DNA of 64,000 bases from Candidatus Latescibacterota bacterium (GTDB lineage Bacteria; Latescibacterota; UBA2968; UBA8231). The stretch spans positions 2,944,001-3,008,000 of the forward strand of contig OZ241867.1 in assembly GCA_965203175.1 (NCBI GenBank), written 5' to 3'. Each line of letters begins with the position of its first letter. Within the stretch, counting starts at the first letter, position 1. Of the stretch, positions 1-64,000 are shown piece by piece. A program made the translations under genes and the position numbers. The notes beneath the pieces are model-generated. The model made no database searches. It was not told where the DNA came from and worked only from the letters and a program-made list of their open reading frames with translations.

Positions 1-393
1 GACGATCCCCGGCCGGAGCGCGCCGTTGATGCCCGATAGGTTGCGGCCGTGGTGCAACAGCGCATTGACGAGGGTGCCCTCGGTCGCGCCCGGAGCCGGA
101 TGCACGGTCATGCCGGCCGCCTTGTTCACGACTATCAGATCGTCGTCTTCGTACGCGATGGACAGGGGCAGCGGCTCGGGACGCACGGTTGATGGCTCGG
201 GCGCGGGCAGTTCGATGGCGATTTCGTCTCCGGGCTGGACCAAGTAGGCAGGGCGCGTCTTTTTGCCGTTGACGCGGATTGCTCCGGCCTTGATTAGTGC
301 TTGGATGCTGCTACGCGAATGTTGGGGACAGTGGGTGCGGAGGAAAAGATCGAGCCGCTCAGCGGCTGATTCGACAGGGACGGCGAGGTCCAT
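1..393 (-). CDS. RluA/RluD-family pseudouridine synthase, 5' part (runs off window edge)
   Basis: Manual translation from ATG 393: MDLAVPVESAAERLDLFL..SRSSIQALIKAG (S4 domain)..YEDDDLIVVNKAAGMTVHPAPG..TLVNALLHH..RPGIV. Follows lspA. Confidence 0.9.
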   Translation of the reverse strand, partial: MDLAVPVESAAERLDLFLRTHCPQHSRSSIQALIKAGAIRVNGKKTRPAYLVQPGDEIAIELPAPEPSTVRPEPLPLSIAYEDDDLIVVNKAAGMTVHPAPGATEGTLVNALLHHGRNLSGINGALRPGIV

Positions 394-399
394 GGGAAT

Positions 400-906
400 T
401 TACTCCCGGGCGATTTCCTCTTCGGGCGCAAGGGAGGACGGCTGCTCTGGGTTGGCGTCCGTCTTTTCGCGGCGCGAGTAGCCCAAGACCAAGAGCAAGA
501 CGCCGACGGTGACGAAGGAATCGGCGAAGTTGAAGATCGGCCAGCGCAAATCCCCGAGGCCGAAGTCGAAAAAATCCACCACTTCCCCCAAGTACAGGCG
601 GTCGATGATGTTGCCCACGGCACCGCCTAATACTAGGCAGAGCGCTAGGCGCAAGAACCGCTCGTTTTCGGCGAGCGAGCGATAGAGGTAAATGAGGATG
701 CCGAGCGCGAGGATCGAGAAGGCGGTGTGCAGAAGTGGGCTGCCCACGTTCAGCCCAAAGGCCGCGCCTGGGTTGTGGATGTAGGTCAGGCGGAAGAAGT
801 CGCCCAATACAGGCTCGGACTGGTGCAGCGCCATGGAGCCGCGGACGATGAATTTGCTCGCTTGATCGATGGCCACGGCCAGTGGTATGATCCACAGGAA
901 CGTCAC
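400..906 (-). CDS. lspA: Lipoprotein signal peptidase II
   Basis: Motifs DQASK, NPGAAFG, GGAVGNIIDR, VVDF, IFNFAD; hydrophobic. Confidence 0.96.
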   Translation of the reverse strand: MTFLWIIPLAVAIDQASKFIVRGSMALHQSEPVLGDFFRLTYIHNPGAAFGLNVGSPLLHTAFSILALGILIYLYRSLAENERFLRLALCLVLGGAVGNIIDRLYLGEVVDFFDFGLGDLRWPIFNFADSFVTVGVLLLVLGYSRREKTDANPEQPSSLAPEEEIARE

Positions 907-1307
907 TCTAAGTCCGACTCTTCCTCGCGCTTGGACTTGCAGCTAATGCACTGGGTGGCGGTGGGCACAGCTTCTAGGCGGCCGCGGCCGATTGGCCCCT
1001 GGCAGATGCGGCAAATACCAAAGGTGCCGTCCTCGATGCGTTGCAGGGCCTCGTTTAAGTAGTCGATGTAATCGCCACCGCGCTGGGCGAGGAGCAGGGA
1101 TTTTTCCCGCTCCATGGCGTCGGTCCCGTGGTCGGCCATGTGCAGCGAGTAGGTTGAGCGATCCTCGGAGGCTGTTTCCCGGGCGTCGTTGCGCGAGGTG
1201 TTTTCGATGGCTTCGACATCATCCGAGGTCTGGGCGATTTTTTCGAGTAGCAATTTCTTAAAAAAATCGAGGTGTTCTTGGTCCATCTGATTGGGTTTGT
1301 TATCCAT
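903..1307 (-). CDS. DksA/TraR C4 zinc-finger protein
   Basis: Start MDNKPNQ at ATG 1307 with GAGG upstream; HMADHGTD coiled-coil tip; FGICRIC..RLEAVP..CISC. Confidence 0.9.
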   Translation of the reverse strand: MDNKPNQMDQEHLDFFKKLLLEKIAQTSDDVEAIENTSRNDARETASEDRSTYSLHMADHGTDAMEREKSLLLAQRGGDYIDYLNEALQRIEDGTFGICRICQGPIGRGRLEAVPTATQCISCKSKREEESDLE

Positions 1308-1333
1308 TTTACTTTCACCTCTCTTCACTAGTG

Positions 1334-4300
1334 CTAGGCCTTGGCGATGGCAATGGTGCCGTCGTGGCCGTTGACCTGCCGCTCCTGTTGCAAGAGCGCC
1401 TCTTGGGGCAATTCTCCGGTGTGGAGGGCTAGCGCTAAGATTTCGGTGGCGATGTACGAGCTGTGCTGCCGAACCACTCCCTCCAGAGCGGTCGCGCCTT
1501 GTATCCAAACGTGGATGCGGTCGGCGACGTCTAGCCCGGCGTCTTTGCGCATGTTCTGTACGCGGTTGACGAATTCGCGCGCAGTGCACTCGGCGATCAG
1601 CTCGTCGTCGAGCTGGATGTCCAGCCCCACCCCGAGGTTGTTATCGATGGCTACCACCACGCCCTCTTTCTCCCGGCGCTGCACAGCGATGTCGGCCAGC
1701 CCGATCTCGCCGCCAGCCACGGAGAGCTGACCACCGCTTTCGAGGAGGTGTACATCCTCGGCCGTCAGGGTTTGGATGCGGGCGGCGACTTCTGGCATCC
1801 GCTTGCCGAAGCGCGGCCCTAGGGCGCGGAAGTCGGGCCGGTAGGAGACCTCGCTGAACTCGGTCTCGTCCTCCACCAACACTATTTCTTTGACGTTGAG
1901 TTCGTCGGCTAGCAGGTCGGTCATCTGCTCTAGCCCGTGGTGGCTGTGTCCGTTGGGGGGCAGGAGCCAGAGATGTCGCAGCGGCTGGCGCACTTTGAGT
2001 TCGTGCTTGCTGCGCAGCGAGCGGCCCAAGACCACGGCCCGCGTCGCCAGTTCCATTTGCTGCTCTAAGGCGGCGTCGCGCAAGTGCTCGTCGGCCTGCG
2101 GCATGTCGCACAGATGGACGCTTTCAGGTGCTTCGGGATCCACGCGGCGCACCAAGTTTTGGTAGATAATCTCGGTGATAAAGGGCAAGACCGGCGCCAG
2201 GGCTTTGATGAAGGTCACCAGCACCCGATAGAGGGTGTCGTACGCGGCCTCCTTGTCTTGGTCGTCTTCGGACTTCCAGAAGCGGCGGCGGCTGCGGCGG
2301 ATGTACCAGTTGGTCAGCTTCTCGATAAAGGCTACCATTGCCGGTACCGTGCGATAGAGCCGGTAGGCTTCCATTTCGGCGTTGAGGTCGTGGAGCAGGG
2401 TCTGCAACTCCGAAAGAATCCAGCGGTCGAGGCGGTGGTCGAGCGTCTGCGCGCGGTTCTCGTCTGGCGTCCAACCGTCAATGGTCGCGTAGGTGACGAA
2501 AAAGCTATAGGCATTCCACAAGGGGATGATGACATCGCGCAGGCTCTGCTTGATGCCCTCTTCGGTAAGGCGCATCTCCTCGGCCTTCATGGCCGGCGAG
2601 TTGAGCAGATAGAGGCGCAAGGCGTCGGCACCGTAGGTCTCGAGCATTTCAGCCGGATCGGGGTAGTTCTTCAAGCGCTTGCTCAGCTTGCGTCCATCGG
2701 AGGCGAGCAACATGCCACCGACGATGCAGTTGTGGAAAGCCGGCTTGTCGAACAGCGCCGCAGCCAAGATCGTCAGAGTGTAGAACCACCCTCGGGTCTG
2801 ATCGAGGTTCTCGGAGATAAAGTTGGCTGGGAAAGAAGCTTCAAAGTCCTCGCGCCGCCCAAAGGGGTAGTGGCTTTGCGCGTACGGCATGGACCCGGAC
2901 TCAAACCAACAGTCGAGGACTTCGGGCACGCGCCGCAGCGAGCCGTTCCCAGACGGCGCTGGGATCTCGAGGTCGTCGATGAAGTGCTTGTGCAAGTCGT
3001 CCACGTCGCGTCCGGTGAGTTCGCACAACTCCTGGCGGCTGCCGACGCACACGGCTTCGCCCGTTTCCTCGTTGCGCCAGATCGGCAGCGGCGTTCCCCA
3101 GTAGCGGTTGCGGCTGACGGCCCAGTCCGGTGCTGACTCAACGCCCTTGCCGAAGCGACCATTGCGGATGTGTTCGGGAATCCACCAGATCTGCTGGTTG
3201 GCGGCGAGCATCTTCTCCTTTACCTCGCCTTCGATTTTCACGAACCAAGTGGAGATCGTGCGGTAGATCAGGGGCGAGTCGCAGCGCCAGCAGAAGGGGT
3301 ACGAGTGCTCGATGGAGCCTTCGGAGAATAGCTGATCCAAGGCGCGCAAACGGCGGATGATGGGCGTATCGGTGTCCTTCACGAAAGTGCCCGCAAAGTC
3401 TGGGATCTCGTCGGTGAAGCAGCAGTCGGCGTCGATAGGGCAGACCACGGGCAAGCCTTCGGCCAGACCGAGTTGGTAATCGTCTTCGCCGAACCCAGGG
3501 GCAATGTGGACGATACCAGTGCCGTCGTCGGTGGATACGAAGTCGGCTGTTACGACGCGGAAAGCGCCCTCTTCGGCATGGCCAGCGAAGTAGTCGAACA
3601 GGGGCTCGTAGCGCAATCCGACGAGGTCTTCGACGGCGACTGGCGTTATCTCGGCGATTTCGCTGTCGTGCCGGCGGAAGAGATCTTCGACGAGGGAAGC
3701 GGCGAGGATCAAGTGCTCCCCGTCGCCGGTGGTGACGCGCACGTACTCGATGTCGCGGCCGACGGCCAAGCCCATGTTGGAGGTCAAGGTCCACGGGGTC
3801 GTCGTCCAAGCGAGCAGGGACAGTCGCTGCTCACCGAGGACGCGGAAGCGCACCGTGATTGACGGGTCCTGAGTGTCTTGGTAGCCTTGGTTGACCTCGA
3901 AGTTCGACAGTGGTGTCGCGCAGCGGGGACAGTAGGCGAGGGACTTGTAGCCCTCATAGACGAGTCCCTTGTCCCACAGCGATTTAAACACCCACCACAC
4001 GGACTCCATGAAATCGGGGTCCATCGTCCGGTACTGGTTGTCCCAGTCAACCCAGCGCCCGAGCCGCTCAATCAGCCTTTGCCACTCGGCCGTGTAGCGC
4101 AGCACCAAATCTCGGCAGGCCTCGTTGAACTGGGCTACGCCGTATTCTAGAATGTCGCGTCGCGACTGGAGCCCGAGCTGCTGTTCAGCTTCGTTCTCGA
4201 CGGGCAGGCCGTGACAGTCCCAACCCCAGCGCCGCTCGACTCGGTAGCCGCGCATCGTCCAGTAGCGGGGCACCACGTCCTTGGTAATGGACGCCAGCAG

Positions 4301-4489
4301 GTGTCCGTAGTGGGGCAGTCCGGTCGCAAAGGGTGGCCCGTCGTAGAACCGAAAGGGCCGCTCGACGGAGCGGGTATCGACGGACTTGCGATACAGGTTG
4401 CCGTCGCGCCAGAACTCGAGGATGTGGCGCTCCTGAGCGGGAAAATCGACTCGGGACGGAACCGGGGCAAAAGGGGTTTGGGCTGCCAT
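1334..4489 (-). CDS. ileS: Isoleucyl-tRNA synthetase, type 2 (IleRS2)
   Basis: GPPFATGLPHYGH, GWDCHGLP, WTTTPWTL, DWAVSRNRYWG, DQTRGWF, KLSKR; 1051 aa with the type-2 C-terminus. Confidence 0.97.
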   Translation of the reverse strand: MAAQTPFAPVPSRVDFPAQERHILEFWRDGNLYRKSVDTRSVERPFRFYDGPPFATGLPHYGHLLASITKDVVPRYWTMRGYRVERRWGWDCHGLPVENEAEQQLGLQSRRDILEYGVAQFNEACRDLVLRYTAEWQRLIERLGRWVDWDNQYRTMDPDFMESVWWVFKSLWDKGLVYEGYKSLAYCPRCATPLSNFEVNQGYQDTQDPSITVRFRVLGEQRLSLLAWTTTPWTLTSNMGLAVGRDIEYVRVTTGDGEHLILAASLVEDLFRRHDSEIAEITPVAVEDLVGLRYEPLFDYFAGHAEEGAFRVVTADFVSTDDGTGIVHIAPGFGEDDYQLGLAEGLPVVCPIDADCCFTDEIPDFAGTFVKDTDTPIIRRLRALDQLFSEGSIEHSYPFCWRCDSPLIYRTISTWFVKIEGEVKEKMLAANQQIWWIPEHIRNGRFGKGVESAPDWAVSRNRYWGTPLPIWRNEETGEAVCVGSRQELCELTGRDVDDLHKHFIDDLEIPAPSGNGSLRRVPEVLDCWFESGSMPYAQSHYPFGRREDFEASFPANFISENLDQTRGWFYTLTILAAALFDKPAFHNCIVGGMLLASDGRKLSKRLKNYPDPAEMLETYGADALRLYLLNSPAMKAEEMRLTEEGIKQSLRDVIIPLWNAYSFFVTYATIDGWTPDENRAQTLDHRLDRWILSELQTLLHDLNAEMEAYRLYRTVPAMVAFIEKLTNWYIRRSRRRFWKSEDDQDKEAAYDTLYRVLVTFIKALAPVLPFITEIIYQNLVRRVDPEAPESVHLCDMPQADEHLRDAALEQQMELATRAVVLGRSLRSKHELKVRQPLRHLWLLPPNGHSHHGLEQMTDLLADELNVKEIVLVEDETEFSEVSYRPDFRALGPRFGKRMPEVAARIQTLTAEDVHLLESGGQLSVAGGEIGLADIAVQRREKEGVVVAIDNNLGVGLDIQLDDELIAECTAREFVNRVQNMRKDAGLDVADRIHVWIQGATALEGVVRQHSSYIATEILALALHTGELPQEALLQQERQVNGHDGTIAIAKA

Positions 4490-4490
4490 G

Positions 4491-4784
4491 CTATTCGGCT
4501 GCGGGGAAGATATTGTTGAGGAAGACGACGACGAGTCTGAGCAGAAAAAACAGGACTATCGGCGTAAAGTCTATTCCGGTTGACCAGAAAAACCTCGGCA
4601 AGAAAGAGCGCACTGTATCGAGGGCCGGATCGGTGACGCCGCGCAGGAATTGGACGAGCGGGTTGTGGGGGCTGGGATTAAACCACGAAATCAGCACCCG
4701 GATGAGGACCACGTAGCTGTAGATCGTGATGAGACCAATGAGGAGGCCCTTGATGTCTGTAAAAAAACCGCCGAAATCGAACAC
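4491..4784 (-). CDS. yggT: YggT-family membrane protein
   Basis: IRVLISWF.P..NPLVQFL..VTDP.L..IDFTPIV pattern; next to yggS. Confidence 0.9.
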   Translation of the reverse strand: MFDFGGFFTDIKGLLIGLITIYSYVVLIRVLISWFNPSPHNPLVQFLRGVTDPALDTVRSFLPRFFWSTGIDFTPIVLFFLLRLVVVFLNNIFPAAE

Positions 4785-4800
4785 GATTATCTCCTGTGCA

Positions 4801-5493
4801 TCAGGTCGGCCGCGGGCCGAAGATGGCTGTGCCGAGGCGCAATAGACTGGCCCCTTCGGCTATGGCGAGTTCAAAGTCGCCGCTCATGCCCATGGACAGG
4901 TAGTCCATGGACACGCCTGCAAATTCGCACTCGATGACTTTTTCGCCGAGTGCGCGCAAGGTCTGGAAGCAACCTCGGACTGTGGCCTCGTCCTCGCTGT
5001 GGGCGGCAATGGTCATCAAGCCGCGGATTCGCAAATGCGGCAGCGGCGCGAGGGCTGCGACTAGATCGACGAGCTGGTCGGGTGCCACTCCGGATTGGCT
5101 CAGGCTGCCGGACGTGTTTATCTGCAAGAGCACCTCGATGGTGCGGCCGGCCTGCTCGGCCCGGCGGCTGAGTGCCCTCGCTAACCGTGCGGAATCGACC
5201 GATTGCACGAGGTCGAAAAGCTCGACGGCCCGCCCGGCTTTATTCGTCTGCAAATGGCCGACGAAGTGCCAAGCGAGCGGTGCGGCAACCTGTGGGCGCT
5301 TGACCGCTGCTTCTTGGATGCGGTTTTCGCCTACTAGGCGCAAGCCGCAGGCGTAAGCGGCCTCGATTTCGCATGCACTGCGCGTTTTGCTGACAGCGAC
5401 GACCTCAATCGCGCTCGCTGCGCGCCCGCTGCGCTCGGCCGCCCGCTCGATGCGAGCGCGCAACAATTCCCAGTTTTCGCGAATGTGGTCCAT
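4801..5493 (-). CDS. yggS: PLP homeostasis protein YggS
   Basis: VAVSKT, GENRIQE, WHFVGHLQTNK, GLMT, LSMGMSGDF, RLGTAIFG; likely start MDHIREN at 5493. Confidence 0.95.
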   Translation of the reverse strand: MDHIRENWELLRARIERAAERSGRAASAIEVVAVSKTRSACEIEAAYACGLRLVGENRIQEAAVKRPQVAAPLAWHFVGHLQTNKAGRAVELFDLVQSVDSARLARALSRRAEQAGRTIEVLLQINTSGSLSQSGVAPDQLVDLVAALAPLPHLRIRGLMTIAAHSEDEATVRGCFQTLRALGEKVIECEFAGVSMDYLSMGMSGDFELAIAEGASLLRLGTAIFGPRPT

Positions 5494-5558
5494 GAAAATA
5501 TTTAGACTATTAAAGATACGAATCAGCCTAGTCGGACACAAACGAGCAGCGGCTTGGC

Positions 5559-6770
5559 TTAGGCCGCTGTACCGTCTTCTGAGGACTGGGCCTTTTCCGG
5601 CGCGGAAAGGCTTGCATCTACGATTGATGCCAAGGAAGAGAAGAGAAGGGTCGAAACGAGAATGTCCAAGAGCACAGCCTGCGCCAACAGACCCTGGCCC
5701 CCTACGTGGGGGGCCAGCCCATGCGGGCTGCAGAACAACTCAAATAGCAACGCGCCGCGCGGCAGGAGCCGCCAGCCAATGCGCCGACCCGGATGGGGTC
5801 CGGGCAGCGGGTAGTACGCCATGGGGGCTAACCCCCGCAAAAGCAGCGGTACGGCCACCAGGACGAGCGCGACTTCGTACAACCCGGTTGCGGGCGGCCA
5901 CAGCGCGCCGAGATTGAGCGCGGTCCCCACGAGCGCGAAAAAGAGCATGAAGGCCACTGGCGCACCCCGGTGCAGCAGCAACCGCACGCGACGGCTTTGC
6001 TGCTTGTCCTGCACGAGGCCCGCCACCAGCCCGCAGGGCAGCGCCATCAGTCCGAGGAACTCCAGTGCGAGAGCCGCGAAAAAAAAAGCTCCCACTAGGC
6101 TGGAGACTACGGTCGTGCTCGGGGTAGCGAATCGACCTAAAAGGCGCAGTCCCAATCCCAGTCCACCGCCGGCCACGAGCGACAAGCCGACGCGCCCGAC
6201 CCATCCCGTGGCCCCGGTTTCCATCAGGACCAGTGCGCCTCCCAAGGCCCCGAGGGCGCAGCCGGTTCCCAGCACGGCCAGTAGCAGCGCAGTGCGCCGG
6301 CCAAATTCCGGCACGCCGGTGAAGGGACCCCACAAGCTGGCCAATGCTCCGAGGAGTACGGCTTGCTTCCAAGGCAACCCGAGCAATGCAGTGGCCGCCG
6401 TCACGGCTGCAAATACCAGCGCGGTCGCCGCCGCTGCCAACCCAAGCATGCGCCAAGCGTGCGTTGGCCATACGACGTGTAGCCCCACTTGAAACCCGAC
6501 CCCGAGGCCCACCGTGAGAAAGAGCACTTGATGCAGGGAGAACGCGCCTAGATCGACGAGCTGTAAACCTCCAGTGCCCAACAACATCCCGGCTCCGATC
6601 CACCCCACCAGCGTCGGCAGGCGAATCGCCTGCGCTAGCTGGCCTCCAGCCGCGGCCAACAGGGCTAGGGCACCCAGCATCCACGCGGCGTCAAAGGGAC
6701 TGGATCGATCCTGCAGCGGCCCGTAGTAGATCAAGAGCAGGACAAAGGCAGCTACTACTATCGTTTTCAT
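5559..6770 (-). CDS. Polytopic membrane protein, cation:proton antiporter-like (divergent)
   Basis: About 12 hydrophobic segments; RLPTLVGWIGAGMLLG, LFFALVG..L and LLPRG resemble Na+/H+ exchanger patterns. Confidence 0.55.
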   Translation of the reverse strand: MKTIVVAAFVLLLIYYGPLQDRSSPFDAAWMLGALALLAAAGGQLAQAIRLPTLVGWIGAGMLLGTGGLQLVDLGAFSLHQVLFLTVGLGVGFQVGLHVVWPTHAWRMLGLAAAATALVFAAVTAATALLGLPWKQAVLLGALASLWGPFTGVPEFGRRTALLLAVLGTGCALGALGGALVLMETGATGWVGRVGLSLVAGGGLGLGLRLLGRFATPSTTVVSSLVGAFFFAALALEFLGLMALPCGLVAGLVQDKQQSRRVRLLLHRGAPVAFMLFFALVGTALNLGALWPPATGLYEVALVLVAVPLLLRGLAPMAYYPLPGPHPGRRIGWRLLPRGALLFELFCSPHGLAPHVGGQGLLAQAVLLDILVSTLLFSSLASIVDASLSAPEKAQSSEDGTAA

Positions 6771-6803
6771 GGCGAGAGGCGGTCCCGCCCGCAATCGGCT
6801 GGC

Positions 6804-9338
6804 TTAGTCGGTCTCTTTGGCGGCGGCCCGCTGGTGGCCTAGGTAAAGCACCGGACTGGCGACGAATACAGACGAATAAGTGCCGACCACGACGCCGATC
6901 ATCAAGGTGATGGTGAAGTCGCGGTTGACTTCGCCGCCAAAGATCATCAGCACCAGCACCGCCATGAGGGTCGTCGCCGAGGTGATCAGCGTGCGGCTCA
7001 GACACTCGTTGATGCTCTGGTTGACTGTGCCGTCAAAGCCCTGCCGCCGGGCTGTGTGTAAGTTCTCGCGGATGCGGTCGAAGACCACGATCGTGTCGTT
7101 GAGTGAATAGCCCACAATGGCCAGCAGCGCGGCGACCACCGCGAGGGTAATCTCAATGTTGAAGAGCGAAAGCAACCCGAGGGTGATGAGCACGTCGTGG
7201 AAAAGCGCGACGACCGCGGCGATCCCATAGAGGAAGCGGTGGAAGCGCCAAGCCATGTAGATCAGAATCAGCGCCAGTGCCACCAACACCGCGCGCACGG
7301 CCGCGTTGCTCAGTTCGCTGCCGATTTTGGGGCCGACCTTTTCTTGGCGCCGAATCCACTCCATTTCTTCAATACTGGAGGCAAATCCGGCCTTGAGAAC
7401 CCCCATAATGCCGTCGGCGACCTCGGTACCTGTCCCGCTTTCGCTGACGCGGATGAGAATGTCGTTTTCCGAGCCGAACTGCTTGATCTCGCTCTTGCTC
7501 AGGTCAACCTCGGCATCGCCCACGGGAACGCGGCCGAGCTGGCCGCGGATATCCTCGACTTGTACGGCTGGATCGAAGTGCAACTCCAGCAAGGTGCCGC
7601 CGGCGAAGTCAATGCCCTTGCGGATGCCATTGGTGCCCAAATTGGTGCCCAAAATGGAGACGATGCCGATGAGCAGCACGGCCGCCGAGGTGCCGAAACC
7701 AATGTTGCGCAGGGAGAGGAAGCGGATGTTCAAATTGGAGAACAGTCCAACGGGCCCGATGCTCAAGGTCGATTGCTCCGATTTCCTGGTAATCAAGTCG
7801 AAAATCGTGCGGGTTACAAAGAAGGCCGTAAAGAGGCTGGAGATGATGCCGATGCACAAGGTCAAAGCAAAGCCGCGGATCGGCCCGGTGCCGAACTGAT
7901 AGAGCACGATGCCGACTAAGAATGTGGTCACATTGGCGTCGATGATGGCCGAGAGCGCATGGCCGTAGCCGGAATCTATGGCCGCGCGCACGGTCTTGCC
8001 CGAGCGCAGTTCTTCGCGAATGCGCTCGAAGATCAGCACATTGGCGTCAACGGCCATGCCGATGGTCAGGATGATGCCAGCGATACCGGGCAAGGTCAGC
8101 GTGGCGTGAAAACCGGCCAGTACCGCCATGATGAAGAGCATGTTGAGCAGGAGGGCGCAGTCGGCGATCAACCCGGCAGCGCGGTAGTAGAGGACCATGA
8201 AGATCACGACCAATATCATGCTATAGATCGCTGCGGTTTTGCCTTGCTCGATGGAGTCGCGCCCGAGCGAGGGGCCAACCGTGCGGTCTTCGATGATTTC
8301 GACCTCGGCCGGTAGCGCGCCGGCCCGCAGCACAATGGAGAGGTCTTTGGCTTCTTCTTGGGTGCCGCTACCGGTGATGATGCCGCGCCCCTCGCTGATT
8401 TTACTTTGGATGACTGGGGCCGAGTACACGGATTCGTCGAGGACGATGGCCATGCGCTCGCCGATGTGCGAACCCGTGATGCGGCTGAAGAGCCGCACTC
8501 CTTCGTCGGTGGTCGAGAAATTGACGATGGGCTGGCCCATGTACTCGACGACTTGGCCGATGGAGACAAAGGCGTCCTGAATCATGTGCCCGGTCATCTC
8601 CGGTTTCTTGCGCACCAAGTAGAGGAAGTAGAACTCATTGCCCTCGGCTCCGGCGGGCTTGCTCGAAAAGAGGAATTCTACATCTGCGGGGATGAGCTCT
8701 TGGGCCTCTGGAGCGTTGAGCAAGTTTTTGACGCGCTGCAAGTCTCGGCCCGAGACCGTGAGGTCTTCACCGGCGAGGCTGAGCAGGGAGGATAGGGGGG
8801 CGCTTTCTGGTGTGGAGGAAAGGAGGAGGTCTTCTTCTTCCTCTTCTTCCTCCTCTTGCGGGGCCAGCACTTGGTCGATGCGCTGGATTAGGCGAGTGCG
8901 ATCCTCAGAAGGTTCGAGGAGTTGGAATTCGAGAAGCGCGGTCTGGCCCACTAGGTCTTTGGCGCGCTGCACGTCTTGGACGCCGGGCAATTCGATGATG
9001 ATGCGGTTGTCGCCTTGGCGCTGAATGGTCGGCTCGGCTACCCCGAACTGATCGACGCGATTGCGGATGACTTCCTGGGCTTGGGCGACCGCATCTTGGG
9101 CTTCCTGCTGTTCCATCCCCTCGGTCTTGACCTCTAGGACGAGGTGGATACCGCCCTGCAAGTCCAGTCCCAAGTTGAGCGAGCGCTTTTTCAGATCGAC
9201 GAGTTGCTCGGGGGACTTTAGTTCCATGACTTCTCGCTCGTCGTCCGTCATGCTGTAAAAATCCACGCTTGGCAGCAGGTAGTACACTGCGGCGGCGATT
9301 AGTGCCACGATCAGCACGAGTTTCCGGTTGCGTTTCAT
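6804..9338 (-). CDS. secDF: Fused protein translocase SecDF
   Basis: LGLDLQGG, VGPSLG, GMAVDANVLIFERIREE (SecD) and GIDFAGG, VGPKIG, GYSLNDTIVVFDRIRE (SecF) in one ORF. Confidence 0.97.
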   Translation of the reverse strand: MKRNRKLVLIVALIAAAVYYLLPSVDFYSMTDDEREVMELKSPEQLVDLKKRSLNLGLDLQGGIHLVLEVKTEGMEQQEAQDAVAQAQEVIRNRVDQFGVAEPTIQRQGDNRIIIELPGVQDVQRAKDLVGQTALLEFQLLEPSEDRTRLIQRIDQVLAPQEEEEEEEEDLLLSSTPESAPLSSLLSLAGEDLTVSGRDLQRVKNLLNAPEAQELIPADVEFLFSSKPAGAEGNEFYFLYLVRKKPEMTGHMIQDAFVSIGQVVEYMGQPIVNFSTTDEGVRLFSRITGSHIGERMAIVLDESVYSAPVIQSKISEGRGIITGSGTQEEAKDLSIVLRAGALPAEVEIIEDRTVGPSLGRDSIEQGKTAAIYSMILVVIFMVLYYRAAGLIADCALLLNMLFIMAVLAGFHATLTLPGIAGIILTIGMAVDANVLIFERIREELRSGKTVRAAIDSGYGHALSAIIDANVTTFLVGIVLYQFGTGPIRGFALTLCIGIISSLFTAFFVTRTIFDLITRKSEQSTLSIGPVGLFSNLNIRFLSLRNIGFGTSAAVLLIGIVSILGTNLGTNGIRKGIDFAGGTLLELHFDPAVQVEDIRGQLGRVPVGDAEVDLSKSEIKQFGSENDILIRVSESGTGTEVADGIMGVLKAGFASSIEEMEWIRRQEKVGPKIGSELSNAAVRAVLVALALILIYMAWRFHRFLYGIAAVVALFHDVLITLGLLSLFNIEITLAVVAALLAIVGYSLNDTIVVFDRIRENLHTARRQGFDGTVNQSINECLSRTLITSATTLMAVLVLMIFGGEVNRDFTITLMIGVVVGTYSSVFVASPVLYLGHQRAAAKETD

Positions 9339-9356
9339 AAATTTGTCTTTACTCCA

Positions 9357-10394
9357 CTATTGCCGAGCGCAGCCCGGCGAAGGTTTGCTGCTATTGCAAA
9401 AGCGAAAGCGGTCGCGCATCCCAGTTGACGCCCGGTGCATGAGCTGCCCGTCTCGCGCAAAAAAAATGAAGCCCTCGACGTCCGGTAGGCCCTCGACGAG
9501 CGCGAGTCCTTGCTCAGGCCCTAAGACGAAGACCGCGGTTGACAGGATATCGGCGTCCAGGGCGGTAGCAGCCCACACAGTAGCGCTTATGCACGCCCGC
9601 GCTGGATAGCCAGTCTTGGGGTCGAGCAGATGGTGATAGCGCTCGTCCTCCCAATCAAAGTACTGCTCGTAGTCGCCGGAGGTCGCGATCGCCGCGAGTC
9701 CGAGGTCCTCTACTGCTATGTATTGCTCTGGGGCGCGCGGGTGCTGGACCCCAAAGAGCCAAGGCCGACCGTCCGGCTTTTCACCCCAATAGCGAATGTC
9801 GCCGCCGGCCTCGATCACTCCGGCCTCCACCCCTAACTCCTGCATGGCCGCTACGGCTTGGTCAACCGCGTAGCCTTTGGCCGCTGCTCCCAGGTCCAAC
9901 CGCAGTCCCGGCCTGTTGATCCGAAACGACTGGGCGGCAACTTCCAACCCTTCGTAACCCACCAGCGTCAGTGCTGAATCGATCTGCGCCGGGGCAGGCG
10001 GTGCTACCGCATCGGAGAAGTTCCAAAGGCTCGTCAATGCCCCCACCGTGCAGTCAAAAGCTCCGTCGGTCAACGCGGCGAAATGCTGGCTGCGCGTCAA
10101 GACCGCAATCAACCCGGCTGGGCCACGCGTCGGAGCGAACTGCGCCTGCTGTTCTAGTCGCCGCAGTACACCGTCCTCGCGGTAGTGGCTCATTGACGAA
10201 TCGACGCGGGCGATCTCTGCGTACGCCGCCTCTATGTGCGGGCGAACCACTGCTCCGTCTCCGTAGAGTTTGACCGTGACGAGGGTTCCCAACAAGAGGC
10301 GGTCTGCGCGCACCGGCGCGGCAGGCCGAGGCGACGGCAGAAAGTACAGGACCACGGCCAAACCGCCTACGGCCAGCAGACTGCGCTTGAGCAT
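9357..10394 (-). CDS. apbE: FAD:protein FMN transferase (ApbE family)
   Basis: TDGAFD.TVG, LDLGAAAKGYAVD, GGDI, ATSGDYE, YHHLLDPKTG, ADILST. Confidence 0.93.
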   Translation of the reverse strand: MLKRSLLAVGGLAVVLYFLPSPRPAAPVRADRLLLGTLVTVKLYGDGAVVRPHIEAAYAEIARVDSSMSHYREDGVLRRLEQQAQFAPTRGPAGLIAVLTRSQHFAALTDGAFDCTVGALTSLWNFSDAVAPPAPAQIDSALTLVGYEGLEVAAQSFRINRPGLRLDLGAAAKGYAVDQAVAAMQELGVEAGVIEAGGDIRYWGEKPDGRPWLFGVQHPRAPEQYIAVEDLGLAAIATSGDYEQYFDWEDERYHHLLDPKTGYPARACISATVWAATALDADILSTAVFVLGPEQGLALVEGLPDVEGFIFFARDGQLMHRASTGMRDRFRFCNSSKPSPGCARQ

Positions 10395-10406
10395 GGGCCG
10401 GTCGCG

Positions 10407-11396
10407 TCAATTGTTGCGTTCGACGACGAGCTGCACGGCTCGTTCTAGTGCTGTACGGGCCGGGGAAGGAGCCAGCACTTCTAAGCACTTCTGAGCGTGG
10501 GCAGCGTATTCGTGTGCGGTCTCGACGGCAGCGGCGACTCCTTGGTGCTTGTCGACAAAGGCCACGATCTGCCCCCATTCGGCTTCGTCCTTGTCCGGCC
10601 GGGCCAAAAGGGCTTCCATTTCGGCCCGTGCTCCTGAAGGGGCTCGCTGTAAGGCACGTATCAGTGGCAGAGTGATCTTGCCTTCGCGCAGGTCGTGCCC
10701 GACGGGCTTGCCCATGGTCGCCTGATCGCTGGTGAGATCAAGGACGTCGTCGGCAACTTGAAAGGCGCGGCCGAGCGACTCTCCGTAGCGCCCCATGGAT
10801 TGCACGATCTCGTCCGATGCGCCGGCGAGAATTGCGCCAATCCGCGCTGCGGCCGAGATCAGGGAGGCCGTCTTGTCGCTGACCATGGCAAAGTACGACT
10901 CCTCGCGCGTATCGCACTGAGTGCCGATCTGGATTTCAAATATCTCGCCCATGCTCAGCCGCTCGGTGGCGTGCGCGACTGCGCTCAGGACCTGCAGATT
11001 GCCGGTTCCGATTAGCAGGCGCAGTGCGCGCGCGAGGAGAAAGTCGCCCATGAGTACTGCAATCTGCCCGGTCCAGCGCTCGTTGACCGTCTCTCGGCCC
11101 CGGCGCACGGTCGCTGAATCCACTACGTCGTCGTGGGCCATGGTGGCGGCGTGAATCATTTCGACGGCCACGGCCGTGTCGATTAGCTGTTCGTTCCAGT
11201 CGCCAGACGCTTTGGCCACCAGCAAGATGAGGGCTGGCCGGAGGCGCTTGCCCTTGAGGGTGGCCATGTAGCGGGCAATGACGTGGACCAGCTCGACATC
11301 GGCGTTGAGCTCGGCGTTGAGCCGCTTTTCAAATCGGGCCAGTTCTTGATCGATCAGACCTATGCAGGGGTCCATGAGAAAGGCATCTGTCGGCAT
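10407..11396 (-). CDS. Polyprenyl diphosphate synthase (IspB-like)
   Basis: GKRLRP, HDDVVD..RRG, GDFL, KTA, FQVADDVLD, GK..G.DLREGK.TLP; alternative start ATG 11375. Confidence 0.92.
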   Translation of the reverse strand: MPTDAFLMDPCIGLIDQELARFEKRLNAELNADVELVHVIARYMATLKGKRLRPALILLVAKASGDWNEQLIDTAVAVEMIHAATMAHDDVVDSATVRRGRETVNERWTGQIAVLMGDFLLARALRLLIGTGNLQVLSAVAHATERLSMGEIFEIQIGTQCDTREESYFAMVSDKTASLISAAARIGAILAGASDEIVQSMGRYGESLGRAFQVADDVLDLTSDQATMGKPVGHDLREGKITLPLIRALQRAPSGARAEMEALLARPDKDEAEWGQIVAFVDKHQGVAAAVETAHEYAAHAQKCLEVLAPSPARTALERAVQLVVERNN

Positions 11397-11424
11397 TAAA
11401 TCGCTACATAAATAGAAAATTTAG

Positions 11425-11453
11425 AAGCTAAGTATTGAAAATATGCCTGTCAA
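11425..11453 (-). promoter_or_regulatory. Sigma70-type promoter for the polyprenyl synthase-apbE-secDF run
   Basis: Minus strand TTGACA-N17-TAGCTT. Confidence 0.6.
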
Positions 11454-11535
11454 TCTGTGTACGGGGTGCTGGCAATGGATTGATTGCGCTCTATGGCTTA
11501 TACTTGTCGCTCCATCGCAACAAGGGGAGGTCGCT

Positions 11536-12720
11536 ATGAAAATTACCCAGATTAAGACCTATTTGATGCAGTGCGCGCCCCCGCAGGCGAGCGGTTGGTC
11601 GGCGCGCAATTGGCTCTTCGTCAAGGTCGAGACCGACGCCGGCATCTACGGCGTGGGCGAGGCGTCGGGCTGGCCGCGCGTGGTCGAAACGGCCATCCAC
11701 GACCTGACGCCTTTGATGATCGGCGAAGATCCCTTCCACATCGAGCGGCTATGGGGCAAGATGCAGGTGGCGATGATGGGCCACGGCATGACCGGCATCG
11801 TCGGCTCTGGTGCCATGACCGGTATTGAGATGGCCCTGTGGGACATCAAGGGCAAGGCCCTCGGGCAGCCGGTGTGGAACCTCTTGGGTGGCAAGATGCG
11901 CGACCGGGTGCGGGTCTATGCCCACGCGCACGAGAAAGAGCGGGCACGCGCCTTGGTTGATCAAGGCTATACGGCGATCAAGACCGGAGGTATCAACAAC
12001 TGCGTCGAAACGGTTGCCGCCATCCGCAAGGAAGTCGGCGACGAGGTGGATCTCATGGTCGATGTCCACGGCCCGCCTTGGCTGACGACGCGCGACGCCA
12101 TTGCCTTGGGTCGCGCGCTTGAAGACTACGACCTGCTGTTTTACGAGGATCCAGTAGCTCCTGAAAACATCGATGCCCTCGCCCGGGTTGCCGAAGCAGT
12201 GGACATTCCCATTGCCGCGGGCGAACGCCACGCCACCATTTGGGGGGTAAAAGAGCTGATTGAGCGCGAAATCATCGATGTGGTACAGCCAGATACGGGC
12301 CGCGCTGGAGGCCTGGGGCAGATGAAGAAGATCGCCGCTATGGCCGAGGCTCACTACTGCACGGTAGCCCCGCACGACGGTTCGTTGGGGCCGGTGGCCG
12401 AAATGGCGGCCGTACACCTGATGGCTACACTACCCAATTTTCTGATCTTGGAGCACCTAGCCGACGATGTGCCGCAGCGCTACGAGGTGATGACCGGCCA
12501 GCCCGAAGTGGTCGATAGTCATATCGCGGTGCCGGATGCGCCCGGACTCGGCGTGGACCTCGTCGAGGAGGCGATTGCCCAATACCCGTCGCAGGGCAAC
12601 ATCGCCGCTCCGGACGCGAGCTATGACTATCAATACATCCAAGCGCGAATTGGGCGGGCACTATGGCTCAGCGAACGGGAAATGCCGCCGCCGGACTATC
12701 GTCCAGGCGAGATATACTAG
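11536..12720 (+). CDS. Mandelate racemase/muconate lactonizing enzyme family protein (galactonate dehydratase-like)
   Basis: GGGGAGG RBS then ATG 11536; WLFVKVETD.G..G.GE, ALWDIKGK, MVDVHG, FYEDP, AAGER, QPD..GG, PGLGV. Confidence 0.9.
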   Translation: MKITQIKTYLMQCAPPQASGWSARNWLFVKVETDAGIYGVGEASGWPRVVETAIHDLTPLMIGEDPFHIERLWGKMQVAMMGHGMTGIVGSGAMTGIEMALWDIKGKALGQPVWNLLGGKMRDRVRVYAHAHEKERARALVDQGYTAIKTGGINNCVETVAAIRKEVGDEVDLMVDVHGPPWLTTRDAIALGRALEDYDLLFYEDPVAPENIDALARVAEAVDIPIAAGERHATIWGVKELIEREIIDVVQPDTGRAGGLGQMKKIAAMAEAHYCTVAPHDGSLGPVAEMAAVHLMATLPNFLILEHLADDVPQRYEVMTGQPEVVDSHIAVPDAPGLGVDLVEEAIAQYPSQGNIAAPDASYDYQYIQARIGRALWLSEREMPPPDYRPGEIY

Positions 12721-13832
12721 GCGTACAGCTTGCCTGGGTTGAAAATGCCTCGTGGGTCGAGGGAGCGCTTGAGCATCTGGTTCATGCGCGCTGCGCCGGC
12801 GCTGAGCGGGGTAAAGGCCTTTTCGTTGTGCTCGTCGGCTGCAAAGCGCCAGCCAAGGGCTTGGTGGCGCGCTGCGATGCGATGCAAGCGCGAAGCTTGG
12901 GCGGCTACGGGCAACAGCGCCCACAGCAAGCCGCCGGCCCAGTCCAGTCCCCAGCGGCTCAGGCCTTCGGCCTCTAGCGTTTCCATTAGCGGCACCATCT
13001 TGGTCGGCGGTCCAGAAAAGCGCCAGCGCTGTTGGCCCTCGGCCGGAATCAGCCATTCGAGTTCGCGCCAGCGCCGCCAGAAGGCTTGCGATTTGGCCTC
13101 TTCCACGACCTCTGACTCTGCTGATTCTTCTCCGCGCAGCGTTGCTAGTTGCGCCCGCACGGCTGATGCCGGGCCTTCGACGCGGGCGGCTAACCGGTCG
13201 GCGTCGCAGACTAGGCCTGTGATCTGGAGGGGCCGCGCCGCCCAGTTGAGAATCCGCTCCAGCGCTGCTGCGGGCGTCAGTCCGTGTATGAACAGAGTCG
13301 CTTGGGTTTCGGGGCGCGGCCAGACCTTGAGGCAGACTTCGGTAAGCACCCCCAGCGTTCCGAAGGAGCCGGCCAGCACCTTGGACAGATCGTAGCCCGT
13401 GACGTTTTTGACGACTTTGCCGCCGGTGCGAATTCGCTCGCCGCAGCCGTCGATCAGTTCGGCACCGAGTAAGTGATCGCGCAGCGCACCCATCTTGAAG
13501 CGCCGCGGTCCCGAGAGATTGCAGGCTACAGTACCGCCAATGGTCGCGGCTGCACCCCAAGCGGGTGGTTCAAAAGCGAAGTACTGATTTTCGCTACGGC
13601 ACAGGGCTTTTATTTCGCTCAGCTTGGTGCCCGAGCGAGCGACTAGGACCAACTCGTTTGGTTCGTAGCTGACGACGCCGGTCAGAGCGGAGAGGTCCAG
13701 GGGGATTCCGTCGTGTTGGCGTCCGAGAAAGGACTTAGTGCGGCCAGCAAAAATTTTTAAGGCCGCGTTTTCGGCTAGGGCTTGGCGAACTCGCTCTTGG
13801 ATGGCATCGGATGCGTCGTCGCCGTGGTTCAT
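12717..13832 (-). CDS. glcE: FAD-binding glycolate oxidase subunit GlcE-like
   Basis: G.VSYEP.EL, FEPP, TIGG.VA.NLSGPRR...G..RD, GGKVVKNVTGYDL.K, GSFGTLG, DPRGIFNPG. Confidence 0.85.
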   Translation of the reverse strand: MNHGDDASDAIQERVRQALAENAALKIFAGRTKSFLGRQHDGIPLDLSALTGVVSYEPNELVLVARSGTKLSEIKALCRSENQYFAFEPPAWGAAATIGGTVACNLSGPRRFKMGALRDHLLGAELIDGCGERIRTGGKVVKNVTGYDLSKVLAGSFGTLGVLTEVCLKVWPRPETQATLFIHGLTPAAALERILNWAARPLQITGLVCDADRLAARVEGPASAVRAQLATLRGEESAESEVVEEAKSQAFWRRWRELEWLIPAEGQQRWRFSGPPTKMVPLMETLEAEGLSRWGLDWAGGLLWALLPVAAQASRLHRIAARHQALGWRFAADEHNEKAFTPLSAGAARMNQMLKRSLDPRGIFNPGKLYA

Positions 13833-13864
13833 GTGCGCGGAGGGCGAGGGTGGTTTTTACCCGC

Positions 13865-14092
13865 TCAGACCTTGATCCCGTTTTCTTTCAGGAACTGATG
13901 GACGCCTTTTTTGTTTAAAATGCGTAGGGCACGGGCGGTCAGGCGTAGGGTGACGGTGCGGTTTTCCTCGGGAATGAAGATGCGCTTTTTGATGAGATTA
14001 GGCTGTTGGACGCGTTTGGTTTTGCGCTGCGAGTGACTGACGTTGTTGCCAACTAAGCCCTTGACTTTGGTCAGGCTGCATTGTCTGGCCAT
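13865..14092 (-). CDS. rpmB: 50S ribosomal protein L28 (one Cys only; non-zinc-ribbon form)
   Basis: MARQC..T.K...GNNVSHS..KTKR...PNL; GGAG RBS. Confidence 0.96.
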   Translation of the reverse strand: MARQCSLTKVKGLVGNNVSHSQRKTKRVQQPNLIKKRIFIPEENRTVTLRLTARALRILNKKGVHQFLKENGIKV

Positions 14093-14118
14093 GAGTGTCT
14101 CCCTGTAAGAAACAGTAA

Positions 14119-14147
14119 AATGTAGCGGTGCTAAGCCGATAAGTCAA
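14119..14147 (-). promoter_or_regulatory. Sigma70-type promoter of rpmB
   Basis: Minus strand TTGACT-N17-TACATT. Confidence 0.6.
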
Positions 14148-14212
14148 GGTGGGATGCCCTTGACAAAAGAGGGGCTTGGAATGACCTTAAAAGTGCCAAT
14201 CGCCATGATCAA

Positions 14213-17200
14213 ATGACCAATCCCCACCTATACCATTTTATGAGATTCACATGCTGCTTTTGTGCGCTAGCCCTTTTTTGCGGAGGCGCGGCTATGGCGG
14301 AATTGCGCGTAAGCGAACAGACGCCACAGCGCCTGCGACTGGTCTGGGTTCCCGAGGGCCGAGAATTAGAACAGGGGCGTGGTGCCTTGATCGGCATCCC
14401 AATCGACGGTCAGGTTCGCTTGGAGTTGGTCGAAGCCCGCGTAGCGCGGACGGATCGCGCCGCTGAGGACGTCGCGCCCACACCTGGGCCGGCCTTCCTC
14501 GGCGAGAGCGGCTTTGCGCGCCGCCAGCGAGTTGTTCCGGTGGCGTTTGCCCCGCGCGTCGAAGCGGACGGGACGCGGACCTTATATGATCGCATCGTCG
14601 TTGACCTACACGTGACCGGCAGTGACGGCACCCGCGTTGCCGATCCTTGGGGCGAAGCATTCTACCGAGGGGTGCTCGCCAACCCCGAGCAAGCCAGAAA
14701 CTGGCGATTGCCACCTAAGCGGCGGCCGGCGCTCAAGGCCGCGTTGCAGGGAGGAACTTGGTTGCGGATCCTCGTCTCGGAAGAGGGGATGTACAGGATC
14801 TCGGGTGCCGACTTAGAGGCCGCCGGGGTGTCGCTCGGCGATGTCGATCCGGCGAGTTTGCGCCTGCACTACGGAGGCGGCAACGCCTTGCCCGTCAACG
14901 AGATAAGCCCGCCCCAAGCCATGCGAGAAGTGGGCTTGGTTGTAGAAGACGGAGGCGATGGCCGCTTGGATGCGGACGACTTCGTCTTGTTTTGGGCCGA
15001 GCCGGTCAGCCGCTGGGAATACGCGCCGGCTAGTCGCTCGTTTCAATATCGGCACAACCTCTACACGCGCGAGAACGCGTACTGGCTGGGTTTTGGCGGT
15101 GGGGTCGAGGGGCAGCGGGCCGAACAGAGGAGCGGTGCCTTAACCGCGGCCGACCCGCAGCAGCCCACGAGCTATCGGATGCGGGTTCACGAGGAAGCCG
15201 AGCAGTTCGTTCTCCACCAACTTTTTAGCATCAAGTCCGGCTATACTTGGTACTGGGAGGACTTTCGCGGCAATGCGCGCAATTTCCCGGTGCTAGTGCG
15301 GCAGGCCGTCTCCGAGCCGGTGGCTGTGCGCTTGGGTTTTATCGGGATACCTGAGACGCGGCCGCGTTTTTCAGTGCGCTGGAACGAAGCGACCATTGGA
15401 ACAGTGACTTTTACATTCCCAAAGCAACTGGGTGACCGGAGGTATGCTGCATCTGATACGCTGTGGGCGGCGCTAGGAGCGCAGGAGGGGCTGAACCACT
15501 TGGGGATCTTCCACTCTGGTAATCCGTGCCGCTTCGACTGGTACGAAGTAGAGTATAGCCGCGGCTTTGTCGCCGAGCGCGGCGAGTTGCTCTTCACCTA
15601 TCCGCTGACGGGCACCACGGAATTTCGCCTCGCTGGTTTTGCTGACGAACAGCCTCGCGTCTTCGAGGTCTCTGCAGGGTTGGCCGAGGTCGTGGACTTC
15701 GCGTACGACGCGCAAGATGGGACGGTAATTTTTCAGGATCAGCCCGGGGATGTGCCGCGTCAGTACGCAGTTGGCGGCCCAGCGACTTGGAAGCGACCCG
15801 TGCGGATCGAACTCGATTTGCCCGGCAATTTGACGACCGGGGCTTGGGGGGCCGATTGGGTGGCGATTTACCACCGCGATTTTCGCGCCGCGGCCGAGCG
15901 CTTGGCGCAATGGCGGGCTGCAGACGACCGCTTCGGTCGGCCCCTGCGGACGGCGGCCATCGACATACAAGACATCTACGACGAGTTTTCCGGCGGGATC
16001 TTGGACCCAACGGCGATCCGCAATTTTCTCGCCTATGCGGCCGAACACTGGGATCCCGTGCCCATGTTCGTGACCTTGATCGGCGACGGCTCGTACGACT
16101 ACAAAAATAATTCGTCCATCAGTCAGGGTAATTGGATCCCAGCTTTCCAAGACGGCGACAGCACGTACGACGAGTGGTACACGCGTGTGGTAGGGGGCGA
16201 TTTGTTTCCCGACATGGCCATTGGTCGGCTGACCGTGCAGACCGCAGCCGAAGCCGATGTAGTCGTCGACAAAATAATTGACTACGACCGCGCACCCGAA
16301 GTGGGGCCTTGGCAGAGCCGAATAGCACTGGTCTCGGACGATTTGCTCAATCGAGACCATCCAGACAAGGTCGAGTCGATGTTTATCCGCGACAGCGAGC
16401 GCATGGCCGAGCACATCCTGCCCAAGGACTTGGACTTGATCAAGCTTTATACCGGACAATTCCCCCTAGAGGGGCAGGAGAAACCGCGGGCACGGGAAGA
16501 GTTCATTCGGCTATTTAACAAAGGCTCGCTAAATTTGATCTATTTGGGGCATGGCACGTACAACCGCTTGTCCCATGAATGGATGTTCTTCCTTTCCCGC
16601 GATTTGGACAAGCTCAAAAACGGCGGTCGCTTGCCCTTGTTTTTCACGGCTGCAAGTCAGGTTGGAGTGTTCGACGATCCCGTGCGTATCTCCACGCCCG
16701 AGGCGCTGCTGCTGAAGGAAGATGGGGGCGTGATCGGCATGATTTGCGCGACCCGGATAGGATATCACCCCACCAATGTCCAGTTGGTCAACCAGTTCTA
16801 CTGGCAGATGTACCGCACCCAACGGGAGCACGTGCCGATTGGGTTGGCCCTCACCGAAGCCAAGCAATTGCTGTTGCCGCGGTATGACTCCAGAGGTGCC
16901 ACAACATTTCGCAACATTCAGCGCTACTCGCTCTTCGGCGATCCGGCGACGCGCTTGGCTGTGCCGCGCTTTCAGGTGCAGATCGATGTGGCCGATTCGC
17001 TCAGTGCCCTCGGCGAAGTGCCCATCGCCGGCCAAGTCCTTGACTCAGCCGGTGAACCAGCCACCGCCTACGAAGGCCAAGTGTGGTTGCAGGCATTTGA
17101 TTCGAGTGCGCAGAGTGACTTAGAGGGTTTTGCCTATGAGCAGACTGGCGCTCCGATTTTTCGCGGCCGCTTTCCAGTAGCCGAAGGCCGCTTCCGCGCT

Positions 17201-17962
17201 GCGTTTCGGGTTCCCAAAGATATTACCTACGGAGGAGAGAACGGCCGCATCAGCGCCTACGCTTGGAGCGATGACAGCCCGGCGGCCTTTGGCTCGGTGA
17301 GCAGTATAGTGCTGGCGGGCACGGCCCAAGGCGTGGAAGCAGACGTGGAAGGGCCGGAAATTTCCCTGCGCTTCGAGGGGGCCAAAGGCACCACGATTCC
17401 GCGGCAGACGGTGTTGTTGGCCTCGATTGCGGATCCCAGCGGCATCAACATCACTGGAGAGACCGGACACGAAATCGAGTTGGCTATCGACGGCGAACTG
17501 TTTACCTTGACGGAGCTTTACAGCGTGCAGGGCGGGGACTATCGGCAGGGGGTCATTGAATTTCCTCTGCCCGAATTGGAAACCGGCAAACGCGAAATCC
17601 GCCTGAAGGCTTGGGACAACTTCAACAATTCGTCGCGCACGACGATGACAGTGAATGTCGCGGATGACGGCGAAGGAACTGCGAGTCTTACCAACGTCCT
17701 GTTTTACCCGAATCCCATGCGCGAGAGCGGCTATTTCACGTATAATCTAGAAGACGACATGCGCGCTGTGCAGATAGAGGTCTTTTCGCTGGCCGGTCGG
17801 CTGATAGAACAGTTGGACGGACAGACGCGCGCTGGATACAACCAAGTACCTTGGACACCACCGGCGGGCTTGGCCAATGGTGCGTATATTTACCGAATAG
17901 AGGCCGAACGGGAAAGCGGTGCTGCGGTTGCGCACCGTGCCGTCTTGCAGGTCGCCAAGTGA
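14213..17962 (+). CDS. porU: T9SS sortase PorU-like protein (peptidase C25 fold plus CTD); Ser at the expected catalytic Cys
   Basis: Signal peptide; GMYRISG.DL, HNLYTRENAYWL, IYDEFSGG..DPTAIRNFL, LIGDGSYDYK, AIGRL, YLGHG, LFGDP, DPSGIN.TG..GHEI, LKAWDNFNNS, C-terminal YPNP..GAYIYRI. Start may be ATG 14240. Confidence 0.85.
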   Translation: MTNPHLYHFMRFTCCFCALALFCGGAAMAELRVSEQTPQRLRLVWVPEGRELEQGRGALIGIPIDGQVRLELVEARVARTDRAAEDVAPTPGPAFLGESGFARRQRVVPVAFAPRVEADGTRTLYDRIVVDLHVTGSDGTRVADPWGEAFYRGVLANPEQARNWRLPPKRRPALKAALQGGTWLRILVSEEGMYRISGADLEAAGVSLGDVDPASLRLHYGGGNALPVNEISPPQAMREVGLVVEDGGDGRLDADDFVLFWAEPVSRWEYAPASRSFQYRHNLYTRENAYWLGFGGGVEGQRAEQRSGALTAADPQQPTSYRMRVHEEAEQFVLHQLFSIKSGYTWYWEDFRGNARNFPVLVRQAVSEPVAVRLGFIGIPETRPRFSVRWNEATIGTVTFTFPKQLGDRRYAASDTLWAALGAQEGLNHLGIFHSGNPCRFDWYEVEYSRGFVAERGELLFTYPLTGTTEFRLAGFADEQPRVFEVSAGLAEVVDFAYDAQDGTVIFQDQPGDVPRQYAVGGPATWKRPVRIELDLPGNLTTGAWGADWVAIYHRDFRAAAERLAQWRAADDRFGRPLRTAAIDIQDIYDEFSGGILDPTAIRNFLAYAAEHWDPVPMFVTLIGDGSYDYKNNSSISQGNWIPAFQDGDSTYDEWYTRVVGGDLFPDMAIGRLTVQTAAEADVVVDKIIDYDRAPEVGPWQSRIALVSDDLLNRDHPDKVESMFIRDSERMAEHILPKDLDLIKLYTGQFPLEGQEKPRAREEFIRLFNKGSLNLIYLGHGTYNRLSHEWMFFLSRDLDKLKNGGRLPLFFTAASQVGVFDDPVRISTPEALLLKEDGGVIGMICATRIGYHPTNVQLVNQFYWQMYRTQREHVPIGLALTEAKQLLLPRYDSRGATTFRNIQRYSLFGDPATRLAVPRFQVQIDVADSLSALGEVPIAGQVLDSAGEPATAYEGQVWLQAFDSSAQSDLEGFAYEQTGAPIFRGRFPVAEGRFRAAFRVPKDITYGGENGRISAYAWSDDSPAAFGSVSSIVLAGTAQGVEADVEGPEISLRFEGAKGTTIPRQTVLLASIADPSGINITGETGHEIELAIDGELFTLTELYSVQGGDYRQGVIEFPLPELETGKREIRLKAWDNFNNSSRTTMTVNVADDGEGTASLTNVLFYPNPMRESGYFTYNLEDDMRAVQIEVFSLAGRLIEQLDGQTRAGYNQVPWTPPAGLANGAYIYRIEAERESGAAVAHRAVLQVAK

Positions 17963-18098
17963 GGCATTGTGAGAGGAGTGCTTTTGCATCAGTGAGATCG
18001 TCTTAGTACGCAGGAGGCATCATTTTTATATTTTATCCCGAGCTGAGGAGGACTCCGCTATGAGGAATCTGACGACCTTACTGATGGTCTGTCTTTGC
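17941..18098 (+). repeat. Copy 1 of a ~150-bp direct repeat (porU end, spacer, porV start)
   Basis: Aligns by eye to 21863-22009; first 23 nt identical (cgtcttgcaggtcgccaagtgag). Confidence 0.9.
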
Positions 18099-19109
18099 AT
18101 GGGTGTGTGGCCCACTAGGGTGCAGGCCACGCCCGAGAGCCGCGCAGGCGTGCTTTTTCTGTTGATCGAGCCAGGGGCCCGCGCCGTTGCCATGGGCGAA
18201 TCGTACGTGGCAGTGGCCGACGACGCCACGGCCGGCTACTTCAATCCGGCTTCCTTAGTCGGGCAGAGCAGAAAAAAGATGCACTTTACCCACAGCAAAT
18301 GGCTGCCTGGGCTGGCCGACGATTTGTCCTACGAGTTTTTGGCCTATTCTATGCCGATAGAAGGTGGAGGCATTGGCTTCAACGTCGCGTTAATGAACCT
18401 GGGCGAGCAGACTCGCACGGGAGAGCGCGGCGAAGTCCTAGGCACCTTCCGCAGTCATGAAGTGGCAGTGTCTGCAGCTTATGGGGCACAGATCGGTAAC
18501 AAAACGACCGCTGGCATCAGTTTGAAGTTCATCCGCAGCAGTTTGGCTCCTGTGGGAGCTGGCAGAGAGCGCGGCGAGGGCATAGGCAATAGCTTTGCCG
18601 CAGATTTGGGATTTTTGTGGAGGGCTACGCCTGATCTCAATATGGGCATAGCTTTGCGCAATTTGGGTCCCAAGATCGCGTATATCGACGCCAGCCAGGC
18701 CGATCCGCTGCCCCAGCACATCGTCGTTGGGGTGGCTTATGAGGTGATGGATACCCAGTACAACGACCTACTATTGTCCTGTGATCTATACAAGCCCTTG
18801 ATCGCCGATGGATCGTTTGTGAGCAACTTGGCCACGTCTTGGGCCGACGAGAGCTTGAGCAATGAATTTAAGGAGATGGATCTGCGCGTGGGCGGCGAGT
18901 ACCAGTACGGGCTTTCCGCGCGCGAGGACGAGGCCTTCATTGCATTGCGCTCCGGTATTTCGCTGGACAGAGATGGCGAACTAAATGTCCAGACCTTCGG
19001 CCTTGGGCTAAAGTACAACCGCATCCAGATCGACGTGGCTTATGTCATCGGCAATGATCAATCGCCGATGGATGACAATGTGCGGTATTCGATGAATCTC
19101 CTTTTTTAG
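18060..19109 (+). CDS. porV: PorV-family outer-membrane beta-barrel (T9SS shuttle)
   Basis: FLLIEPGARAVAMGE, DDATAGYFNPA, KWLPGLADDL, LKFIRSSL, NLGPKIAY..DPLP; C-terminal Phe; directly after porU. Confidence 0.85.
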   Translation: MRNLTTLLMVCLCMGVWPTRVQATPESRAGVLFLLIEPGARAVAMGESYVAVADDATAGYFNPASLVGQSRKKMHFTHSKWLPGLADDLSYEFLAYSMPIEGGGIGFNVALMNLGEQTRTGERGEVLGTFRSHEVAVSAAYGAQIGNKTTAGISLKFIRSSLAPVGAGRERGEGIGNSFAADLGFLWRATPDLNMGIALRNLGPKIAYIDASQADPLPQHIVVGVAYEVMDTQYNDLLLSCDLYKPLIADGSFVSNLATSWADESLSNEFKEMDLRVGGEYQYGLSAREDEAFIALRSGISLDRDGELNVQTFGLGLKYNRIQIDVAYVIGNDQSPMDDNVRYSMNLLF

Positions 19110-19127
19110 AGGATTTTCCCCATCCCT

Positions 19128-21854
19128 TTGTTCCTCTTAGGCGTCTGCTTCACGCTGTTGTTGTCGGCGACCACTGCGGCTGCGGCCGAGTGGCGAGTCT
19201 TGGCCTTGCGAGTCGATTTTCCGCGCGAGAATCCCGACGAGTTGACGACGACCGGCGTCGGGGCCTTTGATTTGCGCTCTGCGTCGGCGGCTGAAGATTA
19301 CGTGCTTCCCTACGACCTGCCGCCGCACGACCGCGCTTATTTCGAGCGGCATTTGACCGCGCTGGCGCGCTATTACGAGGTCGTTTCCACAGGTCGGGTG
19401 GCGATCTCCGGCGAGGTGTTCCCCCGCGCCGCACGGCAGGCGTACGCGCTTCCCCAATCCATGCTCCACTATGGCAATGGACGCACAACTGAGGAGATCG
19501 GCGCGAAGTGGATCGAACTGGTGCGCGATGCCCTTGACGCCGCCCAGGCCGATCCCGACGGCCCGCGCTTGGACGAATTCAACAGCTTCCTCGTGTTCCA
19601 CGCCGGGGTCGGCCATGAGACCGGCGAACTGAACGACATCCGCTCGGTCTTCCTCGACGAGAGCGATTTTGCGCGCTTTAACGGCGGGCCGCTGACTGTG
19701 GGCGACGCGGAGATCGATCAGGCGTGGATCCTGCCGGAGTCGCCCAGCCTCAATGGCCGGGCCGGTCTCAATGGTTTGCTGGCTAAGTTCTTTGGCCACC
19801 ACTTAGGCCTACCTGGGTTGTCCAATTTCGCCGATGGCCTGCCGGCCCTAGGAGGCTGGAGCCTAATGGACGTGGGGGCCAGCGCTTTGGGCTATGTGCG
19901 GACCGACAGCCTCGCGTGGGTACGCGGCTTTGCGCCGCCGCATCCCATGGCTTGGAGCAAGATGCAGCTAGGGTGGGTCGAGCCAGTGGTGGTGCGGCGC
20001 GATACCGTACTATCGCTGCTGGCGACTGATCGCAGCGGCGATCTCCCCAAGGCAGTGCGCATACCCATTGACGCGCGCGAATACTTCTTGCTGGAGAACA
20101 GGCAGCAGCGCGGTCAGCGCGGCGTTGTGGAGGACGAAGACGAGGATAAGGTGTGGATTGACCCCGATCAGGTCACCATAGAAGAGGGCGTGTGGGTAGC
20201 GATGGAGGAATACGACGCCTTTGTCCCGGGATCGGGGGTGCTGATATGGCACGTGGATGAGGGCGTAATGGCGCGCGCTGAGGATCCCAATGCCGCGAAC
20301 AATCAGCTCCACTGGAAGGGAATTGCCTTGGAAGAGGCCGACGGGTACCGCGACATTGGCGATCCGCGCCGTTCGTGGGAGTTGCAAGTCGATGGATGGC
20401 CAGACGACCCGTTCTTCGTCGGCGGACAAACGCTATTCGGCTCGGCGACTCAACCTGACTCACGCAGCAACCGGGAGTGGGAGACCGGTATTGAGATCGA
20501 AGTACTTTCCGCACCCGGCGATACCATGCAGGTGGCCATACGCTTTGGGCGCGCCCGGCCGGGCTGGCCGCGGGATTTGCCGGGTGACGGTCGGCTGCAA
20601 GCTGCGGATTTGGACGGCGACGGAATAGAAGAGTTGCTCTTTGAGGCTAGGAGTGGGGTCGGCTATGCGACCGCAGACGCTGTGGCGTCGTGGCGAGTAC
20701 AGGATGCGCGACTGCTGGCGGCTGGGGACGGCGACGATGATGGCCAGCCCGCGGTTTTTTTGCGGCGCGACGCAGAGATCAGCGCGTGGGATGCCGGAGC
20801 TGATCAACCGCTGTGGCGGCTCGCGCTAGACGAGGTCCCGTTGGACGCGCGTTTCAGCGCGGGTGCGGAGGCCGAGCTGTTACTCGTCGGAGCGGAACAG
20901 ACCTATGTGGTAGATGCCATAAGCGGCGAGTTAAAGGAGCAAAGGCCGCCGATAATGTCTTCGGCTGTGGGCGATTTGGACGGTGACGGCCAAGTCGAGT
21001 GGGTCTTCGCCATGGCCGACGGACAGGTCGAGATCGGCTCGCAGGCCGTTGAGTTGGGCGATTCGCTCGCTGCGCCTCCGGTCCTAGGCGATTTGGACGG
21101 CGATGGCTTGTTGGAAGTGGTTTTGCTCGCGCGCGGTGGAACGATACACGCCCTGCGAGCCGACGGATTGCGCCAAGCCGACTTTCCCGCTGCCCTGCCG
21201 AGCTTTGCCGCGGTCGGCGATCTCGTCTTCGAGCCGGTGCTTTGCGACGTGGATGCCGACGGCAAGCAGGAGATATTTGTCGCTGGCCACAGCGGAATTT
21301 TCGGTGTGGATGATGATGGGAGATTGTTGCCGGGCTTCCCCCTGCTGATGGCCGCTCCCCCAACGGGGTCGCCGGTGGTATTGGACTTAGACGGCGATGG
21401 CCGCTTGGCTTTAGCCGCCTTGGATGGCGCGGCCGTATATGCGTGGGATCTGCAGAGGGTGGCGGCGCAGTACGCTGGAGGGCCAGCCCATTGGCCGCAG
21501 GCGGGTGCCGATGCGGCTGGGTCGCGGACTGCGCTGGTGGCCGGTCGCCCCGTTGTAAAGCCCGAGGCGGCCTTGCTAGGCCGAGTCTATTGCTACCCCA
21601 ATCCAGTCGGCCCCGGTGAAGCGGCACATTTGCGCTTTGCGCTAAGCGCGGCCGGGCGCATCGAATTGGAGGTGTTCGATGCGTTGGGTGGTCGCGTTGA
21701 GCAACACCGCAGCAATGGTTTGGAAGCCGGTGAGCGCGAAATCACTTGGTCTGTGAAAGACTATGCCAGTGGCCTGTATCTATGCCGATTAATCGCGCAC
21801 GGCGACGACGGACGGCGGGGAGAAACTGTGGTCAAAATGGCGGTGAGTCAGTGA
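19128..21854 (+). CDS. M6/immune inhibitor A-like domain with degenerate Zn motif, FG-GAP repeats and T9SS CTD
   Basis: VLALRVDF, VFHAG.G.E, KFFGHHLGLP, WSLMD.G, WSKMQLGW, EYFLLENR, GVLIWHVDE; DLDGDG repeats; YPNP..SGLYLCRL. Confidence 0.7.
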   Translation: MFLLGVCFTLLLSATTAAAAEWRVLALRVDFPRENPDELTTTGVGAFDLRSASAAEDYVLPYDLPPHDRAYFERHLTALARYYEVVSTGRVAISGEVFPRAARQAYALPQSMLHYGNGRTTEEIGAKWIELVRDALDAAQADPDGPRLDEFNSFLVFHAGVGHETGELNDIRSVFLDESDFARFNGGPLTVGDAEIDQAWILPESPSLNGRAGLNGLLAKFFGHHLGLPGLSNFADGLPALGGWSLMDVGASALGYVRTDSLAWVRGFAPPHPMAWSKMQLGWVEPVVVRRDTVLSLLATDRSGDLPKAVRIPIDAREYFLLENRQQRGQRGVVEDEDEDKVWIDPDQVTIEEGVWVAMEEYDAFVPGSGVLIWHVDEGVMARAEDPNAANNQLHWKGIALEEADGYRDIGDPRRSWELQVDGWPDDPFFVGGQTLFGSATQPDSRSNREWETGIEIEVLSAPGDTMQVAIRFGRARPGWPRDLPGDGRLQAADLDGDGIEELLFEARSGVGYATADAVASWRVQDARLLAAGDGDDDGQPAVFLRRDAEISAWDAGADQPLWRLALDEVPLDARFSAGAEAELLLVGAEQTYVVDAISGELKEQRPPIMSSAVGDLDGDGQVEWVFAMADGQVEIGSQAVELGDSLAAPPVLGDLDGDGLLEVVLLARGGTIHALRADGLRQADFPAALPSFAAVGDLVFEPVLCDVDADGKQEIFVAGHSGIFGVDDDGRLLPGFPLLMAAPPTGSPVVLDLDGDGRLALAALDGAAVYAWDLQRVAAQYAGGPAHWPQAGADAAGSRTALVAGRPVVKPEAALLGRVYCYPNPVGPGEAAHLRFALSAAGRIELEVFDALGGRVEQHRSNGLEAGEREITWSVKDYASGLYLCRLIAHGDDGRRGETVVKMAVSQ

Positions 21855-21862
21855 GGGGTTGG

Positions 21863-22009
21863 CGTCTTGCAGGTCGCCAAGTGAGCATTGCGAGAGGAGT
21901 GCCTTTGCAGCAGTGAGATCGCCTTAGTACTGGAGGCATCATTGTATTGTGAGCTGAGGAGGACTCTTCGATGAGGAAACAGGCGACCTTGCTGATGGCC
22001 GGTCGTTGC
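21863..22009 (+). repeat. Copy 2 of the ~150-bp direct repeat
   Basis: Carries the RBS GAGGAGG and the first 13 codons of the 21971 gene (MRKQATLLMAGRC vs PorV MRNLTTLLMVCLC). Confidence 0.9.
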
Positions 22010-25000
22010 GCGTTTTGTCTGTTGCTCGGCTGGGCGAGCGCATCCCGCGCCCAAAATCACCCGGAACTGGCGTGGCAGGTGGTGGAGACCGAGCACTTTC
22101 GCATTTTTTACCACGAAGGACTGGAAGGGGCGGCGGCGCGGGCAGCGCGCATTGCCGAAGCTGCGTACGCGCCCCTTACCGAGCTGTATGGATACGCGCC
22201 CGACGGCCGCGTGCGGATCGTGCTCAAAGACCACGACGATTACGCCAATGGCGCGGCTTTTTTCTATCAAGACACCATTGAAATTTGGGCCACGTCGCTC
22301 GACCACGACTTTGACTTGCGCGGCAGTTCGGACTGGCTGCGCAACGTAATTACTCACGAGTTTGCCCATATCATTTCGCTAGGTGTTGCGCGCAAGGGCG
22401 TGCAGCGCGTCCCTGCGCTCTACTTGCAGTACTTTGGCTATCAGCGGGAGAAAAACCGGCCGGACATTCTCATTGGCTACCCGGATGTCATCGCTTCCTA
22501 TCCGGTGATGGGCACGGTGATGCCCATGTGGCTGGCCGAAGGCGCGGCCCAGTACGGGACTGCGACTACGGCTCACGACCGGTGGGATGCCAATCGCGAC
22601 ATGGTGCTCCGCTCCTTGGTGCTTGCAGACGAACAGCTATCCTTCGAGCAAATGGGCGTCTTTGGCAAGCAGGGCTTTGGCAACGAATACGTGTACGACC
22701 ACGGTTTTGCCTTGGTGCGCTATATTGCCGAGACGTACGGCGAAGAAAAAATCGTCGAACTGTACCGGGCCGCATCGCAATGGCATGCGCTCGCCATTGA
22801 CGGGGCGTGCAAAAAGATCCTGGGCAAGAACGCGGATAAGCTGTACGGCGAGTGGATCGAATCTTTGCGGCAGGGCTATCGGGCGCAGGTAGCGGCGTTG
22901 GGGCCGCTGCGCGAGGGCGAGCGGGTCGTGGATGTCGGCTTTTCCAATCTGCGGCCACGGCTGGCGCCCAATGGCGAAAAATTGGCGTATCTATCGACGC
23001 GCAAACGGCACCACGGTCCGCACGGCTTGATCGTGCGCGACCTCGCTACGGGCGAGGAAGAAGTCGCAGCCTTTCCGGCGGCGGCTTCGACTGTGGACTG
23101 GTCGCCGGACGGGCGCAAGCTGCTCTTTTCGCGCATCGACCGGGCGGACAAATACGGTTCGCGGCAGGCGGATATCTACGAGTGGAACTCCGCTGCGGCC
23201 GGCCCTAGTTTTTGGCGCAATATGCTGTGGTTCGTGCCGGCCATGGTCAGTGGCACGGCACCGGAGACGCCGCGCGTCAAGCGGCTGACGCGAGGGCTGC
23301 GCGCGCTGTACCCGACCTATTCGCCCGATGGCGAGTGGATCGTCTTCGTGCAAAACAAGGGCACCAGCAACAACTTGGCGATGATCCGGGCCGACGGCAC
23401 GGGCCTGCGCTATCTAACCCATTTCGCGGATGGCACCCAGCTCTACACGCCGCGCTTTTCGCCCGACGGACGCAAGCTGGCGTTTGCGATCTCGCGCGAG
23501 GGACAGCGCGACCTCGCCGTGGTGGAATTGGACGCGGACGTCGCTGGTGCAACACCTCTACTCGCTGAAGGGGCATTTGACCTCGCCATTGCCACGCCGG
23601 GTACGGATCGCGATCCAGCGTGGAGCGCGGACGGTACAGAACTCTTCTTTGCGTCGGATTTCAGCGGCATTTTCAATATCTATGCTCTAAACTTGGAAAC
23701 GCGCGCGCTGCGGCAACTAACCAACACCATCGGCGGCGCGTTTAACCCATCGGTCGGCCCAGAGGGCGAGGTCGTCTTTACGGCGTATGCGGCGTCTGGC
23801 TTTGAGATTCGCCGGTTGCACGACGAGGGGACGCCGGTTGCGGCTGAGGAAGCGTGGTTTTCTCAAGATGTGCCGCCAGACTGGCGCGGTACGCCAGTGC
23901 CCGCATTGCCGAGTGCGCCCCAGGCATATGGCATCGACTTCCTTAAAACCGGGATCCTGCCGAGGCTGTTTATGGACGAGGGGCATTTCAAGGCGGGTGC
24001 GTACCTCACTTCTGGCGACGTGCTCAATCGCCAGAGCGTATTAGCCGGGGGTGCCATTGCGCCGGATAACGCAGACCGCGATCTGTTCGCTATATACGAG
24101 TTCAAGGGCTTTCGCCCCACTTTCTTTTTAGAGGTATTCAACCAGCGTCGGCGCTCAGCCCGCGGCGATAGCTCGGAAGCGCGGGCGGGCATTGTCAATG
24201 CCGTCAACTTCAGCTTGAGTCAGCTCAATGTGGGGGTGCGCGGCAAATTGGGTCGCCACGGGGAGCTGACGGCCTCGGCTACGTATGACCGCTACGATGC
24301 CAGCGTCCAATGGGATGCTTTTGTCCCGCGCCGCGATGGCGGCCTCGGTTTTGAGCGCCAGCGACAAAAGCCCTTTGGCTATACCTATCTCAATGGTTTT
24401 GGGCTGGGGTTGACCTATCGGATGGAGCTGATTTCGCGGCGGCGGGACCGCGATATAAATCCTTTGGGCCGCCAGCTCTACGCGCGCTACGACCGGATGT
24501 TTAACTATTTCATCGACGGCTTTAACGAGCAGTCGTCCTTTATCGACGAGAATTACATCAAGCTGTTTTACAATCAGTTTACCGTCGATTGGAAAGAGTA
24601 CATTAGCATGCCCGGCAATACTCGCTTGGGCCTGCGGCTATACGGCGGCTGGATCGACAGCGAGGCGGTCGCCGACACGACGCGGGTACGCGGTTTCTTC
24701 GACTACCGCCTCGGCGGCCTCAATTTCATGAAGGGCTATACTTTTTACAGTATCGAGGGGCGCAAGGCCCTGATGGGCACGGCGATGCTGCGCTTCCCCC
24801 TGCTGCCGGATATGAGCCAGCGCGTTGCGCAGTTGTATTTCGACAAAGTCTATGGCGCAGTGTACACTAGCATGGGCAAGGCTTGGGACCGGAACATCGG
24901 CGAGTGGAACGAAAGGTATGGACGCGATGGACCGTTGCGGGATGTGGGGGGGCAGTTGCGCTTTGACTTGATTTCTTATTACAGCGTGCCGACGCGGGTG

Positions 25001-25087
25001 CAGCTGGATGTGGCGTATGGGATTGACGAGGTACAAGATAAGGGGCGGTGGAAGTCTTATTTTACCGTGTTGTTCGGTTATTTGTAG
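21971..25087 (+). CDS. Zn-metallopeptidase (gluzincin-like) + TolB/PD40 beta-propeller + Omp85/BamA-like barrel fusion
   Basis: W...ETEHFRIFY, HEFAH..WLAEG; WSPDG/YSPDG/FSPDG repeats; C-terminal alternating aromatic strands with YRLGG..FMKGY (Omp85 loop-6-like) ending FTVLFGYL. Confidence 0.7.
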   Translation: MRKQATLLMAGRCAFCLLLGWASASRAQNHPELAWQVVETEHFRIFYHEGLEGAAARAARIAEAAYAPLTELYGYAPDGRVRIVLKDHDDYANGAAFFYQDTIEIWATSLDHDFDLRGSSDWLRNVITHEFAHIISLGVARKGVQRVPALYLQYFGYQREKNRPDILIGYPDVIASYPVMGTVMPMWLAEGAAQYGTATTAHDRWDANRDMVLRSLVLADEQLSFEQMGVFGKQGFGNEYVYDHGFALVRYIAETYGEEKIVELYRAASQWHALAIDGACKKILGKNADKLYGEWIESLRQGYRAQVAALGPLREGERVVDVGFSNLRPRLAPNGEKLAYLSTRKRHHGPHGLIVRDLATGEEEVAAFPAAASTVDWSPDGRKLLFSRIDRADKYGSRQADIYEWNSAAAGPSFWRNMLWFVPAMVSGTAPETPRVKRLTRGLRALYPTYSPDGEWIVFVQNKGTSNNLAMIRADGTGLRYLTHFADGTQLYTPRFSPDGRKLAFAISREGQRDLAVVELDADVAGATPLLAEGAFDLAIATPGTDRDPAWSADGTELFFASDFSGIFNIYALNLETRALRQLTNTIGGAFNPSVGPEGEVVFTAYAASGFEIRRLHDEGTPVAAEEAWFSQDVPPDWRGTPVPALPSAPQAYGIDFLKTGILPRLFMDEGHFKAGAYLTSGDVLNRQSVLAGGAIAPDNADRDLFAIYEFKGFRPTFFLEVFNQRRRSARGDSSEARAGIVNAVNFSLSQLNVGVRGKLGRHGELTASATYDRYDASVQWDAFVPRRDGGLGFERQRQKPFGYTYLNGFGLGLTYRMELISRRRDRDINPLGRQLYARYDRMFNYFIDGFNEQSSFIDENYIKLFYNQFTVDWKEYISMPGNTRLGLRLYGGWIDSEAVADTTRVRGFFDYRLGGLNFMKGYTFYSIEGRKALMGTAMLRFPLLPDMSQRVAQLYFDKVYGAVYTSMGKAWDRNIGEWNERYGRDGPLRDVGGQLRFDLISYYSVPTRVQLDVAYGIDEVQDKGRWKSYFTVLFGYL

Positions 25088-25112
25088 GGACGCAGATTGT
25101 TAGGGGCGCACA

Positions 25113-26348
25113 TTGCGACAATTGCAACGCCAGTTTCCTGCTATTGGTAGGGGATGTCCGAGGCTCGACGAGTTCAAACGCAAGCTTGGACAATGGCGGC
25201 GATACAGCAGGGAAACGGTCGTTGAAGAACGCGACGGCATTCCCGTATTCGCCAATGAGTTCTGGACGTCCAAGCAGCGCGCCGCGCACTCGCTGCACGA
25301 GATTTCCTATCGGGCGTGTTTTAAGCCACAGTTGCCGCGCTTTTTCATCGAGCGGCTTACGGACCCCGGCGACGTGGTGTTCGACCCGTTTATGGGGCGC
25401 GGGACGACGTTGCTCGAAGCGGCCTTGCTCGGCCGGGACGCGCTGGGCAACGACGTCAATCCCCTGGCCCGCATTCTGGTGGAGGCGCGGTTGGATCCGC
25501 CGACCTTGTCCGAGGTCGCTGCGCGGCTCGAATGCTTGGCTTTGGACGAACCAATGGAGCGTCCCGAAGGCTTTGAGGTGTTCTTTGACGAGCGGACGCT
25601 CCATCAGATATGTCGGCTGCGGGCCTATTTGGCCGAGCGCCGTTTTAGCGGGCGCGCCGACAAGGTCGATCGCTGGATACAGATGGTGGCTATCAACCGC
25701 CTGACAGGGCATTCCAAGGGGTTTTTCTCGGTCTATACGCTGACGCCCAATCAAGCTGCGTCTATTGAGAGCCAGCGCAAGATCAACGCGCGGCGCGGCC
25801 AGCGGCCCGAGTACCGCGATGTCGCGCAGTTGATCCTGCGCAAGACGCGCGTGCTTTTGCGAGATGCTGAGGCGCAGGCCCCCAAGGGACGCAGTCGGGG
25901 GTTTTTTCAACAAACGGTTGATGTGCCTTTTGACTACGACGGCCCTCGGGTGGCGCTCGCGGTGACATCGCCGCCTTTCATGGACATCGTGAACTACAAA
26001 CAGGACAACTGGATGAGATGTTGGTTCGCCGGCGTTGACCCCGATGCAATTTGCATCACGCAGACTCGCAAGCTCGCAGAGTGGAAGGCGCTGGTGCACG
26101 GCGCGTTGGAAAGCGTGGCCGCGATTGCGCACCCCGGCGGTGTGTTTGCATTTGAGGTGGGTGAAATTCGGCGGGGATCGCTGTTGCTCGATCGCGTGGT
26201 CGCGGAAGTTGCGCAAGAGACGGCGTGGGAACCGGTCTGCGTCGTAATCAACGAACAGACGTTTACCAAGACTTCGAATATGTGGGGCATTGACAACAAC
26301 AAGCGCGGAACCAATTCAAACCGCATTGTCGTGATGCAGAAGCGGTAG
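25113..26348 (+). CDS. Solitary DNA amino-methyltransferase (N4-C/N6-A type)
   Basis: Motif I VFDPFMGRGTT precedes motif IV TSPPF; start uncertain; no restriction enzyme adjacent. Confidence 0.8.
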   Translation: MRQLQRQFPAIGRGCPRLDEFKRKLGQWRRYSRETVVEERDGIPVFANEFWTSKQRAAHSLHEISYRACFKPQLPRFFIERLTDPGDVVFDPFMGRGTTLLEAALLGRDALGNDVNPLARILVEARLDPPTLSEVAARLECLALDEPMERPEGFEVFFDERTLHQICRLRAYLAERRFSGRADKVDRWIQMVAINRLTGHSKGFFSVYTLTPNQAASIESQRKINARRGQRPEYRDVAQLILRKTRVLLRDAEAQAPKGRSRGFFQQTVDVPFDYDGPRVALAVTSPPFMDIVNYKQDNWMRCWFAGVDPDAICITQTRKLAEWKALVHGALESVAAIAHPGGVFAFEVGEIRRGSLLLDRVVAEVAQETAWEPVCVVINEQTFTKTSNMWGIDNNKRGTNSNRIVVMQKR

Positions 26349-26403
26349 AGATAATGAGTTACCGATCGCGTTTTAGGTGCTGCAGCAATAGAAAGGAGCA
26401 CGT

Positions 26404-27300
26404 ATGACGAGGACAGGAATCGCGCTGGTGGTTGCCGTGCTAACTGCCGCCAGCGTTCGGGCCGAGGGATTGCCGAGTATTTTGAGCGAGGAGGGACAGG
26501 CGTTCTTGGTGGGATTGCGGGCAGTGGAAGGCGATACTGATCCTGAGCCGACACCGCGCACACAGGTGCGCAAGGGCAAGTCGTCGAAGCGGTCGCTTTT
26601 GTTGTCCGCGCTGGTGCCGGGGTTGGGCCAGTGGTATGCGGGATCGAAGAAGCGGGGGCTGGCATTCTTGGGAGCCGAGGCTGCGCTGGTGGGCATGTGG
26701 GTGGCTTGGAAGGGCAAGGGCAACGACCTAGAGCAAGAGTTCCGGGCCGTGGCCGACGAACACTGGGACCCGCTCAACTACTTGGCTTGGCGCGGCTCGA
26801 CGATCTCGAAAAATTCGTCCATTACACACGCGCTACCTTGTAGTAGCGAGGTTGTCGAAGTGTACATTCCGTCGATGCAGCAGTCGGGGAGTGCGGATTT
26901 TGGCAGATGTGCGCCTAGCGAAATTCAGCAATACTACGAGCTGATTGGCAAATACGATCAATATGTAGCTGGTTGGACCGATCTAGTGAGAAACAGTACC
27001 GGCAATGCCGTCGCGCCGACCGAGGTCGATTCGGTCGAAAATTTTCATTCCGAGCGACGGCTCCGCTACGAAGACCAACGCGACGAGAGCAATCGCTTTC
27101 TCAAGCGAGCCTCCACTATAAGCGGGGTCATTCTGATAAACCACGTTCTCAGCGCCCTTGACGCGGCACGGGTGGCGCGCGCGCGCGCTGAGGGTGCGGA
27201 CGAAGCGGCTCTGCAGCGGCGGACGCGCTTCGCGCTGGTCATGCAGCCTTGGGTGCGGTCGCGCGTGCCGATGCTCGTGGCGTACAAACCGTTGGATTGA
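26404..27300 (+). CDS. Exported DUF5683-like protein
   Basis: Signal peptide; LLSALVPGLGQWY.G, QQYYELIGKYDQY..GW.D, NHVLSALDA; AGGAG RBS. Confidence 0.6.
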   Translation: MTRTGIALVVAVLTAASVRAEGLPSILSEEGQAFLVGLRAVEGDTDPEPTPRTQVRKGKSSKRSLLLSALVPGLGQWYAGSKKRGLAFLGAEAALVGMWVAWKGKGNDLEQEFRAVADEHWDPLNYLAWRGSTISKNSSITHALPCSSEVVEVYIPSMQQSGSADFGRCAPSEIQQYYELIGKYDQYVAGWTDLVRNSTGNAVAPTEVDSVENFHSERRLRYEDQRDESNRFLKRASTISGVILINHVLSALDAARVARARAEGADEAALQRRTRFALVMQPWVRSRVPMLVAYKPLD

Positions 27301-27304
27301 ACCT

Positions 27305-27910
27305 ATGTGGCGCTGGATCGCGTTGATTTTGTTGTTGCCCGGCGTGGCTGAGGCCGGGACGTCTCAAGGGGCGTTTTGGCGCTCCTTGCTGTTGCCCGGT
27401 TGGGGGCAGAAATACGCCCGTGGTGGCGGCGGTGGTTTCTTGGCCGCTGAGCTGGCACTTTGGGGCGGCTATTGGGGTTTTGAGTGGCTGGGCCAAGTGC
27501 GCCGTGGTCAGTACCGGGCGCATGCGGCGGAACGCGCTGGTGCGCGGCCCGAGGGCAAGGACCGCGTCTACTTCGACGACTTGGGGTTTTACACGAGCCG
27601 GCTAGAGCACAACCAGTTCGCCCGCTACGAGGACGGCCCAGACGCCGAGCTCTATCCTGTGGACGCGGATTTCTTCTGGGAGTGGGATCGCGACGAGTCG
27701 CGCCAGCGCTACCGCGAGTTGCGCAATGCGAGCCAGCACGCGCACCGGCAGGCGCTCTATATGACGGGCTTGGTGGCCGTCAATCACATCGTGGCTGCCA
27801 TCCATGCGGCGCGGGTAGCTCGTGCAGATCAAGCTCAGCTTGGCTTTGCGCCCAAGGTAGCGGTGGGGCCTGGGGGAGCGGCTTTCTTCTTGGTGCGGCA
27901 TTTCTACTGA
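27305..27910 (+). CDS. Exported DUF5683-like protein, paralogue of the upstream gene
   Basis: Start MWRWIAL at 27305; RSLLLPGWGQKY, FLAAE..LWG, WEWD, NHIVAAIHA. Confidence 0.6.
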   Translation: MWRWIALILLLPGVAEAGTSQGAFWRSLLLPGWGQKYARGGGGGFLAAELALWGGYWGFEWLGQVRRGQYRAHAAERAGARPEGKDRVYFDDLGFYTSRLEHNQFARYEDGPDAELYPVDADFFWEWDRDESRQRYRELRNASQHAHRQALYMTGLVAVNHIVAAIHAARVARADQAQLGFAPKVAVGPGGAAFFLVRHFY

Positions 27911-29493
27911 TGGCCTGCTTTTTCCCGCGGATGGCCTTGGCCGCGTGGATGCTCTCGCTGCCGCTGACGGTTGCAGCCGAAGAGCGAATATGCGGGACGC
28001 GCTGGCTCGAGCAGCACCGCGCGTCTTTCCCCGCGCCAGCCCCCAAGGCAGTCGGCGCAAGTCAAGAGCTAAGCCCCATTGAGGTGGGGACTCAGCTCGC
28101 CTTTTACGTGCCGACCGAATTCGTACTCAAATCGGCCACTTGCCGCTACAAGGGGACGCACTGCTACATCTTCGTCGAAGAAAGTCAGTGGGACATCATC
28201 GCGGCCCAGCCAGATGTGGATAAGCTGGGTGCGCTTTTTGACGCGGCGACTCCGGCTGATTCCGAGCGCGGAGTATTTGAAATAGCGGTCGATGCCTTTG
28301 GCGAGCCTGCCGATGAGGACGGCGATCCCCGCATTTTCATTCTGATTTTGGACCTGCCCAGCAACATAGTCGGATTTTTCGATGGTGCGCTGTACGAGCG
28401 GGCGCAGCCCGAACTCCGACGCGATACGATTTACCTGGACGCGAACAAGCTGGCCTTTAGCGCCTATCTCGCCTACGCGACCTTAGCGCACGAATTCCAG
28501 CATCTAATTCATTGGGGCCGCGATTCAGACGAAGAGAGATGGATCGACGAAGGGCTTTCTGGGTACGCCGAGGAGCTAGTCGGTTTCCCCGAGGCCGATC
28601 CGAGCATGGTGCCGAGTTTTCTCGCGGATCCCAGTATCAATCTAACGCACTTTGTGTTTGATTCAGCAAATTACGGCAAGACCTATTTGTTTGCCTCGTT
28701 TTTGGCCGAGCGCTATGGCTCGGGGCTGATTCGCCAAATCGTCGCCGAGCCGCGCAACGGCATTTCGGGCATTGACGACGCGTTCAAGAACCAAAACTGG
28801 GTTGAGGATTACGCGGGTGCTTGGCGTTTGTGGATTGCGGCTAACTACGCGGGTGGGTACGAGGCCCTGCGCGGCCGCCGCGTCGCCGCAGTTGCAGCGC
28901 CTGATGTGCCTTTCGCAGAACTGGCCGGCGAGGTCGGCAGCCAATGGGGTGCAGCCAATGTAGTTATTCGCTCGGAGGGGGATGTAGTCGTTGATTTCGC
29001 TGGCGCGGCCGAAGGGGACTATGCTGCGTGGGTGTACGCCATGCGCGACCAGCGCGGCGAGCTTATAGCGATGGAACTTAGCGCGGACAACACAGGGCAG
29101 GTGCAGGTCGCGGATGTAGATAGCGCGGCGGTCATCGTCGGCAGGGCTTCGCCGACGGGTGGTGATTTTGTCCTCGCGGCTCGGTATTTTACGCCCACAG
29201 TCGTAGCGATGCAAATAGAGGAACGGACCGGGGCTAATGACTTGGCACCGGCTTATCCGAATCCGGCCAACAGCGCGGTGAATCTGCCCTTTCGCTTGGC
29301 AAGAGAAGCGGATGTCGAACTGGCGATATACAATGCCTTGGGCCAGCGCGCGACCCTTTTGGTGGCGGAGCGGCTCGCGGCCGGGGAGCACTTGGCGCGC
29401 TGGGGCGGTGAGCGCGCGGCTAGTGGGGCGTATTGGGCCGTGCTGAAGGTCGGTGGGGAAACGCGGACGCGCCGGTTGATGTTGGTCCGGTGA
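27910..29493 (+). CDS. Secreted Zn-metallopeptidase (M30-like) with T9SS CTD
   Basis: Signal peptide; D.DGDPRIFIL, TLAHEFQHLIH, WIDEGLS; C-terminal AYPNP..IYNALGQ..SGAY..RRLMLVR. Start 27910 or 27931. Confidence 0.75.
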   Translation: MACFFPRMALAAWMLSLPLTVAAEERICGTRWLEQHRASFPAPAPKAVGASQELSPIEVGTQLAFYVPTEFVLKSATCRYKGTHCYIFVEESQWDIIAAQPDVDKLGALFDAATPADSERGVFEIAVDAFGEPADEDGDPRIFILILDLPSNIVGFFDGALYERAQPELRRDTIYLDANKLAFSAYLAYATLAHEFQHLIHWGRDSDEERWIDEGLSGYAEELVGFPEADPSMVPSFLADPSINLTHFVFDSANYGKTYLFASFLAERYGSGLIRQIVAEPRNGISGIDDAFKNQNWVEDYAGAWRLWIAANYAGGYEALRGRRVAAVAAPDVPFAELAGEVGSQWGAANVVIRSEGDVVVDFAGAAEGDYAAWVYAMRDQRGELIAMELSADNTGQVQVADVDSAAVIVGRASPTGGDFVLAARYFTPTVVAMQIEERTGANDLAPAYPNPANSAVNLPFRLAREADVELAIYNALGQRATLLVAERLAAGEHLARWGGERAASGAYWAVLKVGGETRTRRLMLVR

Positions 29494-29549
29494 AGGCTGG
29501 ACTAACCCTAGGAATGTCTAGCGCCTGACGATCTGCGAATTCAGGGGCT

Positions 29550-30233
29550 TCAGTCCTCCAACGCGAGGATGCCAATATCGCGAGTGTGGGCGTCGCAGTA
29601 CCACAAGACGCCTTGGTGCGCGGTCAATCCGTGGACCTCATCTGGGGCAGTCACCCGAATGACGTCATAGACGCGCCCGTCCTTGGTGTCGAGCAGACTA
29701 ACGGTGCCGGCTGAGGTGTCGGCCACCCACAGCCTGCCGTCGGGCCCCCAAGCGATGCCGTGGTTGCGAAAACCGGGGGTGCGAAATTGATGTTCTTCTT
29801 CCCAAGTGTCGGGGTTCATGACGTGGACCATTTGGGAAGGCGGAGAGGCCACGTATAGCTTGCCGTCTTTCCATTCTAGGCCGTGGGAACCGGTGGGGCG
29901 CGCGTTTGCGATACCCTCCCGGGGCGCTGTGATGCCGGCACCGGGCGAATCGTATTTGGCGATGGTGCGGCCGGTTTCTAGTTCTAGTTTGGCGATCTTG
30001 AGTTCATAAGTAGAGGCGATCCACAGACATCCGTCTCCTAGGGTAATGCCGCTGGAGTGGGCCGTATCGGTCTGGGCTGCGAACAAGGTTTCGCCGGTTT
30101 CATAATCCAACTTGTACACTTTGTGATCGACTTGGTCGATAACCCACAGGCCGTCGGGGGCGGCTTGGATGCCGTTCGGCTGTGGTCCAGGGCACAAGAA
30201 TCGCTTGTCCACCTTGGCAATATTTGAAGCCAT
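29550..30233 (-). CDS. Beta-propeller protein (Vgb/glutaminyl cyclase/SMP-30-like), function unknown
   Basis: Repeated PG...GI....LWV.D blades; GGAGG RBS. Confidence 0.6.
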   Translation of the reverse strand: MASNIAKVDKRFLCPGPQPNGIQAAPDGLWVIDQVDHKVYKLDYETGETLFAAQTDTAHSSGITLGDGCLWIASTYELKIAKLELETGRTIAKYDSPGAGITAPREGIANARPTGSHGLEWKDGKLYVASPPSQMVHVMNPDTWEEEHQFRTPGFRNHGIAWGPDGRLWVADTSAGTVSLLDTKDGRVYDVIRVTAPDEVHGLTAHQGVLWYCDAHTRDIGILALED

Positions 30234-30264
30234 TGCGTTTGTCCTCCATTAAAAAAAGTGCGTA

Positions 30265-31119
30265 CTAACGGTCGAGTGGTGTGGCGATGATGTTGTCAAT
30301 CAGCCGGACGTTGGACAGGCGCACGGCGAGAGCGATGACGACCGGGCCGGTGATATGAGCCACTTCTTCGAGCGTGTCCGGGTGCGCGATAGAAATGTAG
30401 TCAATGGACGCGTCGAGTGCGCGCTCGATGTGCGCCCGCATCTCGGCGACGATCCGACTGGCGTCGCGTTCGCCCTGTTCGATTTTTTCCTGGCCCATTG
30501 TGAGTGCTTCGTAGAGGGCCGATGCGCGCTGTCGCTCTTCTGCGCTGAGAAGAACGTTGCGCGAACTCATGGCCAAGCCATCTGCTTCGCGCACGGTGGG
30601 AGCAACCTCGACGCGCAAATCCAAGTTCAAATCGCGCACTAGGCGACGAATGACAGCCGCCTGCTGGTAGTCTTTTTGGCCGAAGACGGCTAGGTGCGGT
30701 TTGACGGCGGTGAATAGCTTGGTCACTACGGTGGTGACGCCGCGAAAATGCCCGGGGCGGAAGGGGCCGCACAAGCCCTTGGTTAGCTCTTCGACTTCGA
30801 CGAAGGTCGAGAAGTCAGGGGGATAGAATTCCACTGTCTGTGGGTGAAAGACTGTATCGACTCCTCGGCGGGACAGTAGGTCGAGGTCGCGCTCCATGTC
30901 GCGCGGATAGATGGCGAAGTCTTCTTTCGGACCGAATTGCAGTGGATTGACGAAAATGCTGACGACCGTGCGGTCCGCGGCTTTGAGGCTGTGATCGACT
31001 AAGCTGAGGTGTCCCTCGTGCAAAAAACCCATCGTCGGCACTAGTCCAACGCATAGGTCCGTGCCGCGCCAAGCGTCGGATTGAGCCTGCATTTCCGCGA
31101 CCGTATGTATGCGTTTCAT
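30265..31119 (-). CDS. panC: Pantoate--beta-alanine ligase
   Basis: VPTMGFLHEGH, SIFVNPLQF, RPGHFRGV, FGQKDYQQ, GLAMSSRN, RLIDN. Confidence 0.97.
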   Translation of the reverse strand: MKRIHTVAEMQAQSDAWRGTDLCVGLVPTMGFLHEGHLSLVDHSLKAADRTVVSIFVNPLQFGPKEDFAIYPRDMERDLDLLSRRGVDTVFHPQTVEFYPPDFSTFVEVEELTKGLCGPFRPGHFRGVTTVVTKLFTAVKPHLAVFGQKDYQQAAVIRRLVRDLNLDLRVEVAPTVREADGLAMSSRNVLLSAEERQRASALYEALTMGQEKIEQGERDASRIVAEMRAHIERALDASIDYISIAHPDTLEEVAHITGPVVIALAVRLSNVRLIDNIIATPLDR

Positions 31120-31625
31120 GGGATGGCGGGAAGGGCGAGGGGGCCGACGTCCTTAGCTTCGCGACCGTTGAGTGCGGCTAGATACGCAGCAAATGGCCGG
31201 CCGGTGACCGGATGACTAAGGCGCGGGGCGATTTCGCAAAGGGGCACCAGCACAAAGCTGCGCTCGTGCATGTGCGGGTGCGGCAGGGTCAGATCGGCGC
31301 TTTCGACGACGTGCTCGCCGTATAGCAACAGGTCGAGGTCGAGGGTGCGCGGCCCCCAGTGAATACGGCGTTGTCGCTGGTGTCTTTTTTCGGCAGCGAG
31401 CAGGGCGGCTAACAGCGGTTCGGGAGCGAGCGAGGTTTCTATGGCAAAAACGGCGTTGAGGAAATCCGGTTGCGCGATCGGTCCCAGCGGCCGGGTTTCG
31501 TAGGCTCGGGAGGCGGCCGCGAGACGCGTGCCAGGGAGCGCGGCGACTTCTCTGAGTCCGGCTTCGAGGTACGCGCGGCGATCGCCGAGGTTGCTGCCGA
31601 TGGCTATATAGGCTCGCTCAGGCAT
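31116..31625 (-). CDS. folK: Hydroxymethyldihydropterin pyrophosphokinase
   Basis: AYIAIGSNLG, FLNAV, WGPRTLDLDLL, LPHP..HERSFVLVPL. Confidence 0.95.
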   Translation of the reverse strand: MPERAYIAIGSNLGDRRAYLEAGLREVAALPGTRLAAASRAYETRPLGPIAQPDFLNAVFAIETSLAPEPLLAALLAAEKRHQRQRRIHWGPRTLDLDLLLYGEHVVESADLTLPHPHMHERSFVLVPLCEIAPRLSHPVTGRPFAAYLAALNGREAKDVGPLALPAIP

Positions 31626-31983
31626 AGGACCGGCGTATTTCGACTTCGATGCCGTCAAAGTGCGCGGCGACCGGAGGATTGGGTTTGCGCACGCGGACGA
31701 CGAGTTCGACCGGGGCGCAGTGGGTGCCGACCTTCTCGGCGATGCGCTCGGCGAGGGCTTCGACCAATTTGCAGGGCTCGCCGGTAACTACATCGGCTAC
31801 CAGCGCGTACACCTCTGGATAGTTGATCGCCGCATCTATGTCGTCGCTGCGCCCTGCTTGGCGAAAATCGCCGTAGAGTTCGACATCGACTTCGTAGTGC
31901 TGGCCGAGTGCGGTCTCTTCGGGGAAAAGTCCGTGATAGGCAAAAAAGCGCATGTTGCGCAGGCGAAGGGCGTCGTTGGGCAT
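31618..31983 (-). CDS. folB: Dihydroneopterin aldolase
   Basis: FFAYHG...EE..LGQ, INY, LVEALAE, VRKP..P; start MPND at 31983. Confidence 0.93.
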   Translation of the reverse strand: MPNDALRLRNMRFFAYHGLFPEETALGQHYEVDVELYGDFRQAGRSDDIDAAINYPEVYALVADVVTGEPCKLVEALAERIAEKVGTHCAPVELVVRVRKPNPPVAAHFDGIEVEIRRSYA

Positions 31984-31993
31984 GGCAAGGGCT

Positions 31994-33301
31994 TCAGGCG
32001 CGACCCAATGCCCGATAGGCGATGTCGCGGCGGCAATAGGCGTTGGCAAAGGCGATCTGATCTACTGCTGAGTAGGCTTTGGCGACGGCGGCTTGGAGAT
32101 CGGCGTCCGCGGCCGTCACGCCGAGCACTCGGCCGCCATCCGTAATGAAGCGGCCCTCGCGCTGGGCGGTGCCAGCGTGAAAGACGACGAGGTCGTCGCG
32201 GTCGGCAAAAGCCTCCAAGCCGCGGATCTCAAAGCCCTTCTCATAAGTTTGCGGATAGCCGTCCGAGGCCATGACCACGCAGACGGCCGCTCCGGGCGCG
32301 CATTCGACTTGCACCTGGTCTAGGCGACCGTCACAGGCGGCGGTGAGCAAGTCGACGAGGTCGGTTTTGAGCAGGGGCATGAGGATCTGGCATTCGGGAT
32401 CGCCGAAGCGGGCGTTGAACTCTACCACTTTAACGCCGGCGTCGGTGCACATCAGCCCGCAGTAAAGCACGCCTTGGTACGGAGTGCCCAGCCGGCGCAT
32501 TTCGGCGAGCACGGGTCGGATGATGCGCTCTTCGGCCTCGCGCACTAGGGGCGGCGTCATCACCGGTGCTGGAGCGTAGGCCCCCATGCCGCCGGTGTTG
32601 GGGCCTTTGTCGCCGTCGTAGATGGGTTTGTGGTCTTGGGCGGGCGTCAGGGTGATAAAATGTTCGCCGTCGCAGATTGCAAAGAGCGAGGCTTCCTCGC
32701 CGGTCATGTATTCTTCGACGACGATGTGGTGTCCGGCCCCGCCTAAAACATCTTCGTCGAGCATTTCGCGTGCTGCTGCGAGGGCTTGATCTACGCTCTG
32801 GCAGACGACCGCGCCCTTGCCGGCGGCTAGGCCGCTGGCTTTGACCACGATCGGGGCACCCTGCTCGCGGATATAGGTGCTGGCGGCTTGGCTATCGGTG
32901 AAGCTCTGATGTCGGGCAGTGGGGACGCCGATGCGCTCCATCAGGTCTTTGGCGAAAACCTTGCTGCTTTCGATGCGGGCGGCGGCTTCCGTGGGGCCGA
33001 AAATCGCCAGCCCACTGGTGCGGAAGCGATCGACAATGCCGCCGGCTAGGGCGTCGTCTGGACCGACGACGGTCAGCCCGATTTGCTGTTCGTGGGCAAA
33101 GGCGACTAGACGCTCGATTTCGCCGACGAGTTTTTCGCGTTCGGCCACGGGGGTATCGACGCGGATATCGACGCATTCAGCGAGGGAGGCCATGCCGGGG
33201 TTGCCGGGGGCGACGTAGAGTTTGTCGATGCGCTGACTCTGTGCCAGCTTCCACACGAGGGCGTGTTCGCGCCCCCCTTTGCCGACGACTAGGACATTCA
33301 T
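31994..33301 (-). CDS. purD: Phosphoribosylamine--glycine ligase
   Basis: G.GGREHAL, APGNPG, KASGLAAGKG, QDHK, GPNTGGMGAY, EFNARFGDPE, GGRVL. Confidence 0.97.
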   Translation of the reverse strand: MNVLVVGKGGREHALVWKLAQSQRIDKLYVAPGNPGMASLAECVDIRVDTPVAEREKLVGEIERLVAFAHEQQIGLTVVGPDDALAGGIVDRFRTSGLAIFGPTEAAARIESSKVFAKDLMERIGVPTARHQSFTDSQAASTYIREQGAPIVVKASGLAAGKGAVVCQSVDQALAAAREMLDEDVLGGAGHHIVVEEYMTGEEASLFAICDGEHFITLTPAQDHKPIYDGDKGPNTGGMGAYAPAPVMTPPLVREAEERIIRPVLAEMRRLGTPYQGVLYCGLMCTDAGVKVVEFNARFGDPECQILMPLLKTDLVDLLTAACDGRLDQVQVECAPGAAVCVVMASDGYPQTYEKGFEIRGLEAFADRDDLVVFHAGTAQREGRFITDGGRVLGVTAADADLQAAVAKAYSAVDQIAFANAYCRRDIAYRALGRA

Positions 33302-33325
33302 TGGTTTAGCGTTCCTTTCTGAGAC

Positions 33326-34252
33326 TTAGAGATAACCAAATTCCCGCAAATCGCGCTCTTTGTTGCGCCAGTCTGGGCGGACTTTTACCCACAGTTCTAC
33401 ATAGACAGGCTCGTCGAGTAGTTCCTCCAGAGCAGTGCGGGCTTGGCGTCCGATTGATCGCAGGCGCATTCCCTTCTTGCCGATGACGATGCCCTTTTGG
33501 CTTTCGCGCCCGATGTAGATAATGGCGCGAATGTAGGTCTTGTGGCCCGGGCGCTGGCGGAATTCCTCGATGTGGATGTTGATGGCGTAAGGTAGCTCGT
33601 CCTCAAGGTGCTCAAAAGCTACCTCGCGGATGCGTTCAGCGGCAAAAAACCGCTCGGGCTGTTCGGCCACCATATCGTCTGGATAGAGCTTGGGGCCGCA
33701 GGGTAGTTGGGCCTCTAGGCACGATAGCAGTTTGCCGAGTCCGTCGCCGCGCAAAGCTGAGACCGGGATCGGGCTTGCGATGCCGAACTCGTCGGCGATG
33801 CTTTTTTGCAGGGCGTCTAGCTGGGTGGGTTGTACTAGGTCGATCTTGTTGAGCACGGCCAAGACTGGTGCTCGCGCACGCTCTAGAAAGTGCTTCACCA
33901 ACGCGCTGCGGTCTTTGGGGCGGGAGGCGTCGAACAGCAGCAAGACTAGGTCGGCTTGGCGGGCGGCTTGGTCGATTTGGTGGGCCATGGTCTCGTGCAG
34001 CTTGTAGGAGGACTCTAACAGGCCAGGCGTGTCCAAGAAAATTATCTGGCTCTGTGGACGAGTGAGGATACCGAGGATGCGGCTGCGAGTCGTCTGCGGT
34101 TTGGCGGTGACGATGGAGAGCCGTTGGCCCAAGAAGGCGTTGAAGAGGGTGGATTTACCCGCGTTGGGACGACCGGCCAAGGCCACGTAGCCGACGCGAG
34201 GTTGCTCAGAAGCGGAAGCTGGCGGACAACTGGTAGGTTGCTTCGAGCGCAT
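33326..34252 (-). CDS. era: GTPase Era
   Basis: GRPNAGKST, KPQTTR, DTPG, NKID, KH domain SQKGIVIGKKG; start overlaps the upstream gene. Confidence 0.95.
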   Translation of the reverse strand: MRSKQPTSCPPASASEQPRVGYVALAGRPNAGKSTLFNAFLGQRLSIVTAKPQTTRSRILGILTRPQSQIIFLDTPGLLESSYKLHETMAHQIDQAARQADLVLLLFDASRPKDRSALVKHFLERARAPVLAVLNKIDLVQPTQLDALQKSIADEFGIASPIPVSALRGDGLGKLLSCLEAQLPCGPKLYPDDMVAEQPERFFAAERIREVAFEHLEDELPYAINIHIEEFRQRPGHKTYIRAIIYIGRESQKGIVIGKKGMRLRSIGRQARTALEELLDEPVYVELWVKVRPDWRNKERDLREFGYL

Positions 34253-35138
34253 CGTGCTGCAAATAGGCGAGGTCGAGGTCGAGGCTGCGGTGGGGGGTAA
34301 GCCCTAGCCCAAAGGCTTGGCGGCCTTCCTCCAATCCAGCCCGCAAGGCGATGTAGCGATGGCGGTATTCTAGGCCGGCGTTGAGCGGGACGTCATCGGT
34401 TGCAGTGGATGCATCGCCGCCGGAGCGGGTGGCTAGGAGGGCGGTGGTCTGGCCCTCGGCGATGGGTATGGCGTACGCTACGCCCAAGAGCAGCGAAGGT
34501 TGGATGCGGTCGCTGCTGTCTGTATTCCAGACGATGGGCGTGGTGGTTGCGTCGCGCACGTTAGCTGCCAACGCGATTTGATGGCTCAATTGATAGCGCA
34601 CGCCTAGGTCGAGGCCAAAGCCGTAGGCGTTGATGGAGGCGACTTGGCGATAAATGGCCTTGGCGCTTAGCCCGAGGGATAAGCGCGCACCGAGCCGGCG
34701 ACTGCCCGACAGATACAGCGCGTAATCCGCGCTTTGTTCGGTCGAGGCGATGAGCGGACGGTTGCCAGTGCTGGGGGGCTGTAGAGGATCCGGGAGTTCG
34801 GTAAAGTGGATGTCGTCAATGCCCATGCGGACCAAGCTCAGGGCCATACCGTGCAAAAGGCGACCTGGCCGGGCAATGGCGACAAAATCGCGCTGGATGA
34901 GGCCGGAGAAGTGTTCGGAATGCGTCAGGTGAACTTGGCGACTGCTGAGGGCGGATAGACCGGCTGCATTCCAATAGCCCGCGGTGGCGTCGTCTGCGAG
35001 GGCTACATAAGCACTGCCCAAGGCCACAGAGCGGGCACCCGCGCCCAAGTCGAGGAACTCGCCGGCGTAGCGCGAGGCGGCGTGTACAGCCCCAGTCAGC
35101 AACAGGGCTAATGCAAGCGGAAGAAGACTCTTGGGCAT
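34206..35138 (-). CDS. PorV/PorQ-family outer-membrane protein (second copy)
   Basis: Signal peptide; FLDLGAGARSVALG.AYVA.ADDATAGYWN.AGL; GFGLDLG; C-terminal SFRF. Confidence 0.75.
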   Translation of the reverse strand: MPKSLLPLALALLLTGAVHAASRYAGEFLDLGAGARSVALGSAYVALADDATAGYWNAAGLSALSSRQVHLTHSEHFSGLIQRDFVAIARPGRLLHGMALSLVRMGIDDIHFTELPDPLQPPSTGNRPLIASTEQSADYALYLSGSRRLGARLSLGLSAKAIYRQVASINAYGFGLDLGVRYQLSHQIALAANVRDATTTPIVWNTDSSDRIQPSLLLGVAYAIPIAEGQTTALLATRSGGDASTATDDVPLNAGLEYRHRYIALRAGLEEGRQAFGLGLTPHRSLDLDLAYLQHDALEATYQLSASFRF

Positions 35139-35148
35139 GGGTTGTAAA

Positions 35149-35177
35149 AAGCTAGTGGAAGGGTGGCCGAGTGTCAA
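35149..35177 (-). promoter_or_regulatory. Sigma70-type promoter, 10 nt upstream of the ATG at 35138
   Basis: Minus strand TTGACA-N17-TAGCTT. Confidence 0.6.
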
Positions 35178-35217
35178 ATCGGCTCACTGCATCATCTCTT
35201 GCCGGGATGGACGATTT

Positions 35218-36546
35218 TCAGGCTATGAGGACGATTTGCAGATCCATGACGTTGGTACCCGTAGGCCCCGTGATGACGAGGTCGTCCAACGCTGCGAAGA
35301 AGGGATAGGAGTCGTGGCGGTCGAGAAAGGCACGGGCGTCGAGACCTTGAGCGCGGGCGCGGCTCAAGGTCTGGCCGTCGGCTAAGGCACCGGCGGCATC
35401 GGTGGGGCCGTCGGTGCCGTCTGTGCCGCCAGAGAGCAGAGTGATGGCGGCCCAACCGTCGAGTTGGAGGGATGCGGCTAAGGCCAATTCTTGGTTGCGT
35501 CCGCCCTTGCCGTTGTTGCGCAGAGTGACGGTCGTCTCGCCGCCGGCGATGAGACAGGCGGGCCGAGCGATGGGACGGTTGGTCTCTGCGGTTTCTTGGG
35601 CGATGGAAACCAATGCGGCCGCGGCGTGGCGCGCCTCGCCCTGTAAGCGGCTGGTGAGGACGCACACCTCGTAGCCGAGCGCGCTGGCTTTGTGCGCGGC
35701 CGCGTCGATGGCCAAGCGGCTGTTGCCAATGACCAAGCTCTCGGCGCGGGCAAAACAAGGGTCTCCAGGTTTGGGAGTCTCCGGCCGCTCGCCTTGGGTG
35801 CCAGCTTCGAGATGCTGACGGACTGGGGTGGGGAGTTGGTGGCGCAGGTCGTAGCGATCGACGATTGCTAGGCAATCGCCAAAAGTCGTGGAGTCTGGGT
35901 GGGTCGGGCCGGAGGCGATGGTGTCGAGGGGGTCGCCGATGACGTCCGAGAGCATGAGGGCGACGACGCGGGCGGGCGCGGCCGCGCGGGCGAGAAGTCC
36001 GCCCTTGATGGCCGAAAGGTGTTTGCGCAGGGCGTTGATTTCGTCGATGGTCGCACCGCAGGCGAGCAGGAGGCGGGTGGTTTCTTGCTTTTCTGCGAGG
36101 GTCAGGCTCTCGGCTGGGGCGGGCAGCAGAGCAGAGCCGCCGCCGGAGAAGAGGCCGAGGACCAGCGCGTCGGGATCCAAGTCTGCTAGCAGCGCAAGCT
36201 GACGGCGGGCACCAGCCACGCCTGCTTCGTCTGGGACGGGATGCCCGGCTTCAAAGGTCTCGACCCGCGCCAATGGCAGCGCATGGCCGTACTTAGTGTT
36301 GATGGCCCCGCAGTCAATGCGGTCGCCGAGGATCGCTTCGGTGGCCTCAGCCATGGCTGAGGTGGCCTTGCCGGCACCGACTAGGCGCAGGCTGGAAATG
36401 GTATCGAGGGAAAAGCGGAGCGAGCCACAGCGCAACTCATCGCCTGTGACCGCGAGGGCTTGGTGGACGCAACGGCCGGGATCGGCAGCAGCGACCCCGG
36501 CGTCAAAAATGGCGTGCGCGTGGGCGCGCCGCAAAGCAGCATCCAC
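35218..36546 (-). CDS. Glycerate kinase type 2 (MOFRL/TtuD family)
   Basis: GAGKA, AGHPVPD, SGGGSAL, RKHLS.IKGG, SDVIGD...IASGP, GGETTV, GGRNQE, GTDG.DG, TGTNVMD; probable GTG start 36546. Confidence 0.92.
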   Translation of the reverse strand: MDAALRRAHAHAIFDAGVAAADPGRCVHQALAVTGDELRCGSLRFSLDTISSLRLVGAGKATSAMAEATEAILGDRIDCGAINTKYGHALPLARVETFEAGHPVPDEAGVAGARRQLALLADLDPDALVLGLFSGGGSALLPAPAESLTLAEKQETTRLLLACGATIDEINALRKHLSAIKGGLLARAAAPARVVALMLSDVIGDPLDTIASGPTHPDSTTFGDCLAIVDRYDLRHQLPTPVRQHLEAGTQGERPETPKPGDPCFARAESLVIGNSRLAIDAAAHKASALGYEVCVLTSRLQGEARHAAAALVSIAQETAETNRPIARPACLIAGGETTVTLRNNGKGGRNQELALAASLQLDGWAAITLLSGGTDGTDGPTDAAGALADGQTLSRARAQGLDARAFLDRHDSYPFFAALDDLVITGPTGTNVMDLQIVLIA

Positions 36547-36556
36547 CGAAGCGCAC

Positions 36557-37183
36557 CTAGAAACGGCGCATGAGGCCCACAACTTTGCCGGCGATGCTGA
36601 ACTCGTCGGCGTCGGACGGGACGACGATGGGGTCGAACGCCTCGTTTTCAGGCAGGAGCCGGATGCCGTCGGGGTCGGGAGCATAGCGCTTGACCGTGGC
36701 CTCGTCGCCGAGCAGCGCGACGACGATATCTCCGCGCTCGGCGCGGTCTTGCTGGCGGGCGATGACGATGTCGCCATCGAGAATCCCGGCGTTGCACATA
36801 CTCTCGCCGTGGATGCGCAGCGCGAAGACATCGCCCGAAGCGGGGACGAGCGATGTATCGACATTGAGCGTGTTCTCGATGTTTTCTTCGGCGAGGATGG
36901 GAGTGCCCGCGGCGACCCTGCCAACGAGGGGCACTTCGCGCAGGTCCGCGGAAAGGGAGGCGGGCCTGACGAAATCGACGAGTTCTATGCCCCGGGAGCG
37001 GCGCGCCCGGCGGCGGATGTAGCCTTTTTTCTCCAGGGTCTCCAGGGTGGTGCGCACGCCATTGGTGGAGTTGATGTCAAAGACGTCCATGATCTCGCGG
37101 ATCGTGGGAGGGCCTCCGGAGCGAATTGCATCGGCGATGAAGTCGTAAATCGCCTGTTGGCGCTTGGTTAGGGGTTTGGGCAT
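36557..37183 (-). CDS. lexA: SOS repressor LexA
   Basis: LTKRQ..I, PPTIREI, LEKKGYI; VAAG.P cleavage site; GESM (Ser); ATVKR (Lys); GGAGG RBS before ATG 37183. Confidence 0.96.
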   Translation of the reverse strand: MPKPLTKRQQAIYDFIADAIRSGGPPTIREIMDVFDINSTNGVRTTLETLEKKGYIRRRARRSRGIELVDFVRPASLSADLREVPLVGRVAAGTPILAEENIENTLNVDTSLVPASGDVFALRIHGESMCNAGILDGDIVIARQQDRAERGDIVVALLGDEATVKRYAPDPDGIRLLPENEAFDPIVVPSDADEFSIAGKVVGLMRRF

Positions 37184-37234
37184 GAGTATACCTCCATAAC
37201 TGGGGGAGGAAAGGTGAAAGCAAACCTGAAAATA

Positions 37235-37263
37235 TATATACTGCACATTAGTTCATTTGTCAA
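37235..37263 (-). promoter_or_regulatory. lexA promoter with candidate LexA operator in the spacer
   Basis: Minus strand TTGACA-N17-TATATA; spacer contains the imperfect palindrome TGAAC-TAAT-GTGCA (37242-37255). Confidence 0.65.
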
Positions 37264-37344
37264 GGGGCACCTCTTCGTCTAATTTGCCCTCCTTATTACT
37301 TGTTTAGGGGAATTTTCTGTTTTCGCGCGACGGGAACGAAGGCT

Positions 37345-38717
37345 ATGGAAGCCATAGTCGCCAGTGTGCGGCAAGTGCTACAGGAAGCGGGCTTGGAGGC
37401 CGATGCTAGCTTAGTCGTCGCTGCGTCGGGTGGCGTCGATTCGACTGTGCTGCTCGATGTTTTAGATGGCCTAGGATACCGGTTGCACGTGGCGCACTTG
37501 GACCACGCGCTGCGGCCGGATTCGGCGGACGATGGCCGTTTTGTCGCCGATGAGGCGCAACGGCGTGGGTTGCCCTGTTCGGTAGAGCGGCGCGACGTGG
37601 GGGAGTACGCCCGAACCGAGGGTTTGTCGCTGGAGGAAGCGGGCCGACGGCAGCGCTACGCCTTTCTCGACCAAGTCGCCGACCGGGCCGGGGCCGAGTT
37701 CATCGCCTTGGGGCACCACGCCGACGATCAGGCCGAGACCGTGATCTTGCGCCTGTTGCGCGGTAGCGGTGCCACTGGCTTAGGAGGGATGGAGATTGCG
37801 CGAGAGGGACGCTATCTGCGGCCGCTGCTGCGCGTGCGGCGTGCTGAGATCGAACAATACGCGCGCCAGCGGGCTTGCGCTACCGAGAGGATCTCTCCAA
37901 CCGCGACCCGCGCTTTTTGCGCAATCGGGTGCGCGGGGAACTAATGCCCTTGCTCAAGAGCTATAATCCTAACATCGCCGAGGTTCTAAATCGCACGGCC
38001 GCGCTGCTCAAGGCCGAGGACGACTTGCTTGCGAAGTTAACCCAAGAGGCTTTAGATACAGTGGTTTGTGAGCGTTGTGACGACAAGGTGGCCCTTGATA
38101 GTACTAGGCTTCTCTCTTATCATATAGCCATGCAAAGGCGCGTGCTGCGCGCCGCGCTCCAGGGCCTCGCCGCCGCGGATGGCCCTTTTGATTTTGCCCG
38201 CGTCGAGCAAGTGCGGGGCTGGATTGGGGCCGGAGACAAGCGCCTGCGGGTGTTGGGTGCTGGGCTGAGAGGTCAAAGCTGTGGTACGCGCTATATCCTG
38301 CGTCGCGGTCAGCGGCCGCCGGTCGCAGGCGGCTTCGACATACCCGGTGCGCTCGTGTTGAGAGAGCACGGCGTAAAAATCCGCGTCCAAGTCGTCTCGC
38401 CGGAGCACTTTGACAAGTCCCAGCTAGGAGGCGCGCAGGTGGCTTTAGACGCGGATCGCCTCGGCGCGTGGGTGCAAGTGCGCAGCCTGCGGCCGGGCGA
38501 TCGCTTCCAGCCGCTGGGCATGGAAGGGCACAAAAAACTGAGTGACTTTCTCATCGACGCCAAGTGGCCGAAAATCTCGCGCGACGAAGTGTTGGTGCTG
38601 ACCCAGGGAGAGGAAATAGCTTGGGTCGCGCCCCTGCGTTCTAGTCATGCCTTCAGAATAAAATCCACTACGCGCCGCATCGCCTTGTGCACGCTGAGGC
38701 ATTGGGACGGCGATTGA
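37345..38717 (+). pseudogene. tilS: tRNA(Ile)-lysidine synthetase split by a frameshift (apparent 1-bp deletion) near 37871-37873; may be a sequencing error
   Basis: One frame carries SGGVDS, HLDH.LR, R..RY.F, HHADDQAET, RPLL; another continues YREDLSN..RNRVR and the TilS-C motif GDRF.PLG..GHKKLSDFLID. One extra G restores ..QRGLRYRED... Confidence 0.85.
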
Positions 38718-38732
38718 CCTAGAGCATCTGTC

Positions 38733-40670
38733 ATGGAGGGACGAAAAAAGCAATCCCAGGAGGAGCGCCCCACGCGCTTTAGGGACGACCGCGGGCTGAA
38801 TCGCCAAGAGGACGACGGCGAAGACAGGCCGCGCCGCTGGCGCCGCCCTTCGCGGACCCAAGCGTTTTGGCTCTTCTTTGTGTTGGTGATGATCTTCACC
38901 GCCAAGTTCTTTGGCAGCAACCCCCCCGATCCTCAGCTCGTCTCCTATAAGGAATACCGCCAATACTTGGAAGATGGCCGCATCGCCGAGGCCATCATAG
39001 TCGGTGAGCGCGAGTTCAAGGGAGTCTTACACGATGGGACTCGTTTTATGGTCAACTTGGGTCCAATAGACTCAGAGACCAAGCGCGAGTGGGGGGAACA
39101 AGGGGTCGATTTTCGCTTTGAGGAAGAACCCTTCCGCTGGTACAATTTCCTCTTCAGCTTTTTGCCGTGGCTGCTGTTTATCGCCTTCTGGATATTCATG
39201 TTGCGACAGATGCAGGGGGGTGCGCGCGGGCTGTTTTCCTTTGGCAAGAGCCGGGCCAAGCTCCTGATGGAGGATAAGCAAAAAACGACCTTTGCCGACG
39301 TGGCTGGGGCCGACGAGGCCAAGAAGGAGTTGGAGGAGATCATTGAATTTCTCAAGGATCCCCACCGGTTTCAGCGCCTCGGCGGGCGGATTCCCAAAGG
39401 CGTTTTAATGGTCGGGCCGCCGGGCACGGGCAAGACGCACTTGGCGCGCGCAGTGGCCGGCGAAGCAGGCGTGCCCTTCTTTTCGATTAGTGGCTCGGAT
39501 TTCGTCGAGATGTTTGTCGGCGTCGGAGCTTCGCGCGTGCGCGACCTCTTTGAACAGGGCAAGGCCAATGCCCCGTGCTTAATCTTCGTCGATGAGATTG
39601 ACGCGGTGGGCCGCCATCGAGGCGCGGGCATTGGCGGCGGCCACGACGAGCGCGAGCAGACCCTCAACCAGCTTCTAGTGGAAATGGACGGCTTTGAGTC
39701 CAATGATGGCGTCATTCTCATCGCCGCGACCAATCGCCCGGACGTACTCGATCCAGCGCTGTTGCGGCCCGGCCGCTTCGACCGCCGAGTGGTGGTTGAC
39801 CTGCCCGACGTCAGAGGTCGGGAGGGCGTACTCAAAGTCCACGTGCGCAAGGTGCCGCTGGATCCGAATGTCGATTTGCAAAAGGTTGCACAGGGCACGC
39901 CAGGGCTTTCCGGAGCCGATTTGGAAAATTTGGTCAACGAAGCTGCCTTGCTGGCCTCGCGGCGCGATCGCAAGACCGTTGACATGGGCGACTTTGAGGC
40001 GGCCAAAGACAAGGTGATGCTCGGGGCCGAGCGCCGCAGCATGGTCCTGACCAAAGAGGATCAGCGGCTTTCGGCATACCACGAAGCGGGCCACGCCTTG
40101 GTCGCCAAGAGCCTCAAAGGCGGCCCAGCCATTGGCAAGGCCACCATCATCCCGCGCGGGCAGGCCATGGGGATGGTTTCCTTTCTGGCCGACGAGCGGC
40201 GTTCGCTGACTGAGACGCGGCTAAAGGCGCATTTGGCCACGGCGCTGGGCGGTTGCGCAGCCGAGAAATTGATCTTTGCCGAGCGCTCGACTGGAGCCCA
40301 AGGCGACTACCAGCAAGTGACGCGCTTGGCTCGTTCGATGGTCTGCGATTGGGGTATGAACGAAGAGCTTGGTCCTCTCTCATTGGGCGGCGGTGACGAC
40401 GAGGTCTTCCTCGGCAAGGAATTCACCCGCAGCCGACACTTGAGCGAGGAGACGGCCCAAGCTGTCGATCGCGAGATCCGCAAACTGGTGGTGGAGGCCG
40501 AGGAAACGGCGCTGAGCATCCTCGGGGAAAAGGAGGACAAGCTCCACTCCTTGGCCCGCGCCCTCCTCGCGTATGAGGTGCTCGACGACGCGGAGATCGA
40601 CCAAGTCTTGGCTGGAGAGCCTCTCGCTCGCGACCCGGTACGCGCTTTGAGCGACGAGGATGAGGCGTGA
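38733..40670 (+). CDS. ftsH: ATP-dependent Zn metalloprotease FtsH
   Basis: Two TM helices; [17 protein letters not shown] motif [15 protein letters not shown]. Confidence 0.98.
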
Positions 40671-41515
40671 TTTGGGAGTTGGGAGATCGCACTCTCCACT
40701 TTGGTGACCAAGTACAGATCATGGGCGTCCTTAATGCGACGCCCGATTCGTTTTACGACGGGGGTCGCTACTGCGAGCCGCAGGCTGCGGTGGAGCGAGG
40801 CTTGGAGATGGTGGAGGAAGGGGCGGCAATCGTCGATATTGGTGGTGAATCGTCGCGGCCGCCGACGTACGGGGTCGCCGAGGAGGTCTCGGTCACCGAG
40901 GAATGCGCCCGGGTTCTTCCGGTCGTCGAGGGCCTCCGTCGCCAGAGCGATGTGCCCATTTCGGTTGACACGGTCAAGGCCGAAGTGGCGCGCCGAGCCC
41001 TTGAGGTGGGGGCCGATATTATCAACGACATTAGCGCCCTGCGGCACGATCCGGCCATGGCCGAGGTCGCCGCAGGGGCCAAGACCCCCGTGATACTGAT
41101 GCACCGCCGGGGCACGGCGGTTACTATGCAGCAGAATACTCACTACGATGATTTGCTCGGGACGGTGTACGCCTTTCTACAAGAGCGCGTACGCGTTGCC
41201 CATGCCCAAGGCGTCGAGCGCGTGGCCGTGGACCCGGGCTTGGGATTCGGCAAGTCGCGGGAGGGCAACCTCGCCTTGTTGGGGATGCTAGAGCGCTTCT
41301 TGGACTTAGAGTGTCCATTAGTAGTGGGTGCTTCGCGCAAGTCCTTTATATGGAAGACGCTCGGGCTCTCGGCCGCCGAGAGCTTGGAGGGCAGCTTGGC
41401 GGCGGCGGCTCTGGCGGCTCGGGCCGGCGTCCACGTACTGCGAGTCCACGACGTGGCCGAGACGCTACGGACCGTCCGCTTAGTCGAAGCCGTGCAGGGC
41501 CAAGTACCGTGCTAA
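40667..41515 (+). CDS. folP: Dihydropteroate synthase
   Basis: MGVLNATPDSF.DGG, DIGGESSRP, SVDT, INDIS, DPGLGFGK, SRKS, RVHDV. Confidence 0.96.
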   Translation: MIWELGDRTLHFGDQVQIMGVLNATPDSFYDGGRYCEPQAAVERGLEMVEEGAAIVDIGGESSRPPTYGVAEEVSVTEECARVLPVVEGLRRQSDVPISVDTVKAEVARRALEVGADIINDISALRHDPAMAEVAAGAKTPVILMHRRGTAVTMQQNTHYDDLLGTVYAFLQERVRVAHAQGVERVAVDPGLGFGKSREGNLALLGMLERFLDLECPLVVGASRKSFIWKTLGLSAAESLEGSLAAAALAARAGVHVLRVHDVAETLRTVRLVEAVQGQVPC

Positions 41516-42279
41516 AAGACCCGGTCCTGTTCCACCTCTTCGGCTTTCTGCCCGTCTCGCTGACCTCCGTAGTGGATATCCTGCTGGTGGCCTTTATCTT
41601 TTTTCGCTTGCTCTCCCTGATCAAGGAAACCCGAGCCGCGCACATGGTCGCCGGGCTGCTGCTAATGGTGATCGTGGCCTTGGCTGCGCCTTGGCTCAAG
41701 ATGAGCGCCCTGTCTTGGCTTTTGGAGCAGGCGCGCTCTATCTTGTTGATTCTGCTGGTCATCCTCTTCCAGCCCGAGTTGCGACGGCTCCTCCAAGTCT
41801 TGGGACAGACCCCGGCGTTCCGCTGGTTTTACAAGGCCGAGACGTCACGGGTCATTGACGAGGTTGTCAGCGGAGTGGGGCGCTTGGCCGACTTGGGGTA
41901 CGGGGCGCTGATCGTGCTGGTGCGCCAAGTCCAGATTAGGCAGATCATTGACACCGGCGTGCCCTTGAACTCGGAGGTGTCGGACGATTTGCTGGCCACA
42001 ATCTTCAGCCCGCGAACCCCGCTGCACGACCGAGCCGTCGTCATCCAGGGCGAACGCTTGGTAGCGGCCCGCTGTACCTTGCCTCTGCCCGAAGAGGTCG
42101 AAGACCAGCGGTTGGGAACCCGCCATCGGGCGGCATTGGGTCTATCGCAGGAATCGGACGCGGTAGTTATCGTCGTCTCCGAGGAGAACAGCACCATTTC
42201 GCTGGCCATTGGTGGAGTTTTTTGGCGGGGATTGGACCGTCGGCAACTCAAGCTGCGCCTGCAAGAGCAGATGGCCTAG
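41509..42279 (+). CDS. cdaA: Diadenylate cyclase CdaA/DacA family (DRA in place of DGA)
   Basis: GTG 41509; three TM segments, ILFQPELRR, GALIV, TPLHD(R)A, GTRHRAALGLS..SDA..VSEE. Confidence 0.88.
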   Translation: MLKDPVLFHLFGFLPVSLTSVVDILLVAFIFFRLLSLIKETRAAHMVAGLLLMVIVALAAPWLKMSALSWLLEQARSILLILLVILFQPELRRLLQVLGQTPAFRWFYKAETSRVIDEVVSGVGRLADLGYGALIVLVRQVQIRQIIDTGVPLNSEVSDDLLATIFSPRTPLHDRAVVIQGERLVAARCTLPLPEEVEDQRLGTRHRAALGLSQESDAVVIVVSEENSTISLAIGGVFWRGLDRRQLKLRLQEQMA

Positions 42280-42307
42280 GGCCGAGCGTAGCGCGGTTGC
42301 ACTTTGC

Positions 42308-42352
42308 TTGACACAGTTCCGGCAGTACTCTAATTTGAAATTTTTATTTCAA
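42308..42352 (+). promoter_or_regulatory. arg operon promoter with an overlapping 18-bp palindrome (candidate ArgR operator)
   Basis: TTGACA-N17-TAATTT; TTGAAAT-TTTT-ATTTCAA at 42335-42352 within an AT-rich island. Confidence 0.6.
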
Positions 42353-42368
42353 TTAAATAATAAAAATT

Positions 42369-42836
42369 ATGAGAAATAAACAGATGCGGCAGACCCGCAT
42401 ACGGGAGCTGCTCTACAGAAGGACCATTGATACGCACGAAAAATTAGCCGAGGTCCTCCAGCAACAAGGCATCGAAGTCAGCCAGTCGACCTTGTCGAAA
42501 GACTTGCGCGAAATAGGTGTGGTCCGGGTGCCCCAGGCCGATGGGGGATTTCGCTATACGCTGCCCGAAGCTGGGGCCACGTTGCGCGACCTGCATATTT
42601 TAGAGCGAGAGTTGCAGGACTTCTTGGTCCAGACCGAACAGGTGATCAACATGGTGCTGGTGCGCACTGCGTCAGGACACGCCCAAAGCGTCTGCGAGGC
42701 CATTGATCGAATTGGTTGGGCTGAGGTCGCGGGCACGCTTGCCGGTGAAAACACGATCTTTATCGTCACTCGTTCCGAGCAAGACGCGGCGAAGTTAGTC
42801 GATAAGATCAACGCGGTGTGCGGCGAGGAGAACTGA
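42369..42836 (+). CDS. argR: Arginine repressor
   Basis: VSQSTLSKDLREIG.V, GHAQ.V..AID, GTLAGENTIF. Confidence 0.93.
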   Translation: MRNKQMRQTRIRELLYRRTIDTHEKLAEVLQQQGIEVSQSTLSKDLREIGVVRVPQADGGFRYTLPEAGATLRDLHILERELQDFLVQTEQVINMVLVRTASGHAQSVCEAIDRIGWAEVAGTLAGENTIFIVTRSEQDAAKLVDKINAVCGEEN

Positions 42837-43723
42837 TGAACGCCGAAGTCTTGCAGGACTTGCAAGTCCAGATCGACAAAGCTGAGACCCTGATAGAGGC
42901 TCTGCCTTACCTACAGGAATTCCGCGGCAAAGTGATGGTCGTCAAATACGGCGGTAGCACTATGGGCAGCGGGGATACTGTGTACAAGGACATCGTCTTC
43001 ATGCAGGCGGTCGGCATCTGTCCGGTCGTGGTCCACGGCGGTGGCCCAGCCATCACCCGCCGCCTGCAAGAGTTGGGCATTGAGAGTCAGCGCGTAAATG
43101 GGCTGCGGGTGACGGATGCGGCGACGATGAAGGTGGTCGAGGATGTGCTCTTTGGCGAGGTCAACGCTCGGATCGTCCGCGAGATTGGCGTGCTAGACGG
43201 GCGGGCCTTGGGCGTCTCGGCCAAGGATGCCGGGATCATGCAGGTGCGCAAGCACTGGGTTCAAACCGACGGTGGAGCCATGGATATCGGCTATGTCGGC
43301 GATGTCGAGCACGTGGATACCGCGCCTTTGTTGGACTTGATAGACAAGGGCATGATCCCGGTGGTTGCGCCGATTGGCCGCGGTCCGGAGAGCGAGAGCT
43401 TCAATGTCAATGCCGATACGGCGGCTGGGGAAATCGCCGCCGCTCTACACGCTGAGAAATTAGTTTTTTTAACGGACGTACAGGGCATTATGCGCGATCT
43501 CGCAGATGATTCGTCCCTGCTATCAACCGTGCACGTCTCTGAGGTGGGCGAGTTGATTGACCAAGACGTGATCTGCGGCGGAATGATTCCCAAGGTCGAA
43601 GCCTGTGTCAAGTCCGTCAAAGCCGGCGTGCGCAAAACCCACGTCATTGACGGGCGCGTGCCGCATGCGATGTTGCTTGAGTTTTACACCCGGCAGGGTA
43701 TTGGCACCCAAATTGTCCAGTAG
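42836..43723 (+). CDS. argB: Acetylglutamate kinase
   Basis: LIEALPY, VKYGG, VHGGGP, GLRVTD, NVNAD, LTDV.G, GGMIPKV, DGRVPH. Confidence 0.96.
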   Translation: MNAEVLQDLQVQIDKAETLIEALPYLQEFRGKVMVVKYGGSTMGSGDTVYKDIVFMQAVGICPVVVHGGGPAITRRLQELGIESQRVNGLRVTDAATMKVVEDVLFGEVNARIVREIGVLDGRALGVSAKDAGIMQVRKHWVQTDGGAMDIGYVGDVEHVDTAPLLDLIDKGMIPVVAPIGRGPESESFNVNADTAAGEIAAALHAEKLVFLTDVQGIMRDLADDSSLLSTVHVSEVGELIDQDVICGGMIPKVEACVKSVKAGVRKTHVIDGRVPHAMLLEFYTRQGIGTQIVQ

Positions 43724-43739
43724 GACGACGGAGAAAACC

Positions 43740-44936
43740 ATGAAAACCGAAGACATTATCAAGGGCGAGGCGCAATACATTTTGCAGACCTACGGCCGGC
43801 CCGAGTTCGTACTGGAGCGGGGCAATGGGGTCTATCTCTTCGATATGGACGGCAACCGCTACCTCGATTTTGTCAGCGGCTTGGCGGTCAACGCGTTGGG
43901 CTACGGCGACTACGAGGTGCTCAAGGCCATTGAGGCACAGGCCGCCAAGCTGATGCACGTGTCCAATCTCTACCACACAATCCCCTCGGTCGAGGTGGCA
44001 AAGCGGCTAGTCGAGCACTCGTTTGCCGACCGGGTGTTCTTCTGCAACAGCGGCACCGAGGCGTGGGAGGCTTCGCTCAAGTTCTGTCGCAAGTGGGGCA
44101 ACACCACTTGCGACCAGCCCAAAAACCGCCTCATTGCCTTTGAAAATTCATTTCACGGGCGGACGTATGGCTCCATCTCGACGACCGGCCAGCCCAAGTA
44201 TCACAAGGGGTTTGAGCCTCTGCTGCCGGGCATCGACTTCGCCCAATTCAACGATTTGGCCTCGGTGGAGTCGTTGGTTACGGATCAGACTTGTGCGATT
44301 TTGGTTGAGCCGGTGCAGGCCGAGGGTGGAATCCACGCCGCGACTGCGGAATTTCTCACCGGGCTGAGGCACCTGTGCGACGAGCGGGAGATGCTGCTGG
44401 TCTTCGACGAGATCCAAGTGGGGTGCGGGCGCTTGGGTTCGCTATGGGCCCATCAACAGTACGAGGTTGAGCCGGATATTATGACCTTGGCCAAGGCCCT
44501 CGGCGGCGGCTTGCCAATCGGCGTCGCGCTCTTGCGGCAGAAGGTGGCCGACGCCATTGAGGCTGGCGATCACGCCGCGACGTTCGGTGCCAACCCCGTG
44601 GCCTGCGCCGCGGCGACCGCGGTTTTGGACAAGCTATTGGAGCCGGGTTTTATCGACGGGGTGCGCGAAAAAGGCGAACACTTGATTGATCGCCTACAAA
44701 AGCTGCAGCAGCGCTGGCCTGAGCACATCACCGGAGTTCGCGGCAAAGGGCTAATCGCCGGCGCGGTCACCAGTCAGCCGGCCGCTGACTATCTGGCCGC
44801 CTTCCGCCAGCGCGACATCTTGGTGGCCACGGCCGGAGCTGATGTGGTGCGTTTCTTGCCGCCGCTGATCGTCGAGCGGGATCGCATCGACGAAGTAGTA
44901 GATGTATTCGACGAGATTCTGCGCCAAGGTGTCTGA
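43740..44936 (+). CDS. argD: Acetylornithine aminotransferase
   Basis: YLDF.SG.AVN.LG, NSGTEA, FHGRT, EPVQAEGG, DEIQ.G.GR, AKALGGG.P; start ATG 43740. Confidence 0.93.
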   Translation: MKTEDIIKGEAQYILQTYGRPEFVLERGNGVYLFDMDGNRYLDFVSGLAVNALGYGDYEVLKAIEAQAAKLMHVSNLYHTIPSVEVAKRLVEHSFADRVFFCNSGTEAWEASLKFCRKWGNTTCDQPKNRLIAFENSFHGRTYGSISTTGQPKYHKGFEPLLPGIDFAQFNDLASVESLVTDQTCAILVEPVQAEGGIHAATAEFLTGLRHLCDEREMLLVFDEIQVGCGRLGSLWAHQQYEVEPDIMTLAKALGGGLPIGVALLRQKVADAIEAGDHAATFGANPVACAAATAVLDKLLEPGFIDGVREKGEHLIDRLQKLQQRWPEHITGVRGKGLIAGAVTSQPAADYLAAFRQRDILVATAGADVVRFLPPLIVERDRIDEVVDVFDEILRQGV

Positions 44937-46321
44937 TGGCCGCGGTACAAACGCCTTGGGGTGGGCGGTTTCAGTCCGCGCCGGCCGAGCTGATGGAGCG
45001 CTTCAACGCCTCTATTGGCTTCGACCGCAAGCTATTGGAGGCCGATATTGCGGGCAGCGTGGCCTACGCCCGCGCCCTGCAGCGGGCCGGCGTCCTCAGT
45101 GCTGGGGAACTGGAGCAGATCGAAGCGGGGCTAAAGCAGGTGCAGGAAGAATTTTCAGCCCCGGACTGCGCGCTCCCCGACGCGCTTGAAGACATCCACA
45201 TGGCGGTGGAGCAGCGGCTGACCGAGCTGATTGGGCGGGTCGGAGGCAAGCTGCACACCGGGCGCAGCCGCAACGACCAAGTCAACTTAGACGAACGGCT
45301 CTACCTGCGGGGCGCGATTGCGTCGCTCCAGGCGCAGATTCGCCATCTGCAAGGCGTGCTGCTGGCGTCGGGCGAGCGGCACGGCCGCGTGGTGCTGCCC
45401 GGCTACACTCACTTACAACAAGCCCAACCGGTACTTTTCCCCCACTATGCGTTGGCGCTGTTCTGGATGTTGGAGCGCGATCTCGGACGGCTAGGGGACA
45501 CTTGGCGTCGGGCGGATTTTCTACCGTTGGGTTCTGGGGCGTTGGCTGGAAGTGCGTTTCCGCTCGACCGGACCTTTCTCGCCCGCGAACTCGGGTTCTC
45601 GCAGGTGACTCCCAATAGCCTCGACGCGGTTAGCGATCGGGATTTTCTGCTCGAGACTCTGTCCGCGCTGGCGATTCTAATGATGCACTTGAGCCGCTTC
45701 TGCGAGGATTTGATTCTCTGGTCGTCGGCCGAGTTTGGCTTTGTCGAACTCGACGATCACTTTGCCACTGGCTCTAGCATGATGCCGCAAAAGAAAAACC
45801 CGGACGCGCTGGAGTTGGTGCGTGGCAAGACCGGCCGGGTGTACGGCAGCTTGGTGGCATTGCTGACGACGATGAAAGCCGTGCCGTTGACGTACGCCAA
45901 GGATCTGCAGGAAGATAAAGAGCCGCTCTTCGATGCGCTGGAAACGTCGGCTATCTGCCTGGAGGTTTTCGCTGGTGTTTGGGAGAGCATGAAGGTGCGC
46001 GCCGAGCGGATGGAGTCCGCGGTGGATTCCACGGCCTTGGCAACGGATTTGGCCGACTATCTGGTAGGCCAAGGCATGCCTTTCCGCGAGGCCCATCGCG
46101 TCGTCGGCCGCTTGGTGCGGGACTCGCTAGAGCAAGGCCGCGCCCTCACCGACCTTAGCTTGGAAGATCTGCGCGCACACAGCGCGGATTTCGGCGAGGA
46201 CGCGCTGGGCCTGCTCGATGTGCGCCACAGCTTGGCGCGCCGTAATATAGAAGGTGGCACCGGCCCGCAGGCCGTAGCCGAACAGATGGAGAAAGCACGG
46301 CAGGTATGGGCCGGGAGCTGA
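44936..46321 (+). CDS. argH: Argininosuccinate lyase
   Basis: WGGRF, EDIH, LHTGRSRNDQ, PGYTHLQ.AQP, GSSMMPQKKNPD, DLQEDKE. Confidence 0.97.
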   Translation: MAAVQTPWGGRFQSAPAELMERFNASIGFDRKLLEADIAGSVAYARALQRAGVLSAGELEQIEAGLKQVQEEFSAPDCALPDALEDIHMAVEQRLTELIGRVGGKLHTGRSRNDQVNLDERLYLRGAIASLQAQIRHLQGVLLASGERHGRVVLPGYTHLQQAQPVLFPHYALALFWMLERDLGRLGDTWRRADFLPLGSGALAGSAFPLDRTFLARELGFSQVTPNSLDAVSDRDFLLETLSALAILMMHLSRFCEDLILWSSAEFGFVELDDHFATGSSMMPQKKNPDALELVRGKTGRVYGSLVALLTTMKAVPLTYAKDLQEDKEPLFDALETSAICLEVFAGVWESMKVRAERMESAVDSTALATDLADYLVGQGMPFREAHRVVGRLVRDSLEQGRALTDLSLEDLRAHSADFGEDALGLLDVRHSLARRNIEGGTGPQAVAEQMEKARQVWAGS

Positions 46322-46325
46322 CAGA

Positions 46326-47753
46326 ATGTTAGTGACGATTAAAGATATCGAATTTTACGTGCGCGAGATGCGCATGCGCATGCCGTTTAAGTTCGGCAAC
46401 GTGGTTGCTGATAGCCTGACTGCGCTGCACGTGGCCATGGATCTAGAGCTGAGCAATGGCCGGCGGGCACGGGGCTGGACTGCGGATATGCTGTCGCCTA
46501 GGTGGTTCGACAAGGACCCAAACAAGACGATGGCCGATGGCATCCGGGACTTGGTGGATGGAGCGCAAGCGGCCGCCACCGCTTATCGGGAGTCGGGTCG
46601 GGCTGGTGCGACCCCATTCGCAATATGGGAGGCAGGCTACGAGGCTGGTCGGACGTGGGGCCGAGAGCGGGGCACGAACGACCTGCTGGCGTCCAACGGC
46701 GCGGCCCTGATGGAACGTGCACTCATCGACGGTTTGGGGGTCGCGCTAGGGCAGCCCTATTTTGCGCTGTTACAGGACAATGTCCTTGGGTTGGCGCTGG
46801 GGAGGATTCACTCGGAGCTAGAGGGGTTGGAGCTTGCGGCAGTGCTGCCGGCGGCGCCAGTGCGCTCGCTGTACATCCGCCATACGGTCGGTCTGGTCGA
46901 TCCCATCCGCACGGCCGCGATTGCGCCCGAAGAGCGGTTGAACGACGGGTTGCCGCAGTCCTTGGAAGAATGCATCCAGGGCCAGGGCCTGCGCTATTTC
47001 AAGATCAAGATCGGCGGCGACTCCACTGATGATTTCGAGCGTTTAGCAGAGATCGCCTCGCTCTTGGACGAGAGCGGTACACAGTACCACATCACGCTCG
47101 ACGGCAACGAACAATACGGCGACGCGGCCGATTTGCTGGCTTTGTTGGAACGGATTGAACAGGACTTGGGGGCGTTTTACCATCGCATCCTCTATGTCGA
47201 GCAGCCCATGGACCGCGCCCTTTCCCTCAATCCCGCGCTAAAGAAAGACCTCGGGGTTTTGGCGGCGAAACGCCCCCTGCTGATCGATGAATCGGACGAA
47301 TCCGTGGATTCCTTCTACCGCGCGTTGGACTTGGGGTACAGCGGCGTTTCATCCAAGTCTTGCAAAGGGTTGGTCAAGGCGCTGGTCAACAGCGCACTCG
47401 CCTGGCAGCGCACGGCCGCGGGCCGCCCCTGTTTTGTCTCAGCCGAGGATCTGACTGTGGTGCCGGTGGTGTCGCTGCACCAAGATTTGGTGCACGTGGC
47501 GGCACTGGGGATCGAGCACGTCGAGCGCAATGGGCACCACTACGTGCGGGGGCTGGACCACTTGTCGGCTGCTGAGCGGGCGTGGTGCTTTGAGCGGCAC
47601 GGCGATCTGTACCGCTCCGAGGGCCAGAGCGGTTTTCTCGACATTCGCGACGGTCAGATCGCGGTCGGTTCCCTGCAGCGGTCTGGACTCGGGGTGGATG
47701 GCGCGGTCGATATTGAGGCCATGCAGCCGTTGGCGGAGATGCAGCGCTCGTGA
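46326..47753 (+). CDS. Enolase-superfamily protein of unknown function, paralogue A
   Basis: RMPFKFG capping loop; FKIK; metal ligands LDGNE, VEQP, IDES; HVERNGHHY. Confidence 0.7.
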   Translation: MLVTIKDIEFYVREMRMRMPFKFGNVVADSLTALHVAMDLELSNGRRARGWTADMLSPRWFDKDPNKTMADGIRDLVDGAQAAATAYRESGRAGATPFAIWEAGYEAGRTWGRERGTNDLLASNGAALMERALIDGLGVALGQPYFALLQDNVLGLALGRIHSELEGLELAAVLPAAPVRSLYIRHTVGLVDPIRTAAIAPEERLNDGLPQSLEECIQGQGLRYFKIKIGGDSTDDFERLAEIASLLDESGTQYHITLDGNEQYGDAADLLALLERIEQDLGAFYHRILYVEQPMDRALSLNPALKKDLGVLAAKRPLLIDESDESVDSFYRALDLGYSGVSSKSCKGLVKALVNSALAWQRTAAGRPCFVSAEDLTVVPVVSLHQDLVHVAALGIEHVERNGHHYVRGLDHLSAAERAWCFERHGDLYRSEGQSGFLDIRDGQIAVGSLQRSGLGVDGAVDIEAMQPLAEMQRS

Positions 47754-49186
47754 GTGCCGTAGAAATAAGGCTTGAGGACGTGCGGTTTTACATGCGGAAT
47801 GTGCATACCCGCATGCCTTTCAAATACGGCGCGGCTGTGCTGACTGCCGTGCCGATCCTCCACGTGGTGGCTCACGGTGAGCTAAAAAACGGCACTCCGG
47901 TGAAAGGGGTTGCAGCCGACATTCTCCCACCTAAGTGGTTCGATAAGGACCCGGCCAAAAGTTACGAAGACAATGTCGCCGACTTGCTGTGGGCGGCGCG
48001 TGCGGCGCGGTCGGCGTACTTGGATGCGGCGCGGTCGCCCGCGTCGTTCTTTGCCATATGGCAAGCCGGTTATGCGCAGACGGTATCCGCTGGCGACGCG
48101 CACGGCCTGAATCGGTTGACGGCCGTCCACGGCAGTACGCTGATGGAGCGCGCCCTGATCGACTCGGTGGGGTGCGGTGTGGGCGCGAGTTACTTTGAGT
48201 CGCTCAAGGCCAATCTCCTAGGCTTGGATCTGGGAGCGATTCACCCCGAACTGCAAGGGGTAGATCCCTGCCAAGTGATAGGGGCTGCGCCGCTGGCGCA
48301 TTTGCACGTGCGGCACACGGTGGGATTGGCCGATCCGATTGTCCCAAGCGACATTGCGCCCGAGGAGCGGTTAGACGATGGGTTGCCGCAGTCGCTGGCC
48401 GATTGCGTCGAGCGCCAAGGGTTGACGTATTTCAAAGTCAAGGTAAACGGCGATTTGGAAGCCGACTTGGCGCGGTTGGCTGCGATTGCCGAGCTGTTGG
48501 ACGGGCGCGCCGCCGAGTACAAGGTCACGCTCGACGGCAACGAGCAATACCGTGAAATGGACGCGCTCATTGGCTTGATCGAGGCCCTTGCAGCCGAGCA
48601 GCCGCGTTTGTACGAGCGCATCCTCTACGTCGAGCAGCCCCTAGAGCGAAGCGTGGCTTTGGATGCTGCACTGGAACCGGGCATCCGGGCCGCGGCTGCG
48701 CGTCGTCCCTTGCTCATCGACGAGTCGGACGATGCGCAGGACACCTTCCGTCAGGCTTTGGCGCTGGGATACAAGGGCGTTTCGTCCAAAGCGTGCAAAG
48801 GGCTGGTCAAGGCGCTGGCCAATCTGGCGTTGGCGCGGCAGTGGGAGGGTTGTTTTCTCTCGGGCGAGGACCTGATGAACCTGCCGGTGGTGCCCCTGCA
48901 CCAAGATTTGGCGCACGTGGCGGCCTTGGGGATCGGGCACGTTGAACGCAACGGACACCACTACGTGCGGGGGTTGGATCACTTGACCGCAGACGAGCAG
49001 GCGGCCTGCTTGGCCACGCACGGACAACTCTATCGGGAGATGGACAGTGGGTTGGTGGCCTTGGATGTGCGAGAGGGAAAGATCGAGGTGGGGTCGCTGC
49101 AAGTGGCGGGTTTGGGCGTGGGTATGCCAGTGGCTGTGGATGAGATGGTGGAATTGGAGGAATGGGAATTTGCGTCGTTGGCCTGA
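47750..49186 (+). CDS. Enolase-superfamily protein of unknown function, paralogue B
   Basis: RMPFKYG; FKVK; LDGNE, VEQP, IDES; HVERNGHHY; GTGA overlap with paralogue A. Confidence 0.7.
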   Translation: MSAVEIRLEDVRFYMRNVHTRMPFKYGAAVLTAVPILHVVAHGELKNGTPVKGVAADILPPKWFDKDPAKSYEDNVADLLWAARAARSAYLDAARSPASFFAIWQAGYAQTVSAGDAHGLNRLTAVHGSTLMERALIDSVGCGVGASYFESLKANLLGLDLGAIHPELQGVDPCQVIGAAPLAHLHVRHTVGLADPIVPSDIAPEERLDDGLPQSLADCVERQGLTYFKVKVNGDLEADLARLAAIAELLDGRAAEYKVTLDGNEQYREMDALIGLIEALAAEQPRLYERILYVEQPLERSVALDAALEPGIRAAAARRPLLIDESDDAQDTFRQALALGYKGVSSKACKGLVKALANLALARQWEGCFLSGEDLMNLPVVPLHQDLAHVAALGIGHVERNGHHYVRGLDHLTADEQAACLATHGQLYREMDSGLVALDVREGKIEVGSLQVAGLGVGMPVAVDEMVELEEWEFASLA

Positions 49187-49194
49187 GCTAGGAG

Positions 49195-51591
<2,397 letters not shown>

Positions 51592-51613
51592 TTTGGCGCG
51601 GAATGAGATAGAT

Positions 51614-52474
51614 ATGACTGCTACTTGGCGCGACTACTGGGAACTGACTAAACCGCGAATTGCCTTTTTGGTGCTGGTTACGGCCGCCTTGGGGTTTTTC
51701 TTGGGCGGGCAAGGAATCCACGCGCCGCTGCTTTTTGGCTGCCTGCTCGTCGGCACGGGCTTGACCACATGCGGCTCGTCGGTGCTCAACCACTATCTGG
51801 AGCGCGATGTCGATGGGTTGATGAAGCGCACGCGCAATCGCCCCTTGCCGACCGGCCGCGTCAAGCCGGGTACGGCTCTGTCGATGGGGTTTGTGCTGGT
51901 TCTAAGCGGCGTGTTTTTCCTGCTGTTTACCGCCGGGTTGTTGACGGCGTTTTTGGCGCTCCTATCTGCGTTTCTCTACGTGGTGGTGTACACCCCGATG
52001 AAGCGGCAAAATTGGCTCAATACCTCGCTGGGGGCCGTGCCGGGTGCCCTACCGCCCGTAGGGGGCTGGACAGCGGCGACTGGCGCGATTGATCCGGGGG
52101 CCGTGGTCCTGTTTCTCATTCTCTTTGCTTGGCAGCACCCGCACTTTTACGCCATTGCTTGGATCTTCCGCGACGACTACCGGCGCGGTGGTTTCAAGAT
52201 GTTGCCTGTCGTCGAGCCAGATGGGAACAGCACCTGCTGGCAGGTGATGGGCTACTTAGTGCTGTTGCTGATCTTTTCGGTGCTGCCTTCGTTCATGGGG
52301 CTCACCGGGCCGTTCTATCTAGCTGGGGCGCTGGTATTGGGCGCGTTGTTTCTCGCCTCCGGTCTCGCGCTTAGCTTTTCGCGCTCGGTGGCTAGTGCGC
52401 GACGGCTGCTCAAAGCTTCGGTCCTCTACCTGCCGCTACTGTTGGTGTTGAGCGTGGTGGATGCCGGATTTTAG
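51614..52474 (+). CDS. cyoE: Protoheme IX farnesyltransferase (heme O synthase)
   Basis: LTKPRI, N...ERD.D..M.RT..RPLP.G, YT.MKR, GA.PGALPP..GW, WQ.PHF, DY..GG..MLP. Confidence 0.95.
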   Translation: MTATWRDYWELTKPRIAFLVLVTAALGFFLGGQGIHAPLLFGCLLVGTGLTTCGSSVLNHYLERDVDGLMKRTRNRPLPTGRVKPGTALSMGFVLVLSGVFFLLFTAGLLTAFLALLSAFLYVVVYTPMKRQNWLNTSLGAVPGALPPVGGWTAATGAIDPGAVVLFLILFAWQHPHFYAIAWIFRDDYRRGGFKMLPVVEPDGNSTCWQVMGYLVLLLIFSVLPSFMGLTGPFYLAGALVLGALFLASGLALSFSRSVASARRLLKASVLYLPLLLVLSVVDAGF

Positions 52475-53044
52475 GAGTGCGGCTTGCGCCCGCTCGTACT
52501 CTTCGGGCGCGTTGAGATTGGCAAAAAGCAGGCCGCGGTCGTCGTAGGGCCGCCAATCCTTTTCTCTTACCAGATCCAAATTCAGATTGCTCAATAGGTC
52601 TCGCATGCCGAGCTGACCGGCCTGTATGGCGGCTTCTACGGCCGTTAAGCAAGACGGCTCGTAGAGCGCACAGAGCGGTTGCAGCCCTGTGGCCGCGTAG
52701 GGCACGACCGCTTGATGCAGCCCGCGCCGGTTGACGAGGTGGCGGAGGAAGTCCGGAGTGAGAAAGGGCAAGTCGCAGGCGAGGAGGAGCACGGGTGCGC
52801 CGGTTGTGCTGAGCGCAGTGTACAGGCCGCCTAGCGGCCCAAGTCCGGGACGGTGGTCGGGATGGACGGGCAGCCCGAGATGGGTATAGGCAACAGAGTC
52901 ACCGATGATGACGCGGGGATAGCCGAGGGGACGCGCCGCAGCGAGGACGCGCTCAATCAGAGTCTGGCCGCCTAGTTGCAGGAGGGCCTTGTCGCGGCCC
53001 ATGCGTCGGCTCTGGCCGCCAGCTAGCACGGCGACGTGGATCAT
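52436..53044 (-). CDS. mobA: Molybdenum cofactor guanylyltransferase MobA-like nucleotidyltransferase
   Basis: LAGGQSRRMG.DKA, GPLGGL..AL, ACDLPF, PLCALY, NLN.PEE. Confidence 0.85.
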   Translation of the reverse strand: MIHVAVLAGGQSRRMGRDKALLQLGGQTLIERVLAAARPLGYPRVIIGDSVAYTHLGLPVHPDHRPGLGPLGGLYTALSTTGAPVLLLACDLPFLTPDFLRHLVNRRGLHQAVVPYAATGLQPLCALYEPSCLTAVEAAIQAGQLGMRDLLSNLNLDLVREKDWRPYDDRGLLFANLNAPEEYERAQAALLKSGIHHAQHQQ

Positions 53045-53805
53045 TCGGGGCGCTGGCTGGGGCGGCGATTGATCTGGGCAGCCGCGTACCCTGCGCCAAA
53101 GCCGTTGTCGATATTGACGACAACCACGCCGGCCGCACAGGAGTTGAGCATGGCCAAGAGAGCGGCGAGGCCGTGGAAACTCGCGCCGTACCCCACGCTA
53201 GTTGGCACGGCCACGACTGGAATATCCACCAGCCCGCCGACGACGCTGGCGAGCGCGCCCTCCATCCCGGCGACTACGACGATGGCCCGCGCCTGCTGCA
53301 AGAGCTCGCGGTACGCTAGGAGTCGGTGCAGACCGGCGACGCCGACATCGCAAACCTCCTCGACATGCGTGCCCATAGCGCGGGCCGTGACGACGGCTTC
53401 ACGGGCCACGGGCAAGTCCGAGGTGCCGGCTGCGACTACGGCCACTAGGCCCTCGGGCGTGGGGCGTTCGGTTCCTGGTACTAGAACCGTGCGGGCGAGA
53501 GGGTCGTGCTCGGCGCGGTCAAAGCGCTCGACGAGTGCTTGGGCCGTGGCTGTTTCGACGCGGGTGGCTAGCACCTGTGCACCATCCGCGGCTATGCGCT
53601 CGGCGATGGTCAGCACCTGCTCGCAGGTCTTGCCTTGGCCGAAAATGACTTCCGGGAACCCAGTCCGCAGGGCGCGGTGGTGATCGACATGGGCAAACCC
53701 GAGGTTTTCAAAGGGCAGGTTTCTAAGCCGCTCTAAGGCTTGACTCGGCGCGAGGTCTCCGGTGGCGACTCGCTCTAATAGATGGCGGAGTTGTTCTTGG
53801 TCCAT
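53041..53805 (-). CDS. larB: Nickel-pincer cofactor biosynthesis protein LarB
   Basis: DHHR..RTGFPEVIFG.GKT, AGTSD.PVA.EA, DVGVAGLHRL, VAGMEGAL.SVV.GL, PTSVGYG, CAAG..VVNIDNGFGA. Confidence 0.92.
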   Translation of the reverse strand: MDQEQLRHLLERVATGDLAPSQALERLRNLPFENLGFAHVDHHRALRTGFPEVIFGQGKTCEQVLTIAERIAADGAQVLATRVETATAQALVERFDRAEHDPLARTVLVPGTERPTPEGLVAVVAAGTSDLPVAREAVVTARAMGTHVEEVCDVGVAGLHRLLAYRELLQQARAIVVVAGMEGALASVVGGLVDIPVVAVPTSVGYGASFHGLAALLAMLNSCAAGVVVVNIDNGFGAGYAAAQINRRPSQRPE

Positions 53806-53821
53806 GGCTGGGAATCTGGGA

Positions 53822-55210
53822 TCAACGGCAGCAGCGGAAGCCAAGGAGGGGCTGCTCGTAGTTTTGCAAGGGCGAGTCGGCGATGATTTCCGTTAAGACC
53901 CCTATATCATATGGATCTTGGCCTCCGATGGATAGGGTGCTCACAAGGGTCGCACCGTCGCAGGCACCACTCGAATATACGCTGCTTGCTGCGACGTACA
54001 CTGCTAGGTCGCCGGCGTCGTCGATAGCGGCGACCCATTCGTCCATGTTGCCCGTCAAGTCAAAGACGCCGGTCGCGCCGCCGCAGTTGGGAAACGAGCC
54101 AGAGGGCGCGAGTTGTTCGGCTGGGTCGCTGCTGAATTGGGAGAAGGCCGAACCCGGCACGTTGCAGAAGCGCATGCCAAAGTGGTCGCGGCTGTCGTAG
54201 GCAGCCAAATCGTCGGTCGAAGAAAAGTTCCGCATTTGGCCGGCTTGACAAGCAGCGCCCCACTCGCTTGGGCTGCACAGGCGCTTGTCCTCGGCCGCAC
54301 ACAGGCGCGCCGCTTGGAAAAACGAAGCGGACTGCGGCCGCTCGCCCCTAGCGTTGGGATATTCGTACGCGTCAATTTCGTATGTTTGACTGGTGGTTGG
54401 CAGAACCAGGCGCACCATGCCGCCAGCCGGCAAGGGCGGTTCGATTGGAACGTGGAGGGCGATTTCGCGCTCTATGGTCGCCGCGCCGTCGCTCGCAGAA
54501 ACGCGCAGTTTGTGGTCGCCGGGAAAAAAGGCTACGACGACGGCGCGCGATCCGATTTGCCGACCGGTTTCCTCGTCGCGGATGGCCTCTGGCCAAATGC
54601 TGAGGCTGTCCTGTCCGGCGACCTCTTCCCAGTGGTATTCGAGCCGATCGCCGTCTGGATCGCTGCCAAACGCGTCGATAACTATCTGCGGCGCGCTAAA
54701 CGCGCTAGTCGCGTCGGCGGTTACTTCCAACACGGGTTCGCGCTGCACGACCTCTATGAGGAAGTTTTCGACCAGCACCCGCGCGTCTTCGGCGCAGCGC
54801 TGGCGGTCGGCTAGATCGGGTACGGCATTGGCATTGCAGTTGCGGTCGGTTATGAGGACCTGCACGACAAATTGTTCGGTGGAGCCGACGCTTTGAGGGG
54901 CGAACCAAGAGTTGGTCTCTTGGGCCAGCGAATCGCGGAAGCTGCCTCCGGCTGAGGCTCTCCACTGGTAAAACAGGGGATCGTCGTCTTCGTCGGCCGC
55001 GCGGATTTCAAAACGAACCTCGCCGCCGCGCTGGACCTGGCAGGCCACATCCGCGCTATTGAGCAGGGTATCTGGGAAAGCCTTGTCCGGAGACTGGCAG
55101 ATCATCCGCGCCAAGTGCACGGTCGGAGGGTCGTTGGGAAGCTCGTCGTGGAGCACGCTGCAGGCACCGAAAGCGAGGAAAGGGACCAAAAGGCACCAAC
55201 CAAGGTTCAT
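53822..55210 (-). CDS. Lipoprotein with Ig/PKD-like repeats and a C-terminal FGE/SUMF1-like domain
   Basis: Lipobox-like FGAC; D.DDDPL.Y.W and DPDGD.L.Y.W repeats; IDAYEYPN, KRLC...EW..AC, GVFDLTGN..EW, GFRCC. Confidence 0.65.
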   Translation of the reverse strand: MNLGWCLLVPFLAFGACSVLHDELPNDPPTVHLARMICQSPDKAFPDTLLNSADVACQVQRGGEVRFEIRAADEDDDPLFYQWRASAGGSFRDSLAQETNSWFAPQSVGSTEQFVVQVLITDRNCNANAVPDLADRQRCAEDARVLVENFLIEVVQREPVLEVTADATSAFSAPQIVIDAFGSDPDGDRLEYHWEEVAGQDSLSIWPEAIRDEETGRQIGSRAVVVAFFPGDHKLRVSASDGAATIEREIALHVPIEPPLPAGGMVRLVLPTTSQTYEIDAYEYPNARGERPQSASFFQAARLCAAEDKRLCSPSEWGAACQAGQMRNFSSTDDLAAYDSRDHFGMRFCNVPGSAFSQFSSDPAEQLAPSGSFPNCGGATGVFDLTGNMDEWVAAIDDAGDLAVYVAASSVYSSGACDGATLVSTLSIGGQDPYDIGVLTEIIADSPLQNYEQPLLGFRCCR

Positions 55211-56082
55211 TCGCTGTCGATCATTAGGTCGAGTAGTCGCTCTAGATCGCTATCGCTGTAGAATGCGATCTGGATCGCCCCCTTGTTCGCCGCTGTGCGA
55301 CGAATGTTGACCGCTGTGCCGAAGCGGTGTTGCAACCGCTCCTCATAGTCGCGGATGTGGGGGTCGCTGGGGGCTTCTTTAGAAGCCTTCTTTTTTTTGC
55401 GGCCTACACGCTGATTGGCGACCACCTTTTCGACTTCGCGGACAGCCATTTTTTCTTCGACCGCCCGGCGGCCTAGCGCGAGCCGGTCTTCGTCTTCTTC
55501 AAGACCGAGCAGGGCGCGGGCGTGCCCCATCTGCAATTGGCCGCGGCGCAAGAATTCTTGGACTTCGTGCGGCAATTGCAACAGCCTGAGGAGATTGGTC
55601 ACGGTCGAGCGATTTTTCCCCACCTTGCGGGCGACTTCCTCTTGCGTGAGGAAGCACTTGTCGGTCAGCGAGCGGTAGCCTTCGGCCTCTTCGATTGGGG
55701 TCAGGTCTTCGCGCTGGATGTTCTCGATCAGCGACAGCTCCATCAAATCTTGCTGAGACTCGATTTCGTGGACGATCGCTGGTATTTCTTGGATCCCCGC
55801 CTTCTTGGTGGCCCGCCAGCGGCGCTCGCCAGCGATGATCTGGTAGTTCTGACCGATGCGGTTGACGGTGATGGGCTGGATGACGCCTTTCTCTTGGATC
55901 GAGTGCATCAGTTCGTCGATGCTCTCCTCGTCGAACTCGGTGCGGGCTTGATAGGGATTGGGTTCAATCTCGTCGACGTTGAGATAGATGATCTGGCGCG
56001 AGGCGTCGCCTTGGCTGCTAGGTTCGGCATATTCCGGGATGAGGGCGCTGATGCCCTTGCCGAGGACCGGCTTCTTACCCAT
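55207..56082 (-). CDS. parB: Chromosome partitioning protein ParB
   Basis: [41 protein letters not shown] region. Confidence 0.96.
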
Positions 56083-56842
56083 GGTCGATCACTTCTCCTG
56101 CGAGGCTCATGTAATCCTGAGATCCCTGCGACAAGATGTCGTAGAGTACGATGGGTTGGCCGTGGCTAGGGGCCTCGGCCAGACGCACGTTGCGGCTGAT
56201 GGAGGTCTTGTAAACCTTGTTGCCGAAATAGGACTTGACCTCTGAAGATACTTGGCGCGATAGGTTCAAGCGTCCGTCGAACATAGTGAGCAGGACGCCG
56301 GCGATCTGGAGCTTGGGGTTGAGATGGCGTTGGATTTGGCGCACGGTGTTGAGCAGTCGGCCAAGGCCCTCTAGCGCGTAGTACTCGCACTGAATGGGTA
56401 TCATCACCGAGTCGGCCGCGGTTAGGGCGTTGAGGGTCAGTAGTCCCAAAGAAGGCGGACAGTCGAGAATGACAAAGGCGTATTGGTCGCGGACTTGGTC
56501 GAGCAGCCCGTCCAACTTCTGCTCGCGGGCGATCATGTTGACCATCTCGACCTCGGCGCCCGTCAGGTTGATGTGCGAGGGAATCAAGGACAGGAAGGAT
56601 ATCTTGGTCTCGTAGGTGACCTCGGCAGTCTCCTTTTGCCCGATCAGCGCGTGGTAGATATTGGATGTTTCGACTTCCTCGCTGTTTTGAAAGCCGCAGC
56701 CCGAAGTGGCGTTGGCCTGCGGATCCATGTCGATGAGCAGGGTCTTTTGTTCGGCCACGGCGAGGCAGGCCGCCAAGTTGACGGCTGTAGTAGTCTTGCC
56801 GACTCCTCCTTTTTGGTTGGATATGGCGATGACCCGGCTCAT
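56075..56842 (-). CDS. parA: Chromosome partitioning ATPase ParA/Soj
   Basis: [48 protein letters not shown]. Confidence 0.97.
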
Positions 56843-56851
56843 GACAGAAAC

Positions 56852-59482
<2,631 letters not shown>

Positions 59483-59648
59483 TGCTTTCCTATTCTATAG
59501 CTAATGCGTTTTGAATCGAGAGGGCATCACGGCCTTGACAGCCTTTGCCGCTGAAATTGAGAAGGGGGCGAATTGGGGTGTTGGGAAGAGTCAAGGGGCG
59601 AACATGCTCGGTGCTTCGAGGAACGGCCTCACAGGGCTGAAAGGGCTG

Positions 59649-59677
59649 AATATATCCCAAAGGAGAGGTTCGTGCAA
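59649..59677 (-). promoter_or_regulatory. Sigma70-type promoter upstream of ppdK-parA-parB
   Basis: Minus strand TTGCAC-N17-TATATT, about 165 nt upstream of the ppdK ATG. Confidence 0.5.
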
Positions 59678-59680
59678 GCA

Positions 59681-60700
59681 TTACGCCCACACTTGCTCCC
59701 ACCGCTGGCTGGCGGCCGAGCGATAGAGGGCCAAGGCAGTGCGCAGCTCGCCGAGGGCGTGTTCTGGCGGTGCGTCCGGGGCCTTGCCATCGAGGACGGC
59801 AGCGGCAAAATCGGCCAACTCCGGTCCAAAGGATTCGGTGTAACCTGGGCTGGCAAAAAGTCGCTTGCCTTCGGGATGGTCTGCGTCCCACAGCCAGAGT
59901 TCAGCGCCGTCGAGACCGGCGTTGATGGTCAGTTCACCCTTGGTGCCGGTAATTCGCCACCAAGGGTCCGGGGCAAAGACTGTGTCGATCATCATGGCGT
60001 CGAAGATGGCGGTCTTGCCCGAGTCGAAGCGGAAGAGCGCGCGGGCGAGGGACTCGCCCTCCATTTGCGCGAGCGGATGCCCCAGCACGCCGACCACCTC
60101 TTTGATTTCGCCCATCCACATGCGCAAGGGCCGGATCCAGTGCGAGCCGCCGTCGATGGCGATGCCGCCGCCGGTGCGCCCCTTTTCGTAGCGCCAGGGC
60201 CGCTCTTCCTTGAACCAGTAGTCGTCAAAGGGATAGACAAAGGCCGCGCGGGCGGTGATGATCTCGCCGATGGCTCCGGCTGCAAGGTGCTTTTGGGCCT
60301 CGACTATTTCGGGCCAGTACTGGCTGTTTTCCGCGACCATGAAGACGCCTGGGGCCGCGCTGGCGGCAGCGAGAATGCGGTCGCAGGCGTCGAGGGTGGG
60401 AGCCATGGGCTTTTCCAAGAGCACGTGCTTGCCAGCGGCGAAGCACTGGAGGGCGATGGACTCGTGTAGATCGTGGGGCAACATGATATCGACGGCGTCG
60501 AAGTCCCCCTTTTCGAGCGCTTCGTCGAGCGAGGTAAAGACTTGCCCTCCGGTTTCAGTGGCGTAGGCTTGAGCTTTGGACTCGTCGAGATCGACTAAGG
60601 CGGTGACATCAATGCGGGGAGCGTGGCCCTTGATGCCGTCGAGGTGAAAGCGAGCGATTGCACCGCAGCCAATAAAGGCGAGCTTAAGTTTGTCCGACAT
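59681..60700 (-). CDS. Gfo/Idh/MocA-family NAD(P)-dependent oxidoreductase
   Basis: IGCGAIA, P...H, AGKHVLLEKP, WR.....GGG..ID.GSH. Confidence 0.9.
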   Translation of the reverse strand: MSDKLKLAFIGCGAIARFHLDGIKGHAPRIDVTALVDLDESKAQAYATETGGQVFTSLDEALEKGDFDAVDIMLPHDLHESIALQCFAAGKHVLLEKPMAPTLDACDRILAAASAAPGVFMVAENSQYWPEIVEAQKHLAAGAIGEIITARAAFVYPFDDYWFKEERPWRYEKGRTGGGIAIDGGSHWIRPLRMWMGEIKEVVGVLGHPLAQMEGESLARALFRFDSGKTAIFDAMMIDTVFAPDPWWRITGTKGELTINAGLDGAELWLWDADHPEGKRLFASPGYTESFGPELADFAAAVLDGKAPDAPPEHALGELRTALALYRSAASQRWEQVWA

Positions 60701-60959
60701 GAAATAAGTCTCCGATGACATAGGTGAATTAAGGCTGGGAAAATACGCAATGGAGACACGGGGAATCAATAGAGCGGGCGAGATCTATAGCGGAGAAGGG
60801 ATGGGAAGTGGAGATAGACCGCGCTACCGCTACGCGACGAAATTCCCGAAGAAATAATTTGCCTTTGCGCGGCAGCCCGCTACGAGATTACTTATTGGGT
60901 AGCGAGGTAGCGGGATCGGGTGCTTGGGGGTAGATTTAGGCCAAAATAAGGAGCTAGCC

Positions 60960-63833
60960 ATGAAGTACAAATTGCTTTTATATGCTCTCGTGCTGTGGGC
61001 GGGCGTCGCCTTCGGCGCAGAGGGGACGCTTTCCGGTGTTGTGAAGGGGTTGGAGGGTGAAGCGATCCCCGGTGCCAACATCGTCCTTGTCGGCGACCTA
61101 CTTCCAGGCGGCAAGATCGGCACGGCTACCGACGAAGATGGTCGCTTCCGCTTGGAGGGGCTGCCGACCGGCGAGTATCAGCTCAACGTCACGCATATCG
61201 GCTATAGGACCCTAATGCGAGAAGGCGTTGGCATCGTCAGCGGTGAACAGGAGTTGATGCTGACGCTGGAGACGGGGATCATCTTCCTCGACCAGAACGT
61301 AGTCTCGGCTTCGCGGCGGCAGGAAAAAGTCCTCGAAGCTCCGGCCTCGGTGGCGGTGGTCGAGGCCAAAGAGATCCGCAATCGGCCGGCGCTCAGCGTT
61401 GTCGAGCACATCCGCGACGTGCCGGCGGTGGACTTTTCCCAGACTGGTTTGGCGCAGAGCAATGTAGTTGTGCGGGGTTTCAACAATGTCTTTTCGGGGG
61501 CTTTGCTGACGCTGACCGACAATCGCATCGCCCGCGTCCCCTCGCTGCGACTGAATGCCTACAACTTCATTCCGGTGACCAACGACGACATCGAGCGCAT
61601 CGAGGTGGTGTTGGGACCGGGGTCGGCGCTATACGGCCCCAATAGCGCCAACGGCGTGATGCACATCATCACCCGCTCGCCGTTCACTTCGGGGGGAACT
61701 AATGTCAACGTTGGCCTAGGCGAGCGGAGTGTGCGCAAGGTCGGTATGCGCCACGCCGGGGCTGCTAGCGATCGGCTCGGCTACAAGATCTCGGCCCAGT
61801 ACTATACGGGAGTGGACTGGGAATACGAAGACCCGGTAGAGGTGCAGGCTAGAGCCTCCAATCCAGCCATCAAACCGCGCAGTTTTGACATTGAACGCCA
61901 GAGCGCTGAAGCGCGCTTGGATTACAAGGCCTCGGACGACTTGACGGCTATTTTGTCAGCCGGATACAACAAGGGTGATCAGATCGAGTTGACCGGCTTA
62001 GGGGCTGGCCAAGCCCAAGACTGGGCGTACAACTATGTCCAGCTTCGCCTGCTGTACAAGAATTGGTTTGCTCAGGTATTCCAGAACGGGAGCAACGCTG
62101 GCGACACCTTTACCCTGCGCGATGGGAATCCGATCGTCGATAAGTCCAAGCTGACCGCGTTTCAGCTCCAGCACTCCGCGACGATGGGAGTGCGGCAGCG
62201 CTTTACCTACGGGGCCGATGTGCTGCTGACGCGGCCCGATACCGAGGGGACCATCACCGGCGGGAACGAAGACTACGATCAGACCAACGAATTTGGGGCT
62301 TATGTGCAGAGCGAGACGGCCCTGAGTGAGATGCTGGACTTGGTGGTGGCTCTGCGCTACGACGACCACAATCGCATTCCCGAAGGCGAAATCTCGCCGC
62401 GCGCCGGGCTAGTCTTCAAGCCTAAAGAGACCCAGATCCTGCGGCTGACGTACAACCGCGCCTTTGCGACCCCGTCGAGCAACAACCTCTATTTGGACAT
62501 CCGCTCTCTGCAGGATCCCTTCGGTATTGGCGCGGCGTTTGCGCCGGTGCTGGGTTTTGCGCCGGCGATAGACATTCGTGCGCAGGGAACCTATCGCGAG
62601 GGCTTTGCTAGCGGCTGGACTTTTGCTCGCTCGGACAATGGCCGACCAAAGTTCCGTTCGTCTTTTGCGCCAGTGGCGGAGATGGACCCGGCCGACTTCA
62701 TCGACTTGGGGGATCCGATTTTTACCAATGTGATGTGGGGGCTGGGTCGCAGCGGAGTGTTGAGTGCGCTCAATACCCCGCTTTTTATGGGACTAGCGGC
62801 GACCCAAATAGGGGTGCTGCAAGGGCTGGACAAAGCAACGGCGGAGGCTGCCGCCCAGCAGCTATTGGGCGGGTTAGATGCGCTGGTACCCGCACAACTG
62901 ACGGGGTTGGACAACGCTCTGCTCAAGCTCAACTTGGAGAAGGTGGCGGCCGGTGATTCGGCTCCCTTTGATCCGGTAGCCGATGTTATCGACGTGCCAC
63001 TGACTCGCTCGACGACTACTGAGACTTATGAATTTGGCTATAAGGGGGTAGTCGGCGAGAAGCTGGTGGTGGCGGCCGACCTGTATCACACGCGGATAAA
63101 GGATTTTGTCTCTCCGATTCAGGTGCAGACGCCTAATGTCTTCCTCGACCCGGCTAGCCTCGGGGCGGCGCTAGGTGCTAGTATTGGCGGGGCGCTGGCC
63201 GAGAATGCAGAGTTGGCCGCGGCGGTCGCTCCGCTCGACAATATGCAGGTCCCGGGCACTTTGTCTGGCAATGGCGATGGCTCGCCAGTGGATGAAATTG
63301 TCACTTTGTTTGCCGGCGGGGCCGCGGGCATACCGTTTGGCACGGTTACGCCGGAACAGGCCTTCGATCCGACGGCCGTAATGTTGACCTATCGCAATTT
63401 CGGCGAAATCTCTCTTAACGGCTTGGATGTGAACTTGGCCTATTTCCCGAGCGACCAATGGTCGCTAACGGGCAGCTATTCTTATGTCGATAAGACTTTA
63501 TTTGAGAACGTCGATGGCATCGCCGATATAGCGCTCAACGCGCCGGGTAACAAGTTCAAACTAGGCACGTCCTACACCTTCGACCAAGAGCAATTAACCC
63601 TAGGAGCGCAGTGGCGCTACGTGGGGGCGTTTCGCCAGGAGTCGGGCGTGTTCGTCGGGGATGTGGACGAGTACTCGCTCCTCGATTTGAACGCTAGTTG
63701 TCTGTTGCCGTTCGGAAGCAACCTGCGGCTCGGGGTGGATGTTTCCAACGCGCTCGACAACAAGCACCGCACCTTTATTGGGGCACCGGAGATCGGCCGC
63801 TTGGTCTTTGGGCAATTGGGCGTGGCGTTTTAA
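60960..63833 (+). CDS. TonB-dependent outer-membrane receptor with N-terminal CarboxypepD_reg-like domain
   Basis: AGGAG RBS before ATG 60960; signal peptide; IPGANI..G..TD.DG.F; VVSASR TonB box; plug DIERIEVVLGPGSALYG...ANGV; C-terminal N.LD..GRL..GVAF. Confidence 0.92.
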   Translation: MKYKLLLYALVLWAGVAFGAEGTLSGVVKGLEGEAIPGANIVLVGDLLPGGKIGTATDEDGRFRLEGLPTGEYQLNVTHIGYRTLMREGVGIVSGEQELMLTLETGIIFLDQNVVSASRRQEKVLEAPASVAVVEAKEIRNRPALSVVEHIRDVPAVDFSQTGLAQSNVVVRGFNNVFSGALLTLTDNRIARVPSLRLNAYNFIPVTNDDIERIEVVLGPGSALYGPNSANGVMHIITRSPFTSGGTNVNVGLGERSVRKVGMRHAGAASDRLGYKISAQYYTGVDWEYEDPVEVQARASNPAIKPRSFDIERQSAEARLDYKASDDLTAILSAGYNKGDQIELTGLGAGQAQDWAYNYVQLRLLYKNWFAQVFQNGSNAGDTFTLRDGNPIVDKSKLTAFQLQHSATMGVRQRFTYGADVLLTRPDTEGTITGGNEDYDQTNEFGAYVQSETALSEMLDLVVALRYDDHNRIPEGEISPRAGLVFKPKETQILRLTYNRAFATPSSNNLYLDIRSLQDPFGIGAAFAPVLGFAPAIDIRAQGTYREGFASGWTFARSDNGRPKFRSSFAPVAEMDPADFIDLGDPIFTNVMWGLGRSGVLSALNTPLFMGLAATQIGVLQGLDKATAEAAAQQLLGGLDALVPAQLTGLDNALLKLNLEKVAAGDSAPFDPVADVIDVPLTRSTTTETYEFGYKGVVGEKLVVAADLYHTRIKDFVSPIQVQTPNVFLDPASLGAALGASIGGALAENAELAAAVAPLDNMQVPGTLSGNGDGSPVDEIVTLFAGGAAGIPFGTVTPEQAFDPTAVMLTYRNFGEISLNGLDVNLAYFPSDQWSLTGSYSYVDKTLFENVDGIADIALNAPGNKFKLGTSYTFDQEQLTLGAQWRYVGAFRQESGVFVGDVDEYSLLDLNASCLLPFGSNLRLGVDVSNALDNKHRTFIGAPEIGRLVFGQLGVAF

Positions 63834-63851
63834 GAGAGGATACAGCAGGCG

Positions 63852-63884
63852 AAAGGGGGACGGGCGATGTCCGTCCCCCTTTTT
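63852..63884. terminator. Intrinsic terminator hairpin, probably bidirectional
   Basis: AAAGGGGGACGGGC-GAT-GTCCGTCCCCCTTTTT between convergent genes. Confidence 0.85.
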
Positions 63885-64000
63885 ATGTCGGCTTGTTGCC
63901 GCGGGCCATGACCACCTTGCCGGTGCGCACCATTTCCTTGAGGTCGAATTTGCTCAAGAGCGATTCGAGCGCGTCCATCTTCTCGGTGGTGCCGGTGGCC
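63883..64000 (-). CDS. ilvN: Acetolactate synthase small subunit, 3' end (partial)
   Basis: Manual translation ..ATGTTEKMDALESLLSKFDLKEMVRTGKVVMARGNKPT*; matches the IlvH/IlvN C-terminus (E..RTG....RG). Confidence 0.75.
   Translation of the reverse strand, partial: ATGTTEKMDALESLLSKFDLKEMVRTGKVVMARGNKPT

Follow-up and report, generated by a model that had tools for sequence, protein, structure and literature searches.

[quoted passage not shown] Work on PorU takes for granted that it operates through a Cys/His dyad and by way of a thioester (PMC10202324, PMC4560394). Gorasia 2015 places a PorU-specific 'sortase' arginine, Arg722, 32 residues after the cysteine of the P. gingivalis enzyme and describes it as missing from the gingipains. 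The only tested natural member of the caspase fold that pairs histidine with serine is Trypanosoma brucei MCA4, which is inactive yet essential for virulence and gains weak activity upon an S219C exchange; according to the same source, no serine-nucleophile protease of this fold was known (Proto 2011). SERA5 and the pseudo-orthocaspases of cyanobacteria add further cases of serine in place of cysteine that have been interpreted as non-enzymatic.

Here we analyzed a 64,000-nucleotide stretch of a Latescibacterota genome (referred to as the window) that encodes a PorU with serine in the place where every studied relative has cysteine. This protein is either the first serine-based enzyme of its fold or a conserved non-enzymatic stand-in. 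A search of titles and abstracts returned no relevant report of a natural serine variant of PorU or of a T9SS in Latescibacteria.

Identification of the porU gene and its neighbors

The open reading frame at 14213–17962 (like all features below, on the forward strand) is intact and encodes a protein of 1249 amino acids, P0001. In a profile search, residues 178–1235 matched the NCBIfam model of the T9SS sortase PorU (NF033707) with 632.1 bits versus a cut-off of 420, and phmmer aligned the protein with P. gingivalis PorU (PDB 6za2) at an E value of 5.9e-57. The PorU2 model NF052324 gave only 143.5 bits versus a cut-off of 450, so the protein is not a PorU2. Residues 551–915 (15863–16957) form a gingipain-like peptidase C25 catalytic domain of the caspase fold (Pfam PF01364, E 1.1e-75), and an AlphaFold2 model of residues 541–935 reached a pLDDT of 94.2 and a pTM of 0.93. 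When the modeled domain was submitted to Foldseek, the gingipains RgpB and Kgp (PDB 1cvr, 4ief, and 4rbm) were the best structural matches, with TM scores of 0.74 (RgpB 1cvr, E 6.4e-20) and 0.67–0.68, which identifies the caspase-hemoglobinase fold; separase and CHAT proteases appeared at lower ranks. The gingipains nevertheless differ in that they are only about 15–19% identical, lack the PorU arginine, possess the cysteine, and are cargo proteases outside the secretion machinery. At its C terminus, P0001 carries a type A CTD of its own (residues 1165–1234; 17705–17914), albeit a borderline one, scoring 23.6 bits versus a cut-off of 23 with TIGR04183 and 19.4 bits with Pfam PF18962, under the cut-off of 27.

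The next gene (18060–19109) encodes an outer-membrane barrel of the PorV/PorQ family (NF033709, 223.5 bits, cut-off 90) that stays below the cut-off of the PorV equivalog model NF033710 (153.9 versus 250 bits). Among the 80 related loci, 56 likewise have a porV homologue on the downstream side of porU, and this adjacency suggests a PorU-PorV partnership. Given the NF033707 score, the C25 domain, the CTD that the protein itself carries, and the neighboring porV, the identity of the open reading frame is established: in agreement with an earlier sequence-only reading of the window, it is PorU. It is a true member of the T9SS attachment complex and is kept intact by selection.

The third gene of the cassette (19128–21854) encodes an M6-like metalloprotease homologue with FG-GAP repeats and a CTD, which matched the model of T9SS-dependent M6-like inactivated metalloproteases (NF052323) with 300.6 bits, under the cut-off of 600, and which follows porV in 55 of the 80 loci. 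Since its HEXXH motif is missing (the sequence reads KFFGH), it was ruled out as the real CTD peptidase. Its position after porV sets the locus apart from that of known PorU proteins. Otherwise P0001 shares with P. gingivalis PorU the N-terminal domains, the C25 domain, the C-terminal domains including the CTD, the GHG histidine, the PorU-specific arginine, and the adjacent porV, whereas it differs in its host (Latescibacterota instead of Bacteroidota) and in the segment around the nucleophile, which reads TAASQVGVFDD in the window and TATCDFANYD in P. gingivalis.

Serine occupies the catalytic cysteine position

The catalytic histidine of the GHG motif is His780 (CAT, 16550–16552), which stands in IYLGHGT and aligns with His211 of RgpB and with the GHG histidine of P. 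gingivalis PorU. Thirty-five residues further on, in LPLFFTAASQVGVFDD, stands Ser815 (AGT, 16655–16657). In the phmmer alignment with 6za2, the PIWITATCDFANYD of P. gingivalis PorU faces PLFFTAASQVGVFD of the window, and therefore Ser815 falls in the column of the catalytic cysteine, Cys690. A profile alignment that includes 1cvr equates it with Cys244 of RgpB, and both members of the RgpB pair, His211 and Cys244, co-align. The intact histidine motif and the serine at the cysteine position that had been read from the letters of the window were thus borne out by the codons and both alignments.

Two further elements of the site were recognized. Asp709–Asp710 (16337–16342), a conserved acid pair at the end of a beta-strand, aligns with the Glu152 region of RgpB and probably orients His780. 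Arg848 (16754–16756) of the ATR motif, 33 residues beyond Ser815, aligns with the STTR segment of P. gingivalis PorU and is the counterpart of its Arg722. In the Ser clade and the Cys clade alike, conservation of the two aspartates and of Arg848 is 90% or higher.

P0001 therefore lacks the cysteine nucleophile of PorU and of MEROPS clan CD family C25 and keeps the fold, as does a pseudopeptidase of the MCA4 type. The choice posed by the sequence-only reading, between a dead scaffold and an enzyme with a serine nucleophile, proved to be the right one. A third possibility, that another residue such as Cys845 of the GMICATR motif (16745–16747) acts as nucleophile and Ser815 is merely structural, we regard as very improbable. 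Cys845 is the sole cysteine of the catalytic domain of P0001 and, in the model, lies on the strand of the sheet that follows Ser815, 30 residues further along; however, it sits within that strand (model residues 302–306) and not at its active-site end, and its column holds Cys in just 48 of the 129 Ser-clade sequences, the others having Ser (68), Ala (9), or Gly (4). Because so few of them carry the cysteine, Cys845 cannot be a conserved substitute nucleophile and was rejected as such, and the suggestion that a cysteine of this motif might stand beside the histidine fell with it. Nowhere in the catalytic domain does a column hold Cys in more than 40% of the Ser clade, so that no conserved cysteine was found there.

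The serine is a sound base call and is conserved across a family

AGT differs from TGT by one base, which could point to a mistake in sequencing or assembly or to a pseudogene in decay. Against this stand the intact open reading frame and contigs of two runs from two further studies, X16 (record 4, 16601–16743) and X17 (record 11, 16592–16773), which cover the codon and are identical to the window with 0 differences; among the rows listed, no variant was present at 16655–16657, although contigs drop rare variants. Furthermore, serine is fixed in about 100 genomes, and the gene evolves with a dN/dS of about 0.2. With the genomes of the genus, the related loci, the contigs, and the dN/dS all contradicting it, this explanation was rejected, and its chance appears close to nil. 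The AGT codon is a sound base call, accepted because the serine is conserved across genomes.

Serine was found in all 24 other genomes of the window's genus (18 with AGT, 6 with AGC), in 121 of 121 close homologues (the query and the 120 homologues listed, of at least 59% identity), in all but one of 80 loci taken from genomes that represent their species (44 AGC, 35 AGT), and in the nucleophile column of all 129 Ser-clade domains. Histidine stands at the position of His780 in every one of the 80 loci and of the 121 homologues. A wider search gave about 13,800 C25/PorU matches, and the best 150 of these were listed. Relatives with TGT or TGC, which would have refuted the sequence-only reading, were lacking save for one nested paralogue (L080), the single locus of the 80 with cysteine. 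The hoped-for mixture of AGY and TCN codons did not materialize, as TCN occurred in 0 of the 79 Ser loci and in 0 of the 26 Ser rows of the genus set; such AGY-only usage is expected if every path from AGY to TCN crosses a non-serine residue, and it therefore weighs neither for nor against long selection.

In every set examined, the nucleophile column held only Ser or, once, Cys. The other single-base neighbors of AGY (Asn, Thr, Ile, Gly, and Arg) were never found at position 815 in these sets, and no drift to Ala, Gly, Thr, or Asn was seen across the Ser clade.

In a tree of 84 rows (LG+G4; 32 Cys-type representatives further down the match list were omitted from 116), the Ser forms make up one clade with one nested reversion to Cys. 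Within Latescibacterota, the Ser form occupies one family and a further small one, while other families kept Cys in 19 of 19 sampled loci from nine families. The nucleophile codon thus switched once, from TGY (Cys) to AGY (Ser), in this family, so that both the single origin and the deep conservation of the serine are established. The family comprises at least 22 genera in the genomes searched, and its members are uncultured and sponge-associated. The nested paralogue L080, which shares a MAG with the Ser form L081, underwent an AGC-to-TGC reversion with all other Ser-clade residues kept, and therefore Ser and Cys look interchangeable at position 815.

The catalytic domain remains under constraint

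Once serine has replaced the canonical nucleophile, a conserved non-catalytic PorU has to be considered. Such a pseudopeptidase would keep the fold, the pocket, and the place beside PorV and would bind CTD cargo uncut, as a natural Cys-to-Ser substrate trap or as a scaffold; the CTDs would then stay, with the cargo held on PorV-family barrels, or be removed by a long Cys-bearing paralogue where present or by an unrelated protease. By analogy with MCA4, this reading deserves serious weight, and we place it somewhat short of an even chance. It is favored by the inactivity and the essential role in virulence of MCA4 (Proto 2011), with SERA5 and the pseudo-orthocaspases as similar cases. MCA4, like Ser-type PorU, has the caspase fold, the catalytic histidine, and serine for cysteine, but it is a C14 family protein of a eukaryote, where it is a paralogue of the active MCA2, 3, and 5, whereas the Ser-type PorU is the sole C25 member of the window's genome and is fixed across a bacterial family. 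The inactivity of MCA4 was measured, whereas Ser-type PorU is known here from sequence and a model. The pseudo-orthocaspases, which are prokaryotic and have the caspase fold, likewise carry Ser instead of the Cys, but they have also lost the histidine (to Tyr), which is invariant in Ser-type PorU.

Several features of conservation weigh against a dead domain, although the overall pattern would fit an active and an inactive protein alike. The Ser clade diverges to about 43% identity with His780, the acid pair, and Arg848 invariant, and its nucleophile column never turned to Ala, Gly, Thr, or Asn. Thirty-seven positions reach 90% conservation or more in each of the two clades, among them D709, D710, E729, E789, N803, D821, and R848. 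Compared with six orthologues of the genus, dN/dS was 0.15–0.19 for the whole gene and 0.17–0.22 for the C25 domain. When sequences whose remaining parts had diverged to the same degree were compared, the relative divergence of the C25 domain was 0.71–0.72 in the Ser clade versus 0.86–0.90 in the Cys clade (MAFFT alignment of 28 of the 118 full-length Ser sequences and 40 of the 98 full-length Cys sequences), and residues 808–823 had an entropy of 0.37 bits versus a domain mean of 1.06. By these comparisons, the catalytic domain of Ser-type PorU shows no sign of relaxation and appears relatively more constrained than that of Cys-type PorU. P829 and G850 (the latter two residues past Arg848) accompany the serine and are missing from the basal Cys relative P0131, which suggests that the active site was remodeled alongside the switch. 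A Ser-clade-specific new acidic or basic residue that would obviously activate the serine was not found.

T9SS cargo and other C25 genes

The window's genome is a single contig of 6.58 Mb with one C25 (PF01364) match, porU. In the PF01364 search no second, Cys-bearing C25 gene was found in it, and a PorU2 is missing as well, NF052324 having matched only porU below its cut-off; of the 24 further genus genomes searched, 19 also have no Cys-bearing C25 gene. The absence of another C25 gene from the window's genome is thus established. The same genome holds 103 matches to CTD models at E ≤ 0.001, about 100 putative cargo proteins, together with SprA and at least six PorV/PorQ-family barrels; one CTD protein is encoded in the window itself at 27484–29493. 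The TIGR models of GldL and GldM had no match in it and none in control genomes either, so that the missing matches do not count as evidence of absence. The abundance of cargo in the window's genome, and the lack of a Cys-bearing C25 enzyme there and in those 19, weigh against a non-catalytic PorU, while the barrels, which could hold uncleaved cargo, weigh for one; type B CTD cargo is known to remain on PorP-like barrels (PMC9143113).

Beyond the window's genus, many genomes of the family hold, next to the Ser form, a long PorU-related paralogue of about 1900 amino acids that bears Cys, which again favors the pseudopeptidase reading. In the long PorU-related C25 proteins of the same class (about 1800–1950 amino acids), the C25 domain is 31–36% identical, and the PorU-like N-terminal domains and a CTD are shared; they differ in keeping both His and Cys (MSCLNG), in being about 600 amino acids longer, in scoring under both the PorU and PorU2 cut-offs, and in being absent from the window's genome. 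The M6-like gene adjoining porV, also without its catalytic motif, points in the same direction.

A possible serine-based PorU

We put at roughly even the chance that Ser-type PorU is a working Ser-His enzyme, most likely one that still removes the CTDs from about 100 cargo proteins. Ser815 would then be the nucleophile, activated by His780, which would be held in place by Asp709/Asp710 with Arg848 alongside, and the acyl-enzyme intermediate would be an oxygen ester, not a thioester, to be resolved either by water, with release, or by an amine, with anchoring. The different anchoring chemistry that the sequence-only reading had linked to a serine nucleophile gained no support. Counting for a working enzyme are its standing as the sole C25 gene in a genome with 103 CTD matches, SprA, and PorV/PorQ barrels, as well as the invariant His780, the 37 shared positions, the lack of relaxation, and the Ser-only column. 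In clan CD the histidine probably serves chiefly as a general acid, a role that would match a low-pKa thiol better than a serine hydroxyl and counts against catalysis. Also counting against it are the inactive MCA4 and the other Ser-for-Cys members of the caspase fold read as non-enzymatic, the coexistence with a Cys-bearing paralogue, a situation from which pseudoenzymes typically arise by duplication, and the third gene of the cassette, likewise an inactivated protease homologue.

A bolder form of the proposal, which we advance tentatively, is that Ser-type PorU may be the first peptidase or transpeptidase in nature to use a serine nucleophile on the caspase-hemoglobinase (clan CD) fold, with an acyl-enzyme of the oxygen-ester type through which each cell would process about 100 T9SS cargo proteins. 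On this view the exchange of Cys for Ser, with P829 and G850, would be adaptive, for instance because an exposed thiol is at risk on the oxidizing, aerobic surface of a sponge or in sea water. Should the serine prove catalytic, clan CD would unite different nucleophiles, and it would no longer be true that the caspase fold has no known serine protease (Proto 2011). Should it prove not to be, a large T9SS secretome can do without CTD removal by PorU, and the attachment complex outside Bacteroidota would have to be seen differently. A whole bacterial family runs a cargo-rich T9SS with a Ser-bearing PorU and, in the window's genome, with no other C25 enzyme. Natural matched controls exist in the Cys-type PorU proteins of sister families and in the Ser-to-Cys revertant L080, with its otherwise Ser-type background.

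A PorU orthologue with serine in the nucleophile column

The porU ORF (14213..17962, + strand) comprises 1249 codons without interruption and encodes His780 within IYLGHGT (codon CAT, 16550-16552) and, 35 residues later, Ser815 within LPLFFTAASQVGVFDD (codon AGT, 16655-16657), in accordance with the sequence-only reading, which had noted serine where the catalytic cysteine of PorU is expected. Pfam assigned residues 551-915 to Peptidase_C25 (E 1.1e-75) and gave a weak Por_Secre_tail match. [quoted passage not shown] The only PDB sequence matched by phmmer was 6za2, Porphyromonas gingivalis PorU (PgPorU; E 5.9e-57), and 'PIWITATCDFANYD' was aligned opposite 'PLFFTAASQVGVFD', so that Ser815 occupies the catalytic Cys column. 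The same placement was obtained with a profile built from 76 family members (PgPorU 655 bits, the gingipain RgpB 93 bits), whose GHG and nucleophile columns hold RgpB His211 and Cys244, respectively. AlphaFold2 modelled residues 541-935 with confidence (pLDDT 94.2, pTM 0.93), one beta-strand ending just before His780 and another just before Ser815, which is where the caspase fold carries its catalytic residues. The closest structural matches of the model were RgpB (TM 0.74), Kgp (0.67-0.68) and PorU, followed by separases and CHAT proteases. Judged by sequence, architecture and gene order, the protein is a PorU orthologue, and by their defining cysteine it falls outside the C25 cysteine peptidases; the most fitting description is that of a new PorU variant shared by a whole lineage. 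Its relatives are named simply 'type IX secretion system sortase PorU' or 'C25 family cysteine peptidase' in NCBI, and no description of a Ser-type PorU was found among titles and abstracts on PorU and on the T9SS in Latescibacteria.

Ser815 is conserved in a gene with low dN/dS

A sequencing or assembly error at Ser815 was ruled out by matching contigs, genus-wide serine and low dN/dS. Among the matches listed, contigs belonging to two further studies were identical to the window over 16592-16743, including the codon beginning at 16655, an agreement that rests on contigs, in which rare variants may be masked. An orthologue (67-95% identity) is present in each of the 24 other genus genomes and always encodes Ser (18 AGT, 6 AGC), and TAASQ[VI]GVFDD is invariant among them. 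His and Ser were likewise found in the query and the 120 listed homologues of at least 59% identity (the best 120 of 1106 matches). At 80 loci from species-representative genomes, the nucleophile was Ser in 79 (44 AGC, 35 AGT) and Cys in one (TGC), with His in the His780 column of all 80. Pairwise dN/dS against six genus orthologues was 0.15-0.19 over the full gene length and 0.17-0.22 within the C25 domain. This comparative evidence is decisive against an error, and Ser815 is clearly biological.

Distribution and history of the serine form

A wider survey took the best 150 of 13,842 matches as representatives of 50%-identity clusters. Both columns were readable in 145, with Ser in 13, Cys in 129 and 'T' in 3, the last because of a one-column alignment slip (the sequence there is AATCDW). 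The 13 Ser rows were the closest matches among the 150, the most distant of them about 42% identical across the region compared. When 168 genomes of the phylum were surveyed, all 75 other genomes of the window's family gave a match, at least 53% identical except in two incomplete genomes showing only a long paralogue (see below). Of twenty loci fetched from ten further families, nineteen, from nine of these families, encode Cys (14 TGC, 5 TGT), and the locus of a second small family encodes Ser (AGC).

When 84 catalytic domains were placed on a maximum-likelihood tree (LG+G4, quick search), a 37-row clade (SH-aLRT 99) contained all 35 Ser rows and two Cys rows. One of the latter, P0131, was placed in the basal polytomy; the other, L080, lay deep inside, as sister of a Ser copy from the same MAG, L081 (support 99). 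L080 is an intact ORF (628-5091 of its locus; TGC, TAACQVGAFDD) that retains every other Ser-clade residue (A814, Q816, P829, G850, V874, S906, E654) and is therefore a point reversion; it has no porV or M6-like gene beside it, and L081 has both. The simplest history of these sequences is a single TGY-to-AGY change near the clade base and one reversal. Two or three Ser-type paralogues occur together in several MAGs of the family (loci L067/L088/L102, L073/L091/L094, L093/L095/L100, L078/L099 and L103/L105), and in these only one copy per genome adjoins porV and the M6-like gene.

Active-site constraint and the two readings of Ser815

Published accounts portray P. gingivalis PorU as a cell-surface Cys/His peptidase that cleaves the C-terminal sorting domain (CTD) and, through a cargo thioester, transfers cargo to an A-LPS amine or free amines (PMC10202324, PMC4560394, PMC5445135). 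Thirty-seven domain positions are at least 90% conserved in Ser and Cys clades alike, among them G779, H780, E789, N803, D821, E830, D709, D710, E729 and R848. The last aligns with PgPorU Arg722, which according to Gorasia et al. 2015 is PorU-conserved, missing in gingipains and similar to the sortase Arg. D709/D710 follow a beta-strand in the model, align to the region of RgpB Glu152 and probably orient His780. Twelve positions distinguish the Ser clade, including A814 and Q816, which flank the serine; P829 and G850, the latter two residues past R848, arise jointly with it. In the Ser clade, mean entropy was 0.37 bits over the stretch 808-823 and 1.06 over the domain as a whole; the corresponding Cys-clade values were 1.87 and 2.19. 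With the divergence of the non-catalytic parts matched, relative C25 divergence was lower in the Ser clade (0.71-0.72; 28 of 118 full-length sequences) than in the Cys clade (0.86-0.90; 40 of 98). Cys845 (in GMICATR), the only cysteine of the domain, was rejected as a hidden nucleophile because just 48 of 129 Ser-clade members have it.

With an error and a substitute cysteine excluded, the choice framed by the sequence-only reading, a dead scaffold or a serine-nucleophile enzyme, stands. Ser815 and His780 would form a working catalytic pair in place of Cys/His, a proposal to which we give about even chances, because, across a deep radiation, no residue but Ser and, in a single case, Cys occurs in the nucleophile column; because the His, acid pair and Arg are invariant and the catalytic domain is more tightly constrained, not less; because substitutions next to the catalytic elements came with the switch; and because no other C25 enzyme serves about 100 cargo proteins here, none being present in the window's genome or in 19 of the 24 further genomes searched within the genus. 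That Ser815 is conserved in a non-catalytic PorU has, in our view, somewhat short of even odds. The clan CD histidine is badly placed for deprotonating a serine, which counts for this reading. So does Trypanosoma brucei metacaspase 4, the one tested His-plus-Ser caspase-fold protein, which is reported to be inactive and revived by S219C; its authors (Proto 2011) state that a serine-nucleophile protease of the caspase fold was not known. SERA5 and the pseudo-orthocaspases are comparable cases. A PorU-related protein of about 1800-1950 aa with His and Cys intact (MSCLNG; L027-L031), scoring under both PorU and PorU2 cut-offs, could also do the chemistry: outside the window's genus, many genomes of the family encode it alongside Ser-type PorU, and in three other families of the class no C25 protein besides it was found. 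The C25 search of the window's whole genome did not find it. A catalytic serine would make this the caspase fold's first serine enzyme; a non-catalytic one would imply that a T9SS can operate with no catalysis by PorU. The choice is directly testable, with Cys-type sisters and the revertant as natural controls.

Neighbouring genes and T9SS components

Downstream of porU lie a PorV-family barrel (18060-19109) and a 908-aa M6-like metalloprotease homologue (19128-21854, + strand) with FG-GAP repeats and a CTD, which resembles the 'T9SS-dependent M6-like inactivated metalloprotease' and carries KFFGH in place of HEXXH; an inactivated homologue in the same operon also speaks for a non-catalytic PorU. 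The propeller-like repeats and CTD of the M6-like protein presumably recall the build of PorZ. The order porU-porV-M6-like recurs at 55 of 80 related loci (porV alone at 56), which makes the M6-like gene the cassette's fixed third component; loci lacking the cassette are mostly extra paralogues or incomplete. A 1038-aa TolB-like PD40 beta-propeller protein with a weak Peptidase_MA_2 match (21971-25087, + strand) follows the window's M6-like gene directly.

The window's genome, one contig of 6.58 Mb with 93% marker completeness, gave one C25 match, and a whole-genome profile search found no PorU2. The type A CTD model matches this genome 103 times (E ≤ 0.001), and the SprA translocon (618 bits summed) and at least six PorV/PorQ-family barrels over cut-off are also present. 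GldK gave sub-threshold domain matches only, and the TIGR models of GldL and GldM gave no match here or in control genomes, a result of little weight against a PorKLMN motor. The sequence was found in runs labelled sponge or marine metagenome. A second PorV/PorQ-family barrel (34209-35063, - strand; 96.5 bits, cut-off 90) and a 669-aa protein with a terminal type A CTD (27484-29493, + strand; 30.7 bits) lie 10-17 kb downstream of porU.
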